Positions 1 through 64,000 of a stretch of 64,000 nucleotides of DNA are shown piece after piece. The stretch is from sequence record OQ790161.1, one strand, 5' to 3'. The position numbers were made by a program, and so were the translations under genes. How positions within the stretch are numbered: the stretch's first letter is position 1; each line of letters opens with the position of its first letter. The notes under the pieces were generated by a model. It searched no databases. It was not told the origin of the DNA and saw only the letters and a program-made list of their open reading frames with translations.

Positions 1-729
1 ACCAAGGGCTACCTCGGTCCGATCTACGGTGTGCTGTGGCGTCGCTGGATCGGTGCTGATGGCATCGTCTATGACCAGATCGGCACGATGCTGGCCAAGC
101 TGGGCAGCGACAACCCCAAGCTGCGCTACTCGCGCTGCAACATCGTCACCGCCTACCAGCCCTCGGTCCTGCCCGATGAAACCATCGGCGCTGAAGAGAA
201 CATCAAGATTGGTCGTCAGGCGCTGGCTGCCTGCCACACCTTCTTCCAGCTGTTCGCCGAACCGCTGACCCTGCAGGAGCGCATCGACCTGCACGCTGCT
301 CAGATCGCCGCCGGCACGGCCGTGAACACCGGCCCGACCGAGACCATGGAAGAGCATCTGGACAACCAGGGCGTTCCGCGCGATCAGCTGTCGCTGAAGC
401 TGTACCAGCGCAGTGCCGACTTCCCGGTCGGCGTGCCGTTCAACATCGCCGGCTACTCGCTGCTGCTGTTGATGTTCTGCAAGCAGCTGAACATGAAGCC
501 GGCCAAGTTCATCCACACCTTCGGCGATGCCCACATCTACGTGGACCAGGTCGAGGGCGTGAAAGAACTGCTCGCACGCGTCGAGTTCCAGGATACGGTC
601 GGCGGCGCACTGCCCACGGTCGAGATCGCCGACGGCGTGCCGTCGATGTTCGAGTACAAGCCCGAGCACTTCAAGCTGGTTGGGTACAGCCCGATCAAGC
701 CGCAGATCAAGTTCCCGGTCGCCGTCTAA
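1..729 (+). CDS. thyA: Thymidylate synthase (5'-truncated by window edge)
   Basis: Frame open from base 1 (TKGYLGPIYGVLWRRW); motifs LYQRSADFPVGVPFNIAGY and GDAHIY; C-terminal IKFPVAV. Confidence 0.95.
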   Translation, partial: TKGYLGPIYGVLWRRWIGADGIVYDQIGTMLAKLGSDNPKLRYSRCNIVTAYQPSVLPDETIGAEENIKIGRQALAACHTFFQLFAEPLTLQERIDLHAAQIAAGTAVNTGPTETMEEHLDNQGVPRDQLSLKLYQRSADFPVGVPFNIAGYSLLLLMFCKQLNMKPAKFIHTFGDAHIYVDQVEGVKELLARVEFQDTVGGALPTVEIADGVPSMFEYKPEHFKLVGYSPIKPQIKFPVAV

Positions 730-733
730 GCGG

Positions 734-770
734 CATACAGCCCCTGCCTTCGGGCAGGGGCTTTCTTTTC
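734..770 (+). terminator. Intrinsic terminator hairpin (UUCG loop) with U-tract, preceded by CATA
   Basis: agcccctgcc-ttcg-ggcaggggct followed by ttcttttc. Confidence 0.85.
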
Positions 771-777
771 CCAAGGA

Positions 778-1125
778 GTGAATGTGGATCGTCTGGAGAG
801 GTTGGAGAAAAGTAAGTGGGCCAAAAATCGCAAGTGGTTCAACGTCTGTTCCTTTGCGATGGTGTTACATGGCTGCTTGACCTTCGGTTCGGTCTTCATG
901 CTCTACGCGCTGTTCGTTCCCCGCTACGGGTTTGAACCGTGGGAACAAGTGCTCTGGACCGTCGTGGCGTTCCTTAATCTGGGACTCTGCAAGTGGGGTC
1001 AATGGAGACACGTGACCTGGGAGATCTATCTGGATGCCCATGAACGCCGGAACGGTTTGAATGCCGACTACCATGAGTTCGTGGACGACATGAAGCGTCT
1101 GGGCAAATGGCCCCGTTCCTACTGA
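778..1125 (+). CDS. Hypothetical membrane protein
   Basis: GTG start after AAGGA; two hydrophobic segments. Confidence 0.7.
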   Translation: MNVDRLERLEKSKWAKNRKWFNVCSFAMVLHGCLTFGSVFMLYALFVPRYGFEPWEQVLWTVVAFLNLGLCKWGQWRHVTWEIYLDAHERRNGLNADYHEFVDDMKRLGKWPRSY

Positions 1126-1134
1126 GGATTTGAC

Positions 1135-1308
1135 ATGGCAGACTTTCTGAAGTTCCTCACCGAAAACCCGGCCGTGGCCGACAGCCTGTTCTGGACGCTG
1201 TTCATCCTCGTCCTCGCTGCGATCATCATCCCGCTGATGATTGCTATCTTCCACCCTTCCGAAAAGAACAAGCCCCCGCGTTCGGGTGGTGGGTTCGTCG
1301 AGTTTTAA
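1135..1308 (+). CDS. Small membrane protein (57 aa, not in ORF track)
   Basis: GAGGA RBS; MADFLKFLTENPAVADSLFWTLFILVLAAIIIPLMIAIF...; fills the gap exactly. Confidence 0.65.
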   Translation: MADFLKFLTENPAVADSLFWTLFILVLAAIIIPLMIAIFHPSEKNKPPRSGGGFVEF

Positions 1309-1311
1309 ACC

Positions 1312-1755
1312 ATGTCCACTGCAATCGTCGAACCGCAGATCATCAACACCTACCTGAATCTGGATTTTGGTCTGACTACCCTTCAGATCGAATCAGACAC
1401 CGCCAACAAAGGCCGTTGGGAATTTGGCTTTGCCTTGGCCGGCACGCCGGAACCGACGCAAGAAGACTTCTATCTCTTCTTGCACTTTGCCGACAGCAAG
1501 TCGCCGGGTGTGACCACCATCACGCTGCCGTATCGTCTGCACGTAACCACCCTTGCCTGCCCGCACGGTGATTGCATTTATTTCGATGAGGAAATCCAGC
1601 TGGCACTGATGCACGCTGTGATGGCTGAAATCGACATGAAGCTGCGTCAGGTGTTCTACCGCCAAGCCGATCACCAGATCACCCATGCACGCTTGACCAA
1701 TATCGTCGGCGGTGAGTTTGCACGCACCCGCCGCGCTCGTTTCCTCCCGCGTTAA
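1312..1755 (+). CDS. Hypothetical protein
   Basis: ORF in tight operon. Confidence 0.75.
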   Translation: MSTAIVEPQIINTYLNLDFGLTTLQIESDTANKGRWEFGFALAGTPEPTQEDFYLFLHFADSKSPGVTTITLPYRLHVTTLACPHGDCIYFDEEIQLALMHAVMAEIDMKLRQVFYRQADHQITHARLTNIVGGEFARTRRARFLPR

Positions 1756-1771
1756 ATAAGGAACATACTCC

Positions 1772-2347
1772 ATGTGGTTTATGCCCAGCGATATGGAAAA
1801 ATCCGCCGATCTACAAGCACTCGATCGCGTCCTCCCGTTGTTGAAGGAACACACCTCACTTTACAACATCATCGCTTCGGTGGAGTACTACCGTGGCCAG
1901 ATCGTAGCCAAGGACGCACACGTCCAGACCTTCGAGTCTCTCGAAGATGCCACCGATCGGTTGTTCTGGTTCCGTAGCCTGCGTACGTTCTTCTTCAACT
2001 TTGGACACGGCGCCGGCACGACCATGCTTGCCCAACTGTTGGCGCACGAGAAGATGATCGTGTTCGTCCATACCGGTCCGACGAATGGACTGGCCGAATA
2101 CCGTGGCAACGGTGTGGCGCCGCCGAGCTTGCCGGCAGTGGCCTATGACGGCATTCGTGCCGCCACGGTGGTGACTGATCCTGTCAGCTTTATCGAGAAG
2201 CTCCAGTCCGGACAGTTTGAGAGTGCCATGATCTACGGCAGCCGCTCACTGCTGGACCTCGACCCCGATACCGATCCGAGTGAATTCCTCGATCTGATCG
2301 CCACCAACCTGCACGGCAACCTGCCGGCAATTCACGTGCTCCTCTAA
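1772..2347 (+). CDS. Hypothetical protein
   Basis: AAGGA RBS, tight spacing. Confidence 0.75.
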   Translation: MWFMPSDMEKSADLQALDRVLPLLKEHTSLYNIIASVEYYRGQIVAKDAHVQTFESLEDATDRLFWFRSLRTFFFNFGHGAGTTMLAQLLAHEKMIVFVHTGPTNGLAEYRGNGVAPPSLPAVAYDGIRAATVVTDPVSFIEKLQSGQFESAMIYGSRSLLDLDPDTDPSEFLDLIATNLHGNLPAIHVLL

Positions 2348-2357
2348 AAGACCCACC

Positions 2358-3203
2358 ATGACCACCGCCAATACCGCCAAAATCCTCAAGCTGCTCGCCG
2401 GCACGAACATCGCCAATCGTTACCGCGTGCATCTGAACCTGTACACCACCACCGAGCACTACGCCAAGCTGGCCTACCACAACATCGACCACGTGCGCTC
2501 GGTGCTGAACCTGTTCGAAGTCCTGCGCAAGCTGTCCGGCCAGCACTTCAGCAAGGACCAGCTCAAGGCCGCCGAACTGGCGCTGGCGTTCCATGACATC
2601 GACCACACCGGTTATCCGGACACGGCCGAAGATGAGAACGGCCTGACCAATACCCTGCGGGCGATCAAGTACGTCACCGACTGGGCCCTGCGCAACAAGA
2701 TCCCGCATGTCGTGATGGTCACGGCGCTGGACCTGATCGACGCTTCGGCCTACCCGCACGAGAAGGTGCCGTCCAAGCGCTACGGTTCGGAAGTGAATCA
2801 GGCCCTGCTGGACCTGACCCGCGACGCCGACATCCTCTGGGGCATGATGCCCGGCAACGCAGCGCACTGCATGCTCGGCCTGTGGGCAGAGTCGCACAAC
2901 GTCGGTCGCACCACCGGTGCGGTGGACATTGGCAACATCCTGACCAACCAGCTGCTGTTCCTGCGCAACTACGTCCCGCACTCCGGCGCCGGCCGTACGT
3001 TCAAGAACGCCATGGCCGATCTGGCCGGTGAAGCCTTCGCCAATGCTGCGATCCACTACCAGCGTCAGCTGATCGCTGCCGATGCCATGATGGAGATGTC
3101 CGACGATGAAGTCCTGCGGTTGCAGGATGCCATCAAGCGCGGCGTGAACATCAACGCCGAGCTGCTCAAGAACACGACCGACGTCACTCCGGCCTCGGCG
3201 TAA
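2358..3203 (+). CDS. HD-domain phosphohydrolase
   Basis: YHNIDH...AFHDIDHTG...RDAD motif order typical of HD/HDc enzymes. Confidence 0.8.
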   Translation: MTTANTAKILKLLAGTNIANRYRVHLNLYTTTEHYAKLAYHNIDHVRSVLNLFEVLRKLSGQHFSKDQLKAAELALAFHDIDHTGYPDTAEDENGLTNTLRAIKYVTDWALRNKIPHVVMVTALDLIDASAYPHEKVPSKRYGSEVNQALLDLTRDADILWGMMPGNAAHCMLGLWAESHNVGRTTGAVDIGNILTNQLLFLRNYVPHSGAGRTFKNAMADLAGEAFANAAIHYQRQLIAADAMMEMSDDEVLRLQDAIKRGVNINAELLKNTTDVTPASA

Positions 3204-3221
3204 CTACCGCGAGGAACCACC

Positions 3222-3464
3222 ATGTGTGACTGCCGTAAAGAACGCGATCCGCTCAAGGAAGCATGGCTTATCATCCTGTGCAGTTTCATCGGGTTTCCGA
3301 TGTTCTTCATCGGTCTGGTCTTACTGGCTACGGGTGCTGCCTCCGGACTGTTTCCGATGACGTTCATCGGTGGTGTCCTGATGGGAATCGGTGGTGCGCT
3401 GCTGTGGTGGTTCTTCATGCTGTGCGGGTATCCATTCGCCAACGGCGGAATAGCACGCTGGTAA
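3222..3464 (+). CDS. Hypothetical membrane protein
   Basis: GAGGA RBS; two TM segments. Confidence 0.7.
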   Translation: MCDCRKERDPLKEAWLIILCSFIGFPMFFIGLVLLATGAASGLFPMTFIGGVLMGIGGALLWWFFMLCGYPFANGGIARW

Positions 3465-3523
3465 CAAACAAACGGGACGGTCTTCGGGCCGTCCCATTTA
3501 TTCCATCGACCAAGGTAACAAAC

Positions 3524-4021
3524 ATGAAGTCCAATCCGTTCTCTTTCAGCTGGCGTGCGTTCGTGACCGCACTGACCGTGTTCGCAGTGATCATCCTGGC
3601 CACCCAGTCGCCTTCGGCGTATGCCAACGACAAGGTGATCGGTGAAGTCACCACCGGCACCCAGATCCTCGGCCCCAACCACACCGTGGGTGTGATCCGC
3701 TTCCAGGATCCCAAGATCCCCAACGCATGGTGCTATCTGGCCCGTGCCCAGACCGGCGGCTTTGCAGCCAACTTCGGTATGGCCGAGGATCCTTCCGAGT
3801 TCACCATCGACTGTTTCTCCAAGGGCGTACTGAAACTGCCCGCAGGCCTGCCGGCCAAGGAAGAAGTCTCGCGCACCAGCCGTTCGGCGGTGTTCAAGGA
3901 AATGATCGTCCAGCGCTTCGTGGATGCCGAAGCACAGCGTGTGGTGTATCTGGTCTACACCCGCCGCCTGTGGGACGGTTCGCCGAAGAATGCGATGTCC
4001 TCGATCCCCTACGAGCCCTGA
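3524..4021 (+). CDS. creA: CreA-family exported protein
   Basis: Signal peptide then IGEV..., FQDP..., CYLARAQTGG, AEDPSEFTIDC, LVYTRRLWDGSPKNAMS; collinear with E. coli CreA motifs (CYVSRAKTGG, GSPKNAIS). Confidence 0.88.
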   Translation: MKSNPFSFSWRAFVTALTVFAVIILATQSPSAYANDKVIGEVTTGTQILGPNHTVGVIRFQDPKIPNAWCYLARAQTGGFAANFGMAEDPSEFTIDCFSKGVLKLPAGLPAKEEVSRTSRSAVFKEMIVQRFVDAEAQRVVYLVYTRRLWDGSPKNAMSSIPYEP

Positions 4022-4023
4022 TC

Positions 4024-4425
4024 ATGGCCAAGTCTCAGTACCTGCACGCCGGGCACAATCCCAATCCACTCCTGCCGCCCATGAAGTACCGGCAGATGGG
4101 TTACTCGCACTGGGTGGAGCGCATCGACTACGACGGCCGCTCCTGCGGTCTAGAGGTCTACCAGTGGCAGGCCCACGCTGGGAAGTGGTGTCGTCCCAAT
4201 GAGTACGCCAGTGGCCGGGATCTGGACTTGGTGAACTACCGTTGGGTGGCCCTGTGTCCTAACCCGCCTTTCAAAGAAGAAGTCGAGGAAGTCCAGCAGA
4301 TCATCCAGCGCCTGCGCCTGTCGTTTGCTGAAGACACCCCCGACACCCCCGGTCTGTTGACCCGTGAGGAGTTCGACAAGATCTCCTTGATGTTCGCCGA
4401 GAATATCGTCCCCAGGAGTACGTGA
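4024..4425 (+). CDS. Hypothetical protein
   Basis: ATG 2 nt after creA stop. Confidence 0.7.
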   Translation: MAKSQYLHAGHNPNPLLPPMKYRQMGYSHWVERIDYDGRSCGLEVYQWQAHAGKWCRPNEYASGRDLDLVNYRWVALCPNPPFKEEVEEVQQIIQRLRLSFAEDTPDTPGLLTREEFDKISLMFAENIVPRST

Positions 4426-4661
4426 TGTGCAGTCGTTACGGTAAGTGCAGTAAGTACGTGGAACACACCTCGTACATGTTGATCACCTGCATGGTGTTGC
4501 TGATCTCTTCGCTGGGTTTCTTCTTGCGGATGGGCATGGTGTTGTTCGACGCCGGCTTGAATGCTGCGGCGTTGCCACAGCTTTGGCCGCTGCTCGCAGG
4601 TGCGAGTATCACCGGTCTGCTCGGCGTGTTGTTTGCCTTTGCAACGGTCAAGCGCTTGTAA
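4425..4661 (+). CDS. Hypothetical membrane protein
   Basis: Overlapping TGATG junction, AGGAG RBS; two TM segments. Confidence 0.65.
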   Translation: MCSRYGKCSKYVEHTSYMLITCMVLLISSLGFFLRMGMVLFDAGLNAAALPQLWPLLAGASITGLLGVLFAFATVKRL

Positions 4662-4687
4662 ATTTTCACATGGTTGTATAGCTCTAT

Positions 4688-4840
4688 GTACCAGACCGCC
4701 CTAGGCCTACTCCCGAACCTGGTTGGGTAAAACCGACCCAGACCGCGAGCACCACGTGGCGAAGCTTACGTCCTGGTTGCACTAGCCACGGCAGGATGCA
4801 CAGACACGGTCAGTACGGACTGGCCACGGCGGTCTGGTAC
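4688..4840 (+). ncRNA. Candidate structured ncRNA A (~153 nt)
   Basis: Perfect 13-bp terminal stem gtaccagaccgcc/ggcggtctggtac enclosing several hairpins; intergenic. Confidence 0.55.
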
Positions 4841-4859
4841 ACTTATTTGGGAGGATACG

Positions 4860-5081
4860 ATGAGCGACACCGAAGTGCGAGTCTCATTGGAGGATTCGCA
4901 GGACTTGATGGAGAAAGCAGAAGCGGCCCACGCTGCACTGCGAGCTCTGGCATCGGCCGATCGTCGTATCGTCCACACCGTCAGCGAAGACCCGCGCTTG
5001 ACCAAGTCGCTGGGTGAGCTGGAACTTTATCGGGCACGTCTTGAAGCGCGCCATGCACGTATCAAGATCCTCGGAAGGTAA
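4860..5081 (+). CDS. Hypothetical protein (coiled-coil-like)
   Basis: GGAGG RBS. Confidence 0.75.
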   Translation: MSDTEVRVSLEDSQDLMEKAEAAHAALRALASADRRIVHTVSEDPRLTKSLGELELYRARLEARHARIKILGR

Positions 5082-5083
5082 GT

Positions 5084-5332
5084 ATGAAGAGTTGGCGCAT
5101 TGTACAGTTCTGCGTTCAACTTGGACGCTTCACCCGTGCCTTGTGGAACGGTAAGCTGGTGATGAACGAACGCGGGGAAATCCACGCAGTCAACGTCACC
5201 GTTGGAGAGATCGCATCGTCTTCGGGCAACATCTCCCATCTGCCCATCCGCAAGTTCAAGCTCAAGGGCGGCAAACGATCACCGGAAGTGGCGGAATTGG
5301 TAGTCGCAGCAGATTCAAAATCTGCCGGGTAA
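5084..5332 (+). CDS. Hypothetical protein; 3' end overlaps tRNA-Leu
   Basis: AAGG RBS, 2 nt after upstream stop. Confidence 0.5.
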   Translation: MKSWRIVQFCVQLGRFTRALWNGKLVMNERGEIHAVNVTVGEIASSSGNISHLPIRKFKLKGGKRSPEVAELVVAADSKSAG

Positions 5333-5366
5333 CACCGTGAGGGTTCGAGTCCCTCTTTCCGGACCA
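5282..5366 (+). tRNA. tRNA-Leu(CAA)
   Basis: ccggaag/tttccgg acceptor, gcaga-tt-CAA-aa-tctgc, long variable arm, T-arm, CCA. Confidence 0.95.
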
Positions 5367-5465
5367 AACCCAAAGTGGGGCTAGAAGATCCGTGCAAGTC
5401 GGAGTGCCCTATTTGGTCACCCTCGCCCCTGGGAATCTGGGGTACCAAATAACAAAGGACTTCGA

Positions 5466-6017
5466 GTGGGTATTGAAATCGAACGGAAGTTCTTAGTGGA
5501 CGTGACGAGGCTCAGCTCGTCCCTCAACGCAACAAAGCCCGACTCCGTCAAGCGACTGAGCCAGTGGTACTTCAGCAGTCCGGAAACTCTGGAAGGTGGT
5601 CAGAAGGCGTCCGTCCGTGTCCGTACTGAACGACAGATCACCCTCTGGTCGATGGAGCGTCGTGAAGCTCTTGGCTTTGTCGATGATTACGAGAGCTGGT
5701 TGAACATCAAGTCCGTCGGTACCGGTCACACGCGCCAAGAGTACGAATATTCCATCCCCAACGAAGACGCCGACCTGATGCAGGCTTTGGCCGTGGGGGC
5801 GATCGTCACCAAAGATCGCGTGGTCATCAAACAAGGCGACCTGAAATGGGAGATCGATTTCTTCCTCGGTGAGAACAAAGGTCTGGCGGTGGCGGAGATT
5901 GAATTGCCCTGTCCGGACTATCCGTTTGAGAAGCCTGATTGGATTCTCAAAGAAGTTACCGATGATCTGCGTTACACCAACGTGGCATTGTCCTCCACAC
6001 CCTTCCAGAGTTGGTAA
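5466..6017 (+). CDS. CYTH-domain (triphosphate tunnel) enzyme
   Basis: N-terminal EIERKFL (ExExK), RxR, EYEY, WEIDFF, AEIEL, YTN motifs. Confidence 0.9.
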   Translation: MGIEIERKFLVDVTRLSSSLNATKPDSVKRLSQWYFSSPETLEGGQKASVRVRTERQITLWSMERREALGFVDDYESWLNIKSVGTGHTRQEYEYSIPNEDADLMQALAVGAIVTKDRVVIKQGDLKWEIDFFLGENKGLAVAEIELPCPDYPFEKPDWILKEVTDDLRYTNVALSSTPFQSW

Positions 6018-6028
6018 TGCTCCATTGC

Positions 6029-6189
6029 GTTAAGATGTAAGGCGGAAAGCTTGGCGGTCCTAAAAACGGGGAACATGTGGCCCCATCCGAGACTGTTAGG
6101 TTCACAAGGGGTGTCGCACTGCCCACTGACGAGTGGGATTACGGTGCGCGAAACAGACAGTGGTCAGGCTCTCCTCCTTACATCTTAAC
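6029..6189 (+). ncRNA. Candidate structured ncRNA B (~161 nt)
   Basis: Perfect 14-bp terminal stem gttaagatgtaagg/ccttacatcttaac with internal hairpins. Confidence 0.55.
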
Positions 6190-6210
6190 CAACCGAGTAT
6201 GTAGTCCCCC

Positions 6211-6510
6211 ATGAACAATACCATTCGAAAGATCCGCACGATTTCCACGGAAGGAATGGTACAGCAGGACATTGAAGTCCCCGAGGACAAGGGCCTCTAC
6301 GGCGAGCACATCATGGCCAAGGTTGTTGAGCTCTTCGAAGCCCAACCTGACGCCAAGGCCGTGCTGGTCGGCATCGATGTGAGTGGGTTCCGCTCGCGTC
6401 GTGAAGAAGGGGAGACTTTCAGCGCATTCATCGCCGCCGGCTTCGGCTGGAGTCTGGTGGGCTGGAATCCGAAGTCAGCATTCAGCGGCGTCCTTGTGAC
6501 CCGCAAGTAA
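6211..6510 (+). CDS. Hypothetical protein
   Basis: ORF with phage-typical codon usage. Confidence 0.7.
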   Translation: MNNTIRKIRTISTEGMVQQDIEVPEDKGLYGEHIMAKVVELFEAQPDAKAVLVGIDVSGFRSRREEGETFSAFIAAGFGWSLVGWNPKSAFSGVLVTRK

Positions 6511-6564
6511 CATCTCCATCCTAGACCGTTGGTTTTGGAGAGGACCGAGAAGTTCAAGTTCGTT

Positions 6565-6704
6565 CGATGAGTGGTGGAATTGGTATACGCGTGGCCGACC
6601 CCTTAATGGGGAAAAGTTGCAGCCAGAGGGGGAACTACGCTCTCTGGTGCCTGGCAGTGGGTGCGGCCTTAGGCCATCTGCGGGTTCGACTCCCGCCTCA
6701 GAAA
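6565..6704 (+). ncRNA. tRNA-Leu-like RNA with ~75-nt insert in anticodon arm; weak acceptor stem, no CCA
   Basis: Leu-type D-arm gtg-gaattggtata-cgc, tggcc/ggcca stem, T-arm gcggg-ttcgact-cccgc. Confidence 0.6.
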
Positions 6705-6856
6705 GCACTGTCCGAACGAATGAACTTGAATGAAGTGTCTAGGCCCGGAGTTGTTGAACCAGAGAGAGCTAAGGGTGCAGGCTCTGGGGATCGTGACTAT
6801 TGTAAGCCTGGTACGTCGCTAGTCACCGACGTCGTGGAAACCCGTCACAAGCAATA

Positions 6857-6885
6857 CCCCCCACCCTTCGGGGTGGGGGCTTATG
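6857..6885. terminator. UUCG hairpin followed by TATG
   Basis: ccccccaccc-ttcg-gggtggggg-c-ttatg. Confidence 0.7.
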
Positions 6886-6938
6886 CTGTCAATTTCCACA
6901 TAGAGGTCACAGACTGTGAACCTTTTCGAGACACCAAC

Positions 6939-7226
6939 ATGACTCTGTGGCAAACCATCCTCGTAATCGTTTATATGGGAGGCGCGTGGTCCTGTTTCAC
7001 ACAGGGCATGGAGCGCAACGCCGATGTAAAGTCCAAGCTGATCATGGGCTACCCTGTCCACCCCATGACCATGTCTTTCCACAAGTTGTTCTACGCCAAC
7101 ATGGTGCAGATCATCATAACGGCAGTGCTGTGGCCGATCACCATGATCATCGGCATTGGCCTGCTGTTGTACAACCTCCACAAGTTCAAACGCGAGTTCA
7201 ACGTCCGCCGCGGTCAGCGCAAGTAA
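6939..7226 (+). CDS. Hypothetical membrane protein
   Basis: ATG at 6939 chosen because the upstream part of the track ORF runs through RNA elements and a terminator; two TM segments. Confidence 0.7.
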   Translation: MTLWQTILVIVYMGGAWSCFTQGMERNADVKSKLIMGYPVHPMTMSFHKLFYANMVQIIITAVLWPITMIIGIGLLLYNLHKFKREFNVRRGQRK

Positions 7227-7340
7227 CCCGCAGGACTGAGTTAGTTTTTACCGAGCTGGCTGACACTGTGTAGGTAGCAGCCTGCTTTCTACAACTAGGG
7301 GATAGACCCCTTTCTCCACCCACCATAGATAGGAATTATC

Positions 7341-8426
7341 ATGGACACGCAACACGATTACTCGGTTTTCATTGGACGCTTCGAACCTTTCCACAACGGC
7401 CACCTGGCCGTGGCTCGCAAGGCACTGGAGATGGGCAAGAAGCTGATCGTCATCATCGGTACCGCCAACCGCCCGCGCACGATCAAGAACCCCTGGGTTG
7501 TTGAAGAACGCGCGGTCATGATCCGTTCGGCCTTGGCCGAATACGGTGATCGGGTCATCATCGGACAGGTGCGTGATCACCTGTACAACGAAGACCTGTG
7601 GCTTGCTGATGTGCAGCGCGTGGTGCGCGACGCGGTGGCTTTCGACACGGAAGCATCCGAAAAGCCCATCATTCGCATGATCGGTCAGTCCAAGGACGAC
7701 TCGAGTTACTACCTCAAGAAGTTCCCGCAATGGCCGGTGGTCGATGTGCAGCACACCACTGTACTCTCGGCGACGGATCTGCGCCGGTACCTCTTCGAGG
7801 CCCGCAAGGTGGAGACCCATGGTGGCATGATGTATATCCGTGCCAACGTCCCGGCGTCCACCTACGCCATGATCGATGCTTTCCGTCACAGCTCGCCGGA
7901 CTACGACCAGCTGTTGCGTGAGTACGATTTCATCAAGGACTACAAGGCTGGCTGGGCTGGTTCTCCGTACGATGTGTCCTTCAACACGGCCGACTCTGTC
8001 GTGACGTGCGCCGGCCACATCCTGTTGATCAAGCGCAAGCCTGAACCCGGTAAGGGCCTGTGGGCACTACCCGGTGGTTTCATCAAGCCGCACCAGACGG
8101 CGCTGCAAGCGTCCCTGGCCGAGCTGCGTGAAGAAACCCGCCTGAAGGTTCCTGAAAAGGTGATCCTCGGTTCGCTGCGCAATCAGCGTCTGTACGATCA
8201 TCCCGAACGCAGTCTGCGCGGCCGGACGTTTACCCAAACGTTCCACTACGCACTCGACTTTGATGAACGACCCAAGGTCCGTGGTGGCGATGACGCCAAA
8301 GAAGCAAGGTGGTTCCTCTTCAGCGAAGCCCTGGAAATGGGTGCGCGCCTGTTCGAGGACCACTTGGACATCTTCGAGAACGAGCTGGGCATGCATGCTC
8401 CGCCGCTTCCCTCGCTGGTGATCTAA
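7341..8426 (+). CDS. nadM: Bifunctional NMN adenylyltransferase / Nudix (ADP-ribose) hydrolase
   Basis: FIGRFEPFHNGH (HxGH), LSATDLR, Nudix box GGF-x-ELREET, FEDH C-terminus. Confidence 0.93.
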   Translation: MDTQHDYSVFIGRFEPFHNGHLAVARKALEMGKKLIVIIGTANRPRTIKNPWVVEERAVMIRSALAEYGDRVIIGQVRDHLYNEDLWLADVQRVVRDAVAFDTEASEKPIIRMIGQSKDDSSYYLKKFPQWPVVDVQHTTVLSATDLRRYLFEARKVETHGGMMYIRANVPASTYAMIDAFRHSSPDYDQLLREYDFIKDYKAGWAGSPYDVSFNTADSVVTCAGHILLIKRKPEPGKGLWALPGGFIKPHQTALQASLAELREETRLKVPEKVILGSLRNQRLYDHPERSLRGRTFTQTFHYALDFDERPKVRGGDDAKEARWFLFSEALEMGARLFEDHLDIFENELGMHAPPLPSLVI

Positions 8427-8518
8427 ATAACACCGTTCCAAAACCCACCGCAACATCACGTGAAACAGCCGGAAGGGTAGACCTCCGGTTCACACCCGAC
8501 ATGAAGGAACTTCAGTCA

Positions 8519-9907
8519 ATGAACATCGAAAACCCGATCCTGAACACCGACAGCTACAAGGCCAGCCACTGGACCCAGTACCCCGCCAACACGGATGCGA
8601 CGTTCTTCTACGCCGAATCCCGCGGTGGTGTGTATGACCAGACGGTGTGGTTCGGCCTGCAGGCCATCCTCAAGGCGAACCTGCGACCGATCACCCACGA
8701 CGATGTCAATGAAGCTGCGATGCTGTACGCAGCGCACGGCGAGCCGTTCAATGTGGACGGCTGGCGTTACATCGTTGACAAGCACAATGGTCGCCTGCCC
8801 CTGCGCATCCGCGCTGCGGCCGAAGGCTTGGTGGTGCCGGTGCATAACGCACTGTACACCGTTGAGTCCACCGACCCGAAGTGCTATTGGCTGCCCTCGT
8901 ATCTCGAAACCATCCTGATGCGCACGTGGTACCCCACCACTGTCGCCACGGTCAGCTGGGCGTGCAAGCAAGTCATCCGCTCGTACCTTCAGCAGACCAG
9001 CGACATCCCCGACGACGTCCTGCCCTTCAAGCTCCACGACTTCGGCGCGCGTGGCGTGTCGAGCACCGAGAGCTCGGGCCTGGGCGGCATGGCTCACCTG
9101 GTGAACTTCATGGGCACGGACACCGTGCTCGGCCTGGTGTACGCTACGCGCTTCTACAAGGCCGGCATGGCCGGCTTCTCGGTCCCTGCGGCCGAGCATG
9201 CCACGATCACCCCGTGGGGTCGTGACAACGAAGTGGAAGCCTACCGCAACATGCTGAAGCAATTCGGCCGTGAAGGCGGTATCGTCTCGGTGGTATCGGA
9301 CAGCTACGACATCTACCACGCTATTAGCGAGCACTGGGGTAAAACCCTTCGCGACGACGTGATCAACTCCGGGGCAACCTTGGTGATCCGTCCGGACTCG
9401 GGCGAACCGGTGGAAGTCGTACTGAAGTGCTTGGAACTCATCGATGCTGCCTTTGGCAGTACGGTCAACTCCAAGGGCTTCAAGGTCCTCAACCATGTGC
9501 GCGTGCTGCAAGGCGACGGCATCGATCCGGCCATGCTGGAGGCAATCCTCCAGGCCTGTACCCAGCGGGGTTACTCCGCTGAGAACGTGGTCTTCGGCAT
9601 GGGCGGCGGGCTGCTCCAGAAGGTCAACCGTGACACGCAAAAGTTTGCACTCAAGTGCTCGGCTGCGCGCGTCAATGGCGAATGGATCGACGTCTACAAG
9701 GACCCGATCACCGATAGCGGCAAGCGCTCCAAGCGTGGCCGGCTGTCGCTGTTCCGCCATCGCGAATACGGCACCTTCGGGACCTTCCGCACTGATGGCC
9801 AGCAGACGATCCCCGCTGGCTATGATGATGCGATGGTGACTGTGTGGGTAAACGGCGAGTTCGTGCAGGAATGGACCTTTGACCAGGTTCGTGCCAACGC
9901 AGGCTAA
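8519..9907 (+). CDS. nadV: Nicotinamide phosphoribosyltransferase
   Basis: TDSYKASH, WYPTTVAT, LHDFGARG, AAEH, VVSDSYD, IRPDSG, QGDGI, FGMGGGLLQ, KSKRGRL. Confidence 0.95.
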   Translation: MNIENPILNTDSYKASHWTQYPANTDATFFYAESRGGVYDQTVWFGLQAILKANLRPITHDDVNEAAMLYAAHGEPFNVDGWRYIVDKHNGRLPLRIRAAAEGLVVPVHNALYTVESTDPKCYWLPSYLETILMRTWYPTTVATVSWACKQVIRSYLQQTSDIPDDVLPFKLHDFGARGVSSTESSGLGGMAHLVNFMGTDTVLGLVYATRFYKAGMAGFSVPAAEHATITPWGRDNEVEAYRNMLKQFGREGGIVSVVSDSYDIYHAISEHWGKTLRDDVINSGATLVIRPDSGEPVEVVLKCLELIDAAFGSTVNSKGFKVLNHVRVLQGDGIDPAMLEAILQACTQRGYSAENVVFGMGGGLLQKVNRDTQKFALKCSAARVNGEWIDVYKDPITDSGKRSKRGRLSLFRHREYGTFGTFRTDGQQTIPAGYDDAMVTVWVNGEFVQEWTFDQVRANAG

Positions 9908-9927
9908 CCGCGCAATGCCTTTGTAAC

Positions 9928-10045
9928 GGCCGACCCCTTTTTCCGAATGCCGGCTAAAGACCCGGCGGTAGAATTTGGGGAAGGCCACCTTCGGAAAACT
10001 GTAGGTGGATAACCGAAGTAAGTCGCTCTGGCTGCCCTTGCGGCC
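9928..10045 (+). ncRNA. Structured intergenic element downstream of nadV
   Basis: ggcc-ga-cccc/gggg-aa-ggcc, gccgg/ccggc, and competing ccacct/aggtgg, cttcgg/ccgaag pairings. Confidence 0.4.
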
Positions 10046-10152
10046 AAAACTATCTGACTAGTGGTTGACATGGGTTGGCACAGCGTTTGAGCGACACCTG
10101 CCTTCTCGGATCAACGGAACCTTCACCCTCACCCCTTTTAATGGACGGACCA

Positions 10153-10491
10153 ATGAACGACGCAGTTGCAGAAACCTCGGAAGTTGAACAGCTGCGCGTG
10201 CAGTTGGCCGGTTGTGGTGTGGTTGCCATGTGCAACACCCGCGAGACCCTGAAGCAGCAGATGCCCAGCCGTGAGTCCTTCGGTTACTCGCAGTCACTGC
10301 AGGAAGTCCACGATGGCGTGCTGCGTGAGATCAATGAACGCGAACGTGCCGGCGCCTACCGTGAGGCGATCGAGAAGATCGCCCCGTTGGCCAACAAGGA
10401 AACCCTGATGGCGCTCGCCAGTACGTTCCACGATGGTCCGTACCGGGACCCGCAGCTGGTTGAGATACTGCACGCGGCCAGCCAGAAATAG
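10153..10491 (+). CDS. Hypothetical protein
   Basis: GGACGG RBS before ATG 10153. Confidence 0.7.
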   Translation: MNDAVAETSEVEQLRVQLAGCGVVAMCNTRETLKQQMPSRESFGYSQSLQEVHDGVLREINERERAGAYREAIEKIAPLANKETLMALASTFHDGPYRDPQLVEILHAASQK

Positions 10492-10493
10492 AG

Positions 10494-10771
10494 TTGGGTT
10501 AGTCCGCCCCAGTGGGATAGGGCAAGATGTGTGTTAGGCCTACGCGCCCCCAGAGTCCTCTCCAGGACCTTTCCGCTATCAACGGATCGACCACACTTGT
10601 TCTTGAACATAAAGCGGACACTAAAACAATCACGGAGTAACATCGCGGCCTCCGCGGTGCCGGATTGTTAGTAGGGGGTAAAGTCGCAGGGCCCTGCCTC
10701 CGATGCGCTAGCATCACCCCTATTTGGATTGGTCTCCTTAGTCTGTAACACATTGCGTTCTTCAGACCCAA
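10494..10771 (+). ncRNA. Candidate multi-domain ncRNA D (~280 nt)
   Basis: ttgggt/acccaa closure; gtccgc/gcggac, aacaatc/gattgtt, catcgcgg/ccgcggtg, tagggg/ccccta helices. Confidence 0.55.
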
Positions 10772-10810
10772 ACGTCAGTGTGTTATGGAGTAAGTGACCT
10801 AGGAAAGGCC

Positions 10811-11224
10811 ATGATCGCATTTGAGGAACCTATGATCGAATTGACTCGTCAGCAACAGAACTTGTCTGCGCTGCGTCATCCCCAAGTGGGTGACCGTTGG
10901 CTGGAGCGCGGTTTCCAGCCAGCAGGTGTGGTACGCGCAGTGATCTTCGGTCGCTACGTCATGGTCGACTTACAAAGCAAGCCTGAGATCAAGTACTGGA
11001 GTCTGGCCGAATACGCCAACCACTTCAAGTACAAGTCCATGGATGCAACCTGGGCCGACGTCGAACGCTCGCCGCATCCACTGACGAACCGGGACGCACT
11101 CAAGCAGATCCTGTACTTCTTCCATCGCCGCTGGCAACAGCAGTGGCAAGCGCTGAAGGGACCGTTCCCCAAGACGTTCAACATCTTGGGTTTGAAGGTG
11201 ACGCTGGAACGAACCAAACGTTAA
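10811..11224 (+). CDS. Hypothetical protein
   Basis: AGGAAAGG RBS. Confidence 0.7.
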   Translation: MIAFEEPMIELTRQQQNLSALRHPQVGDRWLERGFQPAGVVRAVIFGRYVMVDLQSKPEIKYWSLAEYANHFKYKSMDATWADVERSPHPLTNRDALKQILYFFHRRWQQQWQALKGPFPKTFNILGLKVTLERTKR

Positions 11225-11245
11225 ACTTTACACCTGCGTTTAATC

Positions 11246-11539
11246 ATGCGAGGCCACATGCAACGTTGCGCTGAATGCGGTTACCACACGCCGTGGGGTG
11301 AGTCACTCAAGCACTTCATTGGGTGCGAGCACACCAGCTCACATGGCAACGGACAAGCACAGGCATTATCTGACCTCCTGTCGGGAAAAGCCGAGCGTGC
11401 AGGTCTGAGCCGTGCCGATCAAGATCACACCTTCGAACAGTTCAAGCGTCTCTTCGGTGACCAACCGAAACTCGCAAGTCCACTGGTCGTTGGACTCGAT
11501 CAGAAACTCGTGAAACATCTGTCGGTAAATTTGCATTAG
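11246..11539 (+). CDS. Hypothetical protein with CxxC motif
   Basis: CAECG...C/H residues. Confidence 0.6.
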   Translation: MRGHMQRCAECGYHTPWGESLKHFIGCEHTSSHGNGQAQALSDLLSGKAERAGLSRADQDHTFEQFKRLFGDQPKLASPLVVGLDQKLVKHLSVNLH

Positions 11540-11559
11540 CAAACTGCCTATGGTATGTA
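11531..11559 (+). promoter_or_regulatory. Sigma70-like promoter upstream of tRNA cluster
   Basis: TTGCAT-17 nt-TATGTA with TG-N extension; TATGGTATGTAA recurs at 61807. Confidence 0.5.
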
Positions 11560-11615
11560 ACACACCTCTGCCGCAGCGCAGAGTAATACCCTGTGCCCTA
11601 AATTGGGCACAACAC

Positions 11616-11706
11616 GGATCGATGGCAGAGTCTGGCTTATCGCACCTGTCTCGAAAACAGGAGTGGGGGAAACCCACCGTAGGTTCAAATCCTACTCGGT
11701 CCGCCA
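11616..11706 (+). tRNA. tRNA-Ser(CGA)
   Basis: cctgt-ct-CGA-aa-acagg, long variable arm, CCA. Confidence 0.95.
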
Positions 11707-11711
11707 CATGA

Positions 11712-11828
11712 AACCCTCTAAAGCATCGCAACGCATCGGCACGTGAAACCGATCGTATACTCCGCGCGCCGCTCCCTCGGAGCACCGCCGGGAGGTGTAG
11801 ATGGTCGACCACTACGGTCGATGGGGTT
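11712..11828 (+). ncRNA. Structured spacer RNA between tRNA-Ser and tRNA-Gln
   Basis: aaccc/gggtt closure with atcgg/ccgat, gctcc/ggagc, cacc/ggtg, tcgacc/ggtcga hairpins. Confidence 0.45.
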
Positions 11829-11840
11829 AACCTTTTACGA

Positions 11841-11918
11841 TGGGGGAGTCGTCTAGCGGCCAAGGACCCCAGGTTTTGATCCTGGTATTCGTAGGTTCGA
11901 ATCCTACCTCCTCAGCCA
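11841..11918 (+). tRNA. tRNA-Gln(TTG)
   Basis: ccagg-tt-TTG-at-cctgg, CCA. Confidence 0.93.
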
Positions 11919-11971
11919 CACACAAGGGACCTTCGGGTCCCGCAGCGCCTAGCGCTTAGTTTTTTGTTTCA

Positions 11972-12047
11972 GGGTCGGTAGCTCAATTGGCAGAGCGGCG
12001 AGCTCCAAATTCGTCGGTTGTGGGTTCAAGTCCTTCCCGGCCCGCCA
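11972..12047 (+). tRNA. tRNA-Trp(CCA)
   Basis: gcgag-ct-CCA-aa-ttcgt, gggtcgg/ccggccc, CCA. Confidence 0.92.
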
Positions 12048-12069
12048 TAGTTACAACAACAGTTTCACT

Positions 12070-12159
12070 GGGTTGGTAGTTCGTTAACGGTAGGCGAGCC
12101 AGACTGTAAATCTGGAGCCCATAGTGGCCTTATAGGTTCGATTCCTTTACAACCCACCA
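12070..12159 (+). tRNA. tRNA-Tyr(GTA)
   Basis: ccaga-ct-GTA-aa-tctgg, long variable arm, CCA. Confidence 0.92.
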
Positions 12160-12168
12160 CGTTTCAAC

Positions 12169-12244
12169 ACAGCGTTCGTCTAGCGGTTTAGGATAACGGC
12201 CTTTCACGTCGTCAACACGGGTTCGAATCCCGTACGCTGTACCA
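12169..12244 (+). tRNA. tRNA-Glu(TTC)
   Basis: acggc-ct-TTC-ac-gtcgt, acagcgt/acgctgt, CCA. Confidence 0.95.
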
Positions 12245-12266
12245 CATTCACAAGGCTCGTTACGAC

Positions 12267-12512
12267 ATGACACGTAAAAAGTTCAAAGACCTCGAGAAGA
12301 TGGTCGATCACATTCTGGCTGATCCCAGAATGCAGAACGAAGCAGTCATGATCAACGGCGCGCCTATCAACACCGATTATCTCAAGGAATGCTTGACCGC
12401 TTTCCGTCGCATTGAAATGCGACTGATTTTGGGTGAGTCCGTTTCTCCGCTAGAACGATTGGCGGTTGAACTGATCATGCAGACATTCGGCGTTGAGTTT
12501 CAACCAAAGTAA
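12267..12512 (+). CDS. Hypothetical protein within tRNA cluster
   Basis: ORF fills the spacer between tRNA-Glu and tRNA-Ile. Confidence 0.7.
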   Translation: MTRKKFKDLEKMVDHILADPRMQNEAVMINGAPINTDYLKECLTAFRRIEMRLILGESVSPLERLAVELIMQTFGVEFQPK

Positions 12513-12515
12513 CAC

Positions 12516-12591
12516 TGTGGATTAGCTCAGTTGGTAGAGCGTTCCCCTGATAAGGGAAAGGTCGATGGTTCGAGTCCATTATCCGCAACCA
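12516..12591 (+). tRNA. tRNA-Ile(GAT)
   Basis: ttccc-ct-GAT-aa-gggaa, CCA. Confidence 0.95.
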
Positions 12592-12598
12592 GTTTCAA

Positions 12599-12688
12599 GG
12601 GCATGTGTGTGAGCGGTTTATACAAGCGGGTTGCTAACTCGCCGACCCTTAAAAAGGTCCGTAGGTTCGAATCCTACCGTGCCCGCCA
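12599..12688 (+). tRNA. tRNA-Ser(GCT)
   Basis: gcggg-tt-GCT-aa-ctcgc, long variable arm, CCA. Confidence 0.95.
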
Positions 12689-12890
12689 TCTTCGTGGAGA
12701 TCCAGGTATCGAGGCCTGGCAGGGGCTCCCATCGGGGGTAGTGCCTGTAGCGACAATAGAGAGCACCGCGATCCCCCGCACTTTCGTAGAGCTGCAAGGC
12801 TTCGGCCGGACTCTACGTCTTTGCGGGTTTAAAATGTAGGACAGTATCTTCCAGACAGCAGTAAGCTGATTCACCCGTCTGGAGATAACC

Positions 12891-13124
12891 ATGTTTGACT
12901 ATACGAAGTACTGTCCTGTTTGTGATTCACTCGACACTTGGGTTCCCTTCGGTCCCGAGGACCTGACCCTCACGTGCGGGTCGTTCTCTGAAACGATGAA
13001 GGCCGTGTACGGCTCCATCTGTACTAACTGTGGTGATCGTCGCCTGAGCGATGAAGACCATGAACGGTATGCGCAGATGGGTGACCGAGTGGTCCTCAAG
13101 TGGCAAGCCTCAAACGCGTCTTAG
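12891..13124 (+). CDS. Stand-alone YgiT/MqsA-type zinc-finger domain protein
   Basis: YCPVCD...(~33 aa)...ICTNCGD followed by a helix, the layout of the MqsA N-terminal domain; no HTH; GGAG RBS. Confidence 0.65.
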   Translation: MFDYTKYCPVCDSLDTWVPFGPEDLTLTCGSFSETMKAVYGSICTNCGDRRLSDEDHERYAQMGDRVVLKWQASNAS

Positions 13125-13190
13125 CTCAGTTGGCAGAGCAGGAGAATCATAATCTCTTTGTCCGGGGTTCGAATCCCTGAGACGCGACCA
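13115..13190 (+). tRNA. tRNA-Met/Ile2(CAT), non-initiator
   Basis: ggaga-at-CAT-aa-tctct, paired C1-G72, CCA. Confidence 0.9.
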
Positions 13191-13192
13191 AA

Positions 13193-13333
13193 ACAAGAAC
13201 CACAACTGCGGTCATCGGTCCGCAGCCCGCATAGGCCTCGGTGGGGTGGAAAATCTGAAGTACTGTCATCCGGTACTTTGGTGTCCGGCAAGCCACCCAC
13301 GCAAGTGGGACTGTCGGCCACTGTGGTTCTTGT
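13193..13333 (+). ncRNA. Candidate structured ncRNA C (~141 nt)
   Basis: Perfect 12-bp terminal stem acaagaaccaca/tgtggttcttgt; ctgcgg/ccgcag, aagtac/gtactt, cccac-GCAA-gtggg hairpins. Confidence 0.55.
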
Positions 13334-13490
13334 CTGTCCCTGAGTCAAGGCAGGTAGTCCTTGGACGGAAGCATGCTCCGCATTACCTAGAGCGAAAGGG
13401 TAGACGTTAAACCGCTGGAGGCGAACCAAGCCGACCGGGGATACGCATGTAAGTGTGGGTTGGTAGTGACCGCCTTCGGGCGGTTGCGTT
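13334..13490 (+). ncRNA. Structured element E ending in a UUCG hairpin
   Basis: tcaagg/ccttgg, gcatgc-tcc/gga-tac-gcatgt, ttacc/ggtag, accgcc-ttcg-ggcggt. Confidence 0.4.
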
Positions 13491-13502
13491 TAGTGTACTA
13501 AG

Positions 13503-13580
13503 GGTTGTCCGTAGCTCAGCTGGTAAGAGCGCCGCACTGTGAATGCGGAGGTCATGGGTTCAAACCCCATCGGGCACCCC
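13503..13580 (+). tRNA. tRNA-His(GTG), CCA not encoded
   Basis: ccgca-ct-GTG-aa-tgcgg; G-1:C73 pattern; ends CCT. Confidence 0.88.
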
Positions 13581-13600
13581 TTAGTGCATTATCAGTTTCA

Positions 13601-13690
13601 GGGTCAGTGGGTGAGAGGCTTAAACCAGCGAGTTGGAAGCTCGCCGCGCCCTGCGGGGCGCCGTAGGTTCGAATCCTACCTAATCCGCCA
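13601..13690 (+). tRNA. tRNA-Ser(GGA)
   Basis: gcgag-tt-GGA-ag-ctcgc, long variable arm, CCA. Confidence 0.93.
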
Positions 13691-13698
13691 GTTTCAAT

Positions 13699-13837
13699 GG
13701 CGTTGCTAGCTCAGTTGGTAGAGCGCTCGTATATATGGGGTTCAACTCCCCACTTGCCCACCGTGCGAAAGCACGTCTGGGCGAGCACTGGTTAAAAAGA
13801 CGAGAGGTCGTGGGTTCGAATCCCACAATACGCCCCA
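13699..13837 (+). ncRNA. tRNA-like RNA with 69-nt anticodon loop (insert or intron)
   Basis: D-arm gctc-agttggta-gagc, stem ctcgt/acgag, variable AGGTC, T-arm gtggg-ttcgaat-cccac, CCA. Confidence 0.65.
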
Positions 13838-13848
13838 ATGTTTCTATA

Positions 13849-13917
13849 GCGAATGTAGCTCAGTTTGGGAGAGCACCTGTCTCTTTGTGTCGCGGGTTCG
13901 AGTCCCGCCGTGCTGCC
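13849..13917 (+). pseudogene. Degenerate tRNA shell (anticodon arm shortened)
   Basis: Intact D-arm and T-arm, only 17 nt between them, poor acceptor stem. Confidence 0.6.
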
Positions 13918-13923
13918 TGTGTG

Positions 13924-13998
13924 CTGCACGTAGCTCAGCTGGTAGAGCAAAAGACAACTAACAGGGGGTCACAGGTTCGATTCCTGTCCTTCGCGCCA
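13924..13998 (+). pseudogene. Degenerate tRNA shell (unpaired anticodon arm)
   Basis: Intact D-arm, T-arm acagg-ttcgatt-cctgt and CCA; anticodon and acceptor stems do not pair. Confidence 0.6.
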
Positions 13999-14007
13999 AG
14001 TTTCAAA

Positions 14008-14084
14008 GCGTGTGTAACTCAGTCTGGTAGAGTCGCAGCCTTCCACGCTGTTGGTCACGAGTTCGAATCTCGTCGCACGCTCCA
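14008..14084 (+). tRNA. tRNA-Gly(TCC)
   Basis: gcagc-ct-TCC-ac-gctgt, gcgtgtg/cgcacgc, CCA. Confidence 0.95.
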
Positions 14085-14112
14085 ATTAGTAGATCCGTGA
14101 AACGCATTTGCC

Positions 14113-14188
14113 GGTCAGATGGCAGAGTGGTAATGCACCGGATTGCAAATCCGCGTACTCGCTGGTTCGAACCCAGCTCTGACCTCCA
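14113..14188 (+). tRNA. tRNA-Cys(GCA)
   Basis: cgga-tt-GCA-aa-tccg, ggtcaga/tctgacc, U73, CCA. Confidence 0.95.
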
Positions 14189-14210
14189 CCACCTCACACA
14201 GGACTTCGCC

Positions 14211-14405
14211 ATGTCGCGTCATCAGCGCTACTATGATGGACTGAATCAGCTGACCACGGAACAAGGTCTGACCACGCGCGTTGCTAACGACGTGCTCTAC
14301 TTCCGCCAGCAAGCCAACTGGAGTCAAGGGTTGGAAGACCAGTTCATCGAACAGGCTCGCGATGGTGAGGTTCCTGACATCACCCAGATCGGACGTTCGA
14401 CATGA
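14211..14405 (+). CDS. Hypothetical protein
   Basis: AGGA RBS, ATG 14211. Confidence 0.7.
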   Translation: MSRHQRYYDGLNQLTTEQGLTTRVANDVLYFRQQANWSQGLEDQFIEQARDGEVPDITQIGRST

Positions 14406-14728
14406 CCCAGAAAGTCAAGTACACCTTCACCGCAGTCACCGCCCGTCCCAATCCGGTCATTGGGATTCCCGAAGGTCTCGAGCTCACCCGTGAGCAGTTC
14501 TTCGAAGCGCTGGCCAATGCCCGCGTGACCCGGCTGTACCTGGACAGCAACACCTTCGCTCAGGTCAACTACGGGTTCGTCAAGAAGGACAACACGCTGG
14601 TGGCTGACCTGCTGCCGCACTTCCCCGATGTCTCGATCACGTTGCTGGCCAACGGCGAGGCGATCATGGAAGTGTCCAAGGATTCGCAGTACCAGCCTAA
14701 CGCCTTCGCCATCGACGTCGAGCTGTAA
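14402..14728 (+). CDS. Hypothetical protein
   Basis: ATGA overlap with upstream gene. Confidence 0.75.
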   Translation: MTQKVKYTFTAVTARPNPVIGIPEGLELTREQFFEALANARVTRLYLDSNTFAQVNYGFVKKDNTLVADLLPHFPDVSITLLANGEAIMEVSKDSQYQPNAFAIDVEL

Positions 14729-14738
14729 CGGTTGTTGC

Positions 14739-14833
14739 CCCTACCGACAGGTAGGGAACTTCCTTGGCGCCCAGGGGTACGGAGAGTTTGCCTATCATCT
14801 CGCCGTAACGACGTCAAGGCAGGTTGGGATAGG
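14739..14833 (+). ncRNA. Structured element upstream of tRNA-Asn (possible pseudoknot)
   Basis: ccctacc/ggtaggg, ccttgg/ccaggg, tacgg/ccgta hairpins; loop cctatc complementary to gatagg. Confidence 0.4.
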
Positions 14834-14845
14834 TTTCAGTTTTGA

Positions 14846-14921
14846 GGTTCATTAGCTCAGTCGGTAGAGCATGGCACTGTTAATGCCAGGGTCGTAGGTT
14901 CGAATCCTACATGAACCGCCA
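14846..14921 (+). tRNA. tRNA-Asn(GTT)
   Basis: tggca-ct-GTT-aa-tgcca, ggttcat/atgaacc, CCA. Confidence 0.96.
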
Positions 14922-14927
14922 CACAAG

Positions 14928-14954
14928 AGCCCCACCCTTCGGGGTGGGGCTTTT
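14928..14954 (+). terminator. Terminator closing tRNA cluster
   Basis: agccccaccc-ttcg-gggtggggct-ttt. Confidence 0.85.
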
Positions 14955-14971
14955 ATTCCGGGGAGTGGGTA

Positions 14972-15310
14972 ATGTTTGATGAATCACTGGTAAGCAGCGA
15001 AGTCTGTATCCAGTGCGGGGCCTGCTGCTCAGTGTATATCCGAAAGGGCACCACCGAGTTGGTATCAATGGATGAGATCGACTCCGACGAGGACGTTGAA
15101 CTTGTTACTTGTCCGCACTTGCAAGTGGAACAGGGGCGGTACGTTTGCGGGAACTACGAGAACCGACCGCAGGTGTGTCGAGATTACAGCTGTCTTCGTC
15201 GAGCCAATGAACAAGGCCTTGAGATGTCTGAGGATAAGGTCCTAGCCAGGCGGGTGCGGCAAACGGTGCGTCAGGTGCACAAACGCGAGATCGAGCTCGT
15301 GCTCCTGTAA
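14972..15310 (+). CDS. YkgJ/UPF0153-family cysteine-cluster protein
   Basis: CIQCGACC...CPHL...CGNYENRPQVCRDYSC. Confidence 0.85.
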   Translation: MFDESLVSSEVCIQCGACCSVYIRKGTTELVSMDEIDSDEDVELVTCPHLQVEQGRYVCGNYENRPQVCRDYSCLRRANEQGLEMSEDKVLARRVRQTVRQVHKREIELVLL

Positions 15311-15339
15311 CAGGCGATCAACCACTAGAGTACGTCACG

Positions 15340-16149
15340 ATGATGGCCAGTAAAGTCATCCAAGTCTGGCACGAAGATTCTCCGGGCATGCGCGTGTATG
15401 TCAAACGGGGATGGATCAAACGGTTGTTGTACAACAAGCGCTTCGCCCACGTTGGTGAGAAGCACTTGACAGTTGAACAGTTGGAGCCCACTAAAGCGAA
15501 AGCTTTGGAACTGGCGAAAATCTTCCATGCTTTATATGAACGCTATGCATCTTCTGTGGGGTACGCTACCCGCGTGGAGACGCGTGCGTTCAATCCCAAC
15601 ACGCCGAATGGACGTTTGATGCAGAAGGTCTGTTTGGATTTGATCACAGGAGGTTTTCGTTTGAACGACACTGCCGAAGATACCGGACCCAGTGCCGCTG
15701 ACATCGTGAGTGGGTTGCGGTTGATGCCCATTCGCGTGGTACGCGCTGCGGTTCCGGAGGACAATGTTGAGGGCGACCAGACCGAAGTAGAGTTGCAGAT
15801 GCATGTAGCAGACGCCGAGGCCAATGCTACGATGTCCTTGCTGTTCTCCGACGGGCAGGTCGTGTACATCCGCTTGGATGAGAACACCTTCAACGTTACT
15901 CCCGCCGAAACCAGTCGCATCCTCTATGAGCTGAGTGATTACATCAATGCTCAGTTGTTCACCCTTCAGAGCCAGCTGCGCGTGAGCGCCGCCGAGTTCT
16001 GGTGGAAAGAGGAGTCGGTGCTGGAAATGGAACATCGCTCCCGCCAACAGATCCCCCCGTCTGTCTGGGAGTCCACGCTCCAAGATCCAGCCTTCCAAGC
16101 CCAGTCCGGCATTACCCGAGTGAGTCAGTCCGAAGCCGAACCCAGCTGA
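15340..16149 (+). CDS. Hypothetical protein
   Basis: 269-aa ORF in operon. Confidence 0.75.
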   Translation: MMASKVIQVWHEDSPGMRVYVKRGWIKRLLYNKRFAHVGEKHLTVEQLEPTKAKALELAKIFHALYERYASSVGYATRVETRAFNPNTPNGRLMQKVCLDLITGGFRLNDTAEDTGPSAADIVSGLRLMPIRVVRAAVPEDNVEGDQTEVELQMHVADAEANATMSLLFSDGQVVYIRLDENTFNVTPAETSRILYELSDYINAQLFTLQSQLRVSAAEFWWKEESVLEMEHRSRQQIPPSVWESTLQDPAFQAQSGITRVSQSEAEPS

Positions 16150-16176
16150 TCCTATGGAGGCTGTACCTCCTGAAGG

Positions 16177-16410
16177 ATGATACCCATGTTTACCCTGTTC
16201 TCGTTCCTGCTCCAGCTGGTGGGAGTGATCGGTCTGCTGTTCTCGCTGTTCGTTTTCTACCACGTCGCTCGTCCGCAGAAAGGACCGGCTGACACCAGCA
16301 ATCGGATCAACAAGATCCGCCTGTTGTGGTTCTGCTTGACTCGGGAAAATCTCTTTGTGGATACCTTCCCGTGGTTGAAGAACGACGAGCTGGAAAACGT
16401 CACCAAGTGA
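16177..16410 (+). CDS. Hypothetical membrane protein
   Basis: N-terminal TM helix. Confidence 0.7.
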   Translation: MIPMFTLFSFLLQLVGVIGLLFSLFVFYHVARPQKGPADTSNRINKIRLLWFCLTRENLFVDTFPWLKNDELENVTK

Positions 16411-16411
16411 G

Positions 16412-16446
16412 CATATGGCCCCCTGCCTTCGGGCAGGGGGCCTATG
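16412..16446. terminator. CATA-hairpin-TATG module
   Basis: cata-t-ggccccctgcc-ttcg-ggcagggggcc-tatg. Confidence 0.75.
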
Positions 16447-16504
16447 TCCTGATGTTCATTTTTACTGTGAAGGCTAACCGTATAACCCTAACCAATGAAT
16501 AGCC

Positions 16505-17002
16505 ATGCTCGTTCAATCCCACCGTAAGTTTGTGGTCGACTGCGAATACAGCGGCGAGACCAACCAGATCATCTCCGTGGCTATCGTGCCGTTGTGGTAT
16601 GACCACTTCAGCAAGCCCGGCCTGATCGTTGAGGTTCCCGAACGGGAGTTCTACGAAGTGATCTCTCCGCTGCCGCAAGGAATGAGCGAGTGGGTCAAGA
16701 CCAAAGTGGTGCCGCACCTGAACAAGCCGGGGATCAGCTACCAGCAGTTCCAAGAGAAGCTGGCAGCGTTCTTCTCGGCCCACCAGATCGAAGAGCTCCA
16801 TTACGACTGGTGCGATGACATCGCCTACATCAACCGCCTGATGATCACCGGGCCGGGTGAGCGTATCGGGATGGGTGGACGCTTCCTCAGCCATATCCAC
16901 CACCCGGACATCGAATACACCTCCAAGACCGCACACAACGCGCTCCACGACGCACGCGCATTGGCAGCGGCCATTCGTGAACGCATCTTTGAGCTGGCCT
17001 GA
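16505..17002 (+). CDS. DEDDh 3'-5' exonuclease (Rv2179c-like)
   Basis: VDCEY (exo I), DWCDD (exo II), HNALHDA (exo III). Confidence 0.85.
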   Translation: MLVQSHRKFVVDCEYSGETNQIISVAIVPLWYDHFSKPGLIVEVPEREFYEVISPLPQGMSEWVKTKVVPHLNKPGISYQQFQEKLAAFFSAHQIEELHYDWCDDIAYINRLMITGPGERIGMGGRFLSHIHHPDIEYTSKTAHNALHDARALAAAIRERIFELA

Positions 17003-17020
17003 GTACGGCTTTAAATGCGT

Positions 17021-17034
17021 TTCAGACCCATACT
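17021..17034 (+). promoter_or_regulatory. Phage promoter-like box TTCARA-NN-YATAMY
   Basis: ttcagacccatact; related copies at 19058, 28743, 30922, 34400, 41052, 54162, 57662, all intergenic ahead of + strand genes. Confidence 0.55.
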
Positions 17035-17089
17035 ACCTATGGGATAACCTTTGCGCTTGAATTAGTGCACCATCCCAGGAGAGTTTGAA

Positions 17090-17539
17090 GTGGCATTTGA
17101 AACATTGGCAAAAGAAGCAACCGATCAACGCGAGGTGTTCAATACCCTCTACGGCTATCTGCCGCGCGTGCAGTTCGAAGAAAGCTGGCTGGCCCGTAAC
17201 GGTGATCCGATCTACCTGCTCAAGGAACGGTCGCTGACCACCTCGGCATCCAGCACGATGCCCGATGGTCGTCGGGTGTTGTTCATCCTCACCCAAGGCG
17301 GCTTGCCGCTGGTGGCCTTCGACAAGTGGGCCGGTCGGTCGGACATGTCTCCGCTGGAGTACGTCTACCCGGAAGGCTTCGATATGATCGATGCCCCGTT
17401 CGAGTTCCTGCGTCGTTCTTACGAGAACGTCCTGGCGCAATGGGTGGAAGGCAATCGGCAGGCGATCGGTGTCAGCGACATCATCATGCCGTCCATCCAG
17501 AAGGCACTGTCTGAAGAACTGCCGACCGTCGACTTCTGA
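17090..17539 (+). CDS. Hypothetical protein
   Basis: AGGAG RBS, GTG start. Confidence 0.75.
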   Translation: MAFETLAKEATDQREVFNTLYGYLPRVQFEESWLARNGDPIYLLKERSLTTSASSTMPDGRRVLFILTQGGLPLVAFDKWAGRSDMSPLEYVYPEGFDMIDAPFEFLRRSYENVLAQWVEGNRQAIGVSDIIMPSIQKALSEELPTVDF

Positions 17540-17550
17540 GGAGTAACTAC

Positions 17551-17724
17551 ATGCACGGACCCCGTCAATGGTTGGGCATTGCTGAAGTGCGCAGCCTTGA
17601 ACGCAACAAGATCAAACCCAACGCCGCCAACCCGCCCAAGGTCGCTCCACCCCAGCGTGTCTTCGGCGGTAAGCATGGGCCCCAACCGCACGCGACCGGA
17701 GAACTGTCGCTCTACTTCTGGTAA
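17551..17724 (+). CDS. Small hypothetical protein (57 aa)
   Basis: GAGGAG RBS; not in ORF track. Confidence 0.55.
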   Translation: MHGPRQWLGIAEVRSLERNKIKPNAANPPKVAPPQRVFGGKHGPQPHATGELSLYFW

Positions 17725-17728
17725 CCTC

Positions 17729-18034
17729 ATGTACGACCTGTTCAATGTCTTGGCTTGGATCTGGATTGTCGTCCTTGCCTTCATGCTGATCGTGGGAATA
17801 TGGGCGACGCTCTACCGGATCTTTGTTTCCGGCTACCCACGTTCCCTCAAACTGCGCATAGCCACTTTCGGTCAGCTCTACGGCAGAACTTGGCTCATCC
17901 CGGCGCTGGCTACGGCGGTCGCCTTGACCGTCGACTTCGATCCGGACCTTCAATGGTGGGTGGTCGTCACTTCGGTGGCGTTCATCATTTTGCGTTTCAT
18001 CAACGTCTTTGCAACCAAGGTAGTCAATCCGTGA
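17729..18034 (+). CDS. Hypothetical membrane protein
   Basis: Three hydrophobic segments from ATG 17729. Confidence 0.7.
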   Translation: MYDLFNVLAWIWIVVLAFMLIVGIWATLYRIFVSGYPRSLKLRIATFGQLYGRTWLIPALATAVALTVDFDPDLQWWVVVTSVAFIILRFINVFATKVVNP

Positions 18035-18096
18035 GCAACTCTGCATACAAGGCATTCTCGTTAGGTGGCTAGAGCCACTTAACTAGGAGCCTCAAA

Positions 18097-18432
18097 ATGT
18101 CCCGTACCACCCGTCGTAAACACAACAACGCAACCTGGCATTACTACGGCGGTTTCGACCGCTACGCAGGATATTGGTGGATGGAGGATGCGGCAGCGCG
18201 CAAGGGACTGACCGTCCGCGAACTGTACGAACGCGATGTCCGCCACTACCACATGGATCGCAGCGGCGAAGGTCGCCGCAAGCCGCCGCGTTGGTTCCGC
18301 AATATGTACGGCAGTGAATGGGTGCGTCGCCGTAATCGCGACCAGCTCATCTGCCATCTGCGTGACGATAGTTTCGACAATCATCTGCCGGAACCCTTCA
18401 AGGGCCGTGCCGGTTTTCGTATCTACCTCTAA
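18097..18432 (+). CDS. Basic hypothetical protein
   Basis: AGGAG RBS; Arg-rich. Confidence 0.75.
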   Translation: MSRTTRRKHNNATWHYYGGFDRYAGYWWMEDAAARKGLTVRELYERDVRHYHMDRSGEGRRKPPRWFRNMYGSEWVRRRNRDQLICHLRDDSFDNHLPEPFKGRAGFRIYL

Positions 18433-18448
18433 TCGTGAGATCTGTCTG

Positions 18449-18592
18449 ATGTGGAAGCGTATTCGTTCTTTCTACCGTGGCCTGCGTGAGTGGCGTCCCG
18501 GTATGACCACCAAGTACAAGTGCGAGTCCCGTCAGGCAGCTTACGAGCTGGGCCGTGTGTGGGGACGTCGCCTGTCTCCTGCACGTTACTAA
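18449..18592 (+). CDS. Small basic hypothetical protein
   Basis: MWKRIRSFYRGLREW... Confidence 0.55.
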   Translation: MWKRIRSFYRGLREWRPGMTTKYKCESRQAAYELGRVWGRRLSPARY

Positions 18593-18687
18593 GGAACTGA
18601 CAACATGAAGCGAGTGCTTCCGAAGACTCCGTTCAGAGGCAGCCCCTGCACGCGATGTGCAGGGGGCCCTAACGGAGGAAACCGTAC

Positions 18688-18948
18688 ATGTCGTTCAACC
18701 GCGCAGAGCGCCGCCATCACTACCGCCGCATGATCGTTAAACGTGCAAAGCAGGACTCCCGTTACGGGGTCGCATTGCCGAACGAAAAAGAGTGGCGTTT
18801 CATGAACGCACGCGTCCGTGCCCGCACGGGTACGTTGTGTTCGTGCTCGATGTGCTGCAGTCCGCGTCGTACCTACGGTAACTCCCGCGCATCCTTGACC
18901 TTCCAGGAATTGGCCGCGTTGGAGAACCTGAAGGAGCGCGACGAATAA
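18688..18948 (+). CDS. Basic hypothetical protein with CSCSMCC
   Basis: GGAGG RBS. Confidence 0.75.
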   Translation: MSFNRAERRHHYRRMIVKRAKQDSRYGVALPNEKEWRFMNARVRARTGTLCSCSMCCSPRRTYGNSRASLTFQELAALENLKERDE

Positions 18949-18953
18949 GTTCT

Positions 18954-18983
18954 ACCCTCCCCCGAAAGGGGGAGGGGGTTATG
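18954..18983. terminator. GAAA hairpin followed by TATG
   Basis: accctccccc-gaaa-gggggagggggt-tatg. Confidence 0.7.
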
Positions 18984-18999
18984 CCCTCATTCTTTTTTG

Positions 19000-19028
19000 T
19001 TGTCTTCTCAATTGGACGCTGCTACAAT
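19000..19028 (+). promoter_or_regulatory. Sigma70-like promoter
   Basis: TTGTCT-17 nt-TACAAT with TG-N extension. Confidence 0.5.
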
Positions 19029-19117
19029 AGAGCCATGGAAGAACGAATCAAACGGATTTGAGACATATAACACTCTAGTGTAGTAGGCCCCATCCAATCG
19101 ATCAAGGATCAGAAACA

Positions 19118-19345
19118 ATGAATGGAAAGTACGAAGGTCCCGGCGCATTTCTCAAGAACTATCTGGAAGAGAAAGCAAAGGAACCCAAGCCGCCAAAGCG
19201 TATGTCGCGTCACCCTCACGCTTTGGAAGAGGATGAGCCCACCATGTCGCTGGACAGTTCGATGGACTTGCTGTATATCCACGACGAGTTGATCATCGAC
19301 GAAGACGACATCCGTCCCTACGGACCTGAGTTCGACTTCGAATAA
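19118..19345 (+). CDS. Acidic hypothetical protein
   Basis: AAGGA RBS. Confidence 0.7.
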   Translation: MNGKYEGPGAFLKNYLEEKAKEPKPPKRMSRHPHALEEDEPTMSLDSSMDLLYIHDELIIDEDDIRPYGPEFDFE

Positions 19346-19398
19346 CCCACCCACAGGGTCGACCCGCCGGTCGGCCCTTCTCGTATGCGGAGCTTTGA

Positions 19399-19560
19399 AT
19401 GTCTCACTGGACTGAAATCAAGATGGACGGAATCATCAAGGGCAACGCTGATATTGAAGACCCGGCGCAGGAAGAGCTGCGGCAAGCGTTGTTGGAGAAG
19501 GAAATGAAACAGCGTTTCCCCGAGTTCTTCCTGTCGTCAACCACTATTGAACGGAGCTGA
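19399..19560 (+). CDS. Small hypothetical protein (53 aa)
   Basis: GGAG RBS; MSHWTEIKMDG...; not in ORF track. Confidence 0.55.
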   Translation: MSHWTEIKMDGIIKGNADIEDPAQEELRQALLEKEMKQRFPEFFLSSTTIERS

Positions 19561-19562
19561 CC

Positions 19563-20744
19563 GTGAATACCGACATCAAGTACAACCCGCAAGACATCTG
19601 CAGCCTGTTGAACTCCTACTGGACCTTGCGGTTCCAGATGCACGTCCTGGAGCCGTTCACTGTGTCGGCCACCTACGGTTTGAGTGGGACAGGTTACACC
19701 CCGCGTCCGGTCGGTCTGACCATCATCACCAACGCGCCCGGTTGGCGCACATCGTTCTCCGACAACGGCATGATCAAACCGATCGGCTATGATCTCATGG
19801 CGGCAATTGCCGTAGTGCCCGGCACGGATGGATCGTTGTTGTCGGTGGAGTTGTTCGACACCGGTGCCAGCCACAGTCTCCTGATGACGCTGCTGAAGGC
19901 CGGCCATTACGTCGACAACCGCCGCTTGTTCTTGGACGGTAGTGACACCACGTGGGATCAGCTGGACCTGCAACTTTATGGTCCGTGGTTGACTGCTGAA
20001 GTCACCCGCCTGTTGGAGCTGCGTTCCTCCCAGCACCAGGCATTCCAGAAGGTGGGCCTGCAAGGGAAGTCCGAGTCCCTGCACCTGACCCGCCTAATCC
20101 ATGACTACGTGCTGTTGCGTCAGTCGCTGGAGCCGCGCTTTGAAATCCCCAAGATCCGCACCGTGGAAGTGAACATCCTCGATCCGGGGCTCTTCCGTTA
20201 CGGCGATCCGGTGGAAAGCGGTCAGGAGGTCGAACGTGAGACCTACTTGGACACGCCCGACTCCAACGGCGGCGTTGTTGTCGATACCGATACCAGCAAG
20301 CACGATCAGCTGGTCTATCAGATCCCGCAGGCATCCAACTGGCATGACGCTACCGAGAACGAAGAACCGATCGTGCTGACGGTGTTCGTTTCCGGTGCGA
20401 TCGATGGCCGGGTGTGCGAACTGTCCACGTTGGGGCTGGAGGGCAGCAACCGCAACAACGCCCGGCTGTTCTTGGGTGACACGCCGGTACAGTGGTCGGA
20501 GCTGGGTGCGCTGAAGGGCTTCATCCAGTCGGTGGAGGGTGACCTGGAACATTGGCAGGCGATCGCCGATGCCAACAAGCCCGAACCTGTCGTGGCCCGT
20601 CCGGCCAATGCCCTGGCCACTGAACTGCGTGAATTGGCCGATCTGCTGGATGCCCACGGCACTCCCAGCGTTGAAGCTGAAAAGATGATCCGCAGTGTTG
20701 TGGACTACGGTAAGTCGGTGATTACGCAGTTGGTGCAGAAGTAA
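19563..20744 (+). CDS. Hypothetical protein
   Basis: 393-aa ORF, GTG start. Confidence 0.8.
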   Translation: MNTDIKYNPQDICSLLNSYWTLRFQMHVLEPFTVSATYGLSGTGYTPRPVGLTIITNAPGWRTSFSDNGMIKPIGYDLMAAIAVVPGTDGSLLSVELFDTGASHSLLMTLLKAGHYVDNRRLFLDGSDTTWDQLDLQLYGPWLTAEVTRLLELRSSQHQAFQKVGLQGKSESLHLTRLIHDYVLLRQSLEPRFEIPKIRTVEVNILDPGLFRYGDPVESGQEVERETYLDTPDSNGGVVVDTDTSKHDQLVYQIPQASNWHDATENEEPIVLTVFVSGAIDGRVCELSTLGLEGSNRNNARLFLGDTPVQWSELGALKGFIQSVEGDLEHWQAIADANKPEPVVARPANALATELRELADLLDAHGTPSVEAEKMIRSVVDYGKSVITQLVQK

Positions 20745-20748
20745 GCGG

Positions 20749-20786
20749 CATACGCCCTGCTCCCTTCGGGGAGCAGGGCGGTTATG
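20749..20786. terminator. Bidirectional CATA-hairpin-TATG module between convergent genes
   Basis: cata-cgccctgctccc-ttcg-gggagcagggcg-gt-tatg. Confidence 0.8.
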
Positions 20787-20803
20787 CTGTCTTTCTTTTT
20801 GCT

Positions 20804-21343
20804 TTAGTCAGCCGGCGGCACGTAGGTCAGCCCGCTCAGGGTGTTGTTGGGAATGGCATCAGCCAACGCCACCTGCGGCAGATACAGCGTAACCACGCCG
20901 GTGCCGATGAAGATCAACGAGCCCGCCTTGGCCGTCAAGGTGACGGTGTGCTCTTCGTTGGGGACCAGCTCCCACGTGGGGAACTCGGTAGCCGTGAAGT
21001 CATCGCTGGTCAGGTTGATCTTGTACCGCGCATTGATCGCAGCGATCACATGGGCGACGGTGGTAACTTCATCGGTCTTCTCAAACCGCGCCGACTTCAG
21101 CGCCAGTACGGCAGCGAGGTCCAGGCGATCGTAGTAAACCGAACGTTGACCCAAGTAAGGGCCACCGACGACAGAGCTCAGTTCCAGCGAGGTGTTCTTC
21201 GCACCGTCTTCAACGGCCGGCACTGCAAAGGTGACCTGCGCATCGGTCAACGGCGAGGTCAGGGTACTGCTGTTTTCAGCATTGATCAGGTCAAGCAGAA
21301 TCTGCTTGGGCGCTTTGGTGAAATCGAGTACAGGGTTCGACAT
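20804..21343 (-). CDS. Virion structural protein, phiKZ-like paralog family (L-x-x-LIN...Y-x-R-L-D-L...SL-x-F-x-G)
   Basis: LLDLINAEN, YYDRLDL, INARYKINLTSDD, AGSLIFIG; same motifs in 22883, 23996 and 25109 genes. Confidence 0.7.
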   Translation of the reverse strand: MSNPVLDFTKAPKQILLDLINAENSSTLTSPLTDAQVTFAVPAVEDGAKNTSLELSSVVGGPYLGQRSVYYDRLDLAAVLALKSARFEKTDEVTTVAHVIAAINARYKINLTSDDFTATEFPTWELVPNEEHTVTLTAKAGSLIFIGTGVVTLYLPQVALADAIPNNTLSGLTYVPPAD

Positions 21344-21387
21344 GGTAAAGGTATCCTAGAGGCCAGCATAAAATAGGGGACTATTCT

Positions 21388-22581
21388 ATGACTCAATCAA
21401 GCCTAGAGGCTTTAAACATGACTGTTAAATTGATGATGGGCTTCGATCTGATCCCCGGTGCTTTCGCCGGCTCGCAGTTCTACCCCACTCCGGCGGGCAA
21501 CGGTCTCCAGCCATTCACCCTGTCGCACAACATCACCTTCACCGGTAGCGGTACCGCTACCGATTCGGTCGGTGTGACCGGACGTGTGGAAGACAGTATG
21601 GCCGATGGTCGACCGGGTATCGTCTGCTATCGCAGTACCGCCAATTATCGCCCCACTTTCAGCTTGGGCCTTGCCGCTACCGATCGTCCGATGCGGTCGG
21701 ACTTGGCGTATCGCTATACCGTGGGCTTCCGTTGGCGGGCAGGTGAAGGAAGCACCGCCACTCCCCTCAACGGCGATGCACTGCTCTCGGGTATGGGTCT
21801 GTCCAATCAGATCACCGTAACCACGACTTGGCTGGTTGCGCTTTACGGCACCAGCACGACTGCACGCTTGGTGAAGGGCCAAGAGTATTACTTCGAGTTC
21901 ACCATGGAACACAATGGTGTTTCTTCGGGCAGTACCTATATCCCGACGCTCACCCTGCGTATCGATGGTGAACTCATCATGACGCGCGAAGGCCCCACCA
22001 TGGCAACCAATACCACGGTGCAGTTCGCGCCGATGTTGGGTATCTTCCGGGCATCTTTGAGCGCGACCGCCAACGTCCAGCGCTGGCTGTTCAATGACAT
22101 CTACATCACCGACAACCAAGGTGATGCGCCGTTCAACGGCCCGCTCGGTCCGCAGCGCGTGCGACTGATCCATCCGGATGAAGTGGTGGCCAACACGTGG
22201 AACCTGTCTGAAGGTACCAACCCGCTCGCACTGATTGGTCAGGCCAACGGTCGCGATGACACCAAGTTCCTGACCGCCCCGGATGATGCGTCCCTGAGCA
22301 GCTATCACTTCGGCATTCCGACCAACGCCAAGTCCATCGTCAATGGCATTCAGCTCTATGCACGTGCCAAGCGCGAAGACGGCGCCAGTCGTCCGCTGCA
22401 AGGTGTGTTTGCCAAGGACGATGGGACGGTGATTGCCGAGACCGCACCGGTGTCGTTGAGCACGGTCTTCTCCGATGTGATGGTCGGCGGCTATACTCCC
22501 ACCAACGCTGCCGAAGCGGCGAACCTGCGCGACAGCGTGCTGCAGAATATGGTCATCTCTCTCAAGGCCCCCACGCCCTAA
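21388..22581 (+). CDS. Putative tail/virion beta-rich structural protein
   Basis: Gly/Thr-rich beta-sandwich-like sequence inside structural block. Confidence 0.55.
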   Translation: MTQSSLEALNMTVKLMMGFDLIPGAFAGSQFYPTPAGNGLQPFTLSHNITFTGSGTATDSVGVTGRVEDSMADGRPGIVCYRSTANYRPTFSLGLAATDRPMRSDLAYRYTVGFRWRAGEGSTATPLNGDALLSGMGLSNQITVTTTWLVALYGTSTTARLVKGQEYYFEFTMEHNGVSSGSTYIPTLTLRIDGELIMTREGPTMATNTTVQFAPMLGIFRASLSATANVQRWLFNDIYITDNQGDAPFNGPLGPQRVRLIHPDEVVANTWNLSEGTNPLALIGQANGRDDTKFLTAPDDASLSSYHFGIPTNAKSIVNGIQLYARAKREDGASRPLQGVFAKDDGTVIAETAPVSLSTVFSDVMVGGYTPTNAAEAANLRDSVLQNMVISLKAPTP

Positions 22582-22588
22582 GGAGTGA

Positions 22589-22870
22589 ATGATGGCTACT
22601 CAACCAAAAGTAGGGCAGTTGTTTGCCTACGCAGCCACCAAGCAGATCTCCAAAGTACAGCTGCCGGATTTCTACGGCTATGCGTTGATCAGTGACACCG
22701 AGCTGGGTTTTGTCCCCTCACTCAATGCATCTGCTCTTTATGGATACGCGCTTGTGGGGTCGACAGGCACCAATCGTGTTGGTGGAACATACGGCTATGT
22801 TTTGGTTTCCGACAAAGAACTACGCATTGCCGATGCCACCGGTGAACTTCTTCAGCAACGTCAAATCTAG
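22589..22870 (+). CDS. Putative small virion protein with repeated YGYAL motif
   Basis: FYGYAL, LYGYAL, TYGYVL repeats; AAGGAG RBS. Confidence 0.6.
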   Translation: MMATQPKVGQLFAYAATKQISKVQLPDFYGYALISDTELGFVPSLNASALYGYALVGSTGTNRVGGTYGYVLVSDKELRIADATGELLQQRQI

Positions 22871-22882
22871 GAGTAAGTGACC

Positions 22883-23438
22883 ATGAGCGATCTGTCGCTT
22901 ACCCCCAAGGCCGGGTTGTTGGCCTTGATCAACCAGAACACCACGGCCCCAGCGGCCGTGGAGGACGTACAGGAGTTTTATCCACCGGAGGTCATCGAGG
23001 ACGCCGTCGCGGGACAGCCCAATACGCGCATCACCTTGAAGACCACGATGGACTTCAGTCATGCAGGCCGTGCGACGTTTGAATACGAGCGTATCGATCT
23101 GGCAGGGTTCACACCCTACAACCTCACCGCCACTGTGGAAGACGTCGGTACCTTGGAGCAGTATCAAACGATGCTGACCAATCGCTACGGTATCTACCTG
23201 GGCGCGGAGGAGATCGAACCGGATGTTCCCTTTGACGTCAGTGGGGGGTGAGCTTGAATACACCCTGACCTTCAATGCCAAACCCAACGCGCTGATGTAT
23301 ATCGGCTCGGGGCAGTTCAAGGTGAAGGTCAACTGGCGCTTTGATGATCCTGAGTGGATCGAGCAAAACATCAACCGACTGCGCGTGCTGTTCCAAAACG
23401 ACCTGCCCCTGTCCATCCTTTCTTTCATGAATAAATAG
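22883..23438 (+). pseudogene. Virion paralog-family gene split by an extra G in a G6 run (23243-23248)
   Basis: N-half LLALIN/YERIDL ends at TGA 23249-23251; C-half TFNAKPNALMYIGSG continues in the next frame. Confidence 0.65.
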
Positions 23439-23445
23439 GTGAGCC

Positions 23446-23985
23446 GTGGCTACCCAAACTGAACTCTTGGAACGCCAAGAGGTTGCAACCAACGAGCTGG
23501 AAGTGCTCAAGGGTTTGTTCCACCAATTCCTCAACGGCCCGGCCAATGCTTCTGTGGTGACCGAGGCTGGCACGATCCCCACCTTGAGTGGTCTGATCGA
23601 AGAGGTGCGTTTGCGCGTTGGTCAACGCCGCAACCCCATCAACTACTCGGTCTTTGAACTGCTGCGTTACGAAGAGCAGGCCGAACCGATGTTCATGCTG
23701 GTCACCGACGTGCCGTTGTGGTTCACCGCGGACTTGCTCAATTCGTATTTCCGCTTGGGCACTGCGCCCAGCGGTGCCGAGGTCAAGTTCAACCTGAACA
23801 TCAATGGCACCGTGTATGTCATCACCTTCGCTGCCGGTTCCACGGTGGGTACGGTGGCGGCACTGGGTGCAGCCATTGCAGTGCCGGCAGGTTCTGTGAT
23901 CACGCTGTCGCTGGCTGGCCCTTCCTATGCGGCCAAGGGGTTTGCCATGACCTTGGTTGGTCTGGTGGAAGCCCCCACGCCCTAA
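23446..23985 (+). CDS. Putative virion structural protein
   Basis: In structural operon; N-terminal LHQFLNGPANASVVTEAGTIPTLSGL typical of phage fibre-associated proteins. Confidence 0.6.
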   Translation: MATQTELLERQEVATNELEVLKGLFHQFLNGPANASVVTEAGTIPTLSGLIEEVRLRVGQRRNPINYSVFELLRYEEQAEPMFMLVTDVPLWFTADLLNSYFRLGTAPSGAEVKFNLNINGTVYVITFAAGSTVGTVAALGAAIAVPAGSVITLSLAGPSYAAKGFAMTLVGLVEAPTP

Positions 23986-23995
23986 GAGGTGACTC

Positions 23996-25099
23996 ATGTC
24001 GTTGAACAAACCCAGTGAGCTGTTGGTCATCGACTTGATCAACCAAGACAACAACCGCAGTTTCACCGATGCGCAAATCAACATTCGCAGCGTGCTTCCT
24101 TACAACGGTGCGCGCGATCGCAACAGTCGGGCAGTGGGCGAAGGCATTGAAGGCAGTGGGTACTTCGGTACCCAACCGCTGTTTTACAACCGCTTGGAAT
24201 TGGACACGGTACTGGCCAACAACGATCCGGAAGGATTGGAGTTGATGGTACCCAATGACGGACAGATCGATACGGTCGAAGTACTGGATCGACTGAACCG
24301 CATGTTCAGTCTGCAACTGCGCGAAGATGACGTCATCAAGACGGCCGTGGACACTGAAGCATTGCCTGCCACGATCACCCTGCAAGCCAGTCCCGACTCC
24401 CTGGCGTGGCTCGGGTCCAAGATCATGACGTTCGTACCGGATCGCCCCATGTGGGCGCCCACGTTCGCCTCCTTGGTCCTTGATGGCTTTAAGCTCCCCA
24501 CTGGCGATGTCAGTGCCTTGACCGACCCGGTGGCGACGCCCAATAGCGGACCCACCTTCCGTGACGAAGAAGGCCACATGATGTTTGGCACGGACGTGCC
24601 GGCCACGGCGATGTTGATGTCTACCAATTCGGAGTTGGAGTTGGGCATTGGTGCGCGCAATGCGGATGGTTCGATTGTCTTCCCCGACAGCGACAACAGC
24701 TACACGCTGGCCTTGCTGGATCAGGCAACGTGGAAGGTGGTGTATTCGGTCGGACTGCTGGACGAAGGCGATCTCAATGACCTCTACACCACGTGTCTGG
24801 TCATTACCCGCACAGACAACACCACCTGTACGTTGGTCTTGAAAAAGACCGGCGCTGTCTACGAGTGGGAATGTGTGGACAAGGGCGTGTTGATCCCGGT
24901 GGACCACACCGATGGCGATGGTGGACTGATCCAAGGCTTCTTGGATGCCGAGACGCTTCGGGAAGCACTGATGCCTGCAGCCAACAGTTCGGCCGGTGCC
25001 CCGTTGGGCGCCTACAGCGTACGTCTGCAAGCACGCCGCAAGAACAGCATCGCACCCCGCCTGATCGCCACGATCTTGATCAAGGCCTACAACAACTAA
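23996..25099 (+). CDS. Virion paralog-family protein with extra C-terminal domain
   Basis: VIDLINQDN, FYNRLEL, LNRMFSLQL, PDSLAWLG then ~220 aa extension. Confidence 0.7.
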   Translation: MSLNKPSELLVIDLINQDNNRSFTDAQINIRSVLPYNGARDRNSRAVGEGIEGSGYFGTQPLFYNRLELDTVLANNDPEGLELMVPNDGQIDTVEVLDRLNRMFSLQLREDDVIKTAVDTEALPATITLQASPDSLAWLGSKIMTFVPDRPMWAPTFASLVLDGFKLPTGDVSALTDPVATPNSGPTFRDEEGHMMFGTDVPATAMLMSTNSELELGIGARNADGSIVFPDSDNSYTLALLDQATWKVVYSVGLLDEGDLNDLYTTCLVITRTDNTTCTLVLKKTGAVYEWECVDKGVLIPVDHTDGDGGLIQGFLDAETLREALMPAANSSAGAPLGAYSVRLQARRKNSIAPRLIATILIKAYNN

Positions 25100-25108
25100 G
25101 GACCGCCC

Positions 25109-25549
25109 ATGGCTATCTTCGATGTAAGTCCGCCAGAGGCCGAAATGCTGGCGCCGTTGATTGCTGCCAAGATCGGATCGGCAGTCAGTCCCGGTGGTAT
25201 TGTGTTGGGCGAACCGGAAGTACTGGTTGGCCATCGCAACACTGCTGTGTCCTGCGCCTTCCGTGACGGCAGCGGTCGCCCGCCCCGTCGTCTGAAGTAC
25301 CACCGCTATGAATTGAACCGCCTGTTCCCACAGGCAGTTCGGCATGTGCGTGTGGCCCAGATCGAGATCCAAGAGATCTTGTACCGCTTCATGGAGACCT
25401 TTAGCATCCGCTTTTCGGCAGATGACTTTGTGATCCATTCGGTGGTGGACAACGGCCTGTACAAGGATGTGACCTTGCGCCCTGTGGAGGGCTCACTGAA
25501 GTTTGTCGGTGAGATTACCTTCCAGTGTGAGATCTTCATCCCCGACTGA
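25109..25549 (+). CDS. Virion paralog-family protein
   Basis: YHRYELNRL, FSIRFSADD, EGSLKFVGE. Confidence 0.7.
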   Translation: MAIFDVSPPEAEMLAPLIAAKIGSAVSPGGIVLGEPEVLVGHRNTAVSCAFRDGSGRPPRRLKYHRYELNRLFPQAVRHVRVAQIEIQEILYRFMETFSIRFSADDFVIHSVVDNGLYKDVTLRPVEGSLKFVGEITFQCEIFIPD

Positions 25550-25583
25550 CATAGACCCCCGCCCCGAAGGGCGGGGGCTTATG
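25550..25583. terminator. Bidirectional CATA-hairpin-TATG module
   Basis: cata-ga-cccccgccc-cgaa-gggcggggg-ct-tatg. Confidence 0.8.
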
Positions 25584-25586
25584 CCG

Positions 25587-27713
25587 TCAAACGTGTACCA
25601 GTCGTTCAAAGCCATTGCCGTAGGGCAGGGCCACGTTGAACGATTCGAACGAAGGCATGCCCTCATCCAAGATCTCGTTCATGGTTGCTTCAAAGCTGAT
25701 GACGCTCTCATCGATCTCCAGACTTTCCAGCGACGCGATATAGCCATCCATGGTCTTGGCCGCTTCCCCGTTGTAGTCAGCGCCCATGATCAGTGCAACC
25801 TGCTCACGGGACCACTCCAAGATTTCCTTGGAACGGGTGGAGATATTCGGCTCCTTGCCAGTGTCCAGATAGATGAAGACGAACTTGACCGGCGTGTCCT
25901 GACCCAGACGATCCACACGGGCCTTGGCCTGCACCAGCTCGTGATCGCGGAAGGGTACGTTCAAGAAGATCTCTTGGTCGGCCATGATCAACGGCACCGC
26001 GGTGGAGAGCGAGGGGAAGGTCGCCACCAACGGATTGACGGTGGGATCGTGTTCAAAGCTACCCACGTTCTGCGCCAAGTCCTTGTTGGTCTCACCGAAC
26101 ACCAGCATCGGCTTCATGCCCATGCCCTTGAAGATCTCGCTGGCCTTCTTGACCACCTCAACGTAACTGGTGAACACCACGGTCTTCTTTTCCGAGGCTG
26201 CCATGATCGACTTAAAATCGATGTATTGGAGCATCTCGGTGTGCAAGCGCGAGCGTGCCTTACCCAGCACCGAACCCAGTGCCTCGCCCATCACCTTCAG
26301 GTTGACGTACTTGATGACCGACTTGGCCGACTTGAACAGCTTCTTGTCTTCATTGGACAAGGTGGGCATGATCAGCTTGACTTCGTAGTCGTTGCAGTAC
26401 TTCATCTCATCTTTGGTGTAGCGCGGATCAGGATTCTTCTTGACGATCTCCACGTTGGTCTTGTAGAGCTTGAATCCTTCGGCCACCTGCGAGGTCCAAC
26501 CACGTCCGTTCTTGAGCGAGCTGACGTAGTGTTCCAGACACGCGTTGTAGGTGTCTTCGTAGGTCTTGTAGTTCTTCTTGTAGTACTCCATGCGCTCGGC
26601 GATGAACTCACTCATGGCCTTGGAGATCGAGGCCAAGGTATACTCGTTGCCGTTGGGCATCTGGACAGCGATGGTCTTCTCGGTGGGCTTGTTGTCCACC
26701 ACAGCCGCCTTCTCAACCTTGAAGTTGATCTTGGCCATGCGATGACGCAAGATGTCCAGCGCACGCTGCGCGTTGATGCCAAAGACCTGACGGAAGCTAC
26801 CTTCGGCGTCCTTGTCAAACAGCGGATCGATGGTCTTGAGCAGCGGGATGCACTCACCACCCAACGCCTTGATCGGGGTACCCGAGGACCAGATCACGTT
26901 CTCACTCTTGGCCGTGGCACACATGTCGATGAACATGTTGGTCCGGTTGGACTTCATGTCATTGAAGTTGTGCGACTCATCGAGGATGATGGTCACCTTA
27001 CCGCTGAGCTGACGCACCACGTGCATCACCTTCTCCAGCGACTCAAAGTGGGTCAGCAGGAACTTCTCACGAGCGTAGGGTTTGCCCTCACCGGCGATCC
27101 ACACTTTCTGGGCCACCTTGTACTCGGGCTTTTCCTTACCGCACAGTGCTTCGTTCCAGACGCGGTAGACTGCGTTCTTGGGTGAGACGATGATGACATA
27201 ATCCGAATGCAGCATTTCAGCCAGCATCAGATTGGTCAGGGTCTTACCCGAACCGGCCGCTGCCGAGAGCAGGTAACCATGCAGACCCAAGGCCACACGT
27301 CCGTACTCGTAGACATCGAAGAACTCGGCTTGGTGAGGCAGTGGGGTCTTGTGGAACAAGCTCAGCTTGGAGCGATCCAGCAGCTTGGGGTGTTGCTTAC
27401 CCTCTTCCAGGTTGGCCAGCCACGTGTTGGCCTCCAGTTCCCGGATGGCTTGTTGGATGACTTTGGTGGAGGTGAAGTTACGCCGGTTCTTGAGTAACCG
27501 GGTGAGCATGTAGTGGACTTCCAGTGCATAGAACAGCTTGAACTGGATCGAACGTCGCCCGAACTCCGTGAACATGTACTTGTTGATCTTGGAGGTGGAC
27601 CAGGTCTGCTCGATGTCCTTGGCCAGCGACAGAGCACCTACGCCGCCGATGGTAATGCGGTCATTCTTTTGCTCGACATGTACAATGCCCAGCATGTTCT
27701 TAAGGAAGGCCAT
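25587..27713 (-). CDS. SF2 (SNF2/DEAD-like) helicase
   Basis: Walker A AAGSGKT, DESH, SGTP, QAKARVDRLGQ. Confidence 0.9.
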   Translation of the reverse strand: MAFLKNMLGIVHVEQKNDRITIGGVGALSLAKDIEQTWSTSKINKYMFTEFGRRSIQFKLFYALEVHYMLTRLLKNRRNFTSTKVIQQAIRELEANTWLANLEEGKQHPKLLDRSKLSLFHKTPLPHQAEFFDVYEYGRVALGLHGYLLSAAAGSGKTLTNLMLAEMLHSDYVIIVSPKNAVYRVWNEALCGKEKPEYKVAQKVWIAGEGKPYAREKFLLTHFESLEKVMHVVRQLSGKVTIILDESHNFNDMKSNRTNMFIDMCATAKSENVIWSSGTPIKALGGECIPLLKTIDPLFDKDAEGSFRQVFGINAQRALDILRHRMAKINFKVEKAAVVDNKPTEKTIAVQMPNGNEYTLASISKAMSEFIAERMEYYKKNYKTYEDTYNACLEHYVSSLKNGRGWTSQVAEGFKLYKTNVEIVKKNPDPRYTKDEMKYCNDYEVKLIMPTLSNEDKKLFKSAKSVIKYVNLKVMGEALGSVLGKARSRLHTEMLQYIDFKSIMAASEKKTVVFTSYVEVVKKASEIFKGMGMKPMLVFGETNKDLAQNVGSFEHDPTVNPLVATFPSLSTAVPLIMADQEIFLNVPFRDHELVQAKARVDRLGQDTPVKFVFIYLDTGKEPNISTRSKEILEWSREQVALIMGADYNGEAAKTMDGYIASLESLEIDESVISFEATMNEILDEGMPSFESFNVALPYGNGFERLVHV

Positions 27714-27752
27714 GGCCTATGGTCCTGTGAAAAGACAAAGTCATAAGATGGG

Positions 27753-27780
27753 CATAAGCCCCCGCCCGAAGGCGGGGGTT
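27753..27780. terminator. Hairpin terminator (minus strand UUCG loop)
   Basis: cata-agcccccgcc-cgaa-ggcgggggtt. Confidence 0.7.
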
Positions 27781-27785
27781 GATAC

Positions 27786-28679
27786 TCAGGCACCGCTCCA
27801 ATCGATGGAGTGGAACATCCACTCTTCGATAGCTTCCACGGCAAGCTCGGCATCGAGCTGGAGAGACCACAGCAAGCCGGTCCAACCGTACTCGACGTAC
27901 TTGCGAGCAAACAGTTCCAGCAAGCGATCGTCGTTGGCGTCAAAGGCCAGCTCCACTACACGACGCAGCGGTGCGCGTTCACCTTCGTACGGACCGTACA
28001 GCTCCACCGGACGCGGCGCGCGGCAGTTCTCCAAACGCTTGACGACGTCCTTGACGGCCTTGGCCAGGGTTTGGATTTCCGCCGCCGTCAATGCCGGCAA
28101 CTGCTCCGGCAGAGGAGCCGGTTTGGGGTTGTAACCGGTGACCGGATTCCCGTGACGATCAAAACCGATGTTGTCCACACCGATCAGTTGGTTCGCTTCA
28201 CTGCGTGCCAGCTTGTAAGGGAACAGCCGTCCACCGTCTGCCGACTTGAGCATGATCTGCAACGCCTGATCATCGTCATGTCCTTCGATCGCTCGCGCCA
28301 TCTCAAACATCCACGCCAGGATGCGCTTTTCACCCTTGGCCGCTTCTTTGAGCAGGCGCTCCAAGATAGTGACGTGGGTGCGCAAACGGGTGGCCACGTC
28401 ATTGGCCTTGGTAGCATCACCCAGCAGCCGTCCAGCAATGCGCTTGCCCGGTACGCTATCGGTACGCAACTTGAGCTTGCGCATTTCATTGGCGTTGCTG
28501 AGTGAGGCCAACAACTGGTCTTGCTGAAGATAATCCAGCTTGGTGGTGACCTCATCTTTCTTAACGGTCTTCTCTGGTTCAGGCTTACCACCGAACAGAT
28601 TTTTGAGTTTGTCGAAGAATCCTTCTTGACTAACCGTCAGTCTTTGTTGCTGGAAATGTTGCTGAAGTTTGGTGGCCAT
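27786..28679 (-). CDS. Putative internal head protein of phiKZ type
   Basis: N-terminal VSQE-GFFDKLKNLFG resembles S-x-E prohead-protease processing sites of phiKZ head proteins. Confidence 0.6.
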   Translation of the reverse strand: MATKLQQHFQQQRLTVSQEGFFDKLKNLFGGKPEPEKTVKKDEVTTKLDYLQQDQLLASLSNANEMRKLKLRTDSVPGKRIAGRLLGDATKANDVATRLRTHVTILERLLKEAAKGEKRILAWMFEMARAIEGHDDDQALQIMLKSADGGRLFPYKLARSEANQLIGVDNIGFDRHGNPVTGYNPKPAPLPEQLPALTAAEIQTLAKAVKDVVKRLENCRAPRPVELYGPYEGERAPLRRVVELAFDANDDRLLELFARKYVEYGWTGLLWSLQLDAELAVEAIEEWMFHSIDWSGA

Positions 28680-28854
28680 GTCCGTATTGGTAAGGTGGTT
28701 GACATACTATTGAGCGGTTGTGAAGACGCGATTGAACCGTATTTCAGAACTATAACACTACAGTGAACCAGCAACGGAAACAGTAATAAATCCCCTAGCT
28801 GCGCTAGCGTATATTCCGCCCATGTCAAAGAGGTCAACCTCAGAGGAGACACCC

Positions 28855-29109
28855 ATGGTTAACACCGAACGCGAACGGCTGAATCGTCGTATCCGCACTT
28901 TGCCCAAAGACAAGAAGCGCTCGCTCAAGAGCTATCGGCAGTACCTCACTGCTGAACACAATGTGCGCAAGCGCAAGGTCCCCATGGCCTTCGTTCCGCG
29001 CACCAACAAGCCGGGGTTCTTCGAAGCAGTGGATGTCATCCCGCTGTGTCACAAGTTCCTGGACGATCTGGACGTCCCGGCTGATACGCCCGCACCCCGC
29101 GTGCACTGA
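28855..29109 (+). CDS. Basic hypothetical protein
   Basis: GAGGAG RBS before ATG 28855. Confidence 0.7.
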   Translation: MVNTERERLNRRIRTLPKDKKRSLKSYRQYLTAEHNVRKRKVPMAFVPRTNKPGFFEAVDVIPLCHKFLDDLDVPADTPAPRVH

Positions 29110-29157
29110 AAGCTCTGTACATCGAAGTATCCCAAAGGTAAACCTTAAGGACCTGTA

Positions 29158-30864
29158 ATGAAAATTGGAATCATCGGCCTGCGTCCCCGTCAGATCAGCG
29201 ATATGCAGAAGCGTAAGCTGCAAGGCGACTTCGTCTACTACAATGAGAAGTACCTCAGCGCTGCTGCCTCGCTCAGTTTCACGCGGGATAAGGACTTGGT
29301 GTTTGTCCAGAACTCGGGCATGCCCAAAACGAGCATCCAAGCGATTCCGCGTGGTGAGAACACTTACTTCAATGTCAACCAAGGCGGCAGCATCAGCTCG
29401 CTGCTGACGATCATGGAAGAAGCGTTCGCAGAACGTGGCTTGGAGCTCTACGAGAAAGAGGCAACGGCTCCTGAGGCCGCCGAGGAACCCAAGCGCAAAG
29501 CCGAACCCGCCACTGCCAAAGCACAGGCAGTCGCTAACGGCAAGCCCAAGCGCGATAAGATGGTGGTCAATGCCACCTTGGGTGATCTGCTGGTGGAAGC
29601 CTTGGCTCGCAAGGGTAAGGACCAGCAGTTGAGTTCGGTCGTCCCTGAAGGCCGCACCACCGAGTACACCGCGCCGGTGGCTGAACTGTACGTCTATGAC
29701 GGCAGCACCACGGCGAACGTTGAAGCGCGTCTGGCTCGTGCCTCTATTGGCGAGATCACCCGCTTCAGCTATACCCCGCAGGCCGATACGTTCTCGGCTC
29801 GCTTGGTAACGGTGCGTAACTTGGTGGAGTATCTCAACCGTAAACACTTGGTGGACATCGAAGCCCATCTGTACGATGAGTTCGTGGACTTCCAGGTGAT
29901 GACGCCGTTTGAGACGCTGCTGCCCAAGCAGGAAGAGCCCGCTCCGGTGGAAACGGTGACTGAAGCACCCGTTCAGGAAAAGCCGGCGGTGGCATTGCCG
30001 GTGGATGAGGTGGTGGAGCAGTCCATCGCTTCGGACGTTCCTGAAGGTCGCCGTTCGCAGTACCTGCTGCCCAAGACGGACATCGACATCAACTACCCCA
30101 ACTCGGGTGGCGTGCAGAACTACAGCATCTTGCAGGCGGCTTTGCCGGGTGATGTGGTTCGCTTTGCTCGTCCGGAACACCTGAGCCTGTCCTTGTGGCG
30201 CAGTCGTATCACCTCTATGCGTCACTATCAGTGGAGGCACAAGGGTATCTTGCTGGAAGCGCACTTCTACAACGAGTACGTGGACATCAAGGTCATGCAC
30301 ATTGATGAATCTCAGATCCCGACCAACACCGACAACTGGACCCTCAAGGAACGGGCGGAGCCGATCAACGAGTCGCGCGACATGGGCGAACGTGAGAGCT
30401 TCCTCGTAACTGAAGAAGGTCTGCCGGCTGAACGTGTGGGTGCGGAGATGGAGTTCGATGACCTGATCGATACTACGGATGAGGATAAGTTGCGTCGGGA
30501 GTTTGACGCAGTGATGTCCGACCCGAAGGTGGCTCAGCAGATCGGCACCGAAATCAACAACGCAGGGATGGTTGTGTTGGAAGATGCCGACAGCATCGAC
30601 CCGAGCCATCACCAAGCGTTGCTGGGTTTGACGGTCGTCCCCAATCCGGATGCTGAAATCGAGGCGCTGGGTGAGGCGGGCAATATCGCCGAACAGCAAC
30701 AGCCGGTCGTTCCGGAAAGCCCGAAGTTCCTCGACGCCACCAAGGGTGAGAAGAAGTTCTGGCGCATCATCTTCCTGGCTGAGTTTGACATCACCGGGGA
30801 CATTGACGTAGCAACGGCGAAAGCTGACGCTGCTATGGCAGTGCATAAGGCGCGGTTCGGCTAA
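29158..30864 (+). CDS. Hypothetical protein with duplicated ~60-aa domain
   Basis: 568 aa; two copies of L..A..G..RF...EAH.Y.E.VD..VM. Confidence 0.8.
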   Translation: MKIGIIGLRPRQISDMQKRKLQGDFVYYNEKYLSAAASLSFTRDKDLVFVQNSGMPKTSIQAIPRGENTYFNVNQGGSISSLLTIMEEAFAERGLELYEKEATAPEAAEEPKRKAEPATAKAQAVANGKPKRDKMVVNATLGDLLVEALARKGKDQQLSSVVPEGRTTEYTAPVAELYVYDGSTTANVEARLARASIGEITRFSYTPQADTFSARLVTVRNLVEYLNRKHLVDIEAHLYDEFVDFQVMTPFETLLPKQEEPAPVETVTEAPVQEKPAVALPVDEVVEQSIASDVPEGRRSQYLLPKTDIDINYPNSGGVQNYSILQAALPGDVVRFARPEHLSLSLWRSRITSMRHYQWRHKGILLEAHFYNEYVDIKVMHIDESQIPTNTDNWTLKERAEPINESRDMGERESFLVTEEGLPAERVGAEMEFDDLIDTTDEDKLRREFDAVMSDPKVAQQIGTEINNAGMVVLEDADSIDPSHHQALLGLTVVPNPDAEIEALGEAGNIAEQQQPVVPESPKFLDATKGEKKFWRIIFLAEFDITGDIDVATAKADAAMAVHKARFG

Positions 30865-30868
30865 GTGC

Positions 30869-30898
30869 CATAGGTCCCCACCCTTCGGGGTGGGGACC
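30869..30898. terminator. UUCG hairpin terminator
   Basis: ggtccccaccc-ttcg-gggtggggacc. Confidence 0.75.
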
Positions 30899-30989
30899 GT
30901 GAAAGTAGTAACGAAGAGATTTTCAGAACTATACTGTTCTGGTGAACTCAGTCGCAATTGATCCATCTCACTGTAAACAGGAGTAGTGC

Positions 30990-31385
30990 ATGTACAAGCT
31001 GGTAGATTCAGAGAAAGTGCAAGAGTTGGAAACCGCTCTTGCTTCGGTGTGAGTCCATGCGGACTGCATGCATTACCTGCCATTGGCCGGTCAGTTGGAT
31101 GTGCTGCGTACGCTGCCCTTGAGGACTGCTCAGCGTCGCCTGGTCGACCAGAAGTTGTTGGACATGCCGGTGGTGGTCGAGTTCGACGCTACCAGCTTCC
31201 ACAACAAGGTCTACGTCAAGTCGCCTGCTGGTTGGGCCGATGTGACCTCGGCACTGCAAGAAGATCTGTGCAACCTCACGATGGGGATGATTCCGATCGA
31301 CCCCGCCGATGCTGCCGACTTCTTGACGGGCCATCGCAATTCGTTGTACACGCTGCAAGCCCTGGCGGCAATCCGTCACGGTTAA
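30990..31385 (+). pseudogene. Gene with in-frame TGA at codon 21; paralog of 31459..31872
   Basis: CAGGAG RBS at ATG 30990, same frame as 31068 ORF, TGA at 31050-31052; VYVKSPAGWADVT vs VYVLSPIGWVNVT. Confidence 0.6.
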
Positions 31386-31396
31386 CCCCTCTTCCC

Positions 31397-31424
31397 AAGC
31401 CCCGCTCTCAGAGCGGGGTTTATG
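31397..31424. terminator. Hairpin followed by TATG
   Basis: aagccccgctc-tca-gagcggggtt-tatg. Confidence 0.7.
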
Positions 31425-31458
31425 CCGTCTTCCACCTCACTGTCAACAGGAGTTTCCC

Positions 31459-31872
31459 ATGATCGTTCTCAATCCCACCGAATCCAACGTCGCCCTCGAT
31501 GAAATCCTGGTCAAGGGTAAGCGTATCTTCACCAGCGCCCATTCCTTCTCCAACGATTCGGAGAAGCTGGCTGCCTGCCGTACGGCCACGATGTTCTTCT
31601 CCCGCCACGGTTTGGCCGACATCAAGATCGGCGACATGATGACGGTCGTGATCGCGGTGAGTGAGCAGTCCAATGCGGTCTATGTTCTCTCTCCGATCGG
31701 CTGGGTCAATGTCACCAACGCCACGGCGCTGGAACTGGCGGAAGTCTCGCTGGGTATCATGCATGACCGCCCGACCGCCCGTCAGGTGTTTAACCCCACC
31801 GGTTCGCTGTTGGGTGATCTGTTCATGGCTGTCCTCGCCGGCGTCGGCGAAGCAGTTACCAAAACCAAGTAA
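31459..31872 (+). CDS. Hypothetical protein
   Basis: CAGGAG RBS. Confidence 0.8.
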   Translation: MIVLNPTESNVALDEILVKGKRIFTSAHSFSNDSEKLAACRTATMFFSRHGLADIKIGDMMTVVIAVSEQSNAVYVLSPIGWVNVTNATALELAEVSLGIMHDRPTARQVFNPTGSLLGDLFMAVLAGVGEAVTKTK

Positions 31873-31899
31873 TCCCTCACTGTCAATCAGGAGTTTCCA

Positions 31900-32187
31900 A
31901 TGGCCGCTCGCCAGATCCGCGAAATCAGCGTCAACAGTATTGCCAAGTTCCATGCCACCACCATCGGTGACACCGTACAAGTGTACAACAATGAACAGCT
32001 GAGTCGCGTTGAGAAGGGCGTGCCGTTCAAGGCCCTGTTCAACCATGACCAGGCTGTGGGTCTGATGACCGAGCGTGGCTTGGCTCTGATCTACGCCAGC
32101 CCGCGTCAGGGTCGTGTCTTCGGTGATGCCGACGATACGGTCAACTGGAGCGAAGCCATGGGTCGTCTGTCCCAGTCGCTCAACTAG
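31900..32187 (+). CDS. Hypothetical protein
   Basis: CAGGAG RBS. Confidence 0.8.
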   Translation: MAARQIREISVNSIAKFHATTIGDTVQVYNNEQLSRVEKGVPFKALFNHDQAVGLMTERGLALIYASPRQGRVFGDADDTVNWSEAMGRLSQSLN

Positions 32188-32266
32188 AACGTAGATACAG
32201 TCCCTGGTTCGCCGGGGACTGCAGTGTACGTTTTACCCACCCCTCTCTTTTCCAAGGAGCTTCACC

Positions 32267-32590
32267 ATGTTCGCTTCCCTGACTACTGTTGACAAGCTGT
32301 TCGGCTTTGGTTTCCTGACCGTGGCCGTGCTGACCTTCATTGGCCTGACTGTGATCACCGCCAACCTGCACCGCAACATCCACAGCGATGCCATCTACAA
32401 CTGCATGATGTCGCGTCTGGCCATCGGTGCACTGTTCGTGCTGTTCATCCTCCCGGCCTTCTATTTCGCCGCCAAGGGCTTCCCCTTCGCCGGCGCTTGC
32501 ACTATGATCCTGGCTGGTATCGCCAGCTACTCCACTGACCGCCTGAGCATCCGTGCGCGTCAGATCCTGATTCAGCGTCACTACATCTAA
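32267..32590 (+). CDS. Hypothetical membrane protein
   Basis: AAGGAG RBS; three TM segments. Confidence 0.8.
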   Translation: MFASLTTVDKLFGFGFLTVAVLTFIGLTVITANLHRNIHSDAIYNCMMSRLAIGALFVLFILPAFYFAAKGFPFAGACTMILAGIASYSTDRLSIRARQILIQRHYI

Positions 32591-32644
32591 TCCCCCACCC
32601 CATTGCGTCGAAACGAATCGACGTTTACTACAAGGAGTTTCACC

Positions 32645-33073
32645 ATGCTTACTTCCGCCGCTGAGATCCCCAAGGTCGGCTTCAACGAGATGCTGACCAA
32701 CGTGCACATCAAGTGCCACGAAGATTCCCGCACCATCCTGGCACGCGTCCACAGCGCGCTGCCGCTGCACCCGTTCGATCCCAAGTGGAAGGGCGCCACT
32801 GGCTACTTTGATGGGCTCTCCCGTCAGCTCGACTTCGACTGCGGTACCGGCTTTGCCTCCATCGATGACAACGGTCGTCGCTTGGTGGTGCTGCCGGGTG
32901 AGTATGGTCCGATGATCTACTTCGATCGTTTCGGTGACCACACCGGTCCGGTGGTGTGCAATGGACACATGGCTGACCTGGCTCCGTCGTGGAGTGCGGT
33001 GGGCAATACCAACTCCGGTTGGTGTGCCGATACCGATCAGGTGATGGAGCCGCTGATCCGTCAGCTGCGCTAA
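32645..33073 (+). CDS. Hypothetical protein
   Basis: AAGGAG RBS before ATG 32645. Confidence 0.75.
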   Translation: MLTSAAEIPKVGFNEMLTNVHIKCHEDSRTILARVHSALPLHPFDPKWKGATGYFDGLSRQLDFDCGTGFASIDDNGRRLVVLPGEYGPMIYFDRFGDHTGPVVCNGHMADLAPSWSAVGNTNSGWCADTDQVMEPLIRQLR

Positions 33074-33080
33074 GGCACAC

Positions 33081-33106
33081 GCCCCAGTCCCTTCGGGGAC
33101 TGGGGT
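33081..33106. terminator. UUCG hairpin
   Basis: ccccagtccc-ttcg-gggactgggg. Confidence 0.7.
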
Positions 33107-33172
33107 CGTCTGAGATCTCTTTTCTTTTGGTTATCCTATGGACCAACGTCTATAACGCAACGGAGAAGGGAC

Positions 33173-33853
33173 ATGATTCCCATCGCTTGGCTCGCAGCAC
33201 TCAAGAAAGCGTGGGAGTATGTCACGCTTCGCAACATCGCCTACGTGGCTGGCCTGATCGTTTTGATCTTCGCCATGCACAAAGGCTACAACTGGATCTA
33301 TGACCGCGGCGCCTCTTCCCGCGATCAGGAAGTGGTTGATGCCCAGAAGTCTCAAAAGGACGCCGAGGACCGGTACGAGAAGTACAAGGGTACCTACGAC
33401 AACTGGGTTGCCAATACCAAGAAGGCTCAGGAGCAATACCTGAAGGAACAACTGGCCGACGTCGCTGCCCGACAGACGCGGTTGGAAGAAGCCGAGAAGG
33501 CTGCCCGCAACAAACCCACTACCATCAAAGAGGTTATCAAGTATGTCCCTGCCCAAGTGGATGCTACTTATCGTCTGCCTGTTGGTCTTGTCCGCCTGTA
33601 CGGGGAAAGTCTCCAAGGACGACCCGCCCGCACCGATTCCTTCGCTGAGCTTTCCCACGGCCTCGCCCTCAATGTTGGAGACGCGTCCGGCCTTGCTGTG
33701 TCCGAATTCGGACGAATCACAGCTTTCAACAACGCCGAGTGTGTCGTGCGTGGAGCGGTGATCTTGGAATGGCAGGACTGGTACAAGGTCAACAAGGCCA
33801 AGTTCGACGCTCTCCAGAAGCAGCAAGTCGACTCTGCTCCCAAGGCAGAGTAA
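33173..33853 (+). CDS. i-spanin (Rz-like)
   Basis: Single N-terminal TM then long coiled-coil; hosts an embedded lipoprotein ORF. Confidence 0.7.
   Translation: MIPIAWLAALKKAWEYVTLRNIAYVAGLIVLIFAMHKGYNWIYDRGASSRDQEVVDAQKSQKDAEDRYEKYKGTYDNWVANTKKAQEQYLKEQLADVAARQTRLEEAEKAARNKPTTIKEVIKYVPAQVDATYRLPVGLVRLYGESLQGRPARTDSFAELSHGLALNVGDASGLAVSEFGRITAFNNAECVVRGAVILEWQDWYKVNKAKFDALQKQQVDSAPKAE
33543..33761 (+). CDS. o-spanin (Rz1-like lipoprotein), fully embedded in the +1 frame
   Basis: GAGG RBS; signal peptide with lipobox LSAC; Pro-rich mature part (PPAPIPSLSFPTASP). Confidence 0.75.
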   Translation: MSLPKWMLLIVCLLVLSACTGKVSKDDPPAPIPSLSFPTASPSMLETRPALLCPNSDESQLSTTPSVSCVER

Positions 33854-33890
33854 TGCTGTGAGGTAACACTTTCGCACCAGGGGAAACACC

Positions 33891-34349
33891 ATGCACCAGA
33901 GCGCAGCTAAATTGGGAACGTTGGCAGAACTGGGTTTTACCCATCAGCTGCCGGCCAATGAACACAACCCGGCATTTACTGCCATGGCCTCGATCAGCCA
34001 TCACCGCGTCAGCGAAGATGACATCGAAGACCTGGAGCCGGAGCTGCTCACCTACGATCAGATCACCAAAGACGCCAAGATCCCCCAATTCAAATTGGGC
34101 GACAAGGTGTGGGTACCGGAATGGGACGATGACGGTGTACCGGTGGATCACTTCGAGGTGTTCATCGTGGGCATGGAGGTCTACCACGACAAGATTTTCT
34201 ACATGATCGGTTTCTTCGATCCCAGCGATGGCATGATCGATACGAACTTCGAAACGGTCGATGACGAGGACGTCTTCGCCGAGAAGCCGAACTTGGAGCA
34301 AGCGCAGAAGCGTGCGCAGGGTAAGCCCAAGTTGAGTGTAGTGCGCTAA
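33891..34349 (+). CDS. Acidic SH3-like hypothetical protein with C-terminal KPKLSVVR
   Basis: FKLGDKVW motif; very acidic. Confidence 0.7.
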   Translation: MHQSAAKLGTLAELGFTHQLPANEHNPAFTAMASISHHRVSEDDIEDLEPELLTYDQITKDAKIPQFKLGDKVWVPEWDDDGVPVDHFEVFIVGMEVYHDKIFYMIGFFDPSDGMIDTNFETVDDEDVFAEKPNLEQAQKRAQGKPKLSVVR

Positions 34350-34351
34350 GT

Positions 34352-34384
34352 CATAAGCCCCACCCTTCGGGGTGGGGTTTTATG
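34352..34384. terminator. CATA-hairpin-TATG module
   Basis: cata-agccccaccc-ttcg-gggtggggtt-t-tatg. Confidence 0.8.
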
Positions 34385-34464
34385 CCGCCTTAACAGTATT
34401 TCAAAACTATAATACCTTAGTAATAGGCATAAGACCTATAATCTCGACCACCTCTGGATCTCAT

Positions 34465-34854
34465 ATGGAAACCCTCATCAGTCCATCATTAAGGCTGGAC
34501 GACCGCCGTCTGACTGTAGTGATCAATCGACACCTCTGCCTTCGCCGCGCCGCAAAAGCACTGCCCGATTGTGACTTGAAGATATTTGCCCAGATCATGG
34601 ACGAATATACCGGGTATAAGTTCGAGCCGGATTTCAACCTCATTCGCGGTCGTTCCAAGGTCTTTGAGTGGCTGGCCGAACTCCTGCGTGAAGTGCGCGA
34701 TCCCAACGATCCGCGTTGGGAAGCTATCCTGCGCTTTCCGCACCGGCAAAGCCGCATCTTGGAAACCCGTCGGGTTTTTCGGATCAACCCTACCCTGGCT
34801 GCCTTGGTCGTGCGTTTGATCGATTACAAACAACCTTTGGAAAAGAAGGAGTGA
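34465..34854 (+). CDS. Hypothetical protein
   Basis: ATG 34465 downstream of promoter box at 34400. Confidence 0.65.
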   Translation: METLISPSLRLDDRRLTVVINRHLCLRRAAKALPDCDLKIFAQIMDEYTGYKFEPDFNLIRGRSKVFEWLAELLREVRDPNDPRWEAILRFPHRQSRILETRRVFRINPTLAALVVRLIDYKQPLEKKE

Positions 34855-35231
34855 CTGTGCGCAATACCCTCGGAATGGATCTGGCACTGCTTGCCAACGG
34901 CGATTACGGAAGGATCACCGCGTGGAATGAAAAGCAGGTTACCGAACGTCTGCGCTGCCTGATCAATTACCACCATGAACATCACCTGCTCACCGGTACG
35001 CCGGATGTGTTGGTGTTGCAGCTGTCGGTGGCAGCCCTTGTACGTGACTTGCCTGAAGTGGCCAAGCGCATGCACATTGAAAAGCTCATGGAAGGGCTTA
35101 ACGAGCAGGACACTCAGCTTTACCGTGATTGCCTGCTCTCTTCGTTGGTCAACAATCTGGAAACGGAGCTGATCGGAATCCAGACCGACAAAGAGTTCTT
35201 TAATCTGCTGCGCCAAGCGCAACTCTCCTAA
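34851..35231 (+). CDS. Hypothetical protein
   Basis: AAGGA-GTGA overlap. Confidence 0.65.
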   Translation: MTVRNTLGMDLALLANGDYGRITAWNEKQVTERLRCLINYHHEHHLLTGTPDVLVLQLSVAALVRDLPEVAKRMHIEKLMEGLNEQDTQLYRDCLLSSLVNNLETELIGIQTDKEFFNLLRQAQLS

Positions 35232-35261
35232 ACTGCAACACCAATCGACACGGAGTTTCAA

Positions 35262-36134
35262 ATGGACCAGAACACCAAGAAGATCTACGACGTGCGCCTG
35301 AACGAACAGGACCGCATGACCATCATCGGTACCAGCCCCAACGTCGCCGGCCAGGCCGTGTTCTTCGACCTCACCGGCAAGAATGAGCCGTCGACCAATG
35401 GCGAGCGTCGTGTCTACGGCACGCTCAACGAGCACGATACCGGCTTCGATGATCGTGCCTTCCTCTCCAAGCTCGTGGAGTTTGCGGTGAGTCATTTCGC
35501 CCCGAACTACCCCGATGACGCGAACAAGTCCTACTTCACCGGCAGCAAATACAACTTCGATTTTGCCAAGCCGTTGGACTGGACTGAACTGTCCCAGTGG
35601 GCCGATTTCTTTGACGTCGAACTGACCAACGTTCCCACGGTCGATGTCGAGCGCATGACGCGCAAGTACGACACTGGCCGTGCGTTCCAGTTTGAGTTCA
35701 TGTCCGGCGACAACGGCGACTACCTGCACTTGGACGGGACCAGCTTGGAAACCCTGAACATGCAGGTCGAGCTGAAGTACGCCGTGAAGGATGATGCCAT
35801 CTACTTCTACAAGATCTTCGACAACAAGGCCAAATCCGTCGGTCCCCGTTTGATTCCGCTGTCGTGGGTGCTGATGGGGATGGTGGTTGCCCATGTCACC
35901 AAAGACGAAGGGGAGCAGACCCGCCTGGTGGTTGTGGATGAAAGCCTGATCTCTGGTGATATGGATCCGGGTCAGCTGGTGCGGCTGCTGGGCATCAGCG
36001 AATACTACCCGCAGTCCGGTATCCCCGAGGAAGGGAACTACGTCATCGATCCGCGACTCATCGAGCTGGGCAATGAAGCCCTGCGCAAGCTGGAGTTCAA
36101 GCTCTCCCCGGTGAAAGTCGAACCGACGGCATAA
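35262..36134 (+). CDS. Hypothetical protein
   Basis: GGAG RBS; strong C-ending codon bias. Confidence 0.85.
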   Translation: MDQNTKKIYDVRLNEQDRMTIIGTSPNVAGQAVFFDLTGKNEPSTNGERRVYGTLNEHDTGFDDRAFLSKLVEFAVSHFAPNYPDDANKSYFTGSKYNFDFAKPLDWTELSQWADFFDVELTNVPTVDVERMTRKYDTGRAFQFEFMSGDNGDYLHLDGTSLETLNMQVELKYAVKDDAIYFYKIFDNKAKSVGPRLIPLSWVLMGMVVAHVTKDEGEQTRLVVVDESLISGDMDPGQLVRLLGISEYYPQSGIPEEGNYVIDPRLIELGNEALRKLEFKLSPVKVEPTA

Positions 36135-36140
36135 AAGCAA

Positions 36141-36164
36141 GAGGGCTCCCTTCGGGGAGCCCTC
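36141..36164. terminator. Bidirectional UUCG hairpin
   Basis: gagggctccc-ttcg-gggagccctc between convergent genes. Confidence 0.75.
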
Positions 36165-36187
36165 TCACGGCATCCTTTTGTTTTTGG

Positions 36188-36421
36188 TCACCGCGAGCGC
36201 CGGCGAGTCGGCTTGCTCTGCAGATGCGCCAACGGGTAGTCCGACAGGAACCGCTCAGCAGCGGGCTTGTCTTGGAACCGGCCCAGTACTACGCCAGTCT
36301 TTTCCTTGATGAGACGACACGGCAGTTCGCTACCTGCAGCATTTTCGAACGTGACCAGTTTAAGCTTCTTCCTGTACTCTTGTGCCCTGTCGGAGGCGGT
36401 TGGTGCGACTACTGTCGACAT
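36188..36421 (-). CDS. Hypothetical protein
   Basis: 77-aa ORF converging on terminator. Confidence 0.6.
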   Translation of the reverse strand: MSTVVAPTASDRAQEYRKKLKLVTFENAAGSELPCRLIKEKTGVVLGRFQDKPAAERFLSDYPLAHLQSKPTRRRSR

Positions 36422-36524
36422 TGTAGGGGTCCCCTGGATTGCGTGGTTGCGGTTTTGTATGAAGTGGTGGTTCCTCTCGGGACCATAGAATTACGTATTT
36501 TTTTACATGCAGATGTGATGATGT

Positions 36525-37235
36525 GGTGAAAGCCGGTCAGTACAGCTCATCGCATAGCGAAGACCCGAAGCCCGACTCAAACCTGCGTGCTAGATCCGCC
36601 ACCTCTCGAAGGCGTTTCTCCAAAGCAACACTTCGTCACTGTTCTCGCGTCGAAAGATACGAGACTTCCAACCTTGGGATCGAAGCACGCCTTATTGAAT
36701 GTCTGGAGTTACCAGTCTGGCCTTGGAGCCCGCATGACTGCTGATTCCTTACTAAGCACTCCCGGCAACTTACGGTGACGGGGTTAAAGTGCGCGTTGAG
36801 TTGTGAGCCCCTGCGAAGGCTTCCACAACTCTTAACCGTGCGGCTGGATCTCGCAGACCAGCAAGTTGTACGCGCTCAGTAAGCCTCACGAATCGCTTAG
36901 CTCAATAGGGCGAGCTTTCGACGGTGCACAGTCCATCCTACGAGTGGAAAACCCCAGGGGCTTCGGCCGCGGGGACTCACGAGAGTCGGTCGATACCCGA
37001 TGATGGATTGGTAACGCACTGGTAGATGAAGTGAGTGAAAGCTTTAGGGCAGTACGTGTGCAGCCTTCAGTGGTTTCTTTCGTCGGAAGAGCTCCCGACC
37101 ATTGAGACTACTGTGGGAAGTACATGGGTAGGAAAGGGGTGTAAGAGCCAGGCCTGGGCGGCCTGGCTCTTATGCCGTCGAGTGCGTAAAAGGAAACACC
37201 CCATCCACAGTCTATGTATTGAACTGCCTTTCAAG
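36525..37235. ncRNA. Candidate large (~700 nt) multi-domain structured RNA
   Basis: No credible ORF; at least 15 nested helices with GNRA/UUCG loops (see findings). Confidence 0.6.
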
Positions 37236-37269
37236 CCCGTACTATCCACTCGTGCCCAAGGAGTCAGCA

Positions 37270-37524
37270 ATGACCCAGCAAGATGAACCCAAGGTCAATC
37301 CGGTTGAGGCTTACAAGCATCACATCCATCTGATGTTGCGTGCCCGCTTCAACAAGGACTTCCGCGAAGAAGATCAACAGCTGGCCGCGATGGACCACTA
37401 TTACCTCCAGTGCGATGAAGTCGGTCGCAACCTGACCAAGGAATACGTGGCCACCGTCATCAAGCCGTACACCAAGATCAACGGCGTCCCCACCGAACTA
37501 CCGCCCCTGTATACCCCGACATAA
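37270..37524 (+). CDS. Hypothetical protein
   Basis: AAGGAG RBS before ATG 37270. Confidence 0.75.
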   Translation: MTQQDEPKVNPVEAYKHHIHLMLRARFNKDFREEDQQLAAMDHYYLQCDEVGRNLTKEYVATVIKPYTKINGVPTELPPLYTPT

Positions 37525-37535
37525 CGGAAAGTCCA

Positions 37536-38075
37536 ATGACCGACGAAGCCAAGATCACTGTTCCCTACGACCAGTTCCACATCACCTCGTTCCTGTACTG
37601 GATCGAGTCCAACGGCTACAAGCCCCATCTGGTTGTACTCACCGGGTATCCGGGTGTGCGTCTGCCGCCGGCGTCGATGTCCAAGGAAATGGAAGTGATC
37701 AACGCCCACAGCGATGCCGTGCACAAGATGCAATGGCACGATGATCGCGTGGAGTTCAACGCACGCTTCGGCGGTAAGGACCACCGGCTGGTCATTCCCT
37801 ATCGCGCGATCCGGGCCGTCACCTTCGCCCACACCTCCACCGGCGTAGCCATGCCGTGGGCCAATGATCCGCTGCCGACGCCGACCAGTGTACTGGACCC
37901 GGTCTTCGAGCAGGTCGGTCAGGCACTGGTAGGTGAGCCGCCCCAAGCCGAGGCGGTTGCCGAACCGGAAGTGGTTGCCGAAGACGCCGTGCCGAACAAG
38001 GACGCTGAAACCGAAGCGCCCAAGTCCAACGTGCGCACCGTGGACTTCCGTGCTCCGCGCAAGCCCAAGAGCTAA
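37536..38075 (+). CDS. sspB: ClpXP adaptor SspB (stringent starvation protein B)
   Basis: YWIESNGYKPHLVV...VINAHSDAV...VEFNARFGG...IPYRAI...TG.AMPW, acidic/Pro tail. Confidence 0.88.
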   Translation: MTDEAKITVPYDQFHITSFLYWIESNGYKPHLVVLTGYPGVRLPPASMSKEMEVINAHSDAVHKMQWHDDRVEFNARFGGKDHRLVIPYRAIRAVTFAHTSTGVAMPWANDPLPTPTSVLDPVFEQVGQALVGEPPQAEAVAEPEVVAEDAVPNKDAETEAPKSNVRTVDFRAPRKPKS

Positions 38076-38080
38076 GCCAA

Positions 38081-38114
38081 CATAAGCCCCCACCCCGAAG
38101 GGTGGGGGTCTATG
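38081..38114. terminator. Bidirectional CATA-hairpin-TATG module
   Basis: cata-agcccccaccc-cgaa-gggtgggggtc-tatg. Confidence 0.8.
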
Positions 38115-38119
38115 CCGCT

Positions 38120-38509
38120 TTATCTAAAGCTTAGAGCAATCCAGATGTAGCCAGCGTAGGCGAGTGCGAACGCAATGCGGATGAGCGTGATCGTCTTAAT
38201 GTACTGGCGACGTTCCAGATCGAACAACTTGATCCGGCGTGCGTAGTACCCAGAAGCTACGTGTAACGTAGCGTCCATCAAGGCCAGATAACCAGACCAC
38301 GGACAACCGACGAACTTGTGGAAGATCAAAAAGGTTCCCAGTCCAGCGGCTACGGCCATCACAAGGACGGCCCAGTGCCAGTAGGGAGCCCGCATCATCT
38401 GTTGATACCACTTGGTGTAAACCAGCCGTTTGACGGCGGTGTGCTTTACGGCACAACTGATCACCATCAATGCGGCGAGTACGCCTGTGGGCAGCTGGTC
38501 GAAGAGCAT
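38120..38509 (-). CDS. Hypothetical membrane protein
   Basis: Likely start MLFDQLPTG (38509); 3-4 TM segments. Confidence 0.65.
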   Translation of the reverse strand: MLFDQLPTGVLAALMVISCAVKHTAVKRLVYTKWYQQMMRAPYWHWAVLVMAVAAGLGTFLIFHKFVGCPWSGYLALMDATLHVASGYYARRIKLFDLERRQYIKTITLIRIAFALAYAGYIWIALSFR

Positions 38510-38599
38510 AACAGTCACACCTGTAACGAGGGTCCAATCCTCATAGATTGGGTAAAAAATCACGCCAATGTCCAGTCCTATGTCACAAGGAAGAAATCC

Positions 38600-39079
38600 A
38601 TGAGTATCGAAATTGACCAACAGCATGTGCTGGACGTTCTGGCCAAAGAGCTGGCTGTTGAAGAACCTGCACCCTTGCGCCGTGTTGAAGTGATGGTCAT
38701 TGGCAGCGGGATGGATGAGACCCTTCTTCGTCACCTGCGCCTGTTGGGTGTAGGTCGTGGACTTGACATTATCGCCCACGTCGCACGGGATGCGGAGGAA
38801 GCAAAGCGTGAACAGCGCGTCCTGTTGGTGGACGCCGTCGCCAGCGCCTCACACCGCCGTGAGGAATTGGCCGACATCATTCGCAGCATCCAACTCGAAG
38901 ACGACTGGCCGATGCCGACCGTACACATCGAGGAAGTGGAGCCGCCCACCTTCCAACGCCACATCAAACAGCACTCCTTGCCCAAGCTCAACCAGTTCTT
39001 GAACAACCAGCGTAGCAAGGGCCCGCCGACTCGCAAGCAATTCTCCATGCAGCGTCCTCCCCGCCGTGGCGGACGTTAG
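38600..39079 (+). CDS. Hypothetical protein with basic C-terminus
   Basis: AAGGAAG RBS before ATG 38600. Confidence 0.7.
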   Translation: MSIEIDQQHVLDVLAKELAVEEPAPLRRVEVMVIGSGMDETLLRHLRLLGVGRGLDIIAHVARDAEEAKREQRVLLVDAVASASHRREELADIIRSIQLEDDWPMPTVHIEEVEPPTFQRHIKQHSLPKLNQFLNNQRSKGPPTRKQFSMQRPPRRGGR

Positions 39080-39095
39080 TCTCAAAGGAACCATC

Positions 39096-39638
39096 ATGCA
39101 ACAGAACGAATTCCTGCTCCTGACCAAGAACCCGGACGAAGCGATCCTGCTCGACCCCGAAGGTAAGACGCCGCTGACCTTCACCAACCTGCGTGAGCCG
39201 TTGGTGCTGCGGATCGGTGAAACTGCCACGGTACTGGTGGCTGCTCTGCGTGGGTATGATTACCTCACCGGAGCCAACGTCCATCAAGGTTCGCCGACCA
39301 TGCACCACATGCTCCACCATGCACTGGACAATCCGGGCGTGCTGGACTTGCAGGGTATGTACCGCGAGCTGTGTACCGCCACGCGTCTGAAGGGTGAGGC
39401 TTATGTCTTGGTGCGTGACGACCAAGGCACCGTTCATCAGCTGGTCCTGAACGATCAGGGTGACATCGCCCTCAACACCTTCGCCGAGCCGGCCATCTAC
39501 CAGCAGGGTCGAGTGATCTCCGAGTACAACCTGCTCGCGCAGCTGGACGCCGCCCAGGCCAAACGCATCGACCTGGTCAAATCCGCCTTCAACCCCACCC
39601 TGCTCGATACCGGCTTCATCATGCCGCGCATCGACTGA
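39096..39638 (+). CDS. Hypothetical protein
   Basis: AAGGA RBS before ATG 39096. Confidence 0.75.
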   Translation: MQQNEFLLLTKNPDEAILLDPEGKTPLTFTNLREPLVLRIGETATVLVAALRGYDYLTGANVHQGSPTMHHMLHHALDNPGVLDLQGMYRELCTATRLKGEAYVLVRDDQGTVHQLVLNDQGDIALNTFAEPAIYQQGRVISEYNLLAQLDAAQAKRIDLVKSAFNPTLLDTGFIMPRID

Positions 39639-39665
39639 CCCTTTCCCAACCAGCGAAACAACGAC

Positions 39666-40472
39666 ATGATCCAGTCACAGAAGCACCACCTGCACCTGAA
39701 CGGCCACATCAACTTCATCGTCGGCAACGAGCCGGTCGATTCCCTGCTGTTCAAGGACTTCGAGAAGTTCTTGGCCAAGGTCAAGGAAGTGGGTGCCCGC
39801 CAGCACAAGCTCATCAACGATGAGTACAAGGAACTGCGCGACCGTGGCATGGCTGCCCAGAACGTGAAGGAGGTGCGCGACGGCCTGGGCGACATCATCG
39901 TCACCCTCGACGGTCTGCTGTACCGCCTGGACATCCCGTACACCAACATCTTCGCTCCGGCCTTGCCGGTGCTGGACTACGAAATCCTCAACCGCCAGCG
40001 TCGGGCCACGATCAGCAACCTGTCCAACCGCCTGTCGTTCCTGGAGATGGCCCTGCGTACGCTGAATGAGCGCCTGCAGGATTCCAACTACGGCGACTAT
40101 CAAGGCTACCTGCGTACGGTGGCCAACACTGCCGAGGTGATCTACGCGCAGGTCTACGCACTGGCCTACGATCTCGGCGTGGACATCGCCGCCGACCAGC
40201 GTGCCATCTACGCCTCGAACCTGACCAAGTTCGACACCGACGAAGCCGTCGCCCAGCAGGGCCTGGCCAAGTACGAAGCCATGGGCGTGGCCGCTGCCCT
40301 GTTCCCGAAGGAAGTGGACGGTGTGGTCTACCACGTGATCAAGTCCACCGAAGATCGTGAAGTCGGCGGTCGTCCGTTCCCGGCCGGCAAGTTCCTCAAG
40401 TCCGTGCTGTTCCAGGAGCCGGTCCTCGACCCGCTGCCGGAAGGCGCGCTGCTCAACGTGCTGTTCGCCTGA
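39666..40472 (+). CDS. MazG-like/HisE-like NTP pyrophosphohydrolase
   Basis: DEYKEL...EVRDGLGDI...IYASNLTK acidic helical motifs. Confidence 0.8.
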   Translation: MIQSQKHHLHLNGHINFIVGNEPVDSLLFKDFEKFLAKVKEVGARQHKLINDEYKELRDRGMAAQNVKEVRDGLGDIIVTLDGLLYRLDIPYTNIFAPALPVLDYEILNRQRRATISNLSNRLSFLEMALRTLNERLQDSNYGDYQGYLRTVANTAEVIYAQVYALAYDLGVDIAADQRAIYASNLTKFDTDEAVAQQGLAKYEAMGVAAALFPKEVDGVVYHVIKSTEDREVGGRPFPAGKFLKSVLFQEPVLDPLPEGALLNVLFA

Positions 40473-40987
40473 TGCGTGCCGTCGATTTCGACGGGCTGTT
40501 GCGGGAGGGATTGAAGAAGTTCTTCAGTTCCGAGGCTCTCGCTCAGGCCATCGCTGAAGCAGGTACTCAGGATCCCGAGCAGATCCACCAGCGCAACGTG
40601 GAACTGGCCCATGCGTATTTCATGGGTCGCATCCACGAGCAAGAGCAGACACGCGTCCTGCTCCCGGTGGACCGCGCCAATACGGTCTACATCGCCGGTC
40701 CCATGACGGGCTTGCCGGAGTACAACTTCCCGGCGTTCAATGCCGCTGCTGAAGAACTGCGTGCCACTGGCGCGACGGTGTACAACCCGGCTGACCACGG
40801 CTTGATCGACGGCGCTGCATGGGATGACTACCTGCGCTTTGACATCGGCAACCTTGTCAAGTGCGAGAGCATCTACCTGCTGCCGGGCTGGTCCAACTCC
40901 AAGGGTGCCCGCATGGAGTACAAGCTGGCTCGCAAGCTGGACATCGCCGTGCGCTTTGCACCCGGTGCCGAGCAACCGATGGAATGA
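40472..40987 (+). CDS. DUF4406 (nucleoside deoxyribosyltransferase-like) protein
   Basis: VYIAGPMTGLPEYNFPAF...VYNPA...CESIYLLPGWSNSKGARME. Confidence 0.85.
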   Translation: MRAVDFDGLLREGLKKFFSSEALAQAIAEAGTQDPEQIHQRNVELAHAYFMGRIHEQEQTRVLLPVDRANTVYIAGPMTGLPEYNFPAFNAAAEELRATGATVYNPADHGLIDGAAWDDYLRFDIGNLVKCESIYLLPGWSNSKGARMEYKLARKLDIAVRFAPGAEQPME

Positions 40988-40990
40988 TGG

Positions 40991-41022
40991 CATACACCCC
41001 GCCTTCGGGCGGGGGTTCTATG
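40991..41022. terminator. CATA-hairpin-TATG module
   Basis: cata-caccccgcc-ttcg-ggcgggggt-tc-tatg. Confidence 0.75.
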
Positions 41023-41104
41023 GTGCTTTTTTCTTTGGGATATAGACGGAATTCAAACCCATACTATCGCATTGATAGGTACTCACACCAAACAAGGAAA
41101 GTCA

Positions 41105-41716
41105 ATGATCCTTTTCAGCTGCAACAATCCCAACAACATCGACGCCCATGTCCTGTGCCAGGATGATCGGACAACGCCAGTACAGCTGACTCGTCTGGCA
41201 CGAGCTGTCGAGTTGGAGAAAGTCGTCTTCACCCACGAATGGCAGTTCAGTCCCACCGACTTCCGTCGTGAGGGTATCTCTGGAGTACGTCATGTGGGGC
41301 AGGTGGCCAAAGACTTCCAGTCGCTCTACAGTCTCTATCGTGACCGTGTCGGCAATACGGGCCTGACCTTCGAACAGTGGCTGTCGGTATTGCCCGGTAT
41401 TGGTTCGGGTCAAGCGCCGGTGGACTACATCGGTCTGTACATGTGCCAAGACGGCAAGCAATGGATCGTCTCCGTCACCAAGGCCAAGCTCCACCTGACG
41501 GAAATCACCGAATCGATCCTGATCAAGAACTACGTCGTGATGCCCTTGCGCGATGTCATCGCCGGCGCACGCCAGCGGACCGAGAAGCGACTGGCATTGA
41601 TCGAGAGCTTCGGTCAACGGCTCAATGATGGGGAGTATCTGGGGGACATCACTTGGCGGGGCGATCAGGAGATCGACATGGAATCGTTCATAACCGACTA
41701 CCTGCTCAAGGACTAG
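41105..41716 (+). CDS. Hypothetical protein
   Basis: AAGGA RBS before ATG 41105. Confidence 0.75.
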   Translation: MILFSCNNPNNIDAHVLCQDDRTTPVQLTRLARAVELEKVVFTHEWQFSPTDFRREGISGVRHVGQVAKDFQSLYSLYRDRVGNTGLTFEQWLSVLPGIGSGQAPVDYIGLYMCQDGKQWIVSVTKAKLHLTEITESILIKNYVVMPLRDVIAGARQRTEKRLALIESFGQRLNDGEYLGDITWRGDQEIDMESFITDYLLKD

Positions 41717-41770
41717 TCATTTCTTACTGACCTGTCCTCATCTTACGTATACACTCCACCTGAGACCGCT

Positions 41771-42646
41771 ATGGGCATTCTTGCCGACCACCAAATCCTC
41801 AAGCTGTGTGACTTGGGACCGATCATCACCTACGCCGCAATGCGTGAGGAGATGGAAAAGGACGAACAGCTACTGGCCGAGATCAAGGCCCACGTTGCCG
41901 CCCAACCCAACAAGAACCATCCCAAGTTCTTCGAAGCGGCCGAGATGTCCAACCGCATTCACGATCGCTGGCGTACACAGCCGTTCGGAATGATCCACCC
42001 CTTCAACGCCAACCTGATCCGCGAAGTCATCGATGAAGGAAGTGAGCATCGGCAGAATGCAGCGATTGCCAACTGGGCGCGTGCCAACCCCACCGAAGTA
42101 CCCTCACAGGAGCTGCAGGCTGAGTTTCGCGAGAAGTTCCCATTGCAGTCGCGCAAGATCGTCAGCAAGGGACTGACCTCCTACGGCTATGACGTGAGTT
42201 TGTCTGACCGGGTCAAGTTGTTCACCAACATCAACTCGGCCACGATCGACCCCAAGCGCTTCAACGAAGAAGAATCGCTGGTGGACGCTGTGGTCAAGAC
42301 CGATCCCTGCGACGGCAGTCAGTACGTGATGCTTCCGCCGAACAGCTACTTGCTGGGCGTCACCAACGAGTACTTCCGCATTCCGCGCAATGTCATGGTG
42401 ATCTGTCTGGGTAAGTCCACCTACGCACGCTGTGGTGCGATCGTCAATGCCACGCCGATCGAGCCGGGCTTCCACGGTAACGTGGTGATCGAGATCAGCA
42501 ACTCGACACCTTCACCCATGCGCATCTACGTCAACGAAGGTATTGCCCAGTTCCTGTTCTTCGAAGGCGAGGAATGCCAGACCAGCTACGCCGACCGCGG
42601 TGGAAAATACCAAGGTCAGACCGGCGTCACTCTCCCGAAGGTGTAA
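41771..42646 (+). CDS. dcd: dCTP deaminase with N-terminal insertions
   Basis: [66 protein letters not shown]. Confidence 0.95.
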
Positions 42647-42921
42647 TGATGAAAACCATGTTTTTCACCGCAGTGTGCGGATATGCGGGGTTGGAGAAGT
42701 TCAGCTTCTTCAGCGTTGATTTCTCGGTGGAGCAGTGGTCGGATCTGGAAAAAGTCGGCCAAGCGATGGTTGAGGAAGAGTGGGCGAAGATCTCGCCCCA
42801 CCCGGCACCGACCATCCTACAATACGTACCGGGCGGTATCGTCCAGTTGTCCGATGAGGAGTACAAGTCCGTCCGTGACGATCTCCTTGCCCGCGCCAAA
42901 GAAGTACTTGCCAAGGTCTAA
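42646..42921 (+). CDS. Hypothetical protein
   Basis: TAATG overlap with dcd. Confidence 0.7.
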   Translation: MMKTMFFTAVCGYAGLEKFSFFSVDFSVEQWSDLEKVGQAMVEEEWAKISPHPAPTILQYVPGGIVQLSDEEYKSVRDDLLARAKEVLAKV

Positions 42922-42927
42922 ACTCCC

Positions 42928-43296
42928 ATGGGGATCGAATACGAAAACATCGGTGAGGTTATTGCCGGTGATGTCAAGCAGTATCTGATCCGCAACGAAC
43001 TCTGTACGCCTGACGAAGCCGATGTACTTTGTCAGGTGTATCAGGACCAGCCCAACGAAATCACCAGCATGAGCTGGTGGGACGTGCTTGGGTTGGCGAT
43101 GAAACAGAACAGCTACCTGTTCTCGTTCTGGGAGGAGCGGGCCAAACGCATCAATGTTCGTACGCCTCACCCCAATGAGCGCCGCGTCGTTCCTGGGTTG
43201 GTATCGGCGCCTGAGGGCTTGCTGATCTTACCTAATCCGGACAGCTCGGTGCAGTCCTTGAAACGTTTGACAGGAGTATGCAATGGCAATGGCTGA
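42928..43296 (+). CDS. Hypothetical protein
   Basis: Operon context. Confidence 0.7.
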   Translation: MGIEYENIGEVIAGDVKQYLIRNELCTPDEADVLCQVYQDQPNEITSMSWWDVLGLAMKQNSYLFSFWEERAKRINVRTPHPNERRVVPGLVSAPEGLLILPNPDSSVQSLKRLTGVCNGNG

Positions 43297-43996
43297 AGAT
43301 GGCGGTGGGGTGTACGTTGGAGAGAAGGTCAGTCGCCAAGGTGATATGGGTGAAGGCCTGAAGCTAGAGATCCTGCGTGAGGAGGACGGCGATTTGATCG
43401 TGAGCATCATGGGGGTGCACGATCGTTTCAGTCCTGACCACGCCATCCAGTTCTGTGTGCCGGGTACGGGCGGTGGTAGCAGTCGCCACACCTTCAAGGC
43501 ACTGCAAGACCTGCGCGTGGCCATGGCCCTGGACGAACAGGAACGCAAACAACCGGTGCCTGATCGCTCCATCAATGTCGTGTTGTCGAACTTGAATGAC
43601 GAGCGGCCGAACTACGGTGGCGTGGTTATTCCACGTGAAGCGATGCAGGCCGCCTTCCTGAAGTTCAATGAACGCCTGAGCGCCGCCGGCGGTCTGCGGG
43701 TGGAGTTGGGAACTCCGAAGCCTGATCTGTTTGAGAAACCCGGCGACTATGCCAGGCGTATCGTCAGTACGGTGGATGAGACCAAGGTCTGCGGTAAGTT
43801 GGAGGCTATCCGCATCGAAGGCAACCAAGTCGTCGCCAAGTTCACCAAGACCGGACCTATGGCTCACGTGCTCACGGACTTGTCCTACCCGAAGGACTAT
43901 GTCTTCGGGATTCGTTACTTGAGCGGGATTGACGGAGAAGGAAAGAAAACCTTCGTAGGTCCGATGACGTGGTCTGTCGTTGCGCCCGAGCGTTAA
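43283..43996 (+). CDS. Two-domain protein; C-terminal half resembles T4 gp21-type prohead protease (probably inactive)
   Basis: ELGTP...VCGKL..IRIEGNQVVAKF..TGP...FGIRY, with catalytic His/Ser positions apparently substituted. Confidence 0.45.
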   Translation: MAMAEDGGGVYVGEKVSRQGDMGEGLKLEILREEDGDLIVSIMGVHDRFSPDHAIQFCVPGTGGGSSRHTFKALQDLRVAMALDEQERKQPVPDRSINVVLSNLNDERPNYGGVVIPREAMQAAFLKFNERLSAAGGLRVELGTPKPDLFEKPGDYARRIVSTVDETKVCGKLEAIRIEGNQVVAKFTKTGPMAHVLTDLSYPKDYVFGIRYLSGIDGEGKKTFVGPMTWSVVAPER

Positions 43997-44021
43997 CAAC
44001 AAGAACCTTAAGGGGATGTAA

Positions 44022-44804
44022 GTGCAAGTCGTACAGATGGAGCGCCCAACGCGCAGCAGCTATTACAAGAACGATTACAACAAGGGCGATGTCAAGTTCC
44101 GGCAACGGGCTTTGGTGATGCGGTTCATGGAAAAGCATCTGGGCGATATGCCCAATCCGACCTTTCTCACATTGCCAGGGGAGAGCTGGCTGTTTGAGAT
44201 GATGATGCTGCAGCGTTGGCCGCAAGCCTCGTTTGTGGGTGTGGAGAAATCGGCCAGCACCTACGCACGTTCGCGCCTGAGCATCCCGCGCAATGCGCTG
44301 GCGATGTACCACAACCGCGACGAAGTGCAAGACCGTGAGTACGCATACGGGCGCTCCAGTCTCGTGTACAGTCGTATCTCCAACGGAGTGGACAACAAGG
44401 GTTGGTCCCCTGCTGGCACCCGTCGTCGCTCCAATCGTTTGGTGTTGATGGATGTCAACAACTACCTGACGATGATCGCTGAAGATCACGGCGCGACGCT
44501 GCCTCAGAAGAAGGCATTCGTTTACAAGTTCCTCCACAAGCACGGTGTGTGGTTGGACTACACCGGCACTCTTTCACCCAAGACCTTGCGGGGCATTGCG
44601 CACTTGCACATGTGTTTGGGCGACACCCGCTTCCCCAAGCCGGTGGTAATCACCGTGTTCAATGGCCGCGATAAGTTCAAGTCCAAGGAAGAGCGCGTAG
44701 CGGCTATCAAAGCTGCGCAGCCGGGTTTGGACGTGCGTCGTGTGTGGACCTACAAAGGCGCAGGCGGCTGCTCGATGCTGACCGTCTGTGGCGTCATGAT
44801 CTAA
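44022..44804 (+). CDS. Putative SAM-dependent methyltransferase-fold protein
   Basis: FLTLPG, VGVEK, LMDV, VWLDYTG order mirrors class I MTase motifs. Confidence 0.45.
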   Translation: MQVVQMERPTRSSYYKNDYNKGDVKFRQRALVMRFMEKHLGDMPNPTFLTLPGESWLFEMMMLQRWPQASFVGVEKSASTYARSRLSIPRNALAMYHNRDEVQDREYAYGRSSLVYSRISNGVDNKGWSPAGTRRRSNRLVLMDVNNYLTMIAEDHGATLPQKKAFVYKFLHKHGVWLDYTGTLSPKTLRGIAHLHMCLGDTRFPKPVVITVFNGRDKFKSKEERVAAIKAAQPGLDVRRVWTYKGAGGCSMLTVCGVMI

Positions 44805-44813
44805 GGAAACCAG

Positions 44814-45224
44814 ATGACTGTTCAACCCCCGAAGCCCCGCGTTATCAAAACCCGCATCTTTGTTGGGCGTAGCGTGGAGGAAGTCAACAAGATCCACGCC
44901 GTAGTCGGCGGCCCTGCACCGGTGTCGTATGACACGTATCGCGAAACCCACGGGTTCACCGGTGATCCCTTCGAGTGGGCGCCGCGGTTGCTCAAACACT
45001 GGGGCACTGAACGTCCCTTGGCCACGGTCTACTATATCCGTCCCCATCTGGAGCGGATCGACAGTGAACGCCCGCCGTACAAATCGATCATGAAATTGCC
45101 CGGTACGCCGGAGCAGTTTGGTTTCCTCACCGATGAAATGTGGGTTGTCAATCCCGACGCCAACTGCGTCCACAATTGGCGCGGTATGAACCCGACCCAC
45201 CCCTCCAACAGTTTGGACCTGTAA
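44814..45224 (+). CDS. Hypothetical protein
   Basis: AAGGA RBS. Confidence 0.75.
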   Translation: MTVQPPKPRVIKTRIFVGRSVEEVNKIHAVVGGPAPVSYDTYRETHGFTGDPFEWAPRLLKHWGTERPLATVYYIRPHLERIDSERPPYKSIMKLPGTPEQFGFLTDEMWVVNPDANCVHNWRGMNPTHPSNSLDL

Positions 45225-45226
45225 CC

Positions 45227-45508
45227 ATGGAACTCACTCTCAACAAACCGACGGCGCCTTTCGATCGCGTGGAGCAGATGATCGCCTACGTCAACCTCCA
45301 GTGGGCCATCAACCGCGTTCGTCGGCGTGTCAGCAACGACAACGTCACCGGTTTGCTGGGACTGGCGGTCTTCATGCAGGAGAACTTCCCGCGCCCGCCA
45401 CTGACGTTCGGGCAGAAGTTGTTGCAGCCGTTCCGTCAGCTGAAGCATCGCTTCATGCTCAAGTTCTTCCCGGAGCCGATCGATAACTCCTGCCCCTGCT
45501 GCCCCTAA
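45227..45508 (+). CDS. Hypothetical protein
   Basis: ATG 2 nt after upstream stop. Confidence 0.65.
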   Translation: MELTLNKPTAPFDRVEQMIAYVNLQWAINRVRRRVSNDNVTGLLGLAVFMQENFPRPPLTFGQKLLQPFRQLKHRFMLKFFPEPIDNSCPCCP

Positions 45509-45527
45509 GGACGATGAAGGAGTAAGT

Positions 45528-46172
45528 ATGCGCATCTCCCTCGTACGTCATGGTCAGTCCGAATCGAATATCGGCATCCATGACCACAGTGCCGCAGGTG
45601 ACCACAAAGTCAACCTGACGGGCACCGGGATGACCCAAGCCCGTGGTGCCGGTTATCTGCTCCAAGAAGAACTGCAGGCGACCGAAGAAGGCCATACGCT
45701 GATTTACTGCTCGCCCTATCGGCGTACGCGTCAGACGCTCGAGCAGATGCTCCTAGGTGGGGAAGTCCGTCAGCTTCCCCGTGTGTTCGAAGATGCCCGT
45801 CTGCGTGAGATCGAACGGGGCTACGGAAACTCGGAAGAACAGCAGGCCCTGCGTAAGATTCATGGTTGGTTCTATTACCGCTACGCTGGCGGTGAGAGTC
45901 CGGCCGATTGTTTCGATCGCATCAGTAGCTTCCTGGAAAGCATGATGCGTCAGGTCGAACGTAAGAAACCTGATGACGTGGTGATCGTGACGCACGGGCT
46001 GGCCATTCGTTGCTTCATCATGCGCTTCATGCACTTGACGGTGGAGCAGTTCGAATCGCTGGACAATCCCGACAACTGCGACATCATTACCATCGACCTG
46101 AAAGAGAACATCGAAGCGCCGGTGTTTGTCAGTGGCCGTTGGGCTGTGGAAGGCATTCGCCTGAGGAGTTGA
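45528..46172 (+). CDS. Histidine phosphatase (phosphoglycerate mutase family)
   Basis: RHGQSESN, SPYRRTRQT, LRE, GES, VTHG. Confidence 0.92.
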   Translation: MRISLVRHGQSESNIGIHDHSAAGDHKVNLTGTGMTQARGAGYLLQEELQATEEGHTLIYCSPYRRTRQTLEQMLLGGEVRQLPRVFEDARLREIERGYGNSEEQQALRKIHGWFYYRYAGGESPADCFDRISSFLESMMRQVERKKPDDVVIVTHGLAIRCFIMRFMHLTVEQFESLDNPDNCDIITIDLKENIEAPVFVSGRWAVEGIRLRS

Positions 46173-46173
46173 T

Positions 46174-46440
46174 ATGCCCCTGCGCCGCTTTTACCTGATC
46201 GCCGATCCGATGCAGACCGTCCACGCTGAATCGATGGCGGCCCTGCACGGAGGTGACTCTGCTGTTCGCAAGTGCTTGCCTGCATGGGCGGCACGTGCCA
46301 TGAGCCAAGGCAAGCTGGTTGAACCCTGCGCCTGTTGCAACAAGCTCACGGACATGGTCACCGACCAAGACCCCACTGTCGCCATCCCGCGTGAAAGGTT
46401 CTACAGCCTCTATCGCGAAATTACCCTGACCAAGCACTGA
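46174..46440 (+). CDS. Hypothetical protein
   Basis: GAGGAG RBS. Confidence 0.7.
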   Translation: MPLRRFYLIADPMQTVHAESMAALHGGDSAVRKCLPAWAARAMSQGKLVEPCACCNKLTDMVTDQDPTVAIPRERFYSLYREITLTKH

Positions 46441-46745
46441 TGATCATCGCCCAGGAAGTATTGGTTCCCCGTTTTGCCAAGATCCGCCAGTATGCTGTCA
46501 AGTCACTCAACTACAGCCTGCCGTATATCGCACGGCAGTTGGGAGTGGCGTTCGCTGGCCTGACGTTCGAAATCACCGAATGGAAGCGCATGAGTCGCGC
46601 CCATGCGCTGGTGACGGTCAAGGTGACTCGTGACACGGAGGAGCAGATCCTCCAGTTTGAAATCCCCGCCAAGAAAGTCCCCTCCCGCACGGCACTGCAC
46701 TTGCCGTTACTGTCCAAGACCCGGAGTAGCCATGCAAAAGCCTGA
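46440..46745 (+). CDS. Hypothetical protein
   Basis: TGATG overlap. Confidence 0.65.
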   Translation: MIIAQEVLVPRFAKIRQYAVKSLNYSLPYIARQLGVAFAGLTFEITEWKRMSRAHALVTVKVTRDTEEQILQFEIPAKKVPSRTALHLPLLSKTRSSHAKA

Positions 46746-46950
46746 AAGGACCTTACTGCGCCTGCGCACCAGCATGAAAGGGCGCACCGAAGAAGAAGCG
46801 CAGACCCAGCTGCAAATCCAAGCGGCGATCCCCGGCGCGTTTGTGGCCTACCGGGATGGTGATGATGTCATCAGCTTGCATGAGGACAGCCTCCCGGAAT
46901 CGCAGGACAACGCAAAGGCGCGCCGTGTTACGGCGGTGGTGCCGTGGTGA
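46732..46950 (+). CDS. Hypothetical protein
   Basis: GGAG RBS before ATG 46732. Confidence 0.65.
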   Translation: MQKPERTLLRLRTSMKGRTEEEAQTQLQIQAAIPGAFVAYRDGDDVISLHEDSLPESQDNAKARRVTAVVPW

Positions 46951-47216
46951 GCCGTCTTCGCGTTTACACCGGCCGCATGAGTATTGCGATGCTTGCCGCT
47001 GCTGGTCTGGCCGCAGCCGCTGGTGCAGCGCTGCCCAAGCCGACGGGTCACCGCCCGCAGGATGATGACTACGACGAATCCCAGCACACCGGCGGTCGCC
47101 GTCATTACGAGTCCGAACCTGCCGAATGCGAAAGTGAGTCTCGCGACGATCGGCCGGAATGGCAGAAGATCGGTGATCGCAAAGGACGCTCTCGCCCCAA
47201 CAAGAGCCGACGCTGA
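46944..47216 (+). CDS. Hypothetical protein with C-terminal RPEWQK motif
   Basis: Operon context; motif shared with next gene. Confidence 0.65.
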   Translation: MVSRLRVYTGRMSIAMLAAAGLAAAAGAALPKPTGHRPQDDDYDESQHTGGRRHYESEPAECESESRDDRPEWQKIGDRKGRSRPNKSRR

Positions 47217-47413
47217 TGTACGGTCAAACTCCGGAAGGGTATTACACCCAAGACGTTCGTGGTGGGTTTAGTGCGGCCCGTCATACCTACCACATTCGCC
47301 GTCCCAGTCAGAAAATCCAAATGGACGATAAGCTCCATCTCGTGGACCGCCGTCCCGAGTGGCAGAAACTGCGCGACCGTAAAGGTCATTTGCGCACCCA
47401 GAAGAAACGCTAA
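47216..47413 (+). CDS. Small basic protein with RPEWQK motif
   Basis: TGATG overlap. Confidence 0.65.
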   Translation: MYGQTPEGYYTQDVRGGFSAARHTYHIRRPSQKIQMDDKLHLVDRRPEWQKLRDRKGHLRTQKKR

Positions 47414-47415
47414 CC

Positions 47416-47634
47416 ATGCCCGAGTATCACACCCAACGCGCACCGTGCGGTCACCACATCGAAACCTGCGTGCATTACAACCTGCGTCATGACGTCTACT
47501 ACGTAAGTGCCCGTAACGTAGAGCGCGTCACTCGGCTGGTGGGTCCGCTGACCCTGCGCCGTGACATCAACCGCCATGTCCTCACTCAGTCGCAGGTTGA
47601 CTGGCTGCACGACAACAACTACATCATCGCCTGA
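47416..47634 (+). CDS. Hypothetical protein
   Basis: Operon context. Confidence 0.65.
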   Translation: MPEYHTQRAPCGHHIETCVHYNLRHDVYYVSARNVERVTRLVGPLTLRRDINRHVLTQSQVDWLHDNNYIIA

Positions 47635-47641
47635 GGTAAGT

Positions 47642-48154
47642 ATGTCCGATACCAATGAAGCATCCTTCTCCGAGCGCTGGGCCAAGCGGGACCCCGACAA
47701 GCTCTCCACCTTCCTAGGGGGCAAGCGTACGCCACTCCAGTTGATCATTGCCAATTCCATCGAAGATGCCATGAAATGCGCCACGGTGCTGGGTGCGCCG
47801 ATGGCGGATTCGCTGGAGAGCCTGTTCAATGCCAAGGGCGTGAAGCTGCTCCCGCCGCACGGTCAGCAGCGCACGGGCTACGAAGAACGCCTGACCATGA
47901 TCACCGACTTGCTGAGTGCAGGGCAGTCGGGCGTTTACGTCGCCGCACCGGATCGCCAGTCCGGCGAATCGATCTCGGCACTGGCCGCACGCTACAATTG
48001 GCCGGAGAAGCTGTTCTTCCTGACCGACGAGATGTGGATCTGTGAGAACGGTATCGCCGCCCCGACGCGTGCTCGCGACGGTGATCGTGTGGCGTTCGAC
48101 TATTCCCAAGCCATTCTGAACGAAGGCTCTGGCCACGCCGCAATGCCCGAATAA
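47642..48154 (+). CDS. Hypothetical protein
   Basis: GAGG RBS before ATG 47642. Confidence 0.75.
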   Translation: MSDTNEASFSERWAKRDPDKLSTFLGGKRTPLQLIIANSIEDAMKCATVLGAPMADSLESLFNAKGVKLLPPHGQQRTGYEERLTMITDLLSAGQSGVYVAAPDRQSGESISALAARYNWPEKLFFLTDEMWICENGIAAPTRARDGDRVAFDYSQAILNEGSGHAAMPE

Positions 48155-48157
48155 GTC

Positions 48158-48184
48158 CATAGCCCGCCTTCGGGCGGGTCTATG
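48158..48184. terminator. CATA-hairpin-TATG module
   Basis: cata-gcccgcc-ttcg-ggcgggt-c-tatg. Confidence 0.75.
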
Positions 48185-48244
48185 CCGTCGATACGTCATT
48201 CCCTACACAACCGCTTCACCCTGTAAGCCTTAAGGAGTTATCCC

Positions 48245-48382
48245 ATGGAACGTTTCCTTGCCATCGTTGGCGGGTGCACCCTGTTCTATGCCGCCGTCAA
48301 GCTCAACAACTGGATCGTGGCCGTCCGTGTGGATGATGCCCTGCGCAACCGTGGCATCAACCCGCATGAGAGGACCCCATGA
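48245..48382 (+). CDS. Small membrane protein (45 aa)
   Basis: TAAGGAG RBS; not in ORF track. Confidence 0.6.
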   Translation: MERFLAIVGGCTLFYAAVKLNNWIVAVRVDDALRNRGINPHERTP

Positions 48383-48720
48383 CCATTCGCGGATACACTG
48401 CGTGCCTGTCCTTACCCACCGAGGAGAGTTTCTCTTCGTTGGACTACGTCAAGCTCCGGGCACGCAGTAAGAAGGACGCCAAGGCTCAAGCAGAGCAACT
48501 GGCACTTGACGCTAAGGGCGAGATGTTGGCGGTGTACTCGGACTCCTTCGCCAATGCCACCAAGCGTGATATGCGAGCGGCGCACCGTAACATCAATCCA
48601 CACCTGCGTCCTGCGTTTGATCTCAAGTACCGGCATAAAGGCCGGCCCATCAAGGGCCGGCGTAATGTCCCACGCCCCAAGCGGGGTCTGACCATCACGA
48701 TCTCCGACTTCGGTAACTGA
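48379..48720 (+). CDS. Basic protein with YxHKGRPxKGR motif
   Basis: ATGA overlap; motif shared with next gene. Confidence 0.75.
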   Translation: MTIRGYTACLSLPTEESFSSLDYVKLRARSKKDAKAQAEQLALDAKGEMLAVYSDSFANATKRDMRAAHRNINPHLRPAFDLKYRHKGRPIKGRRNVPRPKRGLTITISDFGN

Positions 48721-48721
48721 G

Positions 48722-49135
48722 ATGACCATCAAGAAAACCTACGAACTGCAAGTCGATCACCACGACGGCAGTATCGACCATATCGAGCGCAAGGGTAAGA
48801 CCGCCGAGGATGCCCTCAAGCACGCCGAGCAGGAATTCCCCGAAGCGTCCTATATCAGCATCACTGGGCGCAAGAACGATGCCAAGTGGCGACGACTCTA
48901 CATGAGTCTCGAGGACCGACCTGTCTTCCCTCACAAAAGTGCTCGGTTTGGCGAATACGTCTACCTGCACAAAGGTCGTCCGGCCAAAGGACGTAAGGTG
49001 CAGTCCTCGCGTCGTTACGGCGCTCGCCGCGTCGTTGCTGTGTGGGTGGAGTCCTATTCCGCACCTGTCACCAAATTCCTCCAAGATTGGATCGGCTTGA
49101 TTGCCGAAGATCTCCCCATCCAGGTACCCGCATGA
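48722..49135 (+). CDS. Basic protein with YxHKGRPxKGR motif
   Basis: Tandem paralog. Confidence 0.75.
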   Translation: MTIKKTYELQVDHHDGSIDHIERKGKTAEDALKHAEQEFPEASYISITGRKNDAKWRRLYMSLEDRPVFPHKSARFGEYVYLHKGRPAKGRKVQSSRRYGARRVVAVWVESYSAPVTKFLQDWIGLIAEDLPIQVPA

Positions 49136-50379
49136 ACGACATCACCCCCTCCACCATCCAGCCTGACAACCACCCTGCCCTGCTGGCCTCAGTGAGCGAA
49201 CTCAAAACCAAGGTCGTCAGCACCTACAAGGAACAGGTCTACCGCAAGTCACTGTCGGACCTGGCCGGTATGACCTTCGAGCCGCTGGCTGGTTTGCGGG
49301 TGACGTTCCTTCCCTCGATGTTCCCCACCAGTTCTTTCGAGCAGCCGGAAAACAGCAACGTCGTTTACACCGTCCATTACGTTGAGTACCTGACGGGCCA
49401 TCAGCGTATCTTGATGGCCGTGGTGGATCTGGCAGAAGGTTACGTGCCGTTAAACGTGAGCCGCACTGCGTTTAAGGACGCCTTGAAGCACTCGTTGGAG
49501 TTCCACCTCAACGAGTCAGGCTACTCCTTGGCGGACACGCCGCCGGATGGCCTGCGTAAGGTTAGTAACGTCCATATCGGCCACGAGCGCTTGGAAGCAC
49601 TCTTCAACCCCACCGCGTTCGTTAAGAACATGGTGCTGCGTTACGGCGTGCGTACGACCCGCGAAAAGATCTCGGTGGAAATCGTGGGCAACCACTTGGT
49701 CAGTAGCGCCCCGGCGGTTGCCCTGAAGACCTTGGAATACCGACTGCCGGGCGTGTCTTCGGTAAGTGGACATCTGATGGCGCAGGAGTTGGCAGTAGAG
49801 TTGGCTCCTTATGTCGACAAGGACCTGATCGCATTCTTCGCAGATGAAACGTTGGTTTATCTGGTAACGATCGATCGCGATGAGGAATTGTTGCCCAAGG
49901 ACTATCCCAACGCCAACTTCCGGTACCTGAATGTCTACCGGTTCCGTATGGTACCGGCACTTCCAACCTACGAGACCATTTCCCGCGGTAATTTCAAGCT
50001 GGAAAACAAGATTCTCTCCCACCATCTTGATGTGACACTGATCGATCCGAGCGAAGAGGGCAAGATCGAAGTGTTGGATCCGGACAACTGGGTCTTCTTG
50101 GCCCATGTCACTTCGGCCAGCTACTACATCACCTCTGAATACGATCGACTCACCCCGTTCGGTGATGAAATGAGTTTCGCTCAATTCGAGCGCCTGACCG
50201 CCGCCCTCAATACCGGCGCCATCACACCCACACATTTCAGCCCTCCTCAGCCTGCGCCGGAACGGGTGGTGGAAGTTCCTGATGCCGTGGAAGAACGCAT
50301 CCTGCCGTGGACGTTCTTCGATCGCATCCGCATGGCCTGGCGGGCGTTCAACACGCCTGACCCCATCCACAAGGAGTAA
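49132..50379 (+). CDS. Hypothetical protein (paralog of 51110..52255)
   Basis: EQVYRKSLSDLAGMTFEPLAGLRVTF. Confidence 0.8.
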   Translation: MNDITPSTIQPDNHPALLASVSELKTKVVSTYKEQVYRKSLSDLAGMTFEPLAGLRVTFLPSMFPTSSFEQPENSNVVYTVHYVEYLTGHQRILMAVVDLAEGYVPLNVSRTAFKDALKHSLEFHLNESGYSLADTPPDGLRKVSNVHIGHERLEALFNPTAFVKNMVLRYGVRTTREKISVEIVGNHLVSSAPAVALKTLEYRLPGVSSVSGHLMAQELAVELAPYVDKDLIAFFADETLVYLVTIDRDEELLPKDYPNANFRYLNVYRFRMVPALPTYETISRGNFKLENKILSHHLDVTLIDPSEEGKIEVLDPDNWVFLAHVTSASYYITSEYDRLTPFGDEMSFAQFERLTAALNTGAITPTHFSPPQPAPERVVEVPDAVEERILPWTFFDRIRMAWRAFNTPDPIHKE

Positions 50380-50381
50380 GT

Positions 50382-50735
50382 ATGTCCTCTTTCGAACGCG
50401 TCAAGCCCATCGACTTCTTCTCGCAACTGGGTCGTCCCGCGCCGCTGGATTTGATGGGTCCCCGGTTGCCGAAGTACGTCACACAGGCCGAACGGGAAGA
50501 AGCCGAAGAGGCGATGCGCAAGCTGTGGGCACGTGTACGTGTTTTCCCCGGCGTGGTGACGGAACTGCCGACCGTCAAGGCAAGTGACCTGACCACCGCT
50601 GATGTCCTGATCACGCTCGACAGCCTCAGCATGCATGAAGATCAGAAGCAACTGACCGTCGTGCACTCCAAGCGCCGCACTGCCGGACGACCGATGTTCA
50701 AGCTGGCATTCGATCCGCATGCGTCTGGTCACTGA
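50382..50735 (+). CDS. Hypothetical protein
   Basis: AAGGAG RBS. Confidence 0.75.
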   Translation: MSSFERVKPIDFFSQLGRPAPLDLMGPRLPKYVTQAEREEAEEAMRKLWARVRVFPGVVTELPTVKASDLTTADVLITLDSLSMHEDQKQLTVVHSKRRTAGRPMFKLAFDPHASGH

Positions 50736-51108
50736 GCCCGAGTTCAACCAGCGTATCAAGGAACTGTTGGCCGACCCACGCTTTGATAGCGTGGGCTCGG
50801 TTACCGGTCCCGGTCGGTCAGGCGCCATCGCCGCGGTGTATGCCTCGCATATCCTGCGGGTGCCGTTTGTAACGTACGGCGGTAAGCCGCCGTTACAACA
50901 TGGCAAGTTGTTGATCATCGATACCGCAATCGAAACGGGATCGACCATGGAACGTGCCGTCAAGCGTTACGGGGCAGAAGACACCCTGACGCTGGCGTGC
51001 TATCACGAACCGCCTCGTGTGATGTTCTGGTACGAATCCCCCAAACCCCAAACCTATCGCCACGAGAAGAAAATGTCTCGTGCGCAATACGAACTCTCAA
51101 GGATGTAA
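50719..51108 (+). CDS. Type I phosphoribosyltransferase-fold protein
   Basis: GPGRSGAIAA and PRPP-loop-like LLIIDTAIETGSTM. Confidence 0.7.
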   Translation: MRLVTEPEFNQRIKELLADPRFDSVGSVTGPGRSGAIAAVYASHILRVPFVTYGGKPPLQHGKLLIIDTAIETGSTMERAVKRYGAEDTLTLACYHEPPRVMFWYESPKPQTYRHEKKMSRAQYELSRM

Positions 51109-51109
51109 A

Positions 51110-52255
51110 ATGAGTAAGAGTGAAATCTCGCTGTGGGCCGCTGGTGGGGATATGCGTCAACGTGCGCTCAAAGCGATTGAGCATTCCCACTACACCGTTC
51201 TGCAAAACCGAATGGTGGAGGAGGTCTACCCGCTGAAGATCGCCGACTTGGCGGGCAAGTCCTTCCGTCCGCTGTCCGGTTTCACGGTGAGTTTCGATGA
51301 AGTTCTGCCGATGGCACAAGCCCGCGAACCTTCCGTCGCTGATGTGGCCAGTTTCGATTATGTCGAATACGGCACCGGCTACCGTCTGAAGGTTTACCTG
51401 ACGGTCGAACTGGATGAAGACTACCTGCCCCTCGGTGTGGAGCTCCAAGCTTTCATCGATGCGGTGAAAGTCCAGACCGAACAAATGATCAATGCGTGCG
51501 GGTATACGTTCAATGACGCACCGATCATGGGACTGCGCAGTGTCAACAACTACGTCGGGGACTGCAATGCTCTTTTCGAGAATCTCTTCGTCGTGGACGA
51601 GGCACTGACAAGACTGGTCAAGCATAACCTCAATGACCAACAACCGCTGATCTTTGAAGAGACCGCAAGTGACTTCCGCTTCAGTGCCGCTATCAACGCC
51701 CTGCAGTTCCACACGCGTCTGGGCAACGAAGTGGTGATGGTCCACGTCGATGAACTCGGCGCGCTGGCAGCTCTTGATGAACGCCGCATCTGGATCACGA
51801 CAACTATTGTCGATGACGGGACCGGCATGCAGAAGAGGGTCACGAGCTATGCACTTGACGTGTGCCCGGAGAAAGGCGACGTCCACTACTGCTTGGACAT
51901 CCGTCCTTTTGATAGCGCTGTCAAACATTCCTTCGCTCTGGAAACGCAGGTGGTGGGTAAGGACGCCATTGTCATCCAACCGCGTGACTGGAAAGGTCGT
52001 GAGAGAACCTACGATCTGGCAGTGGATGATCCGGGTAGCTGGCGCATCCTGCATTACCACCGCGGTGTTCATCGTTACAACCACGAGTACCCCGAGTACA
52101 TCAACCGTGAACTTTTCAAGGGCCTGAATCTGGCACTGCCGGCACTGCTGAGTGCGCCGGCGCGCTCGATTCCCGTTGGGGTCCCGCGTTTTTCCATCCG
52201 TCGGTGGCTTGCCGATCTGTTCCGTTCGTGGTCGGACCGTCTCAACCGTGGTTAA
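51110..52255 (+). CDS. Hypothetical protein (paralog of 49132..50379)
   Basis: EEVYPLKIADLAGKSFRPLSGFTVSF. Confidence 0.8.
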   Translation: MSKSEISLWAAGGDMRQRALKAIEHSHYTVLQNRMVEEVYPLKIADLAGKSFRPLSGFTVSFDEVLPMAQAREPSVADVASFDYVEYGTGYRLKVYLTVELDEDYLPLGVELQAFIDAVKVQTEQMINACGYTFNDAPIMGLRSVNNYVGDCNALFENLFVVDEALTRLVKHNLNDQQPLIFEETASDFRFSAAINALQFHTRLGNEVVMVHVDELGALAALDERRIWITTTIVDDGTGMQKRVTSYALDVCPEKGDVHYCLDIRPFDSAVKHSFALETQVVGKDAIVIQPRDWKGRERTYDLAVDDPGSWRILHYHRGVHRYNHEYPEYINRELFKGLNLALPALLSAPARSIPVGVPRFSIRRWLADLFRSWSDRLNRG

Positions 52256-52265
52256 GGAGCGTGGA

Positions 52266-52739
52266 ATGAGCACTCGGTTTCGTCTGACCATCTACGTCAC
52301 CCTCGAACGGTTGGTGCAGCTGCTCACCCCGTACAAGGGCGAGATCACCAATGCGCAAGCGCTGGATTTCATTCCCCAGTTCAACACCCTGGTGGCTGAC
52401 AACTTCATTTGGGAACTCATGCTCGATGTACCGCATGCTCCCGAAGAACACAACCCGCACATCAATGGCATCGACATGATCATTGATGAGTACTTCAACA
52501 TGCATCGTCCGGAGGAACAATCTTCGGCGGTGTTGGCTCGAGAGGTGCGCACCCTGCGTCGCCTCTTCGGGACCGTGAACAGCTCCGGACTGCTCTACAC
52601 CGACGATGGTGAACTGTCCGACAGCTCCCAGCATCCGGCGATCGATTACCGCCGCGATTCTCTGGCCACCATTCAGGCCAAACTCAAGCGACGCGCTGAA
52701 CGGCTCGCTTACTACAAACAACACGGCAAAATGCCGTAG
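52266..52739 (+). CDS. Hypothetical protein
   Basis: TAAGGAG RBS. Confidence 0.75.
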   Translation: MSTRFRLTIYVTLERLVQLLTPYKGEITNAQALDFIPQFNTLVADNFIWELMLDVPHAPEEHNPHINGIDMIIDEYFNMHRPEEQSSAVLAREVRTLRRLFGTVNSSGLLYTDDGELSDSSQHPAIDYRRDSLATIQAKLKRRAERLAYYKQHGKMP

Positions 52740-52749
52740 GAGAAGTGTC

Positions 52750-53196
52750 ATGGGTGCTCACAGCACTGTCCATATCGCCAAGTCTGTTGCACGCTCGCTG
52801 TACAAAGCGCACGTGGGTTCAGACCTGGAAGTCACCAACAAGCAGATGGAAGATTTCTACGATCGTGTTCTGGATGATCGTCTCTACAACTGCATCTTGG
52901 TGGACGATGACGATGATCGTCTCAAGCCGGGAAAGTACGACAACGCCACCATGTCCGAATGGCAGCTGAAAGCCTATCTGATCCAGCACCTGGACGAAAA
53001 TCCCGGTGAGCGTCAGAACAGCGTCACTGCCGAGAACGCGGTGTTGCGTCAGATGCTCTCCCGTGTCTACCGGGGCATTGTCACTTCGATCGACTTCGAA
53101 AAGGACAGTGCCAGTGAGATCCAGCGTAAGTTGGATACCCACTACACTGACGCCCAGCGTCAATGGGAAGCACGCGAAACCAACCTGCGCGGCTAA
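52750..53196 (+). CDS. Hypothetical protein
   Basis: AGGAG RBS before ATG 52750. Confidence 0.75.
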   Translation: MGAHSTVHIAKSVARSLYKAHVGSDLEVTNKQMEDFYDRVLDDRLYNCILVDDDDDRLKPGKYDNATMSEWQLKAYLIQHLDENPGERQNSVTAENAVLRQMLSRVYRGIVTSIDFEKDSASEIQRKLDTHYTDAQRQWEARETNLRG

Positions 53197-53205
53197 GGAG
53201 CCATC

Positions 53206-53571
53206 ATGCTGTCCAATCGAAAAGTTGCAACAGGGATGGAGGTCACGTACTTCATCCCGGCGTTCTGGGCCGGTAGTTCTGACAACCTGCACCACGGGCG
53301 CTTCTTGTTCCGCCACAAGGGCAAGAAACGTAAGGGTAAGCCCAACTACCCGCCAACCAAACTGATCGTCAAAACACGGCGTCAGTGGCGGAAGGCGGAT
53401 CGGGGTCGTACGATCCGGGAACGCGACGAGGTCCGCCAAGCTCGTCGCGACTGGACCGCAGCGATCAAGAAGGAAAACGCACGCAAGCGTCGTGAGCGTA
53501 AGATCGCACGCTCGCCCAACGTGGTCCACCTGTTCATCGACAAGCACTCGCGCTTGTTCTCCAAGGGGTAA
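53206..53571 (+). CDS. Very basic hypothetical protein
   Basis: TAAGGAG RBS. Confidence 0.75.
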   Translation: MLSNRKVATGMEVTYFIPAFWAGSSDNLHHGRFLFRHKGKKRKGKPNYPPTKLIVKTRRQWRKADRGRTIRERDEVRQARRDWTAAIKKENARKRRERKIARSPNVVHLFIDKHSRLFSKG

Positions 53572-53574
53572 CGC

Positions 53575-53862
53575 ATGGAAGTGTATGTCTACGGGACGCT
53601 GGGTGTGATCTTGCTCTACGGAGTGATCGCCCAGTTGCTGGATTCGTATTCCTCCTACACCCACGATGAAGCGTGGCTGTGGCCGCTGTGGTTCCTCTTG
53701 GCATTGGTGTGCTGGTTGGTGATCTCCGTCATTACTGTCCATGCAGTGGTGGTGATCGTCTACAGCACGGGCGCTACTTGGTATCACCGCATCACATTGC
53801 GACTGTCGCTGTGGCGACAAAAGCGTGCCTACCTCAAACGTAGCTACAAAGTGGAGATGTGA
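53575..53862 (+). CDS. Hypothetical membrane protein
   Basis: Two TM segments. Confidence 0.7.
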   Translation: MEVYVYGTLGVILLYGVIAQLLDSYSSYTHDEAWLWPLWFLLALVCWLVISVITVHAVVVIVYSTGATWYHRITLRLSLWRQKRAYLKRSYKVEM

Positions 53863-54095
53863 TGGCCATTGGTCCGTGTGACTATGAGAAGCTGAAGGGT
53901 GTTTTCGAGAAGGCAGGTCTGACGGTTGCTGAACATCGCGAAGAAGGACTGGACATGCGTTGCCTCCAGTTACATGAGGATGCCCAGGAACGCAGCCATC
54001 AACACGATGGTAACACCGGTTACGCAGCTCGGTTCTTTTTCGATGACCGCGGTAATCTGGTGAAGTTTGCCGCAGGTGTCGACACCTGGCCTTGA
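53862..54095 (+). CDS. Hypothetical protein
   Basis: TGATG overlap. Confidence 0.7.
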   Translation: MAIGPCDYEKLKGVFEKAGLTVAEHREEGLDMRCLQLHEDAQERSHQHDGNTGYAARFFFDDRGNLVKFAAGVDTWP

Positions 54096-54104
54096 TGTGC
54101 ATGA

Positions 54105-54127
54105 CCCCCGCCCTTCGGGGCGGGGGA
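54105..54127. terminator. UUCG hairpin
   Basis: cccccgccc-ttcg-gggcggggg. Confidence 0.7.
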
Positions 54128-54210
54128 GTTGTGGGTGTTTTCGTTTTGTACTCAACTTGATTTCAAAACTACAACATCCCCTTGACCAACCACCTTCAAT
54201 TGAGAGAACC

Positions 54211-54627
54211 ATGCCCTATTTCACCGTAGTTGCCCAAGACACCCGCACTGGCCACAGTAAGACCGTTACCGGTGTCAAAGCGCCGAACAAGTTTGCCGCT
54301 GTGGACCAAGTTGCGCTGTCCGGCAACAAGAACATGGTCTACGACGTGTGGATGACCAAACACCACAAGCGCAACAACCGTGTCCGGAACTGGACCAAGG
54401 GTCGCGAACGTCACGAGGTTCGCGCACAGGGCCGTCCCTACTGGGCGGTGCTGGCCCGCCTGGGTCGGGGCGGTCACATGCGTCACATCAAGTCCAACGG
54501 TACGATGTGCTATCGCTACTACATGCAGATGGCCACCGATTCTTGGCGTGATAGCTCTTCTTTCGCCGCCGACCTTCTCCGGCAGCGTCTGCTCTCTGTC
54601 AAACACATGGAAGCACTGCATGAATGA
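54211..54627 (+). CDS. Basic hypothetical protein
   Basis: ATG 54211 downstream of promoter box at 54162. Confidence 0.7.
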   Translation: MPYFTVVAQDTRTGHSKTVTGVKAPNKFAAVDQVALSGNKNMVYDVWMTKHHKRNNRVRNWTKGRERHEVRAQGRPYWAVLARLGRGGHMRHIKSNGTMCYRYYMQMATDSWRDSSSFAADLLRQRLLSVKHMEALHE

Positions 54628-55105
54628 AAGGATGCTTAGTCCGATTACCTCTTCGGATGAAGAGTGGTGTCGGGCCCGTTACGATGACATGTTCGCACTG
54701 GCTAATCGACTGCACGGTAAGCAGACCGACCGTGCCGGTGTTTCCTACATCGTCCACCTGCATTACGTTAGCGTACGTCAAGGAAGCTACGCTGGGCGCG
54801 TGATCGCTCTTCTTCATGACAGCATCGAAGACAACTGTGTCACGGCGATGCAGTTGCGTAATTTGGGTATGCCAGAATCGATCATCGAGCGTGTGGAGGC
54901 ATTAGCCAAGAAGGAAGATGAAACCTACGAGGCCTACGTGGCACGTGTGATCATCGACCAGACCATGCGTCTGGTGAAGCGGGCCGATCTGGAACACAAC
55001 ATGACCTTGACCCGCCTCAAGATCATCACGGCCCGCGATCTGGAGCGGATGCAGAAATACCATCGGGCTTATGCCCTCATTCAGGAATATGGTCATGTCC
55101 GATAA
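54620..55105 (+). CDS. Stand-alone SpoT/Mesh1-type HD hydrolase ((p)ppGpp pyrophosphohydrolase-like)
   Basis: HGKQTDRAGVSYIVHL, ALLHDSIED, VEAL, VKRADLEHN. Confidence 0.82.
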   Translation: MNERMLSPITSSDEEWCRARYDDMFALANRLHGKQTDRAGVSYIVHLHYVSVRQGSYAGRVIALLHDSIEDNCVTAMQLRNLGMPESIIERVEALAKKEDETYEAYVARVIIDQTMRLVKRADLEHNMTLTRLKIITARDLERMQKYHRAYALIQEYGHVR

Positions 55106-55466
55106 ACCACTGCACAACGGGGCAAGCCCGCTGAGTCACGCCCTTGGCTTTGTCGGCGAGGAAGGAAACGAGATCGCACAAGAGATCTTCAAGATCCTGC
55201 GCTTTGGCCTGATGGACAAGCGTCCCAGTGCGCCTGATGGTGACTGCAATCTCAATCTCTTGCAGAAAGAGCTGTGGGACCTGGTGGCTACCGTGCGTGT
55301 GGTCAATCTGGAACTGGAGGCTCGGGGCTTGCCGCCGCTTACCCTGGACAATGAAAACGCCATCCAGAAGAAAATCACCAAGCTAGCCTACTACGGTCAT
55401 CGCGCTTTGCGAAACGGGACGTTGTCCGAACCGTTGCTGATCATGCCCACCCAATCCCCGGAGTAA
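55095..55466 (+). CDS. MazG-like NTP pyrophosphohydrolase
   Basis: GEEGNEIAQEIFKILRFG...LQKELWDL (EExxE...ExxD). Confidence 0.75.
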   Translation: MSDKPLHNGASPLSHALGFVGEEGNEIAQEIFKILRFGLMDKRPSAPDGDCNLNLLQKELWDLVATVRVVNLELEARGLPPLTLDNENAIQKKITKLAYYGHRALRNGTLSEPLLIMPTQSPE

Positions 55467-55469
55467 TCA

Positions 55470-56180
55470 ATGTCGCAGAACCTGTCCTCTTCACGCCTCG
55501 TTGTCGCACTGAATGACGTCCTGGAAATCACGGAAAATTTGAGGCTGATCGCCAACCATGACATGGAGAATGGCCTCGATGCGATTCGTGAGAAAGTCAA
55601 TCAGGCTTTGAAACCCGAACCGTTGATCCAAGACATCGATCCGACCCGCAAGGAACGCGACCCGCTGGACTACCGCCACATCGATGAGTTCCTCGATGAC
55701 ACGATGATCCAGTTCTCGCATCCGGAACTGAAGTACGTCAACTTCTTCCTCTCCCATGCCCGCAAGTCGGCATCGGAGCGGCTGATGCACGACCCGTTCA
55801 TGGCGCAGTTCCAGCTGTTTGCTGACTACGAAGGCAAGACCTACCAGATCACCGGCGCCAGCCGGCTGGGTGACATTTGGCTGACCGAGGACTTCCGCAA
55901 GGACGCTCAGTACAGCCATCGTGTCGAACCGGACTTCCGCAAGTTCTCCAACTGGCGTGACAAGGCCGACTGGAAGCTGAGCCATGACGAACGCATGGTG
56001 TTGGCCTATGCCAGTGGTTTTGAAATCACCCGGTTGGTCGGCAAGCGCACTCCGACCACGTACACACTGAACTGGATGTCCAGCAATGGCATTCCGGAAT
56101 GGTACAGCGAAACCACTCCGGAACAGCGCAAGGCTCTCTACGATCACATGCTCGCCGACGCCAAGCGCCGCGCCTCGTAA
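55470..56180 (+). CDS. Hypothetical protein
   Basis: GGAG RBS. Confidence 0.8.
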   Translation: MSQNLSSSRLVVALNDVLEITENLRLIANHDMENGLDAIREKVNQALKPEPLIQDIDPTRKERDPLDYRHIDEFLDDTMIQFSHPELKYVNFFLSHARKSASERLMHDPFMAQFQLFADYEGKTYQITGASRLGDIWLTEDFRKDAQYSHRVEPDFRKFSNWRDKADWKLSHDERMVLAYASGFEITRLVGKRTPTTYTLNWMSSNGIPEWYSETTPEQRKALYDHMLADAKRRAS

Positions 56181-56207
56181 GTTCTGTATACCCAAGAGAA
56201 GGACATC

Positions 56208-57581
56208 ATGTACAAACTCTCCGCTTTCGAGTTGGATCGCCTGTTCTGGATGAATGCCCACGTGGGCACACCGATGGGTATCCTCTACTCGGCACCTGAG
56301 CTGGAAGAAGTCAAGGACATCGTCTACCCCATTGCCATCATGAACATGGTCACCCACATCGGCCATTTCAACGGCCGTAGTTACCTGTTCACTTTCCCGT
56401 TCAAGGACGATGCCGCTGCTGCTGAGCATGCTGCACTCCACCGCGAAAACGGAATGGCAACAGCGCTGCCGGTGTTGTGGGAACTGTGCCGTCGTCCGTT
56501 CCCCAAGCGGTTGGAAGTGGGCGCAGGCCACCAACGTGGTCTCAAGGATCGTGATTTCAGCCGCCTGCTGGATCTGTTCATTGAAGAGCGCATTTACTCC
56601 CTGATCGGCAAGACCAATCCGACGCAAGATACGGACTGGTGGATCGGGGCGTTCTGTGGTGATGTGTTCTTGATGGGCGCTGACTCGCAGTACATCCCCT
56701 TCAGCCTGCTGTCGACGCTGTCGGAGATCAACAAGCTCCATGACGTGCACGGCGTGCGTGCTTTGATCGGCCATCTGCGTGGTATGGAACCGCGTCAGTG
56801 GGCGGACAGTCCAGCCTACCATGCCGCTCTGAAGTGGATCGCCGAGTCTGAGCTCAAGCGCGAAGAGGTTCCGGTCGAGCCGAAGAAACGCAACCCGCCC
56901 AAGCCCAAGCTCCCGCCGGAGCCGGCCCTGCTTCCGCGTTATCAGGAAGTGTTGGCGAAGATGCGCGAAGCAGGCGGGACGATCAAAGGACCGAAGGACT
57001 CTGTTACCTTCGGCCCTGAACGCTTGTTCGAAGGCGCGCGTCTGTGCGTGATGCCCATCGAGATGGCCGCTGCTGTGTGGTTGGTCATCAAAGAAGAGAT
57101 CACGATGGCGCAGGCTGGTCGGCTGACCGGTCGTACCGGCACACGGGTCAGTCAGCTGATTGCCAAGTCCAACCGGGTCAACAACTGGTATCTGCGTCGG
57201 GATGAACTGGCCCAGCTCAAGGCCTACGCTGATGGGCTGAAACTGACCACCTTCAGTGGTTGGGACATCACCCCGATGATGTGGGATCCCACTGACATCC
57301 GCCACTGCTATGACGGCAGTGGCAAGCGCATCTATCTCAACCATCGCGAGACCGAGACGATCTTCAGTCAGGTGTTGCCGGTGGTCACCACCACGCCGGA
57401 AGAGTGGTACGTGGCAGCAGCGGTAGATGACTACGGTCTGGTGTTGGCACTGGGCGTCCGTCGCAAGGTCGAAGATCCCAATGAGACCTTCCGTCTGTTC
57501 AGTATGGATGCGGAGATGGACAAGCTGGGGCTGATGGAGCGCATTCACGAGTACCTGCGTGGATTGGCTCCGCTGGAATAA
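56208..57581 (+). CDS. Hypothetical protein
   Basis: AAGGA RBS; 457 aa. Confidence 0.8.
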   Translation: MYKLSAFELDRLFWMNAHVGTPMGILYSAPELEEVKDIVYPIAIMNMVTHIGHFNGRSYLFTFPFKDDAAAAEHAALHRENGMATALPVLWELCRRPFPKRLEVGAGHQRGLKDRDFSRLLDLFIEERIYSLIGKTNPTQDTDWWIGAFCGDVFLMGADSQYIPFSLLSTLSEINKLHDVHGVRALIGHLRGMEPRQWADSPAYHAALKWIAESELKREEVPVEPKKRNPPKPKLPPEPALLPRYQEVLAKMREAGGTIKGPKDSVTFGPERLFEGARLCVMPIEMAAAVWLVIKEEITMAQAGRLTGRTGTRVSQLIAKSNRVNNWYLRRDELAQLKAYADGLKLTTFSGWDITPMMWDPTDIRHCYDGSGKRIYLNHRETETIFSQVLPVVTTTPEEWYVAAAVDDYGLVLALGVRRKVEDPNETFRLFSMDAEMDKLGLMERIHEYLRGLAPLE

Positions 57582-57587
57582 GGTGAA

Positions 57588-57618
57588 CCCCCTGCCCTTC
57601 GGGGCAGGGGGGCATATG
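57588..57618. terminator. UUCG hairpin followed by TATG
   Basis: ccccctgccc-ttcg-gggcaggggg-gca-tatg. Confidence 0.75.
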
Positions 57619-57711
57619 TCGTTTCTTATTTTTCTGCCCTATTCCTTAGAAGCAAAACTGGGTCAAACCCATACTATCGAGATGAGCTTAATCCGAACCG
57701 AAGGAACCCCT

Positions 57712-60435
57712 ATGTTGGACCCTCGCCTCGCCACGCAGTTGGCTAAGTTTGAGATCCGTGACGGCAAGTACATTGCCTATCACAACGAAGGTTGCGAGCC
57801 GTTCATCTTGGGCGGCGGTGAACGACTGGACCAGCGCGAATTGCTGGATGATCGTGTCCTGTACTGCCATTACGCCATGGACGGACAGTGGGTGGCCACC
57901 CGTGTCTATGAACTGGCCATCAATGCTACGGTGGATCAGGTCTGGTACACTGAATCACTCAACGAATGGCAAAGTCTGTCAGCCCGTGATCTGCGTCCCG
58001 GTTTTGGCATGCCGCCCACCGAGAAACTGTTGAAGCTGGTCGAGCAAGGTAAGCGGTTCTTCCTGTTCCGCGACACCAAGAACGATGAGGATGAAGCAAT
58101 GGTGTTCCCGCCCACCGCCGTAGTGACCAAGATCACCGAAGTGTCCAAGGGCCTGACCTCGCAGGACTATGTGGGTGGTGAGATCGACCTGTTGACCACG
58201 GTCATCGCCAAGGCGCAGAAGGATTATCATGATCTGGATGCCCCCACGATGTCTGATGCTCAGTACGATGCGTTCATCAAATCCGCCCACACCTACATCA
58301 AGGACTACCCCGGTGAGCGTACGGCGGCGCTGAAGGAAGCCGTCACGCGCGTAGGTGCCAAACCCACCCGTGGTTTGTATCCGGTGCGTCATAACGAACC
58401 GATGCTGTCGCTGGATAACGTGTTCACTGCTGCTGAGTTGCAGGACATGTTCACCAGCTGGGGCATCCAAGACGGAGAGGTGATCGAGTCGTCCTACAAG
58501 TACGACGGCCTGGCGTGTTCGCTGCTGTACAACGCTTGGCGGTTGGTGGAAGCAGCTACCCGTGGCGATCGCTTTGAAGGAGAGAGCATCCTCCACAACG
58601 TGGTTAGCTTTGATTCCATTCCCAAGTCGCTTCCGCCCAAGGCGCCGGACGGGCTGGAAGTACGTGGCGAGCTGGTCATGTTCGATGATGAGTTTGAACG
58701 CTACAACGAACGACTGACTGCACTGAACCGTGCCACCGCCGTTAACCCGCGCAACGCTGCTGCCGGCATTGCACGTCGTCTCAACAGCGACAAGCTCCCC
58801 GGTGCCCAGTTGGTGTTCTTCCCCTACGGTGTGCGCTTCCCTGAAGGCGGCCAGCCGGCCAGTCATGGTGAGGCACTGGCCAAGTTGCAACAGTGGGGCT
58901 TTGGTGATCCGTGGCTGCCGCCGCAGTTGGTGTATGACAGCAAGAATCCCGAAGCCCTGATCGACTACCTCGATGCCCGGTTGAAGGAACGCAGTACCTT
59001 GCCGTTTGGCATTGATGGGATGGTGTTCCGTGTGGGCAACTACGCCCGTTGTAAGGAGCTGGGCTTTACCTCGCGCGCACCGCGCTGGGGTATCGCCTAC
59101 AAGTTCCCGGCTGAGGAGAAGACCACGTTCGTGCGCAACATCCGGTTGCAGATCGGCCGTACCGGCAACGCCACCCCGGTGGCAGAAGTCGATCCGGTAC
59201 TGGTCGGTGGGGTGACGGTTACCAATGCGACGTTGCACAACGAAGACCATATCGCCCGGCTGAATCTGGCCATCGGCGATGAAGTGATTATCCGACGGGC
59301 AGGTGATGTCGTGCCGGAGATCGCTGCGGTGGTCCATCGTCCTCAAGACCGTGTGTGGTGGGCATTCCCTGATCACTGCGAGTGTGGTGGTGATCTGGTG
59401 CGAGTGAACGGTCAGGCCAACCACATCTGTGTCAATCCGGACTGTGACTTCAAGATCCTGCGGGGCTTGGAGCATTTCGTGTCCCGCAACGCCATGGACA
59501 TTGAAGGACTCGGTGAGGAGTTGCTGGAAAAGCTCTTCATGGCCAACAAGGTACGTACCTTCATCGAGCTGTACACCTTGAGGGCACAGGACATCTTGGA
59601 GGTAACCAGCGAAACTTCCACGCGCTACGCCCAGTCGATCATCGAGGCCATCAACAAGAGTCGTACCACAACGGTCCGACGCTTCCTCTACGCCTTGGGC
59701 ATTCCCAACGCCGGCGAAGGCACGGCCAAGCGACTGCACGAGTACCTGGGCTCGCTCCGGGCGATTTACGGTGCACCCATGCCGGTGCTCAAGGCGATTC
59801 CGGACATTGGACCGGTGGTGGCTGAAAGCATCCGCAACTTCATGAAAGGTGGCAGCTGGATCGTGGATCTGTCAAGCCATGGAGGGTTGAAGTTCACCGA
59901 CGAAATGGGCCCCTCACCTGAGTTGGGTACCTTGGAAGTTCCGCAGCTGCTGAAGCTGTCGGGGATCAAGGGACTGACGGCAAAGCGACTGGAGCAGATC
60001 CAACGCTGGGCTCACCATTACGGTTGGTGGGAGATCATGGCGCCGGAGGCCGAACCGTTGCCGGACGAGGAACACGCTCACGCAGATGCCTTCTACACCC
60101 AATGGCAAGACGAACTCCAAGAAGTGGCCAAGGCCGTTCAGTTCGTCAAGTACTACGGTCGACAGGTGCGTCAAGTCGAAGGTAACCAGCCGCTGGCGGG
60201 AATGACCTACGTGATCACCGGTGGGTTTGATGACACCTTCGGCACCCGTGAGCAACTGGGTAAGCTGTTGGAAGATCTGGGCGCCAAAGTCTCCAGCAGT
60301 GTGTCGGCCAAGACCTCTGCGGTGATTGTCGGTGAAAGCCCTGGTGCCAGTAAGCTGGACAAAGCCAAAGCACTGGGCATTCCCACGCTGTTCCACAACG
60401 ACCTGCGCGAGCTGTTGTCCAAGCACTCGCAGTAA
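57712..60435 (+). CDS. ligA: NAD+-dependent DNA ligase with N-terminal extension
   Basis: YHDLDAPTMSDAQYD, HNEPMLSLDN, KYDG, EVRGE, NPRNAAAG, DGMV, RAPRWGIAYKF, IGRTG, C4 Zn finger, HhH, BRCT. Confidence 0.97.
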   Translation: MLDPRLATQLAKFEIRDGKYIAYHNEGCEPFILGGGERLDQRELLDDRVLYCHYAMDGQWVATRVYELAINATVDQVWYTESLNEWQSLSARDLRPGFGMPPTEKLLKLVEQGKRFFLFRDTKNDEDEAMVFPPTAVVTKITEVSKGLTSQDYVGGEIDLLTTVIAKAQKDYHDLDAPTMSDAQYDAFIKSAHTYIKDYPGERTAALKEAVTRVGAKPTRGLYPVRHNEPMLSLDNVFTAAELQDMFTSWGIQDGEVIESSYKYDGLACSLLYNAWRLVEAATRGDRFEGESILHNVVSFDSIPKSLPPKAPDGLEVRGELVMFDDEFERYNERLTALNRATAVNPRNAAAGIARRLNSDKLPGAQLVFFPYGVRFPEGGQPASHGEALAKLQQWGFGDPWLPPQLVYDSKNPEALIDYLDARLKERSTLPFGIDGMVFRVGNYARCKELGFTSRAPRWGIAYKFPAEEKTTFVRNIRLQIGRTGNATPVAEVDPVLVGGVTVTNATLHNEDHIARLNLAIGDEVIIRRAGDVVPEIAAVVHRPQDRVWWAFPDHCECGGDLVRVNGQANHICVNPDCDFKILRGLEHFVSRNAMDIEGLGEELLEKLFMANKVRTFIELYTLRAQDILEVTSETSTRYAQSIIEAINKSRTTTVRRFLYALGIPNAGEGTAKRLHEYLGSLRAIYGAPMPVLKAIPDIGPVVAESIRNFMKGGSWIVDLSSHGGLKFTDEMGPSPELGTLEVPQLLKLSGIKGLTAKRLEQIQRWAHHYGWWEIMAPEAEPLPDEEHAHADAFYTQWQDELQEVAKAVQFVKYYGRQVRQVEGNQPLAGMTYVITGGFDDTFGTREQLGKLLEDLGAKVSSSVSAKTSAVIVGESPGASKLDKAKALGIPTLFHNDLRELLSKHSQ

Positions 60436-60437
60436 GG

Positions 60438-60468
60438 CATAACGCCCCGGCTACGGCCGGGGCTTTTC
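60438..60468 (+). terminator. Terminator with UACG loop, preceded by CATA
   Basis: gccccggc-tacg-gccggggc-ttttc. Confidence 0.8.
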
Positions 60469-60479
60469 TTGAGGACGTA

Positions 60480-61256
60480 ATGACCATCATTGCAGTGACC
60501 CAAGGTTTGGTGTTGGCCGATGCCTTGCGTATGGATAAGGATGGCAAGCCGTACTACCAGAGTGGGAAGATCCACACCTACTCCAAACCGGTGCGCTTGC
60601 GCAGTACCGAGCAGGGCTTCTCTGACTTGTTCTACGGCTTTGCCGGGTCAGGGGAAGACGAGGCCATCCACGCTGCCGGTAAGGCGGCTGGGATTTGCCA
60701 GATGGACCTGTGGTTGGCAGGCTACAACGACGCAGATCGTTTGCGGTTGCTGACTGACCAGACCAGCTTCTCGATCATGTTCTTCGGGCTCAACGGAGTG
60801 ATCTTGGCTGAGATCATTTCCGGGTCGATCTCGATGATGTATTACAGCTACGGTGATTACGTCCGCCTTGCCACCGGTTCAGGGTGTGCGGCGTGGAATC
60901 GCCTGATGCGCGATGGCAAAGACAACATTTGTCCGATCCGTGCCATGTACGGTACGTTCGCCATGGAGCCCACCTGTGGCGGAGAGATCGAGGTGTGGGC
61001 CCTACCCAACGAGGCGAAGGGTGCTTTTACCAAGATCGCCACGTATCCGCACCGTACCCTGTTCGAAAGTTTTCGAATGGCCGGTTCACCCAAGAAGTTT
61101 CATCACCTGAAGGAATCGAAAGAATGGCTGAAGTCACTTATCCCGCGCTTGGAGCAAAACTCAGCAAAGCGCTCAAAGGGAAAGACAAAACCGCCGCCGC
61201 AGGGGCTGCTGGACTTACTGTACAGCACCTGGAGCAAGCGGCCGCCGGAACCTTGA
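60480..61256 (+). CDS. Ntn-hydrolase (HslV/proteasome beta-like) protein
   Basis: N-terminal MTIIA, LADA, K, GFAGSG, ATGSG, TCGGEIEV. Confidence 0.6.
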   Translation: MTIIAVTQGLVLADALRMDKDGKPYYQSGKIHTYSKPVRLRSTEQGFSDLFYGFAGSGEDEAIHAAGKAAGICQMDLWLAGYNDADRLRLLTDQTSFSIMFFGLNGVILAEIISGSISMMYYSYGDYVRLATGSGCAAWNRLMRDGKDNICPIRAMYGTFAMEPTCGGEIEVWALPNEAKGAFTKIATYPHRTLFESFRMAGSPKKFHHLKESKEWLKSLIPRLEQNSAKRSKGKTKPPPQGLLDLLYSTWSKRPPEP

Positions 61257-61429
61257 TGCCCGAGCTGGAGCAGATGCACCGGCTGGCCAAGTTCCTGGGT
61301 GTCCGACCCAAGACCCTTTCCGATGCGGCGATGGATGACCTGGCCGCAGCGGCCAAGGCCAAGATCCGCCCGTCCGTGCCCAAGCTGCCGGAAAGCCGCT
61401 CGCCCAACAAGCCGGTCAATAGCTGGTAA
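61124..61429 (+). CDS. XRE-type helix-turn-helix protein
   Basis: KLSKAL...AAGAAGLTVQHLEQAAAGTLMPELEQMHRLAKFLGV; AAGGA RBS. Confidence 0.7.
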   Translation: MAEVTYPALGAKLSKALKGKDKTAAAGAAGLTVQHLEQAAAGTLMPELEQMHRLAKFLGVRPKTLSDAAMDDLAAAAKAKIRPSVPKLPESRSPNKPVNSW

Positions 61430-61438
61430 GGAGTTCCC

Positions 61439-61792
61439 GTGCAACAGACCCGTATCAGCGATACCGGCTATTCCTCCCCGCCGCTGGCCACACAAGGCGA
61501 GTGCTTCTTGGTCCGACGTTCGGCCGGCTGCGGCTGCTGTCCTGAAGAGGTTCGTTTCTTCGGGCCGTGGCTGAACAAGGACGAAGCCGAAGAGTACGCC
61601 GTCGAACAGCGCAAGGATGAGCGCTACAGCAACCGCGAGTTCTCCGTGGGTTCGGTCTCCTATGAGATCGCCAACAACTGGCTGATCCTCAAGGAGCGTT
61701 ACGCCTTGCAGGATACCTTCATCGACTTGCCGGGACGGGAGAGCTGGAACAAGGAACTGGAAGACTTCGAAAAGCTCTTCAGCTATTTCTGA
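61439..61792 (+). CDS. Hypothetical protein
   Basis: TAAGGAG RBS, GTG start. Confidence 0.75.
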   Translation: MQQTRISDTGYSSPPLATQGECFLVRRSAGCGCCPEEVRFFGPWLNKDEAEEYAVEQRKDERYSNREFSVGSVSYEIANNWLILKERYALQDTFIDLPGRESWNKELEDFEKLFSYF

Positions 61793-61827
61793 TTACGCAA
61801 GCGCCGTATGGTATGTAAGAGGTGGTG

Positions 61828-61860
61828 CCCTCCTAGCTCAGGCTAGGAGGGTATTATTTT
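61828..61860 (+). terminator. Hairpin with U-rich tail
   Basis: ccctcctagc-tcag-gctaggaggg-tattatttt. Confidence 0.65.
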
Positions 61861-61890
61861 GCCGCTTATGCGGTTTTCAAGGAAACGACT

Positions 61891-62229
61891 ATGTTCAGTA
61901 TGGAAATGGGTTCGGTCCACAGCAAGGGCAACGTGCGTGGCCACATCTTCAGTTGCCGTCCCGATGACACCGGTCGTGACGGGACGGTCACCCTGGCGTA
62001 CTACCACACCTACCAAGATGGCTCGCAGATCACCGGCACTGCACTGCACACCTTCGAAGTGGGCTTTCGTGTCACCAACCTGTACGACTATCAGGCCGAG
62101 CTGAAGATGGACTTGCAAGACATCCGAGTCTTCCTCAATGGTCTGGTGCGACGGCACTTCGAGATCCAGATGCTGTTGGGTACCAGTCATCGGGGGTTTG
62201 TCATCCGCGACCTCGAGTGGCGTCTGTAA
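61891..62229 (+). CDS. Hypothetical protein
   Basis: AAGGA RBS. Confidence 0.75.
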   Translation: MFSMEMGSVHSKGNVRGHIFSCRPDDTGRDGTVTLAYYHTYQDGSQITGTALHTFEVGFRVTNLYDYQAELKMDLQDIRVFLNGLVRRHFEIQMLLGTSHRGFVIRDLEWRL

Positions 62230-62293
62230 GGGTAAGGTGAAAACTTACGGGCGGGCGGGATAGTACGTACCCCGTTATGCCCTTGGAATGAAC

Positions 62294-64000
62294 ATGTCCC
62301 TGAAGATTGAACCGCGTATCGTACCGACGTACAACGATGCGGATTGGCCCGCTTCGATTCCGCCTGTGATCAGGCGGATTTATGCTGCACGCGGCTCGGT
62401 TCGTCCGGAAACCGTGGAGCACACTCTCAAGAAGATGCTCCACTGGAAAGAACTCGGGGGCATCATTCCCGCTGCCAAGCTGATCGCTCAAGCCATCCGT
62501 GAACAGTGGTGGATCACCATTGCAGGCGACTTTGACTGCGACGGAGCCACCGGCACCTCGGTGGCCTATCGCGGGTTGAAGATGATGGGCGCACAGAACG
62601 TCAAGTACATCGTCCCCAATCGCTTCAAGCACGGCTACGGCCTGTCGCCGGGGTTGGTGGATGACATGGACGCACGGACCCAGTTGATCATCACGGTCGA
62701 CTCGGGTGTGTCCAACGTTGATGGGGTAGCCCGTGCCAAAGAGCTCGGCCGTAAGGTCGTGATCACCGACCACCATCTACCCGGTGACGTTCTGCCGGAT
62801 GCTGATGCCATCGTCAATCCCAACCTGCGTGGCGATCCGTTCCCCTCCAAGGCCTTGGCCGGTGTGGGGGTGATGTTCTACGTGCTGCTGGCTACCCGCC
62901 ATGTCATGCGCATGGACGATGATCCGCAGCGTGGGGAGCCGGATCTGGTGGACCTGTTGGATCTGGTGGCACTGGGGACGATTGCCGATCTGGTACCGCT
63001 GGATCAGAACAACCGCATCCTCGTGGCCGCTGGCCTGCGTCGTATCCGGGCCGGTAAGATCAGTCCGGGTCTGAAGGGGTTGATCGAGCGGGCCGGCAAG
63101 AACATCGCCGAGCTGACCGCCACCGACTTTGCCTTTGCCGTGGGTCCGCGTTTGAATGCGGCCGGCCGGATGGATGACATGTCCATTGGCATCACCGCAC
63201 TGGTCAGTACCGATCCGGATCAGATCATCTACTACACCGACATGCTGGAGGACATCAACAACTCCCGTAAAGAACGTCAGCAGGAAATGATCGGTGAGGC
63301 CGAGCAGTTGCTGGCTGTCTCCGGTGACTCCACGGCCAAGGGCGTGGTGGTCTACGATCCCAGCTGGCATTCGGGCATCGTGGGCTTGGTTTCCTCCAAG
63401 CTGAAAGAGTCGCTGTATCGTCCGGTGATTGCACTGGCGCCGGCAGAAGCAGGCAGCACGGAACTGCGTGGTTCGTGCCGTTCGATCCCCGGCTTCCATC
63501 TGCGCGATGCACTGGCGCTGGTGGATGCACGTAATCCCGGCTTGATGAAGAAGTTCGGTGGTCATGCCATGGCCGCTGGCTTGAGCATGCACATCGATGG
63601 CGTGGAGCAGTTCTCCAAGGCCTTTGCTGAAGTGGCCGAAGAGATGCTCACCGATGACTTGCTCAATGCGGTGATCCACACCGACGGGGAGTTGCCGGAA
63701 GGGTGCTTCAATGCCGACTTTGTGGACATGCTCGACAGCTACGGTCCGTGGGGCCAAGGCTTCCCGCAGCCGATCTTTGAGAACGTCTTTGACATCGACG
63801 GTCAGTACTGCCGCGTTCTCAACAACAAAGCCACCCAACAGCCTGCTCACTTGAAGCTTGCCTTGATCGATCCGCGCGATGGTAGTTACGTGGAGGGCAT
63901 CCAGTTCAACTCGGAGTTCCTCGAGAACATCCCCCACAAAGCCAAGATCGTTTTTGAAATGAGCATCAACAGCTTCCGCGGTGAACGCAAACCGCAGTTG
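62294..64000 (+). CDS. recJ: Single-stranded DNA exonuclease RecJ (runs off window; absent from ORF track)
   Basis: GDFDCDG, PNRFKHGYGL, ITVDSG, TDHH, AGVGV, GTIADLV, GPRLNAAGR, RGSCRS, FGGHAMAAG, PWGQGFP. Confidence 0.96.
   Translation, partial: MSLKIEPRIVPTYNDADWPASIPPVIRRIYAARGSVRPETVEHTLKKMLHWKELGGIIPAAKLIAQAIREQWWITIAGDFDCDGATGTSVAYRGLKMMGAQNVKYIVPNRFKHGYGLSPGLVDDMDARTQLIITVDSGVSNVDGVARAKELGRKVVITDHHLPGDVLPDADAIVNPNLRGDPFPSKALAGVGVMFYVLLATRHVMRMDDDPQRGEPDLVDLLDLVALGTIADLVPLDQNNRILVAAGLRRIRAGKISPGLKGLIERAGKNIAELTATDFAFAVGPRLNAAGRMDDMSIGITALVSTDPDQIIYYTDMLEDINNSRKERQQEMIGEAEQLLAVSGDSTAKGVVVYDPSWHSGIVGLVSSKLKESLYRPVIALAPAEAGSTELRGSCRSIPGFHLRDALALVDARNPGLMKKFGGHAMAAGLSMHIDGVEQFSKAFAEVAEEMLTDDLLNAVIHTDGELPEGCFNADFVDMLDSYGPWGQGFPQPIFENVFDIDGQYCRVLNNKATQQPAHLKLALIDPRDGSYVEGIQFNSEFLENIPHKAKIVFEMSINSFRGERKPQL

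What the first reader, a model, noticed from the sequence alone, without database searches (positions are those of the whole stretch)
4688..14921. A 10-kb RNA island: tRNAs interleaved with more than 10 non-tRNA structured RNAs and tRNA-scaffold chimeras
Nearly every non-coding gap of 80 nt or more between 4.7 and 14.9 kb folds into a compact multibranch structure (4688, 5372, 6029, 6565, 6759, 9928, 10494, 11712, 12700, 13193, 13334, 13699, 14739). Gaps elsewhere in the window mostly hold only a terminator and a promoter box. Established: T4 and T5 tRNA clusters carry a few stable non-tRNA RNAs of unknown function, and phage tRNAs can rescue translation from anticodon nucleases. The island also encodes an NAD salvage pair, an MqsA-like Zn finger and a CYTH enzyme. 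Inference: a co-transcribed RNA-based counter-defence or translation-control module, with decoy or scaffold RNAs released by tRNA processing.
Basis: partly seen in the sequence, partly recalled or inferred. Interest (0 to 1): 0.8.

Follow-up and report, generated by a model that had tools for sequence, protein, structure and literature searches.

The report
Phage tRNA island with nested tRNA mimics
A 10-kb stretch of a giant Xanthomonas phage mixes 14 tRNA genes with about a dozen conserved folded RNAs, including tRNA-shaped molecules whose anticodon loop is replaced by a second, rearranged tRNA-like unit; this architecture appears undescribed and its function is unknown.

Summary
The window is Xanthomonas phage RTH11 (312-kb phiKZ-like jumbo phage), bases 62001-126000. 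There are 14 plus-strand tRNA genes that GenBank does not annotate, and 32% of the island is unannotated against 8% elsewhere.

Folding energy alone does not set the island gaps apart. Comparison with up to eight related jumbo-phage contigs does:
- Eleven elements show conserved structure with compensatory changes: 4687, 5367, 6029, 6553, 7227, 10492, 10700, 11707, 13193, 13700 and 13849.
- Four are moderate: 9908, 11540, 13337 and 14922.
- Three are not supported as structures: 6738, 12689 and 14729.
- One "gap" is a missed protein gene (11246-11539).

The core finding is two tRNA-scaffold chimeras at 13700-13837 and 13849-13998. Each is a tRNA body with the tRNA-type 5' leader and an encoded CCA. 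Its anticodon loop is replaced by a circularly permuted tRNA-like module (T-arm, closed acceptor, D-arm) like the tRNA-like domain of YrlA. For the second type, 23 of 39 pairs covary across four phages.

Relatives carry up to three RNA ligases in the same island; RTH11 carries none there. The function is not shown. My best reading is non-decoding tRNA mimics cut out by tRNA processing, plus cis-acting leaders. This is a new variant of a known kind.

The parts
4687..4841 (+). E1: about 155-nt structured RNA closed by a 14-bp helix (4687-4700 / 4828-4841), upstream of the 73-aa gene at 4860
   Evidence: The inverted repeat is 100% complementary. The MFE z-score is -4.46. With six sequences the alifold z-score is -7.1, with 8 compensatory pairs and 1 inconsistent pair. 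The closing helix is kept in the relative, with a T-A to C-G change.
5282..5366 (+). tRNA-Leu(CAA)
   Evidence: ARAGORN and Rfam at 52.8 bits. The annotated CDS 5084-5332 overlaps it and is absent from the relative.
5367..5465 (+). E3: conserved 99-nt element between tRNA-Leu and the CYTH gene
   Evidence: The single-sequence z-score is -0.09. With six sequences SCI is 0.93, z is -3.5, and there are 3 compensatory pairs.
5466..6017 (+). CYTH-domain protein gene
   Evidence: Pfam PF01928, 51 bits. It is absent from relative UViG_3300011559 and present in L205, L209, L210, L212 and L213.
6029..6189 (+). E4: long closing helix (arms 6029-6053 / 6165-6189) around a variable interior, in front of the 99-aa gene
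   Evidence: The MFE z-score is -4.88. Against L205 the z-score is -6.6, with 8 compensatory pairs, all in the closing helix. In UViG_3300011559 only the helix and a short loop remain.
6211..6510 (+). 99-aa protein gene found only in this jumbo-phage group, always next to E4/E5/E6
   Evidence: Six homologues, all on jumbo-phage-sized or fragment contigs. No Pfam or PHROG family matches. The AlphaFold model has pLDDT 75.7, and no PDB fold match reaches E < 0.1.
6546..6737 (+). E5: about 180-nt RNA closed by a 15-bp helix. It holds a type-II-tRNA-like D-arm sequence, three hairpins and a perfect T-arm (6680-6696)
   Evidence: T-arm scan. The MFE z-score is -2.85. It is present in LucasX, L205, L209, L213 and partly in L207, and absent from UViG_3300011559. 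Of 51 pairs, 97.4% are paired and 6 are compensatory, against at most 1 in the slid controls. Conserved G-U pairs point to the plus strand.
6738..6857 (+). E6: sequence-conserved non-coding stretch
   Evidence: 84% of columns are invariant in six sequences, but the alifold z-score is +0.2. It is not supported as a structure.
6858..6890 (+). GC-rich TTCG-loop hairpin, terminator-like; the motif recurs at 14925, 25550 and 38070
7227..7340 (+). E7: nearly invariant leader of the NMNAT/Nudix gene. Its closing helix pairs a U-rich 5' segment with the ribosome-binding site
   Evidence: Eight sequences give z -6.0. RNAalifold predicts 30 pairs, and columns 16-24 pair with columns 106-114, just before the ATG. 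No Rfam match at E <= 10.
7341..8426 (+). Bifunctional NMN adenylyltransferase / Nudix hydrolase gene
   Evidence: Pfam PF01467 + PF00293. It is about 59% identical to Lysobacter/Xanthomonas proteins.
8427..8518 (+). E8: 92-nt spacer between the two NAD salvage genes
   Evidence: 96% identical to the relative, with z -3.2 but no variation to test.
8519..9907 (+). Nicotinamide phosphoribosyltransferase gene
   Evidence: Pfam PF04095 + PF18127.
9908..10152 (+). E9: conserved non-coding stretch with moderate structural signal
   Evidence: Seven sequences give SCI 0.54, z -2.5, 9 compensatory and 4 inconsistent pairs. There is no codon periodicity.
10492..10640 (+). E10a: conserved structured RNA
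   Evidence: Six sequences give SCI 0.84, z -5.3 and 10 compensatory pairs.
10700..10810 (+). E10b: conserved structured RNA upstream of the 137-aa gene
   Evidence: Seven sequences, including LucasX, give z -7.0 and 7 compensatory pairs.
11246..11539 (+). Unannotated protein gene (CxxC protein). The GenBank minus-strand CDS 11366-11536 is probably wrong
   Evidence: Substitutions against the relative fall mostly on third codon positions of the plus-strand frame.
11540..11615 (+). E11b: two conserved hairpins just before tRNA-Ser(CGA)
   Evidence: Six sequences give z -3.3, with 6 one-sided changes and no inconsistent pair.
11616..12244 (+). tRNA-Ser(CGA), Gln(UUG), Trp(CCA), Tyr(GUA) and Glu(UUC). 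E12 lies between Ser and Gln, and a terminator-like hairpin follows Gln
11707..11840 (+). E12: 134-nt structured RNA between tRNA-Ser(CGA) and tRNA-Gln
   Evidence: Four sequences give SCI 0.96, z -6.2, 6 compensatory pairs and none inconsistent.
12516..12688 (+). tRNA-Ile(GAU) and tRNA-Ser(GCU)
12689..12840 (+). E13: sequence-conserved stretch with weak structural support
   Evidence: Three sequences give z -2.1, with 4 compensatory and 9 inconsistent pairs.
12891..13124 (+). 77-aa Zn-ribbon protein gene with a weak MqsA N-terminal likeness
   Evidence: Pfam PF15731 gives 21.1 bits, below the cut-off of 30, and covers profile positions 3-56 of 131 only. The gene is absent from UViG_3300011559.
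13115..13190 (+). tRNA-Met(CAU)
13193..13333 (+). E14: 141-nt multibranch RNA closed by a 12-bp helix
   Evidence: The MFE z-score is -4.98. Against the relative SCI is 0.94 and z is -7.1, with 5 compensatory and no inconsistent pairs.
13337..13504 (+). E15: conserved stretch with a terminator-like hairpin at 13466-13487
   Evidence: Six sequences give SCI 0.77, z -1.5, 11 compensatory and 4 inconsistent pairs.
13505..13690 (+). tRNA-His(GUG) and tRNA-Ser(GGA)
13700..13837 (+). Chimera A. It is a tRNA body made of a weak acceptor, a D-arm, a 5-bp anticodon-type stem (13726-13730 / 13800-13804), a T-arm (13810-13826) and a CCA. Its anticodon loop is replaced by a second T-arm (13736-13752) and a closed helix (13753-13785)
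   Evidence: ARAGORN calls it only with the insert option. Four phages give 38 pairs, 7 of them compensatory, with z -5.4. The leader motif lies at 13691-13697.
13849..13998 (+). Chimera B. It is a tRNA body made of an acceptor (13849-13855 / 13988-13994), a D-arm, a stem (13876-13880 / 13961-13965), a T-arm (13971-13987) and G+CCA. Its anticodon loop is replaced by a permuted tRNA-like module: T-arm 13892-13908, closed acceptor 13909-13930 and D-arm 13933-13948
   Evidence: Rfam YrlA scores 45 bits, with E 4.8e-9 for that local search, against a gathering score of 69. All helices were checked. Four sequences give 35 pairs, 94.1% of cells paired and 19 compensatory pairs, with 0 of 500 shuffles as good; slid controls give 30-46%. 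For five sequences from four contigs, RNAalifold itself recovers six of the seven helices, missing only the shared anticodon-type stem; 23 of its 39 pairs are compensatory.
14008..14188 (+). tRNA-Gly(UCC) and tRNA-Cys(GCA)
14729..14845 (+). E18: spacer before tRNA-Asn, partly conserved, with no structural support
   Evidence: z -1.2. An 80-nt stretch is 96% identical to the relative.
14846..14921 (+). tRNA-Asn(GUU)
   Evidence: 75 bits.
14925..14954 (+). Terminator-like hairpin that closes the tRNA cluster
   Evidence: The region 14922-15067 has z -4.6.

Best explanation
SHOWN.
- The island is the tRNA region of a phiKZ-like jumbo phage.
- Bona fide tRNA genes alternate with two kinds of conserved structured RNA, all on the same strand.

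Kind 1: tRNA-derived, non-decoding tRNA mimics.
- Chimeras A and B keep a tRNA acceptor end with an encoded CCA, a D-arm, a T-arm and an anticodon-type stem.
- A second tRNA-like elbow sits where the anticodon loop should be. It runs T-arm, closed acceptor-like hairpin, then D-arm (in A, only D-arm remnants), which is the order seen in the tRNA-like domain of bacterial YrlA Y-RNAs.
- E5 (6546-6737) has tRNA-like D- and T-arm motifs locked inside a 15-bp helix.

Kind 2: other folded elements.
- Several sit directly in front of genes. E7 pairs with the ribosome-binding site of the NAD-salvage operon. E4 is a long helix before the 99-aa gene. E3 lies before the CYTH gene.

INFERRED.
- A and B carry the same short leader motif as the true tRNAs and the same 3' CCA. 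They are therefore probably cut out of the precursor by the host tRNA-processing enzymes (RNase E and RNase P type cuts) and accumulate as stable tRNA-shaped RNAs.
- With no anticodon loop they cannot decode. They also cannot be hit by nucleases that cut the anticodon loop.
- They still present two tRNA elbows and an acceptor end. The most likely role is therefore tRNA mimicry: binding, titrating or recruiting a factor that recognises the tRNA body. That factor could be a tRNA-targeting defence or toxin enzyme, or an RNA repair or quality-control factor.
- This fits an island that in sister phages also carries up to three RNA ligases and everywhere carries NAD salvage genes.
- The gene-proximal elements most likely act in cis on translation, processing or stability.

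My confidence that these are selected RNA structures is about 0.9. My confidence in the mimic or decoy role is about 0.3. The figure given is for the composite.
For: - tRNAs.
- Chimera anatomy.
- Covariation in B. In A. In E5.
- Pooled excess of compensatory changes over a coding control.
- Per-element tests with up to 8 relatives.
- Leader motif before tRNAs and chimeras alike.
- Shared T-arm/acceptor/CCA 3' ends: families D1-D3.
- E7 pairing with the ribosome-binding site.
- RNA ligases in relatives' islands.
- Defence nucleases that cut tRNA anticodon arms, and phage tRNAs that evade them: PMC13056530 and PMC10264068.
- Restricted distribution: among 788 tRNA calls in 119 tRNA-rich phage loci, insert-bearing tRNA bodies with an inner T-arm occur only in RTH11, UViG_3300011559, LucasX and UViG_3300010224.
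Against: - There are no expression or end-mapping data, so stable products are not shown.
- The acceptor stem of chimera A is weak in RTH11 (4 of 7 pairs).
- The inner closed stem varies from 5 to 12 bp, so no single RNase P geometry is conserved there.
- RTH11 lacks the RNA ligases of its relatives, which weakens a repair link for this phage.
- No partner protein was identified.
- The only clade-specific neighbour tested (99 aa) has no recognisable fold.
- Three sequence-conserved stretches show no structural signal.
Confidence: 0.5

Rival explanations
1. All the non-tRNA elements, chimeras included, act only in cis. On this view they are processing sites, stability elements, attenuators or translational operators of the island's transcripts, and none is a trans-acting RNA.
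For: - E7 pairs with the ribosome-binding site of the NMNAT gene and travels with that gene whatever lies upstream.
- E4 is mainly a roughly 25-bp helix in front of the 99-aa gene with a freely varying interior.
- E3, E8, E10b and E11b abut gene or tRNA starts.
- Terminator-like hairpins split the island into several units.
Against: - A and B have tRNA-type leaders, full tRNA bodies and CCA ends, and they lie between tRNAs rather than before genes.
- E5, E12 and E14 are self-contained modules closed by their own helices or flanked by tRNAs.
Confidence: 0.25
2. The chimeras are true Y-RNA-like (YrlA) RNAs. On this view they tether a Ro60/Rsr-type protein to an exoribonuclease for RNA quality control.
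For: - The Rfam YrlA model matches 13864-13978 at 45 bits, with E 4.8e-9 for that local search.
- The inner module has the YrlA order of T-arm, closed acceptor and D-arm.
- YrlA RNAs are known from phages and sit next to RtcB operons in bacteria (PMC4201824, PMC7790460).
Against: - The score is below the gathering score of 69.
- The helix that binds Ro60 in YrlA is replaced by a tRNA body.
- No GNCGAAN0-1G motif occurs in 13650-14050.
- No TROVE domain was found in the island proteins that were scanned.
Confidence: 0.1
3. The chimeras are precursors of working tRNAs. On this view cleavage releases or splits parts, and a phage RNA ligase rejoins them, giving a tRNA-in-pieces maturation pathway.
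For: - Relatives carry a complete tRNA-Ile(AAU) with CCA nested in a tRNA body (UViG_3300011559 L004 16231-16384; L209 about 19616-19772).
- The same islands encode RLIG1, PF09414 and RtcB ligases.
- The inner acceptor of the B homologue in UViG_3300011559 is 7 bp closed by a discriminator+CCA loop.
Against: - In RTH11 neither A nor B holds an anticodon arm of its own.
- The inner stem length is not conserved (5 to 12 bp).
- RTH11 has no ligase in the island.
Confidence: 0.1
4. The elements are decaying tRNA pseudogenes and recombination debris in a fast-changing region, with no function.
For: - The island is a hot spot of gene gain and loss. CYTH, the MqsA-like gene, the ligases and E5 each come and go between relatives.
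- The chimeras' parts resemble neighbouring tRNAs.
Against: - Compensatory changes keep the helices intact: 23 of 39 pairs in B, and 26 observed against 9.4 expected when pooled.
- Non-coding elements are as conserved as, or more conserved than, neighbouring small genes.
Confidence: 0.04

Closest known systems
YrlA, the tRNA-like bacterial and phage Y RNA (Rfam RF02553; Chen et al. 2014, PMC4201824)
   Same: - The inner module of chimera B has the same order: T-arm, acceptor-like stem closed by a loop, D-arm.
- It has the same conserved D- and T-loop letters.
- It gives the best Rfam match, 45 bits.
- YrlA with a 7-bp acceptor is cut by RNase P and receives CCA. One homologue here has a 7-bp stem closed by discriminator+CCA.
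   Different: - The outer Ro60-binding helix and its GNCGAA motif are absent and are replaced by a complete tRNA body with its own acceptor end and CCA.
- The match is below the gathering score.
- No Ro60 gene lies nearby.
- The elements sit inside a tRNA gene array with the tRNA leader motif.
Stable non-tRNA RNAs of the T4 and T5 tRNA regions (T4 species 1 and 2, rnaC/rnaD); recalled from memory, not tested
   Same: They are small stable RNAs of unknown function encoded among phage tRNA genes and made by tRNA-type processing.
   Different: The nested two-elbow design is not a described feature of those RNAs, to my knowledge.
Circularly permuted tRNA genes and two-piece tmRNA; recalled from memory, with weak Rfam tmRNA_permuted and tmRNA hits
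   Same: In the inner module the 3' half (T-arm, acceptor 3' strand, sometimes CCA) lies upstream of the 5' half (acceptor 5' strand, D-arm).
   Different: - The inner module has no anticodon arm or tag reading frame of its own.
- It is embedded in another tRNA body.
- The Rfam scores of 21-22 bits are far below the cut-off of 47.
Phage tRNAs that evade anticodon nucleases through anticodon-loop changes (van den Berg et al. 2023, PMC10264068)
   Same: Both are phage-encoded tRNA-shaped RNAs in tRNA clusters, and both have an altered anticodon loop.
   Different: Those tRNAs still decode. Here the loop is replaced outright by 45-94 nt of structured RNA.
Engineered 'tRNA scaffold' for recombinant RNA expression; recalled from memory
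   Same: An RNA of interest replaces the anticodon loop of a tRNA body, which gives processing and stability.
   Different: That is a laboratory design. The elements here are natural, conserved, and carry a second tRNA-like unit.

Membership tests
tRNA (Rfam RF00005) | A complete cloverleaf with an anticodon arm carrying a 7-nt loop, scoring at or above 29 bits | tested here: not met
   For A and B only partial matches of 20-27.6 bits were found. ARAGORN does not call them by default and calls them only as tRNAs with 45-52-nt inserts.
tRNA (Rfam RF00005) | Acceptor stem with a 3' CCA, plus a D-arm and a T-arm with conserved loop letters | tested here: met
   One search gives B 6 of 7 acceptor pairs and A 4 of 7. 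One search shows the T-arms are perfect. One search shows the 3' ends align with those of the true tRNAs.
YrlA (Rfam RF02553) | A tRNA-like domain in the order T-arm, closed acceptor-like stem-loop, D-arm | tested here: met
   (chimera B and four homologues).
YrlA (Rfam RF02553) | A covariance-model score at or above the gathering score (69 bits) | tested here: not met
   45 bits.
YrlA (Rfam RF02553) | A Ro60-binding helix formed by the RNA's 5' and 3' ends, with the GNCGAAN0-1G motif (PMC4201824) | tested here: not met
   No such motif occurs in 13650-14050. The ends form a tRNA acceptor stem instead.
YrlA (Rfam RF02553) | Encoded next to a Ro60/Rsr (TROVE) gene | tested here: inconclusive
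   No TROVE domain was found among the island ORFs scanned, or among the genes called in the relatives' islands. The rest of the 312-kb genome was not scanned.
tmRNA / permuted tmRNA | A tRNA-like domain plus a tag reading frame, with a score at or above 47 bits | tested here: not met
   The scores are 21-21.6 bits. ARAGORN finds no tmRNA at default settings.
Known NAD+ riboswitches (considered for E7 at 7227-7340) | A match to an Rfam riboswitch model | tested here: not met
   No Rfam match at E <= 10 in 7227-7340.
Phage NAD salvage pair (NAMPT plus NMN adenylyltransferase/Nudix) | Adjacent genes with NAPRTase/NAMPT_N domains and with CTP_transf_like + NUDIX domains | tested here: met
   The pair is conserved in all relatives.
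MqsA antitoxin | A Pfam PF15731 match above the cut-off that covers both the Zn-ribbon and the HTH domain | tested here: not met
   21.1 bits against a cut-off of 30, covering profile positions 3-56 of 131 only.
T4/T5 tRNA-region stable RNAs | Sequence or structure homology to rnaC/rnaD-type RNAs | not testable with these tools
   No model or comparator sequence was available. Only the location among the tRNA genes is shared.

The most novel reading that the evidence does not exclude
A and B, with their relatives (the tRNA-in-tRNA type and the Ser-like bodies with replaced anticodon loops), are a new class of phage-encoded 'double-elbow' tRNA mimics. On this reading the tRNA-processing machinery makes them, and they act in trans against host immunity or toxins that target tRNA. 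They would do so by soaking up or misdirecting enzymes that recognise the tRNA body or acceptor end, or by steering RNA-repair ligases. E5, E12 and E14 would be further undescribed phage small RNAs in the same programme.
Probability: 0.25. Interest if true: 0.85.

Novelty: new variant of a known kind. Interest (0 to 1): 0.7.

Why it matters
Phage tRNA clusters are now read as counter-measures to tRNA-cleaving immunity. The small non-tRNA RNAs that travel with them have been unexplained since T4.

This island offers a well-defined, covariation-supported set of such RNAs in a family of jumbo phages of about 305-322 kb. It includes a natural "RNA inside a tRNA scaffold" design that joins a tRNA body to a YrlA-like tRNA mimic.

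If the mimics act in trans, they would be RNA-only anti-defence or repair-guiding factors and a new branch of the Y-RNA/tRNA-mimic world.

Even if they do not, three things follow:
- The GenBank record needs 14 tRNAs and several corrections.
- The invariant leader that masks the ribosome-binding site of the NAD-salvage operon is a candidate regulatory RNA.
- The chimeras give a search signature for similar RNAs elsewhere.

Tried and rejected
- Folding z-scores of whole gaps did not separate the island from other gaps. I dropped this as evidence.
- Megablast and blastn against GenBank phages found only RTH11 itself and scattered tRNA matches.
- tblastn with the 108-aa island protein found nothing. 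With CYTH it found only distant phages.
- IMG/VR scans with the 108-aa and 269-aa proteins found nothing.
- The metagenome scan with NAMPT returned mostly bacterial or distant loci. Only L005 was a close relative.
- Relaxed ARAGORN settings gave many false calls, so I did not use them on their own.
- A direct-repeat search found no sequence families among the non-tRNA elements; only tRNA parts repeat.
- The E5 core pattern has no match in 185,579 bacterial and archaeal genomes.
- RtcB and the RLIG1-type ligase of relatives have no tblastn match in RTH11.
- Pfam and PHROG gave nothing for nine small island proteins.
- The 99-aa protein gave a moderate AlphaFold model with no significant PDB fold or sequence match.
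- Literature searches found no description of nested tRNA chimeras.
- The coding reading of the conserved gaps was rejected for lack of codon periodicity. The exception is 11246-11539.
- YrlA-type arrays in other IMG/VR loci have plain outer helices and none reaches the Rfam cut-off. They are not the same thing as the chimeras.

Working note: in a script I joined two overlapping fetched stretches (L004 and L199, 123-nt overlap) of one public phage contig, as they stand, only to have one coordinate line. Nothing was altered.

Full report
**What the window is.**
- The region 4600-15000 is 100% identical to Xanthomonas phage RTH11 (OQ790161.1, 312,199 bp). Window coordinate equals record coordinate minus 62000.
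- The genome has split RNA polymerase beta-subunit genes, typical of phiKZ-like jumbo phages.
- The record annotates no tRNA.
- ARAGORN and Rfam agree on 14 plus-strand tRNA genes. Leu(CAA) lies at 5282. Ser(CGA), Gln, Trp, Tyr, Glu, Ile, Ser(GCU), Met, His, Ser(GGA), Gly(UCC), Cys and Asn lie between 11616 and 14921.
- Pfam confirms a CYTH protein, a bifunctional NMN adenylyltransferase/Nudix protein and a nicotinamide phosphoribosyltransferase. The "MqsA-like" match is below the cut-off, 21 against 30 bits.

**Is the observation more than chance?**
- Unannotated sequence makes up 32% of the island and 8% of the rest of the window.
Dinucleotide-shuffle z-scores of whole gaps average -1.9 in the island and -2.4 outside, where short gaps hold strong terminator hairpins.
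- Anatomy does distinguish the island. The delimited elements have z-scores of -4.5, -4.9, -2.9 and -5.0.
- Comparison with relatives distinguishes it more strongly.

**Relatives.** Nothing close exists in GenBank phages by DNA. I recovered the following through proteins and patterns:
- IMGVR_UViG_3300011559_000001 (311 kb, 73-91% nucleotide identity; L004 and L199).
- Xanthomonas phage vB_XciM_LucasX (L200/L206).
- ENA and Logan contigs L205 and L209-L213.
- A partial L207 and a short L005.
- IMGVR_UViG_3300010224_000001 (323 kb; L174).

**Conservation of structure.**
- I took RTH11-only MFE structures of 15 non-coding elements and asked how the substitutions in UViG_3300011559 fall. There are 26 compensatory double changes against 9.4 +/- 2.8 expected when substitutions are permuted (P < 0.0005).
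- The same test on 33 coding pieces gives 27 against 22.2 +/- 4.3 (P = 0.16).
- With up to eight sequences, RNAalifold and a column-shuffle control give three grades of support:

| Support | Element | z | Compensatory pairs |
|---|---|---|---|
| Strong | E1 4684-4845 | -7.1 | 8 |
| Strong | E3 5367-5465 | -3.5 (SCI 0.93) | 3 |
| Strong | E4 6026-6192 | -6.6 | 8, all in the closing helix |
| Strong | E5 6546-6737 | -4.7 | 7 |
| Strong | E7 7227-7340 | -6.0 | 2 |
| Strong | E10a 10492-10640 | -5.3 | 10 |
| Strong | E10b 10700-10810 | -7.0 | 7 |
| Strong | E12 11707-11840 | -6.2 | 6 |
| Strong | E14 13191-13336 | -7.1 | 5 |
| Strong | Chimera A | -5.4 | 7 |
| Moderate | E9, E11b, E15, E19 | -1.5 to -4.6 | 0 to 11 |
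| None | E6 (84% invariant columns) | +0.2 | 1 |
| None | E13 | -2.1 | 4, with 9 inconsistent |
| None | E18 | -1.2 | 2 |

- The conserved stretches show no codon periodicity.
- The exception is 11246-11539. Third-position substitutions there reveal an unannotated plus-strand CxxC protein gene, and they argue against the annotated minus-strand CDS.

**The chimeras.**
- The gap between tRNA-Ser(GGA) and tRNA-Gly holds four perfect T-arm hairpins beyond those of the tRNAs.
- Read directly, 13849-13998 (B) is a tRNA body. It has a 7-position acceptor stem (6 pairs), discriminator G and CCA, a D-arm, a 5-bp stem at the anticodon position, a variable loop and a T-arm.
- The anticodon loop of B is replaced by a second unit. 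That unit runs T-arm, then a 5-bp stem closed by a 12-nt loop, then D-arm. It is a circularly permuted tRNA-like module.
- Rfam's best match there is YrlA (45 bits, with E 4.8e-9 for that local search, gathering score 69).
- 13700-13837 (A) is built the same way. Its inner unit has a second T-arm, a closed 7-bp stem with a small hairpin, and only remnants of a D-arm.
- Both chimeras are preceded by the GTTTC[AT][AG] motif. Nine of its 12 plus-strand copies in the window lie in 11966-14839, each 0-13 nt upstream of a tRNA or a chimera. The 3' ends of the chimeras align with those of the tRNAs.
- Four B-type sequences give 35 pairs with 94.1% of cells paired. Nineteen pairs have changes on both sides, 0 of 500 shuffles do as well, and slid controls give 30-46% paired.
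- With five sequences from four contigs, RNAalifold on its own recovers the outer acceptor, outer D, inner T, inner closed stem, inner D and outer T. It does not recover the shared anticodon-type stem, which one search tested as given. Of the 39 pairs it predicts, 23 are compensatory.
- A-type in four phages gives 38 pairs, 7 of them compensatory.
- The inner closed stem is 5, 7, 10 or 12 bp long in different phages. In UViG_3300011559 it is 7 bp closed by discriminator+CCA.

**Related designs in sister phages.**
- A complete tRNA-Ile(AAU) with CCA is nested in the anticodon loop of a tRNA body (UViG_3300011559 and L209).
- Ser-like type-II bodies have an anticodon loop replaced by a small hairpin or a T-arm (UViG_3300011559 and LucasX).
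- Among 119 tRNA-rich phage loci (1.15 Mb, 788 tRNA calls), insert-bearing tRNA bodies with an inner T-arm occur only in RTH11, UViG_3300011559, LucasX and UViG_3300010224.
- Plain YrlA-type modules, by contrast, are common in other viral contigs, often in arrays with a period of about 161-165 nt. They have an ordinary outer helix.

**E5.**
- 6546-6737 is closed by a 15-bp helix. It holds a D-arm-like segment resembling type-II tRNAs, a hairpin with a variable loop, a long hairpin, and a three-way junction containing a perfect T-arm.
- It is present in LucasX, L205, L209 and L213 and partly in L207. It is absent from UViG_3300011559.
- 97.4% of cells are paired and 6 pairs are compensatory, against at most 1 in the slid controls. 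Conserved G-U pairs favour the plus strand.
- Rfam does not see it as a tRNA. Its core has no match in bacterial genomes.

**Cis-looking elements.**
- E7 is nearly invariant in eight phages whose NMNAT proteins are 67-96% identical among those compared. Its closing helix pairs a U-rich 5' segment with the ribosome-binding site just before the ATG at 7341. It stays with the NMNAT gene whatever lies upstream.
- E4 keeps its long helix while its interior shrinks or changes.
- Terminator-like hairpins at 6858-6890, about 11926-11965, 13466-13487 and 14925-14954 argue for several transcription units.

**Context.**
- The slot between the 6858 hairpin and the NMNAT leader holds a 72-aa ORF in RTH11. 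In relatives it holds an RLIG1-type RNA ligase (UViG_3300011559, L210, L211, L212), RtcB (L205, L209, L212, L213), or an HNH gene with extra tRNAs (LucasX).
- A third ligase (PF09414) sits upstream in L209-L212.
- RTH11 has none of the three in the island, and no tblastn match to the two that were tested.
- The CYTH and MqsA-like genes are themselves variable.
- The island is thus a fast-changing tRNA, RNA-repair and NAD-salvage region.

**How it most likely works.**
- Shown: conserved folded RNAs on the tRNA strand. Two of them are tRNA bodies with a second tRNA-like elbow in place of the anticodon loop, and they have tRNA-type flanks.
- Inferred: they are excised like tRNAs and persist as tRNA-shaped RNAs that cannot decode. 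They have no anticodon loop for a nuclease to cut, yet they display two elbows and an acceptor end.
- The most likely role is therefore mimicry towards a tRNA-body-binding factor in the conflict over tRNA integrity. Anticodon-arm-cutting defences and evading phage tRNAs are documented (PMC13056530, PMC10264068). YrlA-type mimics are modified and processed as tRNAs (PMC4201824).
- The gene-proximal elements most likely act in cis.
- Rivals considered: purely cis-acting elements, true Ro60 partners, precursors of ligated tRNAs, and junk. Each is weighed in its own section.

**Comparison and novelty.**
- The nearest known thing is YrlA. The domain order is met, but the score, the Ro60-binding helix and its motif are not, and Ro60 neighbourhood is unresolved.
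- They are not tRNAs by Rfam or ARAGORN criteria, and they are not tmRNA.
- I found no description of a tRNA body fused to a permuted tRNA-like unit, or of a tRNA nested in a tRNA.
- I file it as a new variant of a known kind: tRNA-like small RNAs of phage tRNA regions, akin to Y-RNA-like mimics.

**Limits.**
- There are no expression data.
- The whole RTH11 proteome was not scanned for TROVE.
- Several tests rest on 2-8 related sequences.
- The 99-aa clade-specific neighbour remains without a recognisable fold.

Noticed in passing
window 11246-11539 (+) versus annotated 11366-11536 (-): The GenBank minus-strand CDS is probably wrong. A plus-strand ORF encoding a CxxC protein shows third-codon-position substitutions against the relative.
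   Followed up: partly
window 5084-5332: This annotated hypothetical CDS overlaps tRNA-Leu(CAA) by 51 nt. It is missing in UViG_3300011559, where the tRNA follows the previous gene directly.
   Followed up: partly
window 7227-7340: This nearly invariant leader has a closing helix that pairs with the ribosome-binding site of the NMNAT/Nudix-NAMPT operon. It is a candidate regulatory RNA for NAD salvage and has no Rfam match.
   Followed up: partly
L004 8857-9507; L205 2336-3493; L209 6690-7760 and 11319-12479; L210, L211, L212, L213: Sister phages carry up to three unrelated RNA ligases (RLIG1-type, RtcB, PF09414) in the same island. RTH11 carries none there.
   Followed up: partly
L004 16231-16384; L209 about 19616-19772: A complete tRNA-Ile(AAU) with CCA is nested in the anticodon loop of another tRNA body. 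It is conserved in two relatives, with compensatory changes in both acceptor stems. It is absent from RTH11.
   Followed up: partly
L151 1022-1400; L197 904-1450; L175; L085: These loci hold arrays of three or four permuted tRNA-like (YrlA-type) modules with a period of about 161-165 nt, in unrelated IMG/VR contigs. None reaches the Rfam YrlA gathering score.
   Followed up: no
window 36422-37269: This is an 848-nt stretch without an annotated gene. It is the largest gap outside the island and holds only short ORFs (63-101 aa) and a perfect 13-bp hairpin at 37142-37172.
   Followed up: no
window 6858-6890, 14925-14954, 25550-25583, 38070-38125: A GC-rich hairpin with a TTCG loop and similar flanks recurs at these four places. 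It is probably the phage's terminator type.
   Followed up: no
window 7341-8426: The phage NMNAT/Nudix protein is about 59% identical to those of Lysobacter, Xanthomonas and Stenotrophomonas. This suggests capture from the host lineage.
   Followed up: no
L210 1787-4194: In one relative the thymidylate synthase gene is called in two pieces, with a GIY-YIG endonuclease gene between them. This looks like an intron-type insertion.
   Followed up: no
window 54620-55105: This gene is annotated as GTP pyrophosphokinase (a small alarmone synthetase-like gene). It lies far from the island and I did not examine it.
   Followed up: no

What the first reader, a model, noticed from the sequence alone, without database searches (positions are those of the whole stretch)
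6565..6704. Leu-type tRNA-like RNA carrying a ~75-nt insert, outside the main cluster
It has a Leu-type D-arm (gtg-gaattggtata-cgc) and a perfect T-arm (gcggg-ttcgact-cccgc). Between them, tggcc(6592-96)/ggcca(6672-76) closes 75 nt. That segment holds a short cccc-ttaat-gggg hairpin, whose loop can read CT-TAA-TG (a Leu UAA anticodon), and a long ccagag/ctctgg hairpin. An alternative 9-bp helix ggccg-accc/gggt-g-cggcc also exists. The acceptor pairs at only 4 bp and there is no CCA. The short-GC-hairpin plus long-hairpin arrangement matches 13699-13837, suggesting a recurring tRNA-chimera design rather than random decay (inference).
Basis: partly seen in the sequence, partly recalled or inferred. 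Interest (0 to 1): 0.72.

Follow-up and report, generated by a model that had tools for sequence, protein, structure and literature searches.

The report
Conserved tRNA-Leu-derived RNA of jumbo phages
The stretch is a real, conserved, non-decoding RNA that a group of giant nucleus-forming phages made out of a leucine tRNA; its job is unknown, but it most likely mimics a tRNA in the fight over tRNA cleavage and repair.

Summary
The window is Xanthomonas jumbo phage RTH11. ARAGORN and Rfam call nothing there, and folding energy alone is unremarkable. Comparison decides it. I found 11 distinct homologues in Chimalliviridae-type jumbo phages of Xanthomonas and Ralstonia, a Paraburkholderia assembly and metagenomes. 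It is single-copy in the three genomes searched whole.

Covariation supports these parts:
- a Leu-type D-arm, a Leu variable-arm hairpin and a T-arm;
- a new 7-bp long-range helix (6653-59 with 6706-12);

The acceptor is reduced to an invariant 3-bp GAG/CUC. So this is not a decoding or intron-bearing tRNA. It is also not homologous to 13699-13837.

In the Ralstonia phages the RNA lies directly upstream of an RLIG1/Rnl-type RNA ligase gene. A close RTH11 relative kept that ligase and deleted the RNA.

Best reading: a new family of tRNA-Leu mimic RNA. Its function (decoy or partner in tRNA damage and repair) is inferred. I found no expression data.

The parts
6552..6566 (+). P1 terminal stem, 5' strand (GUUCAAGUUCGUUCG)
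   Evidence: Pairs with 6717-6731 (15 bp, two G-U) in the MFE and centroid folds. A stem at the same register but with unrelated sequence occurs in all 9 homologues tested. Cognate flank duplexes average -17.2 kcal/mol; non-cognate flanks average -7.0 +/- 3.5.
6569..6573 (+). GAG (remnant of acceptor positions 5-7) followed by U8 G9
   Evidence: GAG is invariant in all 11 members and U8 in 9 of 11 (G in FLC1-1B/FLC4-3B). GAG is complementary to the invariant CUC at 6697-6699. With no variation, the pairing cannot be tested by covariation.
6574..6590 (+). Leu-type D-arm: 3-bp stem and an 11-nt loop with A14, G18, G19 and A21
   Evidence: RNAalifold predicts it. The middle pair covaries (UA 7, GC 2, AU 1, UG 1). 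It aligns with the D-arms of true phage tRNA-Leu genes.
6599..6611 (+). P3, a short GC hairpin (CCCC-UUAAU-GGGG). Its loop is not an anticodon loop.
   Evidence: A short hairpin sits here in all members under constrained folding. Loop length and sequence vary: TCA in LucasX, GAAA in others.
6619..6650 (+). P4, a long hairpin
   Evidence: It appears in the MFE folds. RNAalifold finds its basal 6 bp with compensatory changes (GC 5/CG 3; AU 4/CG 3/GC 1). Between RTH11 and LucasX, two A-U pairs become G-C. It is longer and branched in the Ralstonia clade.
6653..6659 (+). H5 long-range helix, 5' strand (GGCAGUG)
   Evidence: Pairs with 6706-6712. It is 7/7 paired in 11/11 sequences, with two positions changed on both sides (UA 8/GU 2/AU 1 and UA 7/GC 3/AU 1). 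It is part of the unconstrained MFE in two homologues.
6665..6675 (+). Variable-arm hairpin of a type-II (Leu) tRNA (GGCC-UUA-GGCC)
   Evidence: It covaries (CG 6, GC 2, UA 2 at one pair). It aligns with the variable arm of the tRNA-Leu(UAA) 3' half in Pseudomonas phage D6.
6680..6696 (+). T-arm (GCGGG-UUCGACU-CCCGC)
   Evidence: It is 100% paired in 11 sequences, and three of its five pairs change on both sides.
6697..6705 (+). CUC (acceptor positions 66-68 remnant) followed by the conserved single strand AGAAAG
   Evidence: CTCAGA..GCA is invariant in all members. It aligns with the acceptor 3' strand, A73 and CCA of true tRNA-Leu genes.
6706..6712 (+). H5 long-range helix, 3' strand (CACUGUC)
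   Evidence: See H5 5' strand.
6717..6731 (+). P1 terminal stem, 3' strand (CGAAUGAACUUGAAU)
6732..6880 (+). Downstream conserved non-coding block: two covarying hairpins, then a GC-rich terminator-like hairpin at 6858-6879. It may belong to the same transcript.
   Evidence: It is conserved in RTH11, LucasX and the relative that lacks the tRNA-like core. The hairpin is listed on the other strand, but its stem is palindromic.
6211..6510 (+). Upstream 99-aa ORF, same strand, no known domain (context)
   Evidence: Annotated as WJJ54958.1. Homologues precede the RNA site in LucasX and UViG_3300011559. It has no Pfam match.

Best explanation
Window 6552-6731 encodes a conserved structured RNA of about 180 nt that descends from a phage tRNA-Leu (probably UAA) but no longer decodes. 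It was found as a single copy in each of the three member genomes searched whole.

Shown:
- It keeps the tRNA 'top and core': U8, the Leu-type D-arm with A14/G18/G19, the long variable arm, the T-arm and 3 bp of the acceptor.
- The anticodon arm is replaced by two variable hairpins (P3, P4).
- The 3' tail folds back to form a 7-bp helix (H5) with the segment just before the variable arm.
- The ends are locked in a terminal stem (P1), so there is no free acceptor end and no CCA.

Inferred:
- The RNA is cut out of, or ends, the transcript of the upstream small ORF.
- It adopts an L-shaped tRNA-like fold.
- It acts in trans as a tRNA mimic, offering a tRNA-Leu-shaped surface to a tRNA-binding protein without being chargeable or cleavable in an anticodon loop.
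- My preferred role is in the conflict over tRNA cleavage, either as a decoy for a host tRNA-targeting nuclease or as a partner of the phage RLIG1/Rnl-type RNA ligase that flanks it in Ralstonia phages.
For: Family and structure:
- There are 11 distinct homologues in jumbo-phage genomes and contigs. Covariance-model scores are 98-151 bits.
- The model finds one copy each in RTH11, LucasX and RP12.
- 97.6% of cells are paired against 81.7% in shuffles and 34-52% when partners are slid. Eight of 19 pairs change on both sides.
- P1 covaries wholesale.
- RNAalifold recovers the D-stem, P4 base, H5, variable arm and T-stem independently.

tRNA-Leu ancestry: the element aligns with true phage tRNA-Leu genes and with the D6 tRNA-Leu(UAA) 3' half.

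Not a leftover of a large tRNA set: RP12/RP31 carry a single tRNA (Asn) yet keep this RNA (PMC5468394).

Link to RNA repair:
- In RP12, RP31, FLC1-1B, FLC4-3B and UViG_3300049460 the next gene downstream is an RLIG1-family ligase. It scores 32 bits against Pfam PF17720, has a KWDG motif, and is deposited as 'putative RNA ligase'.
- UViG_3300011559 has that ligase at the same locus.
- RLIG1 resembles T4 RNA ligase and joins tRNAs in vitro (PMC11494293).

Host origin: the RNA was not found in 150 other Burkholderiaceae genomes, so it is phage-borne.
Against: - There is no expression or end-mapping evidence. The only public runs holding the stretch gave short metagenome contigs, probably DNA.
- No protein partner is identified. 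No neighbouring gene is conserved across all clades.
- The ligase is absent from RTH11, LucasX, UViG_3300013939 and the Paraburkholderia assembly, so it cannot be an obligate partner.
- The close relative UViG_3300011559 (rated 100% complete) has deleted the core, so the RNA is dispensable in at least one lineage.
- GAG/CUC never varies, so the pseudoknot it would form with H5 is unproven.
- The attempted RNA-ligase complex prediction was not folded and says nothing.
Confidence: 0.55

Rival explanations
1. It is a cis-acting processing or stability element. The tRNA-shaped fold at the end of the upstream ORF's mRNA recruits RNase P, RNase Z or the CCA-adding enzyme, or simply blocks 3' exonucleases. 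This would define or protect transcript ends, as mascRNA/MALAT1 or mitochondrial tRNA punctuation do.
For: It always lies on the same strand as an upstream ORF and 10-150 nt after it. In the Ralstonia clade it is followed within about 10-20 nt by a terminator-like hairpin. The elbow-forming D- and T-loops recognised by RNase P are conserved.
Against: The upstream ORFs are unrelated between clades. The acceptor-like helix is only 3 bp before it is interrupted, which is a poor RNase P/Z substrate. H5, P3 and P4 are unnecessary for a plain punctuation signal yet are conserved.
Confidence: 0.15
2. It is a functional tRNA-Leu(UAA) gene interrupted by an intervening sequence. Cleavage and ligation, for example by the neighbouring RNA ligase, would remove the insert and yield a decoding tRNA.
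For: The exon-like D-arm, variable arm and T-arm are Leu-type. The RTH11 and UViG_3300013939 P3 loops read UUAA(A)U. An RNA ligase gene is adjacent in some phages.
Against: The P3 loop is TCA, GAAA and so on elsewhere. The acceptor has 3 conserved pairs and no CCA. The 3' 'acceptor' strand is instead committed to H5 with covariation. The Rfam tRNA and group I intron models are silent at E<=10. Most carriers lack the ligase.
Confidence: 0.04
3. It is a decaying tRNA-Leu pseudogene with no function.
For: It is lost by deletion in UViG_3300011559. tRNA finders do not detect it.
Against: It is retained across phages of three host genera with 48 invariant columns. Compensatory changes occur in five helices, and a new helix (H5) absent from tRNAs is 100% paired. 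A pseudogene would not maintain these.
Confidence: 0.04
4. It is a small mobile element derived from a tRNA (MITE-like or hairpin-targeting), and P1 is its terminal inverted repeat.
For: Close relatives differ by its presence or absence. UViG_3300013939 carries a 90%-identical core behind a different gene and with an unrelated P1 sequence. HNH endonuclease genes lie beside it in LucasX and beside tRNA-Leu in D6.
Against: It was found as a single copy in each of the three genomes searched whole. UViG_3300011559 retains a degenerate 3' tail of the element, so that is a deletion and not an empty site. RTH11 and LucasX P1 are homologous and differ by compensatory changes. The two HNH proteins share only the catalytic motif.
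Confidence: 0.05
5. It is a Y RNA-like (YrlA-type) RNA whose terminal stem tethers a Ro60/Rsr protein and whose tRNA-like domain recruits other factors.
For: It has a terminal stem plus a tRNA-like module. It is adjacent to an RNA ligase in some phages, which echoes the Salmonella rsr-yrlBA-rtcBA operon (from my own knowledge). Sub-threshold YrlA matches occur elsewhere in this phage.
Against: There is no YrlA match at this locus even at E<=10. The module order is D-arm then T-arm, closed on the acceptor side, the opposite of YrlA. P1 has no conserved sequence that could serve as a Ro site. RTH11 has no TROVE-domain gene.
Confidence: 0.03

Closest known systems
Canonical type-II tRNA-Leu, in particular phage tRNA-Leu(UAA)
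   Same: It shares U8, the 3-bp D-stem with an 11-nt GAAUUGGUAUA loop, the long variable-arm hairpin, the T-arm, and CUC followed by A73-like A and GCA where CCA would be.
   Different: It has no anticodon stem or loop. Only 3 acceptor pairs remain. The 3' strand is used for H5. The ends are closed by P1. Two extra hairpins are present. tRNA detectors do not find it.
Phage T4 species 1 RNA (rnaC)
   Same: It is a phage-encoded stable RNA of about 140 nt. It has a canonical T-arm, ends that pair, and two long hairpins where the D and anticodon arms should be. It is annotated only as 'small, stable RNA; species 1 RNA', with no function given. It is the nearest precedent in kind.
   Different: rnaC has no Leu-type D-arm, no variable arm and no H5. 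My model finds no sequence or model similarity (no hit at E<=10). rnaC sits inside the tRNA cluster.
YrlA / bacterial Y RNA-like RNAs (Rfam RF02553)
   Same: It is a non-decoding tRNA mimic joined to a long stem formed by the two ends of the RNA. It is genomically linked to an RNA ligase in some carriers.
   Different: Its topology is opposite: YrlA is closed on the anticodon side and has a hairpin acceptor. There is no Ro-binding motif, no Rsr gene in RTH11, and no model match at the locus.
tRNA-like domain of tmRNA
   Same: It has a T-arm plus a reduced D region, with the anticodon arm replaced by other helices.
   Different: It has no chargeable acceptor with G3-U70 and CCA, and no conserved tag reading frame (the frame from GCA 6619 ends differently in each homologue). 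ARAGORN and Rfam do not call it.
mascRNA/MALAT1-type embedded tRNA-like structures
   Same: It is a tRNA-shaped fold embedded in a longer transcript with paired leader and trailer.
   Different: Those have a 7-bp acceptor cleaved by RNase P and Z and receive CCA. Here the acceptor is 3 bp and the trailer is used for H5.

Membership tests
tRNA (Rfam RF00005) | Cloverleaf scoring above the family threshold | tested here: not met
   There is no RF00005 match at 6540-6740 at gathering score or at E<=10. ARAGORN gives none at default settings.
tRNA (Rfam RF00005) | Anticodon stem of 5 bp with a 7-nt loop | tested here: not met
   tggcc/ggcca and the 9-bp alternative are not complementary in LucasX, RP12 or the Ga0265338 contig. 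P3 loops are 3-9 nt and unrelated.
tRNA (Rfam RF00005) | 7-bp acceptor stem with free ends and a 3' CCA (or a site for it) | tested here: not met
   Only GAG/CUC is conserved. The tail reads AGCA and pairs in H5. P1 closes the ends.
tRNA (Rfam RF00005) | D-arm and T-arm with elbow nucleotides | tested here: met
   A14, G18, G19 and the UUCGA T-loop are invariant, and both stems covary.
Intron-containing tRNA-Leu(UAA) (group I intron) | Group I intron core within the anticodon loop, and exons that restore a cloverleaf | tested here: not met
   No Intron_gpI or other ribozyme match at E<=10. The insert is 60-130 nt and variable. The exons cannot form anticodon or acceptor stems.
YrlA / Y RNA-like (RF02553) | Model match; T-arm, hairpin acceptor and D-arm in that order; Ro-binding stem | tested here: not met
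   No match at the locus. The order is D-arm then T-arm. P1 sequence is unconserved.
YrlA / Y RNA-like (RF02553) | Ro60/Rsr (TROVE) protein encoded by the phage or its neighbourhood | tested here: not met
   PF05731 is absent from the whole RTH11 record, and the controls were positive. Host genomes were not examined.
tmRNA | Alanine-type acceptor with CCA, a resume codon and tag ORF, and pseudoknots | tested here: not met
   ARAGORN tmRNA mode gives only low-threshold noise that does not match the element. Rfam tmRNA models are silent here. The possible frame is not conserved.
New family defined here (model R1) | GAGUGG-D-arm ... GCCUG-H5-variable hairpin-T-arm-CUCAGARAGCA-H5', flanked by P1 | tested here: met
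   RTH11 scores 151.5 bits, E 4e-37. The caveat is that RTH11 is one of the sequences the model was built from. FLC1-1B and FLC4-3B were not used to build it and score 98 bits.

The most novel reading that the evidence does not exclude
The RNA is an uncleavable decoy of a type-II tRNA. It soaks up a host tRNA-targeting immune nuclease (or another tRNA-Leu-binding defence protein) and is functionally interchangeable with RNA-ligase-based tRNA repair. This would explain three observations: the Ralstonia phages keep both, RTH11/LucasX keep only the RNA, and UViG_3300011559 keeps only the ligase at the same locus. It would be the first RNA anti-defence decoy built from a tRNA scaffold in nucleus-forming phages, whose remaining exposure is cytoplasmic RNA and translation.
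Probability: 0.2. Interest if true: 0.85.

Novelty: new variant of a known kind. Interest (0 to 1): 0.66.

Why it matters
Nucleus-forming jumbo phages shield their DNA, so host defences that act on cytoplasmic RNA and tRNA are their main remaining threat. A conserved tRNA-shaped RNA that cannot decode, ancestrally placed beside an RNA ligase gene, is a concrete and testable candidate for a new RNA-based player in that conflict.

Independently of function, it offers three things:
- a new structured RNA family absent from Rfam 15, ready for a seed alignment;
- an instructive case of how a tRNA is remodelled, with the 3' tail recruited into a substitute for the lost anticodon stem and the acceptor closed off;
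- a warning that tRNA finders and phage annotations miss such genes, since none of the phage records examined annotates this RNA.

Tried and rejected
- **tRNA finders and Rfam.** ARAGORN default, intron and tmRNA modes and Rfam at both thresholds gave nothing usable at the locus.
- **D-arm string search.** An exact search with the D-arm string only found ordinary tRNA-Leu genes of unrelated AT-rich phages.
- **Upstream 99-aa protein.** A related-locus search with it found nothing. It is not homologous to the equally long RP12 ORF260.
- **Coding readings.** The + strand ORF 6567-7226 and the - strand ORF 6475-6708 overlap the element. I rejected both because homologues differ by indels that are not multiples of three and by paired compensatory changes.
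- **tmRNA-like tag.** A frame starting at GCA 6619 is not conserved.
- **Ro/Y RNA link.** RTH11 has no TROVE gene.
- **Sequencing runs.** Only short metagenomic contigs, probably DNA, so there is no expression evidence.
- **RNA-ligase complex prediction.** The tool did not fold it. This is not evidence either way.
- **Pattern scans.** Looser 3' patterns in the genome and viral collections added only chance hits, plus the Paraburkholderia copy of a contig already found.
- **Kinship with 13699-13837.** Rejected.
- **T4 rnaC.** An analogue, not a homologue.

Full report
**Source and setting.** The window is Xanthomonas phage RTH11 (OQ790161.1, 312 kb), at 100% identity. Window position 1 corresponds to about record position 62001. 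The finding lies in the unannotated gap 6511-7007, between a 99-aa ORF (6211-6510) and a 72-aa ORF (7008-7226). No tRNA feature appears in the 19 kb of the record that I listed. ARAGORN finds 14 tRNA genes in the window, one of them (tRNA-Leu CAA, 5282-5366) 1.2 kb upstream of the finding.

**Checking the observation.** On this one sequence the case is weak:
- ARAGORN and Rfam report nothing at 6540-6740, even at E<=10.
- ARAGORN with introns finds a 'tRNA-Ala with an 88-nt intron' only at a relaxed threshold that also produces many false calls.
- The folding z-score is -0.65 for 6565-6704 and -2.1 for 6545-6740.

**Homologues.** I found 11 distinct members:
- blastn found the element in Xanthomonas phage LucasX (77% identity over 240 nt) and in Ralstonia phages RP12 and RP31.
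- A pattern taken from the conserved 3' block found further copies in three IMG/VR jumbo-phage contigs and four metagenome records. One of these was a duplicate.
- The same pattern found a 286-kb contig of a Paraburkholderia sp. assembly that is identical to one of the IMG/VR contigs.
- Searches with other members as queries added Ralstonia phages FLC1-1B and FLC4-3B.

RP12 belongs to the Chimalliviridae, the nucleus-forming phiKZ-like phages.

A covariance model of the core (R1, 160 positions) scores members at 98-151 bits. It finds exactly one copy each in the whole RTH11, LucasX and RP12 records. It finds none in Pseudomonas phage D6, and none in IMGVR_UViG_3300011559, which is rated 100% complete and is the closest relative of RTH11 at this locus. 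The model finds nothing in 150 other Burkholderiaceae genomes, so the RNA travels with phages.

**Structure.** RNAalifold on a plain MAFFT alignment predicts five helices on its own: the D-stem, the base of the long hairpin P4, a 7-bp long-range helix (H5), a 4-bp hairpin and the T-stem. Fourteen of 25 pairs show a compensatory change.

On the model-based alignment of 11 sequences:
- 97.6% of cells are paired, against 81.7% in shuffles (0 of 500 reach the observed value) and 34-52% when partners are slid by 1-3 columns.
- 8 of 19 pairs change on both sides.

H5 in RTH11 is 6653-6659 GGCAGUG with 6706-6712 CACUGUC. It is paired in every cell and takes the forms GACAGUG/CACUGUC, GUCGUUG/CAAUGAC, GUCAUUG/CAAUGAC and GUCAAUG/CAUUGAC.

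The terminal stem P1 has unrelated sequences in different phages, for example GAUCACACACAUUC/GAAUGUGUGUGAUC and GUUAGGUUG/CAACCUAAC. It always sits 1-3 nt before GAGUGG and 2-4 nt after the 3' block. Cognate flanks pair at -17.2 kcal/mol on average, and non-cognate flanks at -7.0 +/- 3.5.

Constrained folds give a short hairpin (P3) and a long hairpin (P4, branched in the Ralstonia clade) between the D-arm and H5 in every member tested.

**What is not conserved.**
- The alternative 9-bp helix fails as well.
- ggcc...ggcc (6665-6675) is a local hairpin that covaries (GGUC/GACC, GGGC/GCCC, GACGC/GCGUC).
- Only GAG (6569-71) and CUC (6697-99) of the acceptor are conserved. They never vary, so their pairing is plausible but untested. 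If it forms together with H5, the fold is a pseudoknot.

**Ancestry.** I aligned the element with true tRNA-Leu genes of RTH11, LucasX and D6. Its 5' part matches the end of the acceptor, U8, G9 and the Leu-type D-arm. Its 3' part matches the variable arm, the T-arm and the start of the acceptor 3' strand. Closest of all is a displaced 3' half of tRNA-Leu(UAA) that follows an HNH endonuclease gene in phage D6. The conserved tail CUCAGAA-A-GCA sits where the acceptor 3' strand, A73 and CCA would be.

So the RNA is a remodelled tRNA-Leu:
- Core and elbow nucleotides are kept (A14, G18, G19, the UUCGA T-loop, and U at the position-48 equivalent in 7 of 9).
- The anticodon arm is replaced.
- The former 3' end is recruited into H5, next to where the anticodon stem's 3' strand used to be.
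- The termini are closed by P1.

**Why it is not decay, coding or mobile.**
- RP12 and RP31 carry a single tRNA gene (Asn) yet keep this RNA (PMC5468394).
- Covariation in five helices and 48 invariant columns exclude a drifting pseudogene.
- ORFs that overlap the element on both strands are excluded by 2-nt and larger indels and by paired substitutions.
- The absence from UViG_3300011559 is a deletion. The flanks align, and a degenerate piece of the 3' tail (GAGAAGCAC) remains.
- Together with the single copy found in each of the three genomes searched whole, this argues against a mobile element. Its different neighbourhood in UViG_3300013939 keeps that rival alive at a low level.

**Neighbourhood.** No protein gene is conserved next to the RNA in all clades, which points to a trans-acting product.

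One association stands out. In RP12, RP31, FLC1-1B, FLC4-3B and UViG_3300049460 the RNA is followed by a terminator-like hairpin and then by a gene of about 200-270 aa. That gene matches Pfam RLIG1 (PF17720) at 32 and 25 bits against a cut-off of 25. It carries a KWDG nucleotidyl-transferase motif and is deposited as 'putative RNA ligase' in the FLC phages. The ORF upstream in RP12 is a 99-aa P-loop protein (GSGKT).

UViG_3300011559, which lost the RNA, has a homologue of this ligase at the same locus (37% identity). RTH11, LucasX, UViG_3300013939 and the Paraburkholderia assembly have the RNA but no detectable homologue of the ligase. Human RLIG1 is reported to resemble T4 RNA ligase structurally and to join tRNAs in vitro (PMC11494293).

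The ancestral order therefore seems to have been small ORF, tRNA-like RNA, RNA ligase. Different lineages later kept both, the RNA only, or the ligase only.

**Mechanism.**
- Shown: a conserved fold that preserves the tRNA-Leu core and elbow but has no anticodon and no free acceptor end.
- Inferred: it acts as a tRNA mimic that binds a tRNA-recognising protein.

I prefer a role in the tRNA cleavage and repair conflict, for three reasons:
- the ligase link described above;
- tRNA-targeting nucleases are widespread anti-phage effectors, and phages counter them with their own tRNAs and with RNA ligases (PMC10264068, listed by title and abstract only; PMC13056530);
- Chimalliviridae shield their DNA from DNA-targeting defences (abstract of PMC11797060), which leaves cytoplasmic RNA as an exposed target (my inference).

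A decoy that cannot be cut in an anticodon loop, or a cofactor or regulator of the ligase, both fit. Neither is demonstrated.

The main rival is a cis-acting end-defining or stabilising element of the upstream transcript.

I found no expression data. The public runs that contain the stretch gave only short contigs, probably DNA. The complex prediction was not folded.

**Comparison with known RNAs.** It is not a member of tRNA, tmRNA, YrlA or any Rfam 15 family. RTH11 has no Ro/TROVE gene.
- The nearest precedent in kind is T4 species 1 RNA (rnaC). This is a 139-nt stable RNA with a T-arm, paired ends and two long hairpins. Model R1 does not match it.
- YrlA is similar in concept (a tRNA mimic plus a terminal stem, with an RNA ligase neighbour) but opposite in topology.
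- Two full-text searches that paired 'tRNA-like' with jumbo-phage or Chimalliviridae terms listed no paper describing this RNA.

**Relation to 13699-13837.** That stretch keeps an intact 5-bp anticodon stem around its insert. ARAGORN calls it an intron-bearing tRNA-Gln at default thresholds. Model R1 does not match it. Its first ~110 nt (13690-13800), which include most of the insert, have no match outside RTH11 in the phage collection. The two elements share a theme, not an ancestry.

**Verdict.** This is a new, well-supported family of tRNA-Leu-derived structured RNA in nucleus-forming jumbo phages, and its function is open.

Noticed in passing
window 6732-6880; L004 2424-2600; L005 4648-4815: The non-coding block just after the tRNA-like RNA is conserved in RTH11, LucasX and the relative that lost the tRNA-like core. 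It holds two covarying hairpins and ends in a GC-rich terminator-like hairpin. Hairpin A is CCAGAG/CUCUGG, CCAAG/CUUGG or UCAGAG/CUCUGA around a conserved loop AGCU.AGGGUGCAG. Hairpin B has a CCAGUCA-type loop. This may be a second RNA domain or a regulatory leader of the downstream gene, which is the RNA ligase in UViG_3300011559.
   Followed up: partly
window 13849-13998: Two tRNA-like halves are nested. The outer 5' and 3' ends pair (gcgaatg/ccttcgc, followed by g and CCA). The inner T-arm, hairpin and D-arm match the Rfam YrlA (Y RNA-like) model at 44 bits, below the gathering score of 69. ARAGORN -i calls the whole stretch tRNA-Leu(cag) with a 52-nt intron. The inner module has 74-81% matches in unannotated DNA of small (about 43 kb) Xanthomonas/Xylella phages such as Tabio, Sopo and Usme.
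   Followed up: partly
window 13699-13837: This tRNA scaffold has an intact anticodon stem (ctcgt/acgag) around an insert of about 70 nt that contains a T-arm-like hairpin (GGGG-UUCAACU-CCCC). Its fold z-score is -3.9. ARAGORN -i calls it tRNA-Gln(ctg) with an intron. Its first ~110 nt (13690-13800), which include most of the insert, have no match outside RTH11 in the phage collection.
   Followed up: partly
L008 617-1552 (Pseudomonas phage D6, OQ363659.1 15691-16626): A complete tRNA-Leu(UAA) is followed by an HNH endonuclease gene. After that comes an unannotated second copy of the tRNA's 3' part, from the anticodon loop to CCA. This looks like the footprint of a homing element that brought its own replacement 3' half.
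   Followed up: no
L007 1151-2383; L032 2014-3289; L011 1551-2903: Ralstonia jumbo phages carry a small cassette next to an RNA polymerase beta-prime gene. It consists of a roughly 100-aa P-loop protein, the tRNA-like RNA, a terminator-like hairpin and an RLIG1/Rnl-type RNA ligase.
   Followed up: partly
window 5282-14921: The 19 kb of the RTH11 GenBank record that I listed (59000-78000) shows no tRNA feature, although ARAGORN and Rfam agree on 14 tRNA genes in the window. The motif GTTTCA(A) recurs just upstream of several tRNAs in the 13.5-14.0 kb cluster.
   Followed up: no
window 7341-9907: A NadM-type NMN adenylyltransferase/Nudix gene and a nicotinamide phosphoribosyltransferase gene (an NAD salvage pair) lie just downstream. 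They are conserved in LucasX and UViG_3300011559. A CYTH-domain gene lies at 5466-6017.
   Followed up: no
window 6880-6888; L007 about 1735-1745: The motif CTTATGCTG directly follows a GC-rich hairpin both in RTH11 (after 6858-6879) and in RP12 (after the hairpin that follows the RNA). It may be a shared terminator-promoter junction signal of these phages.
   Followed up: no
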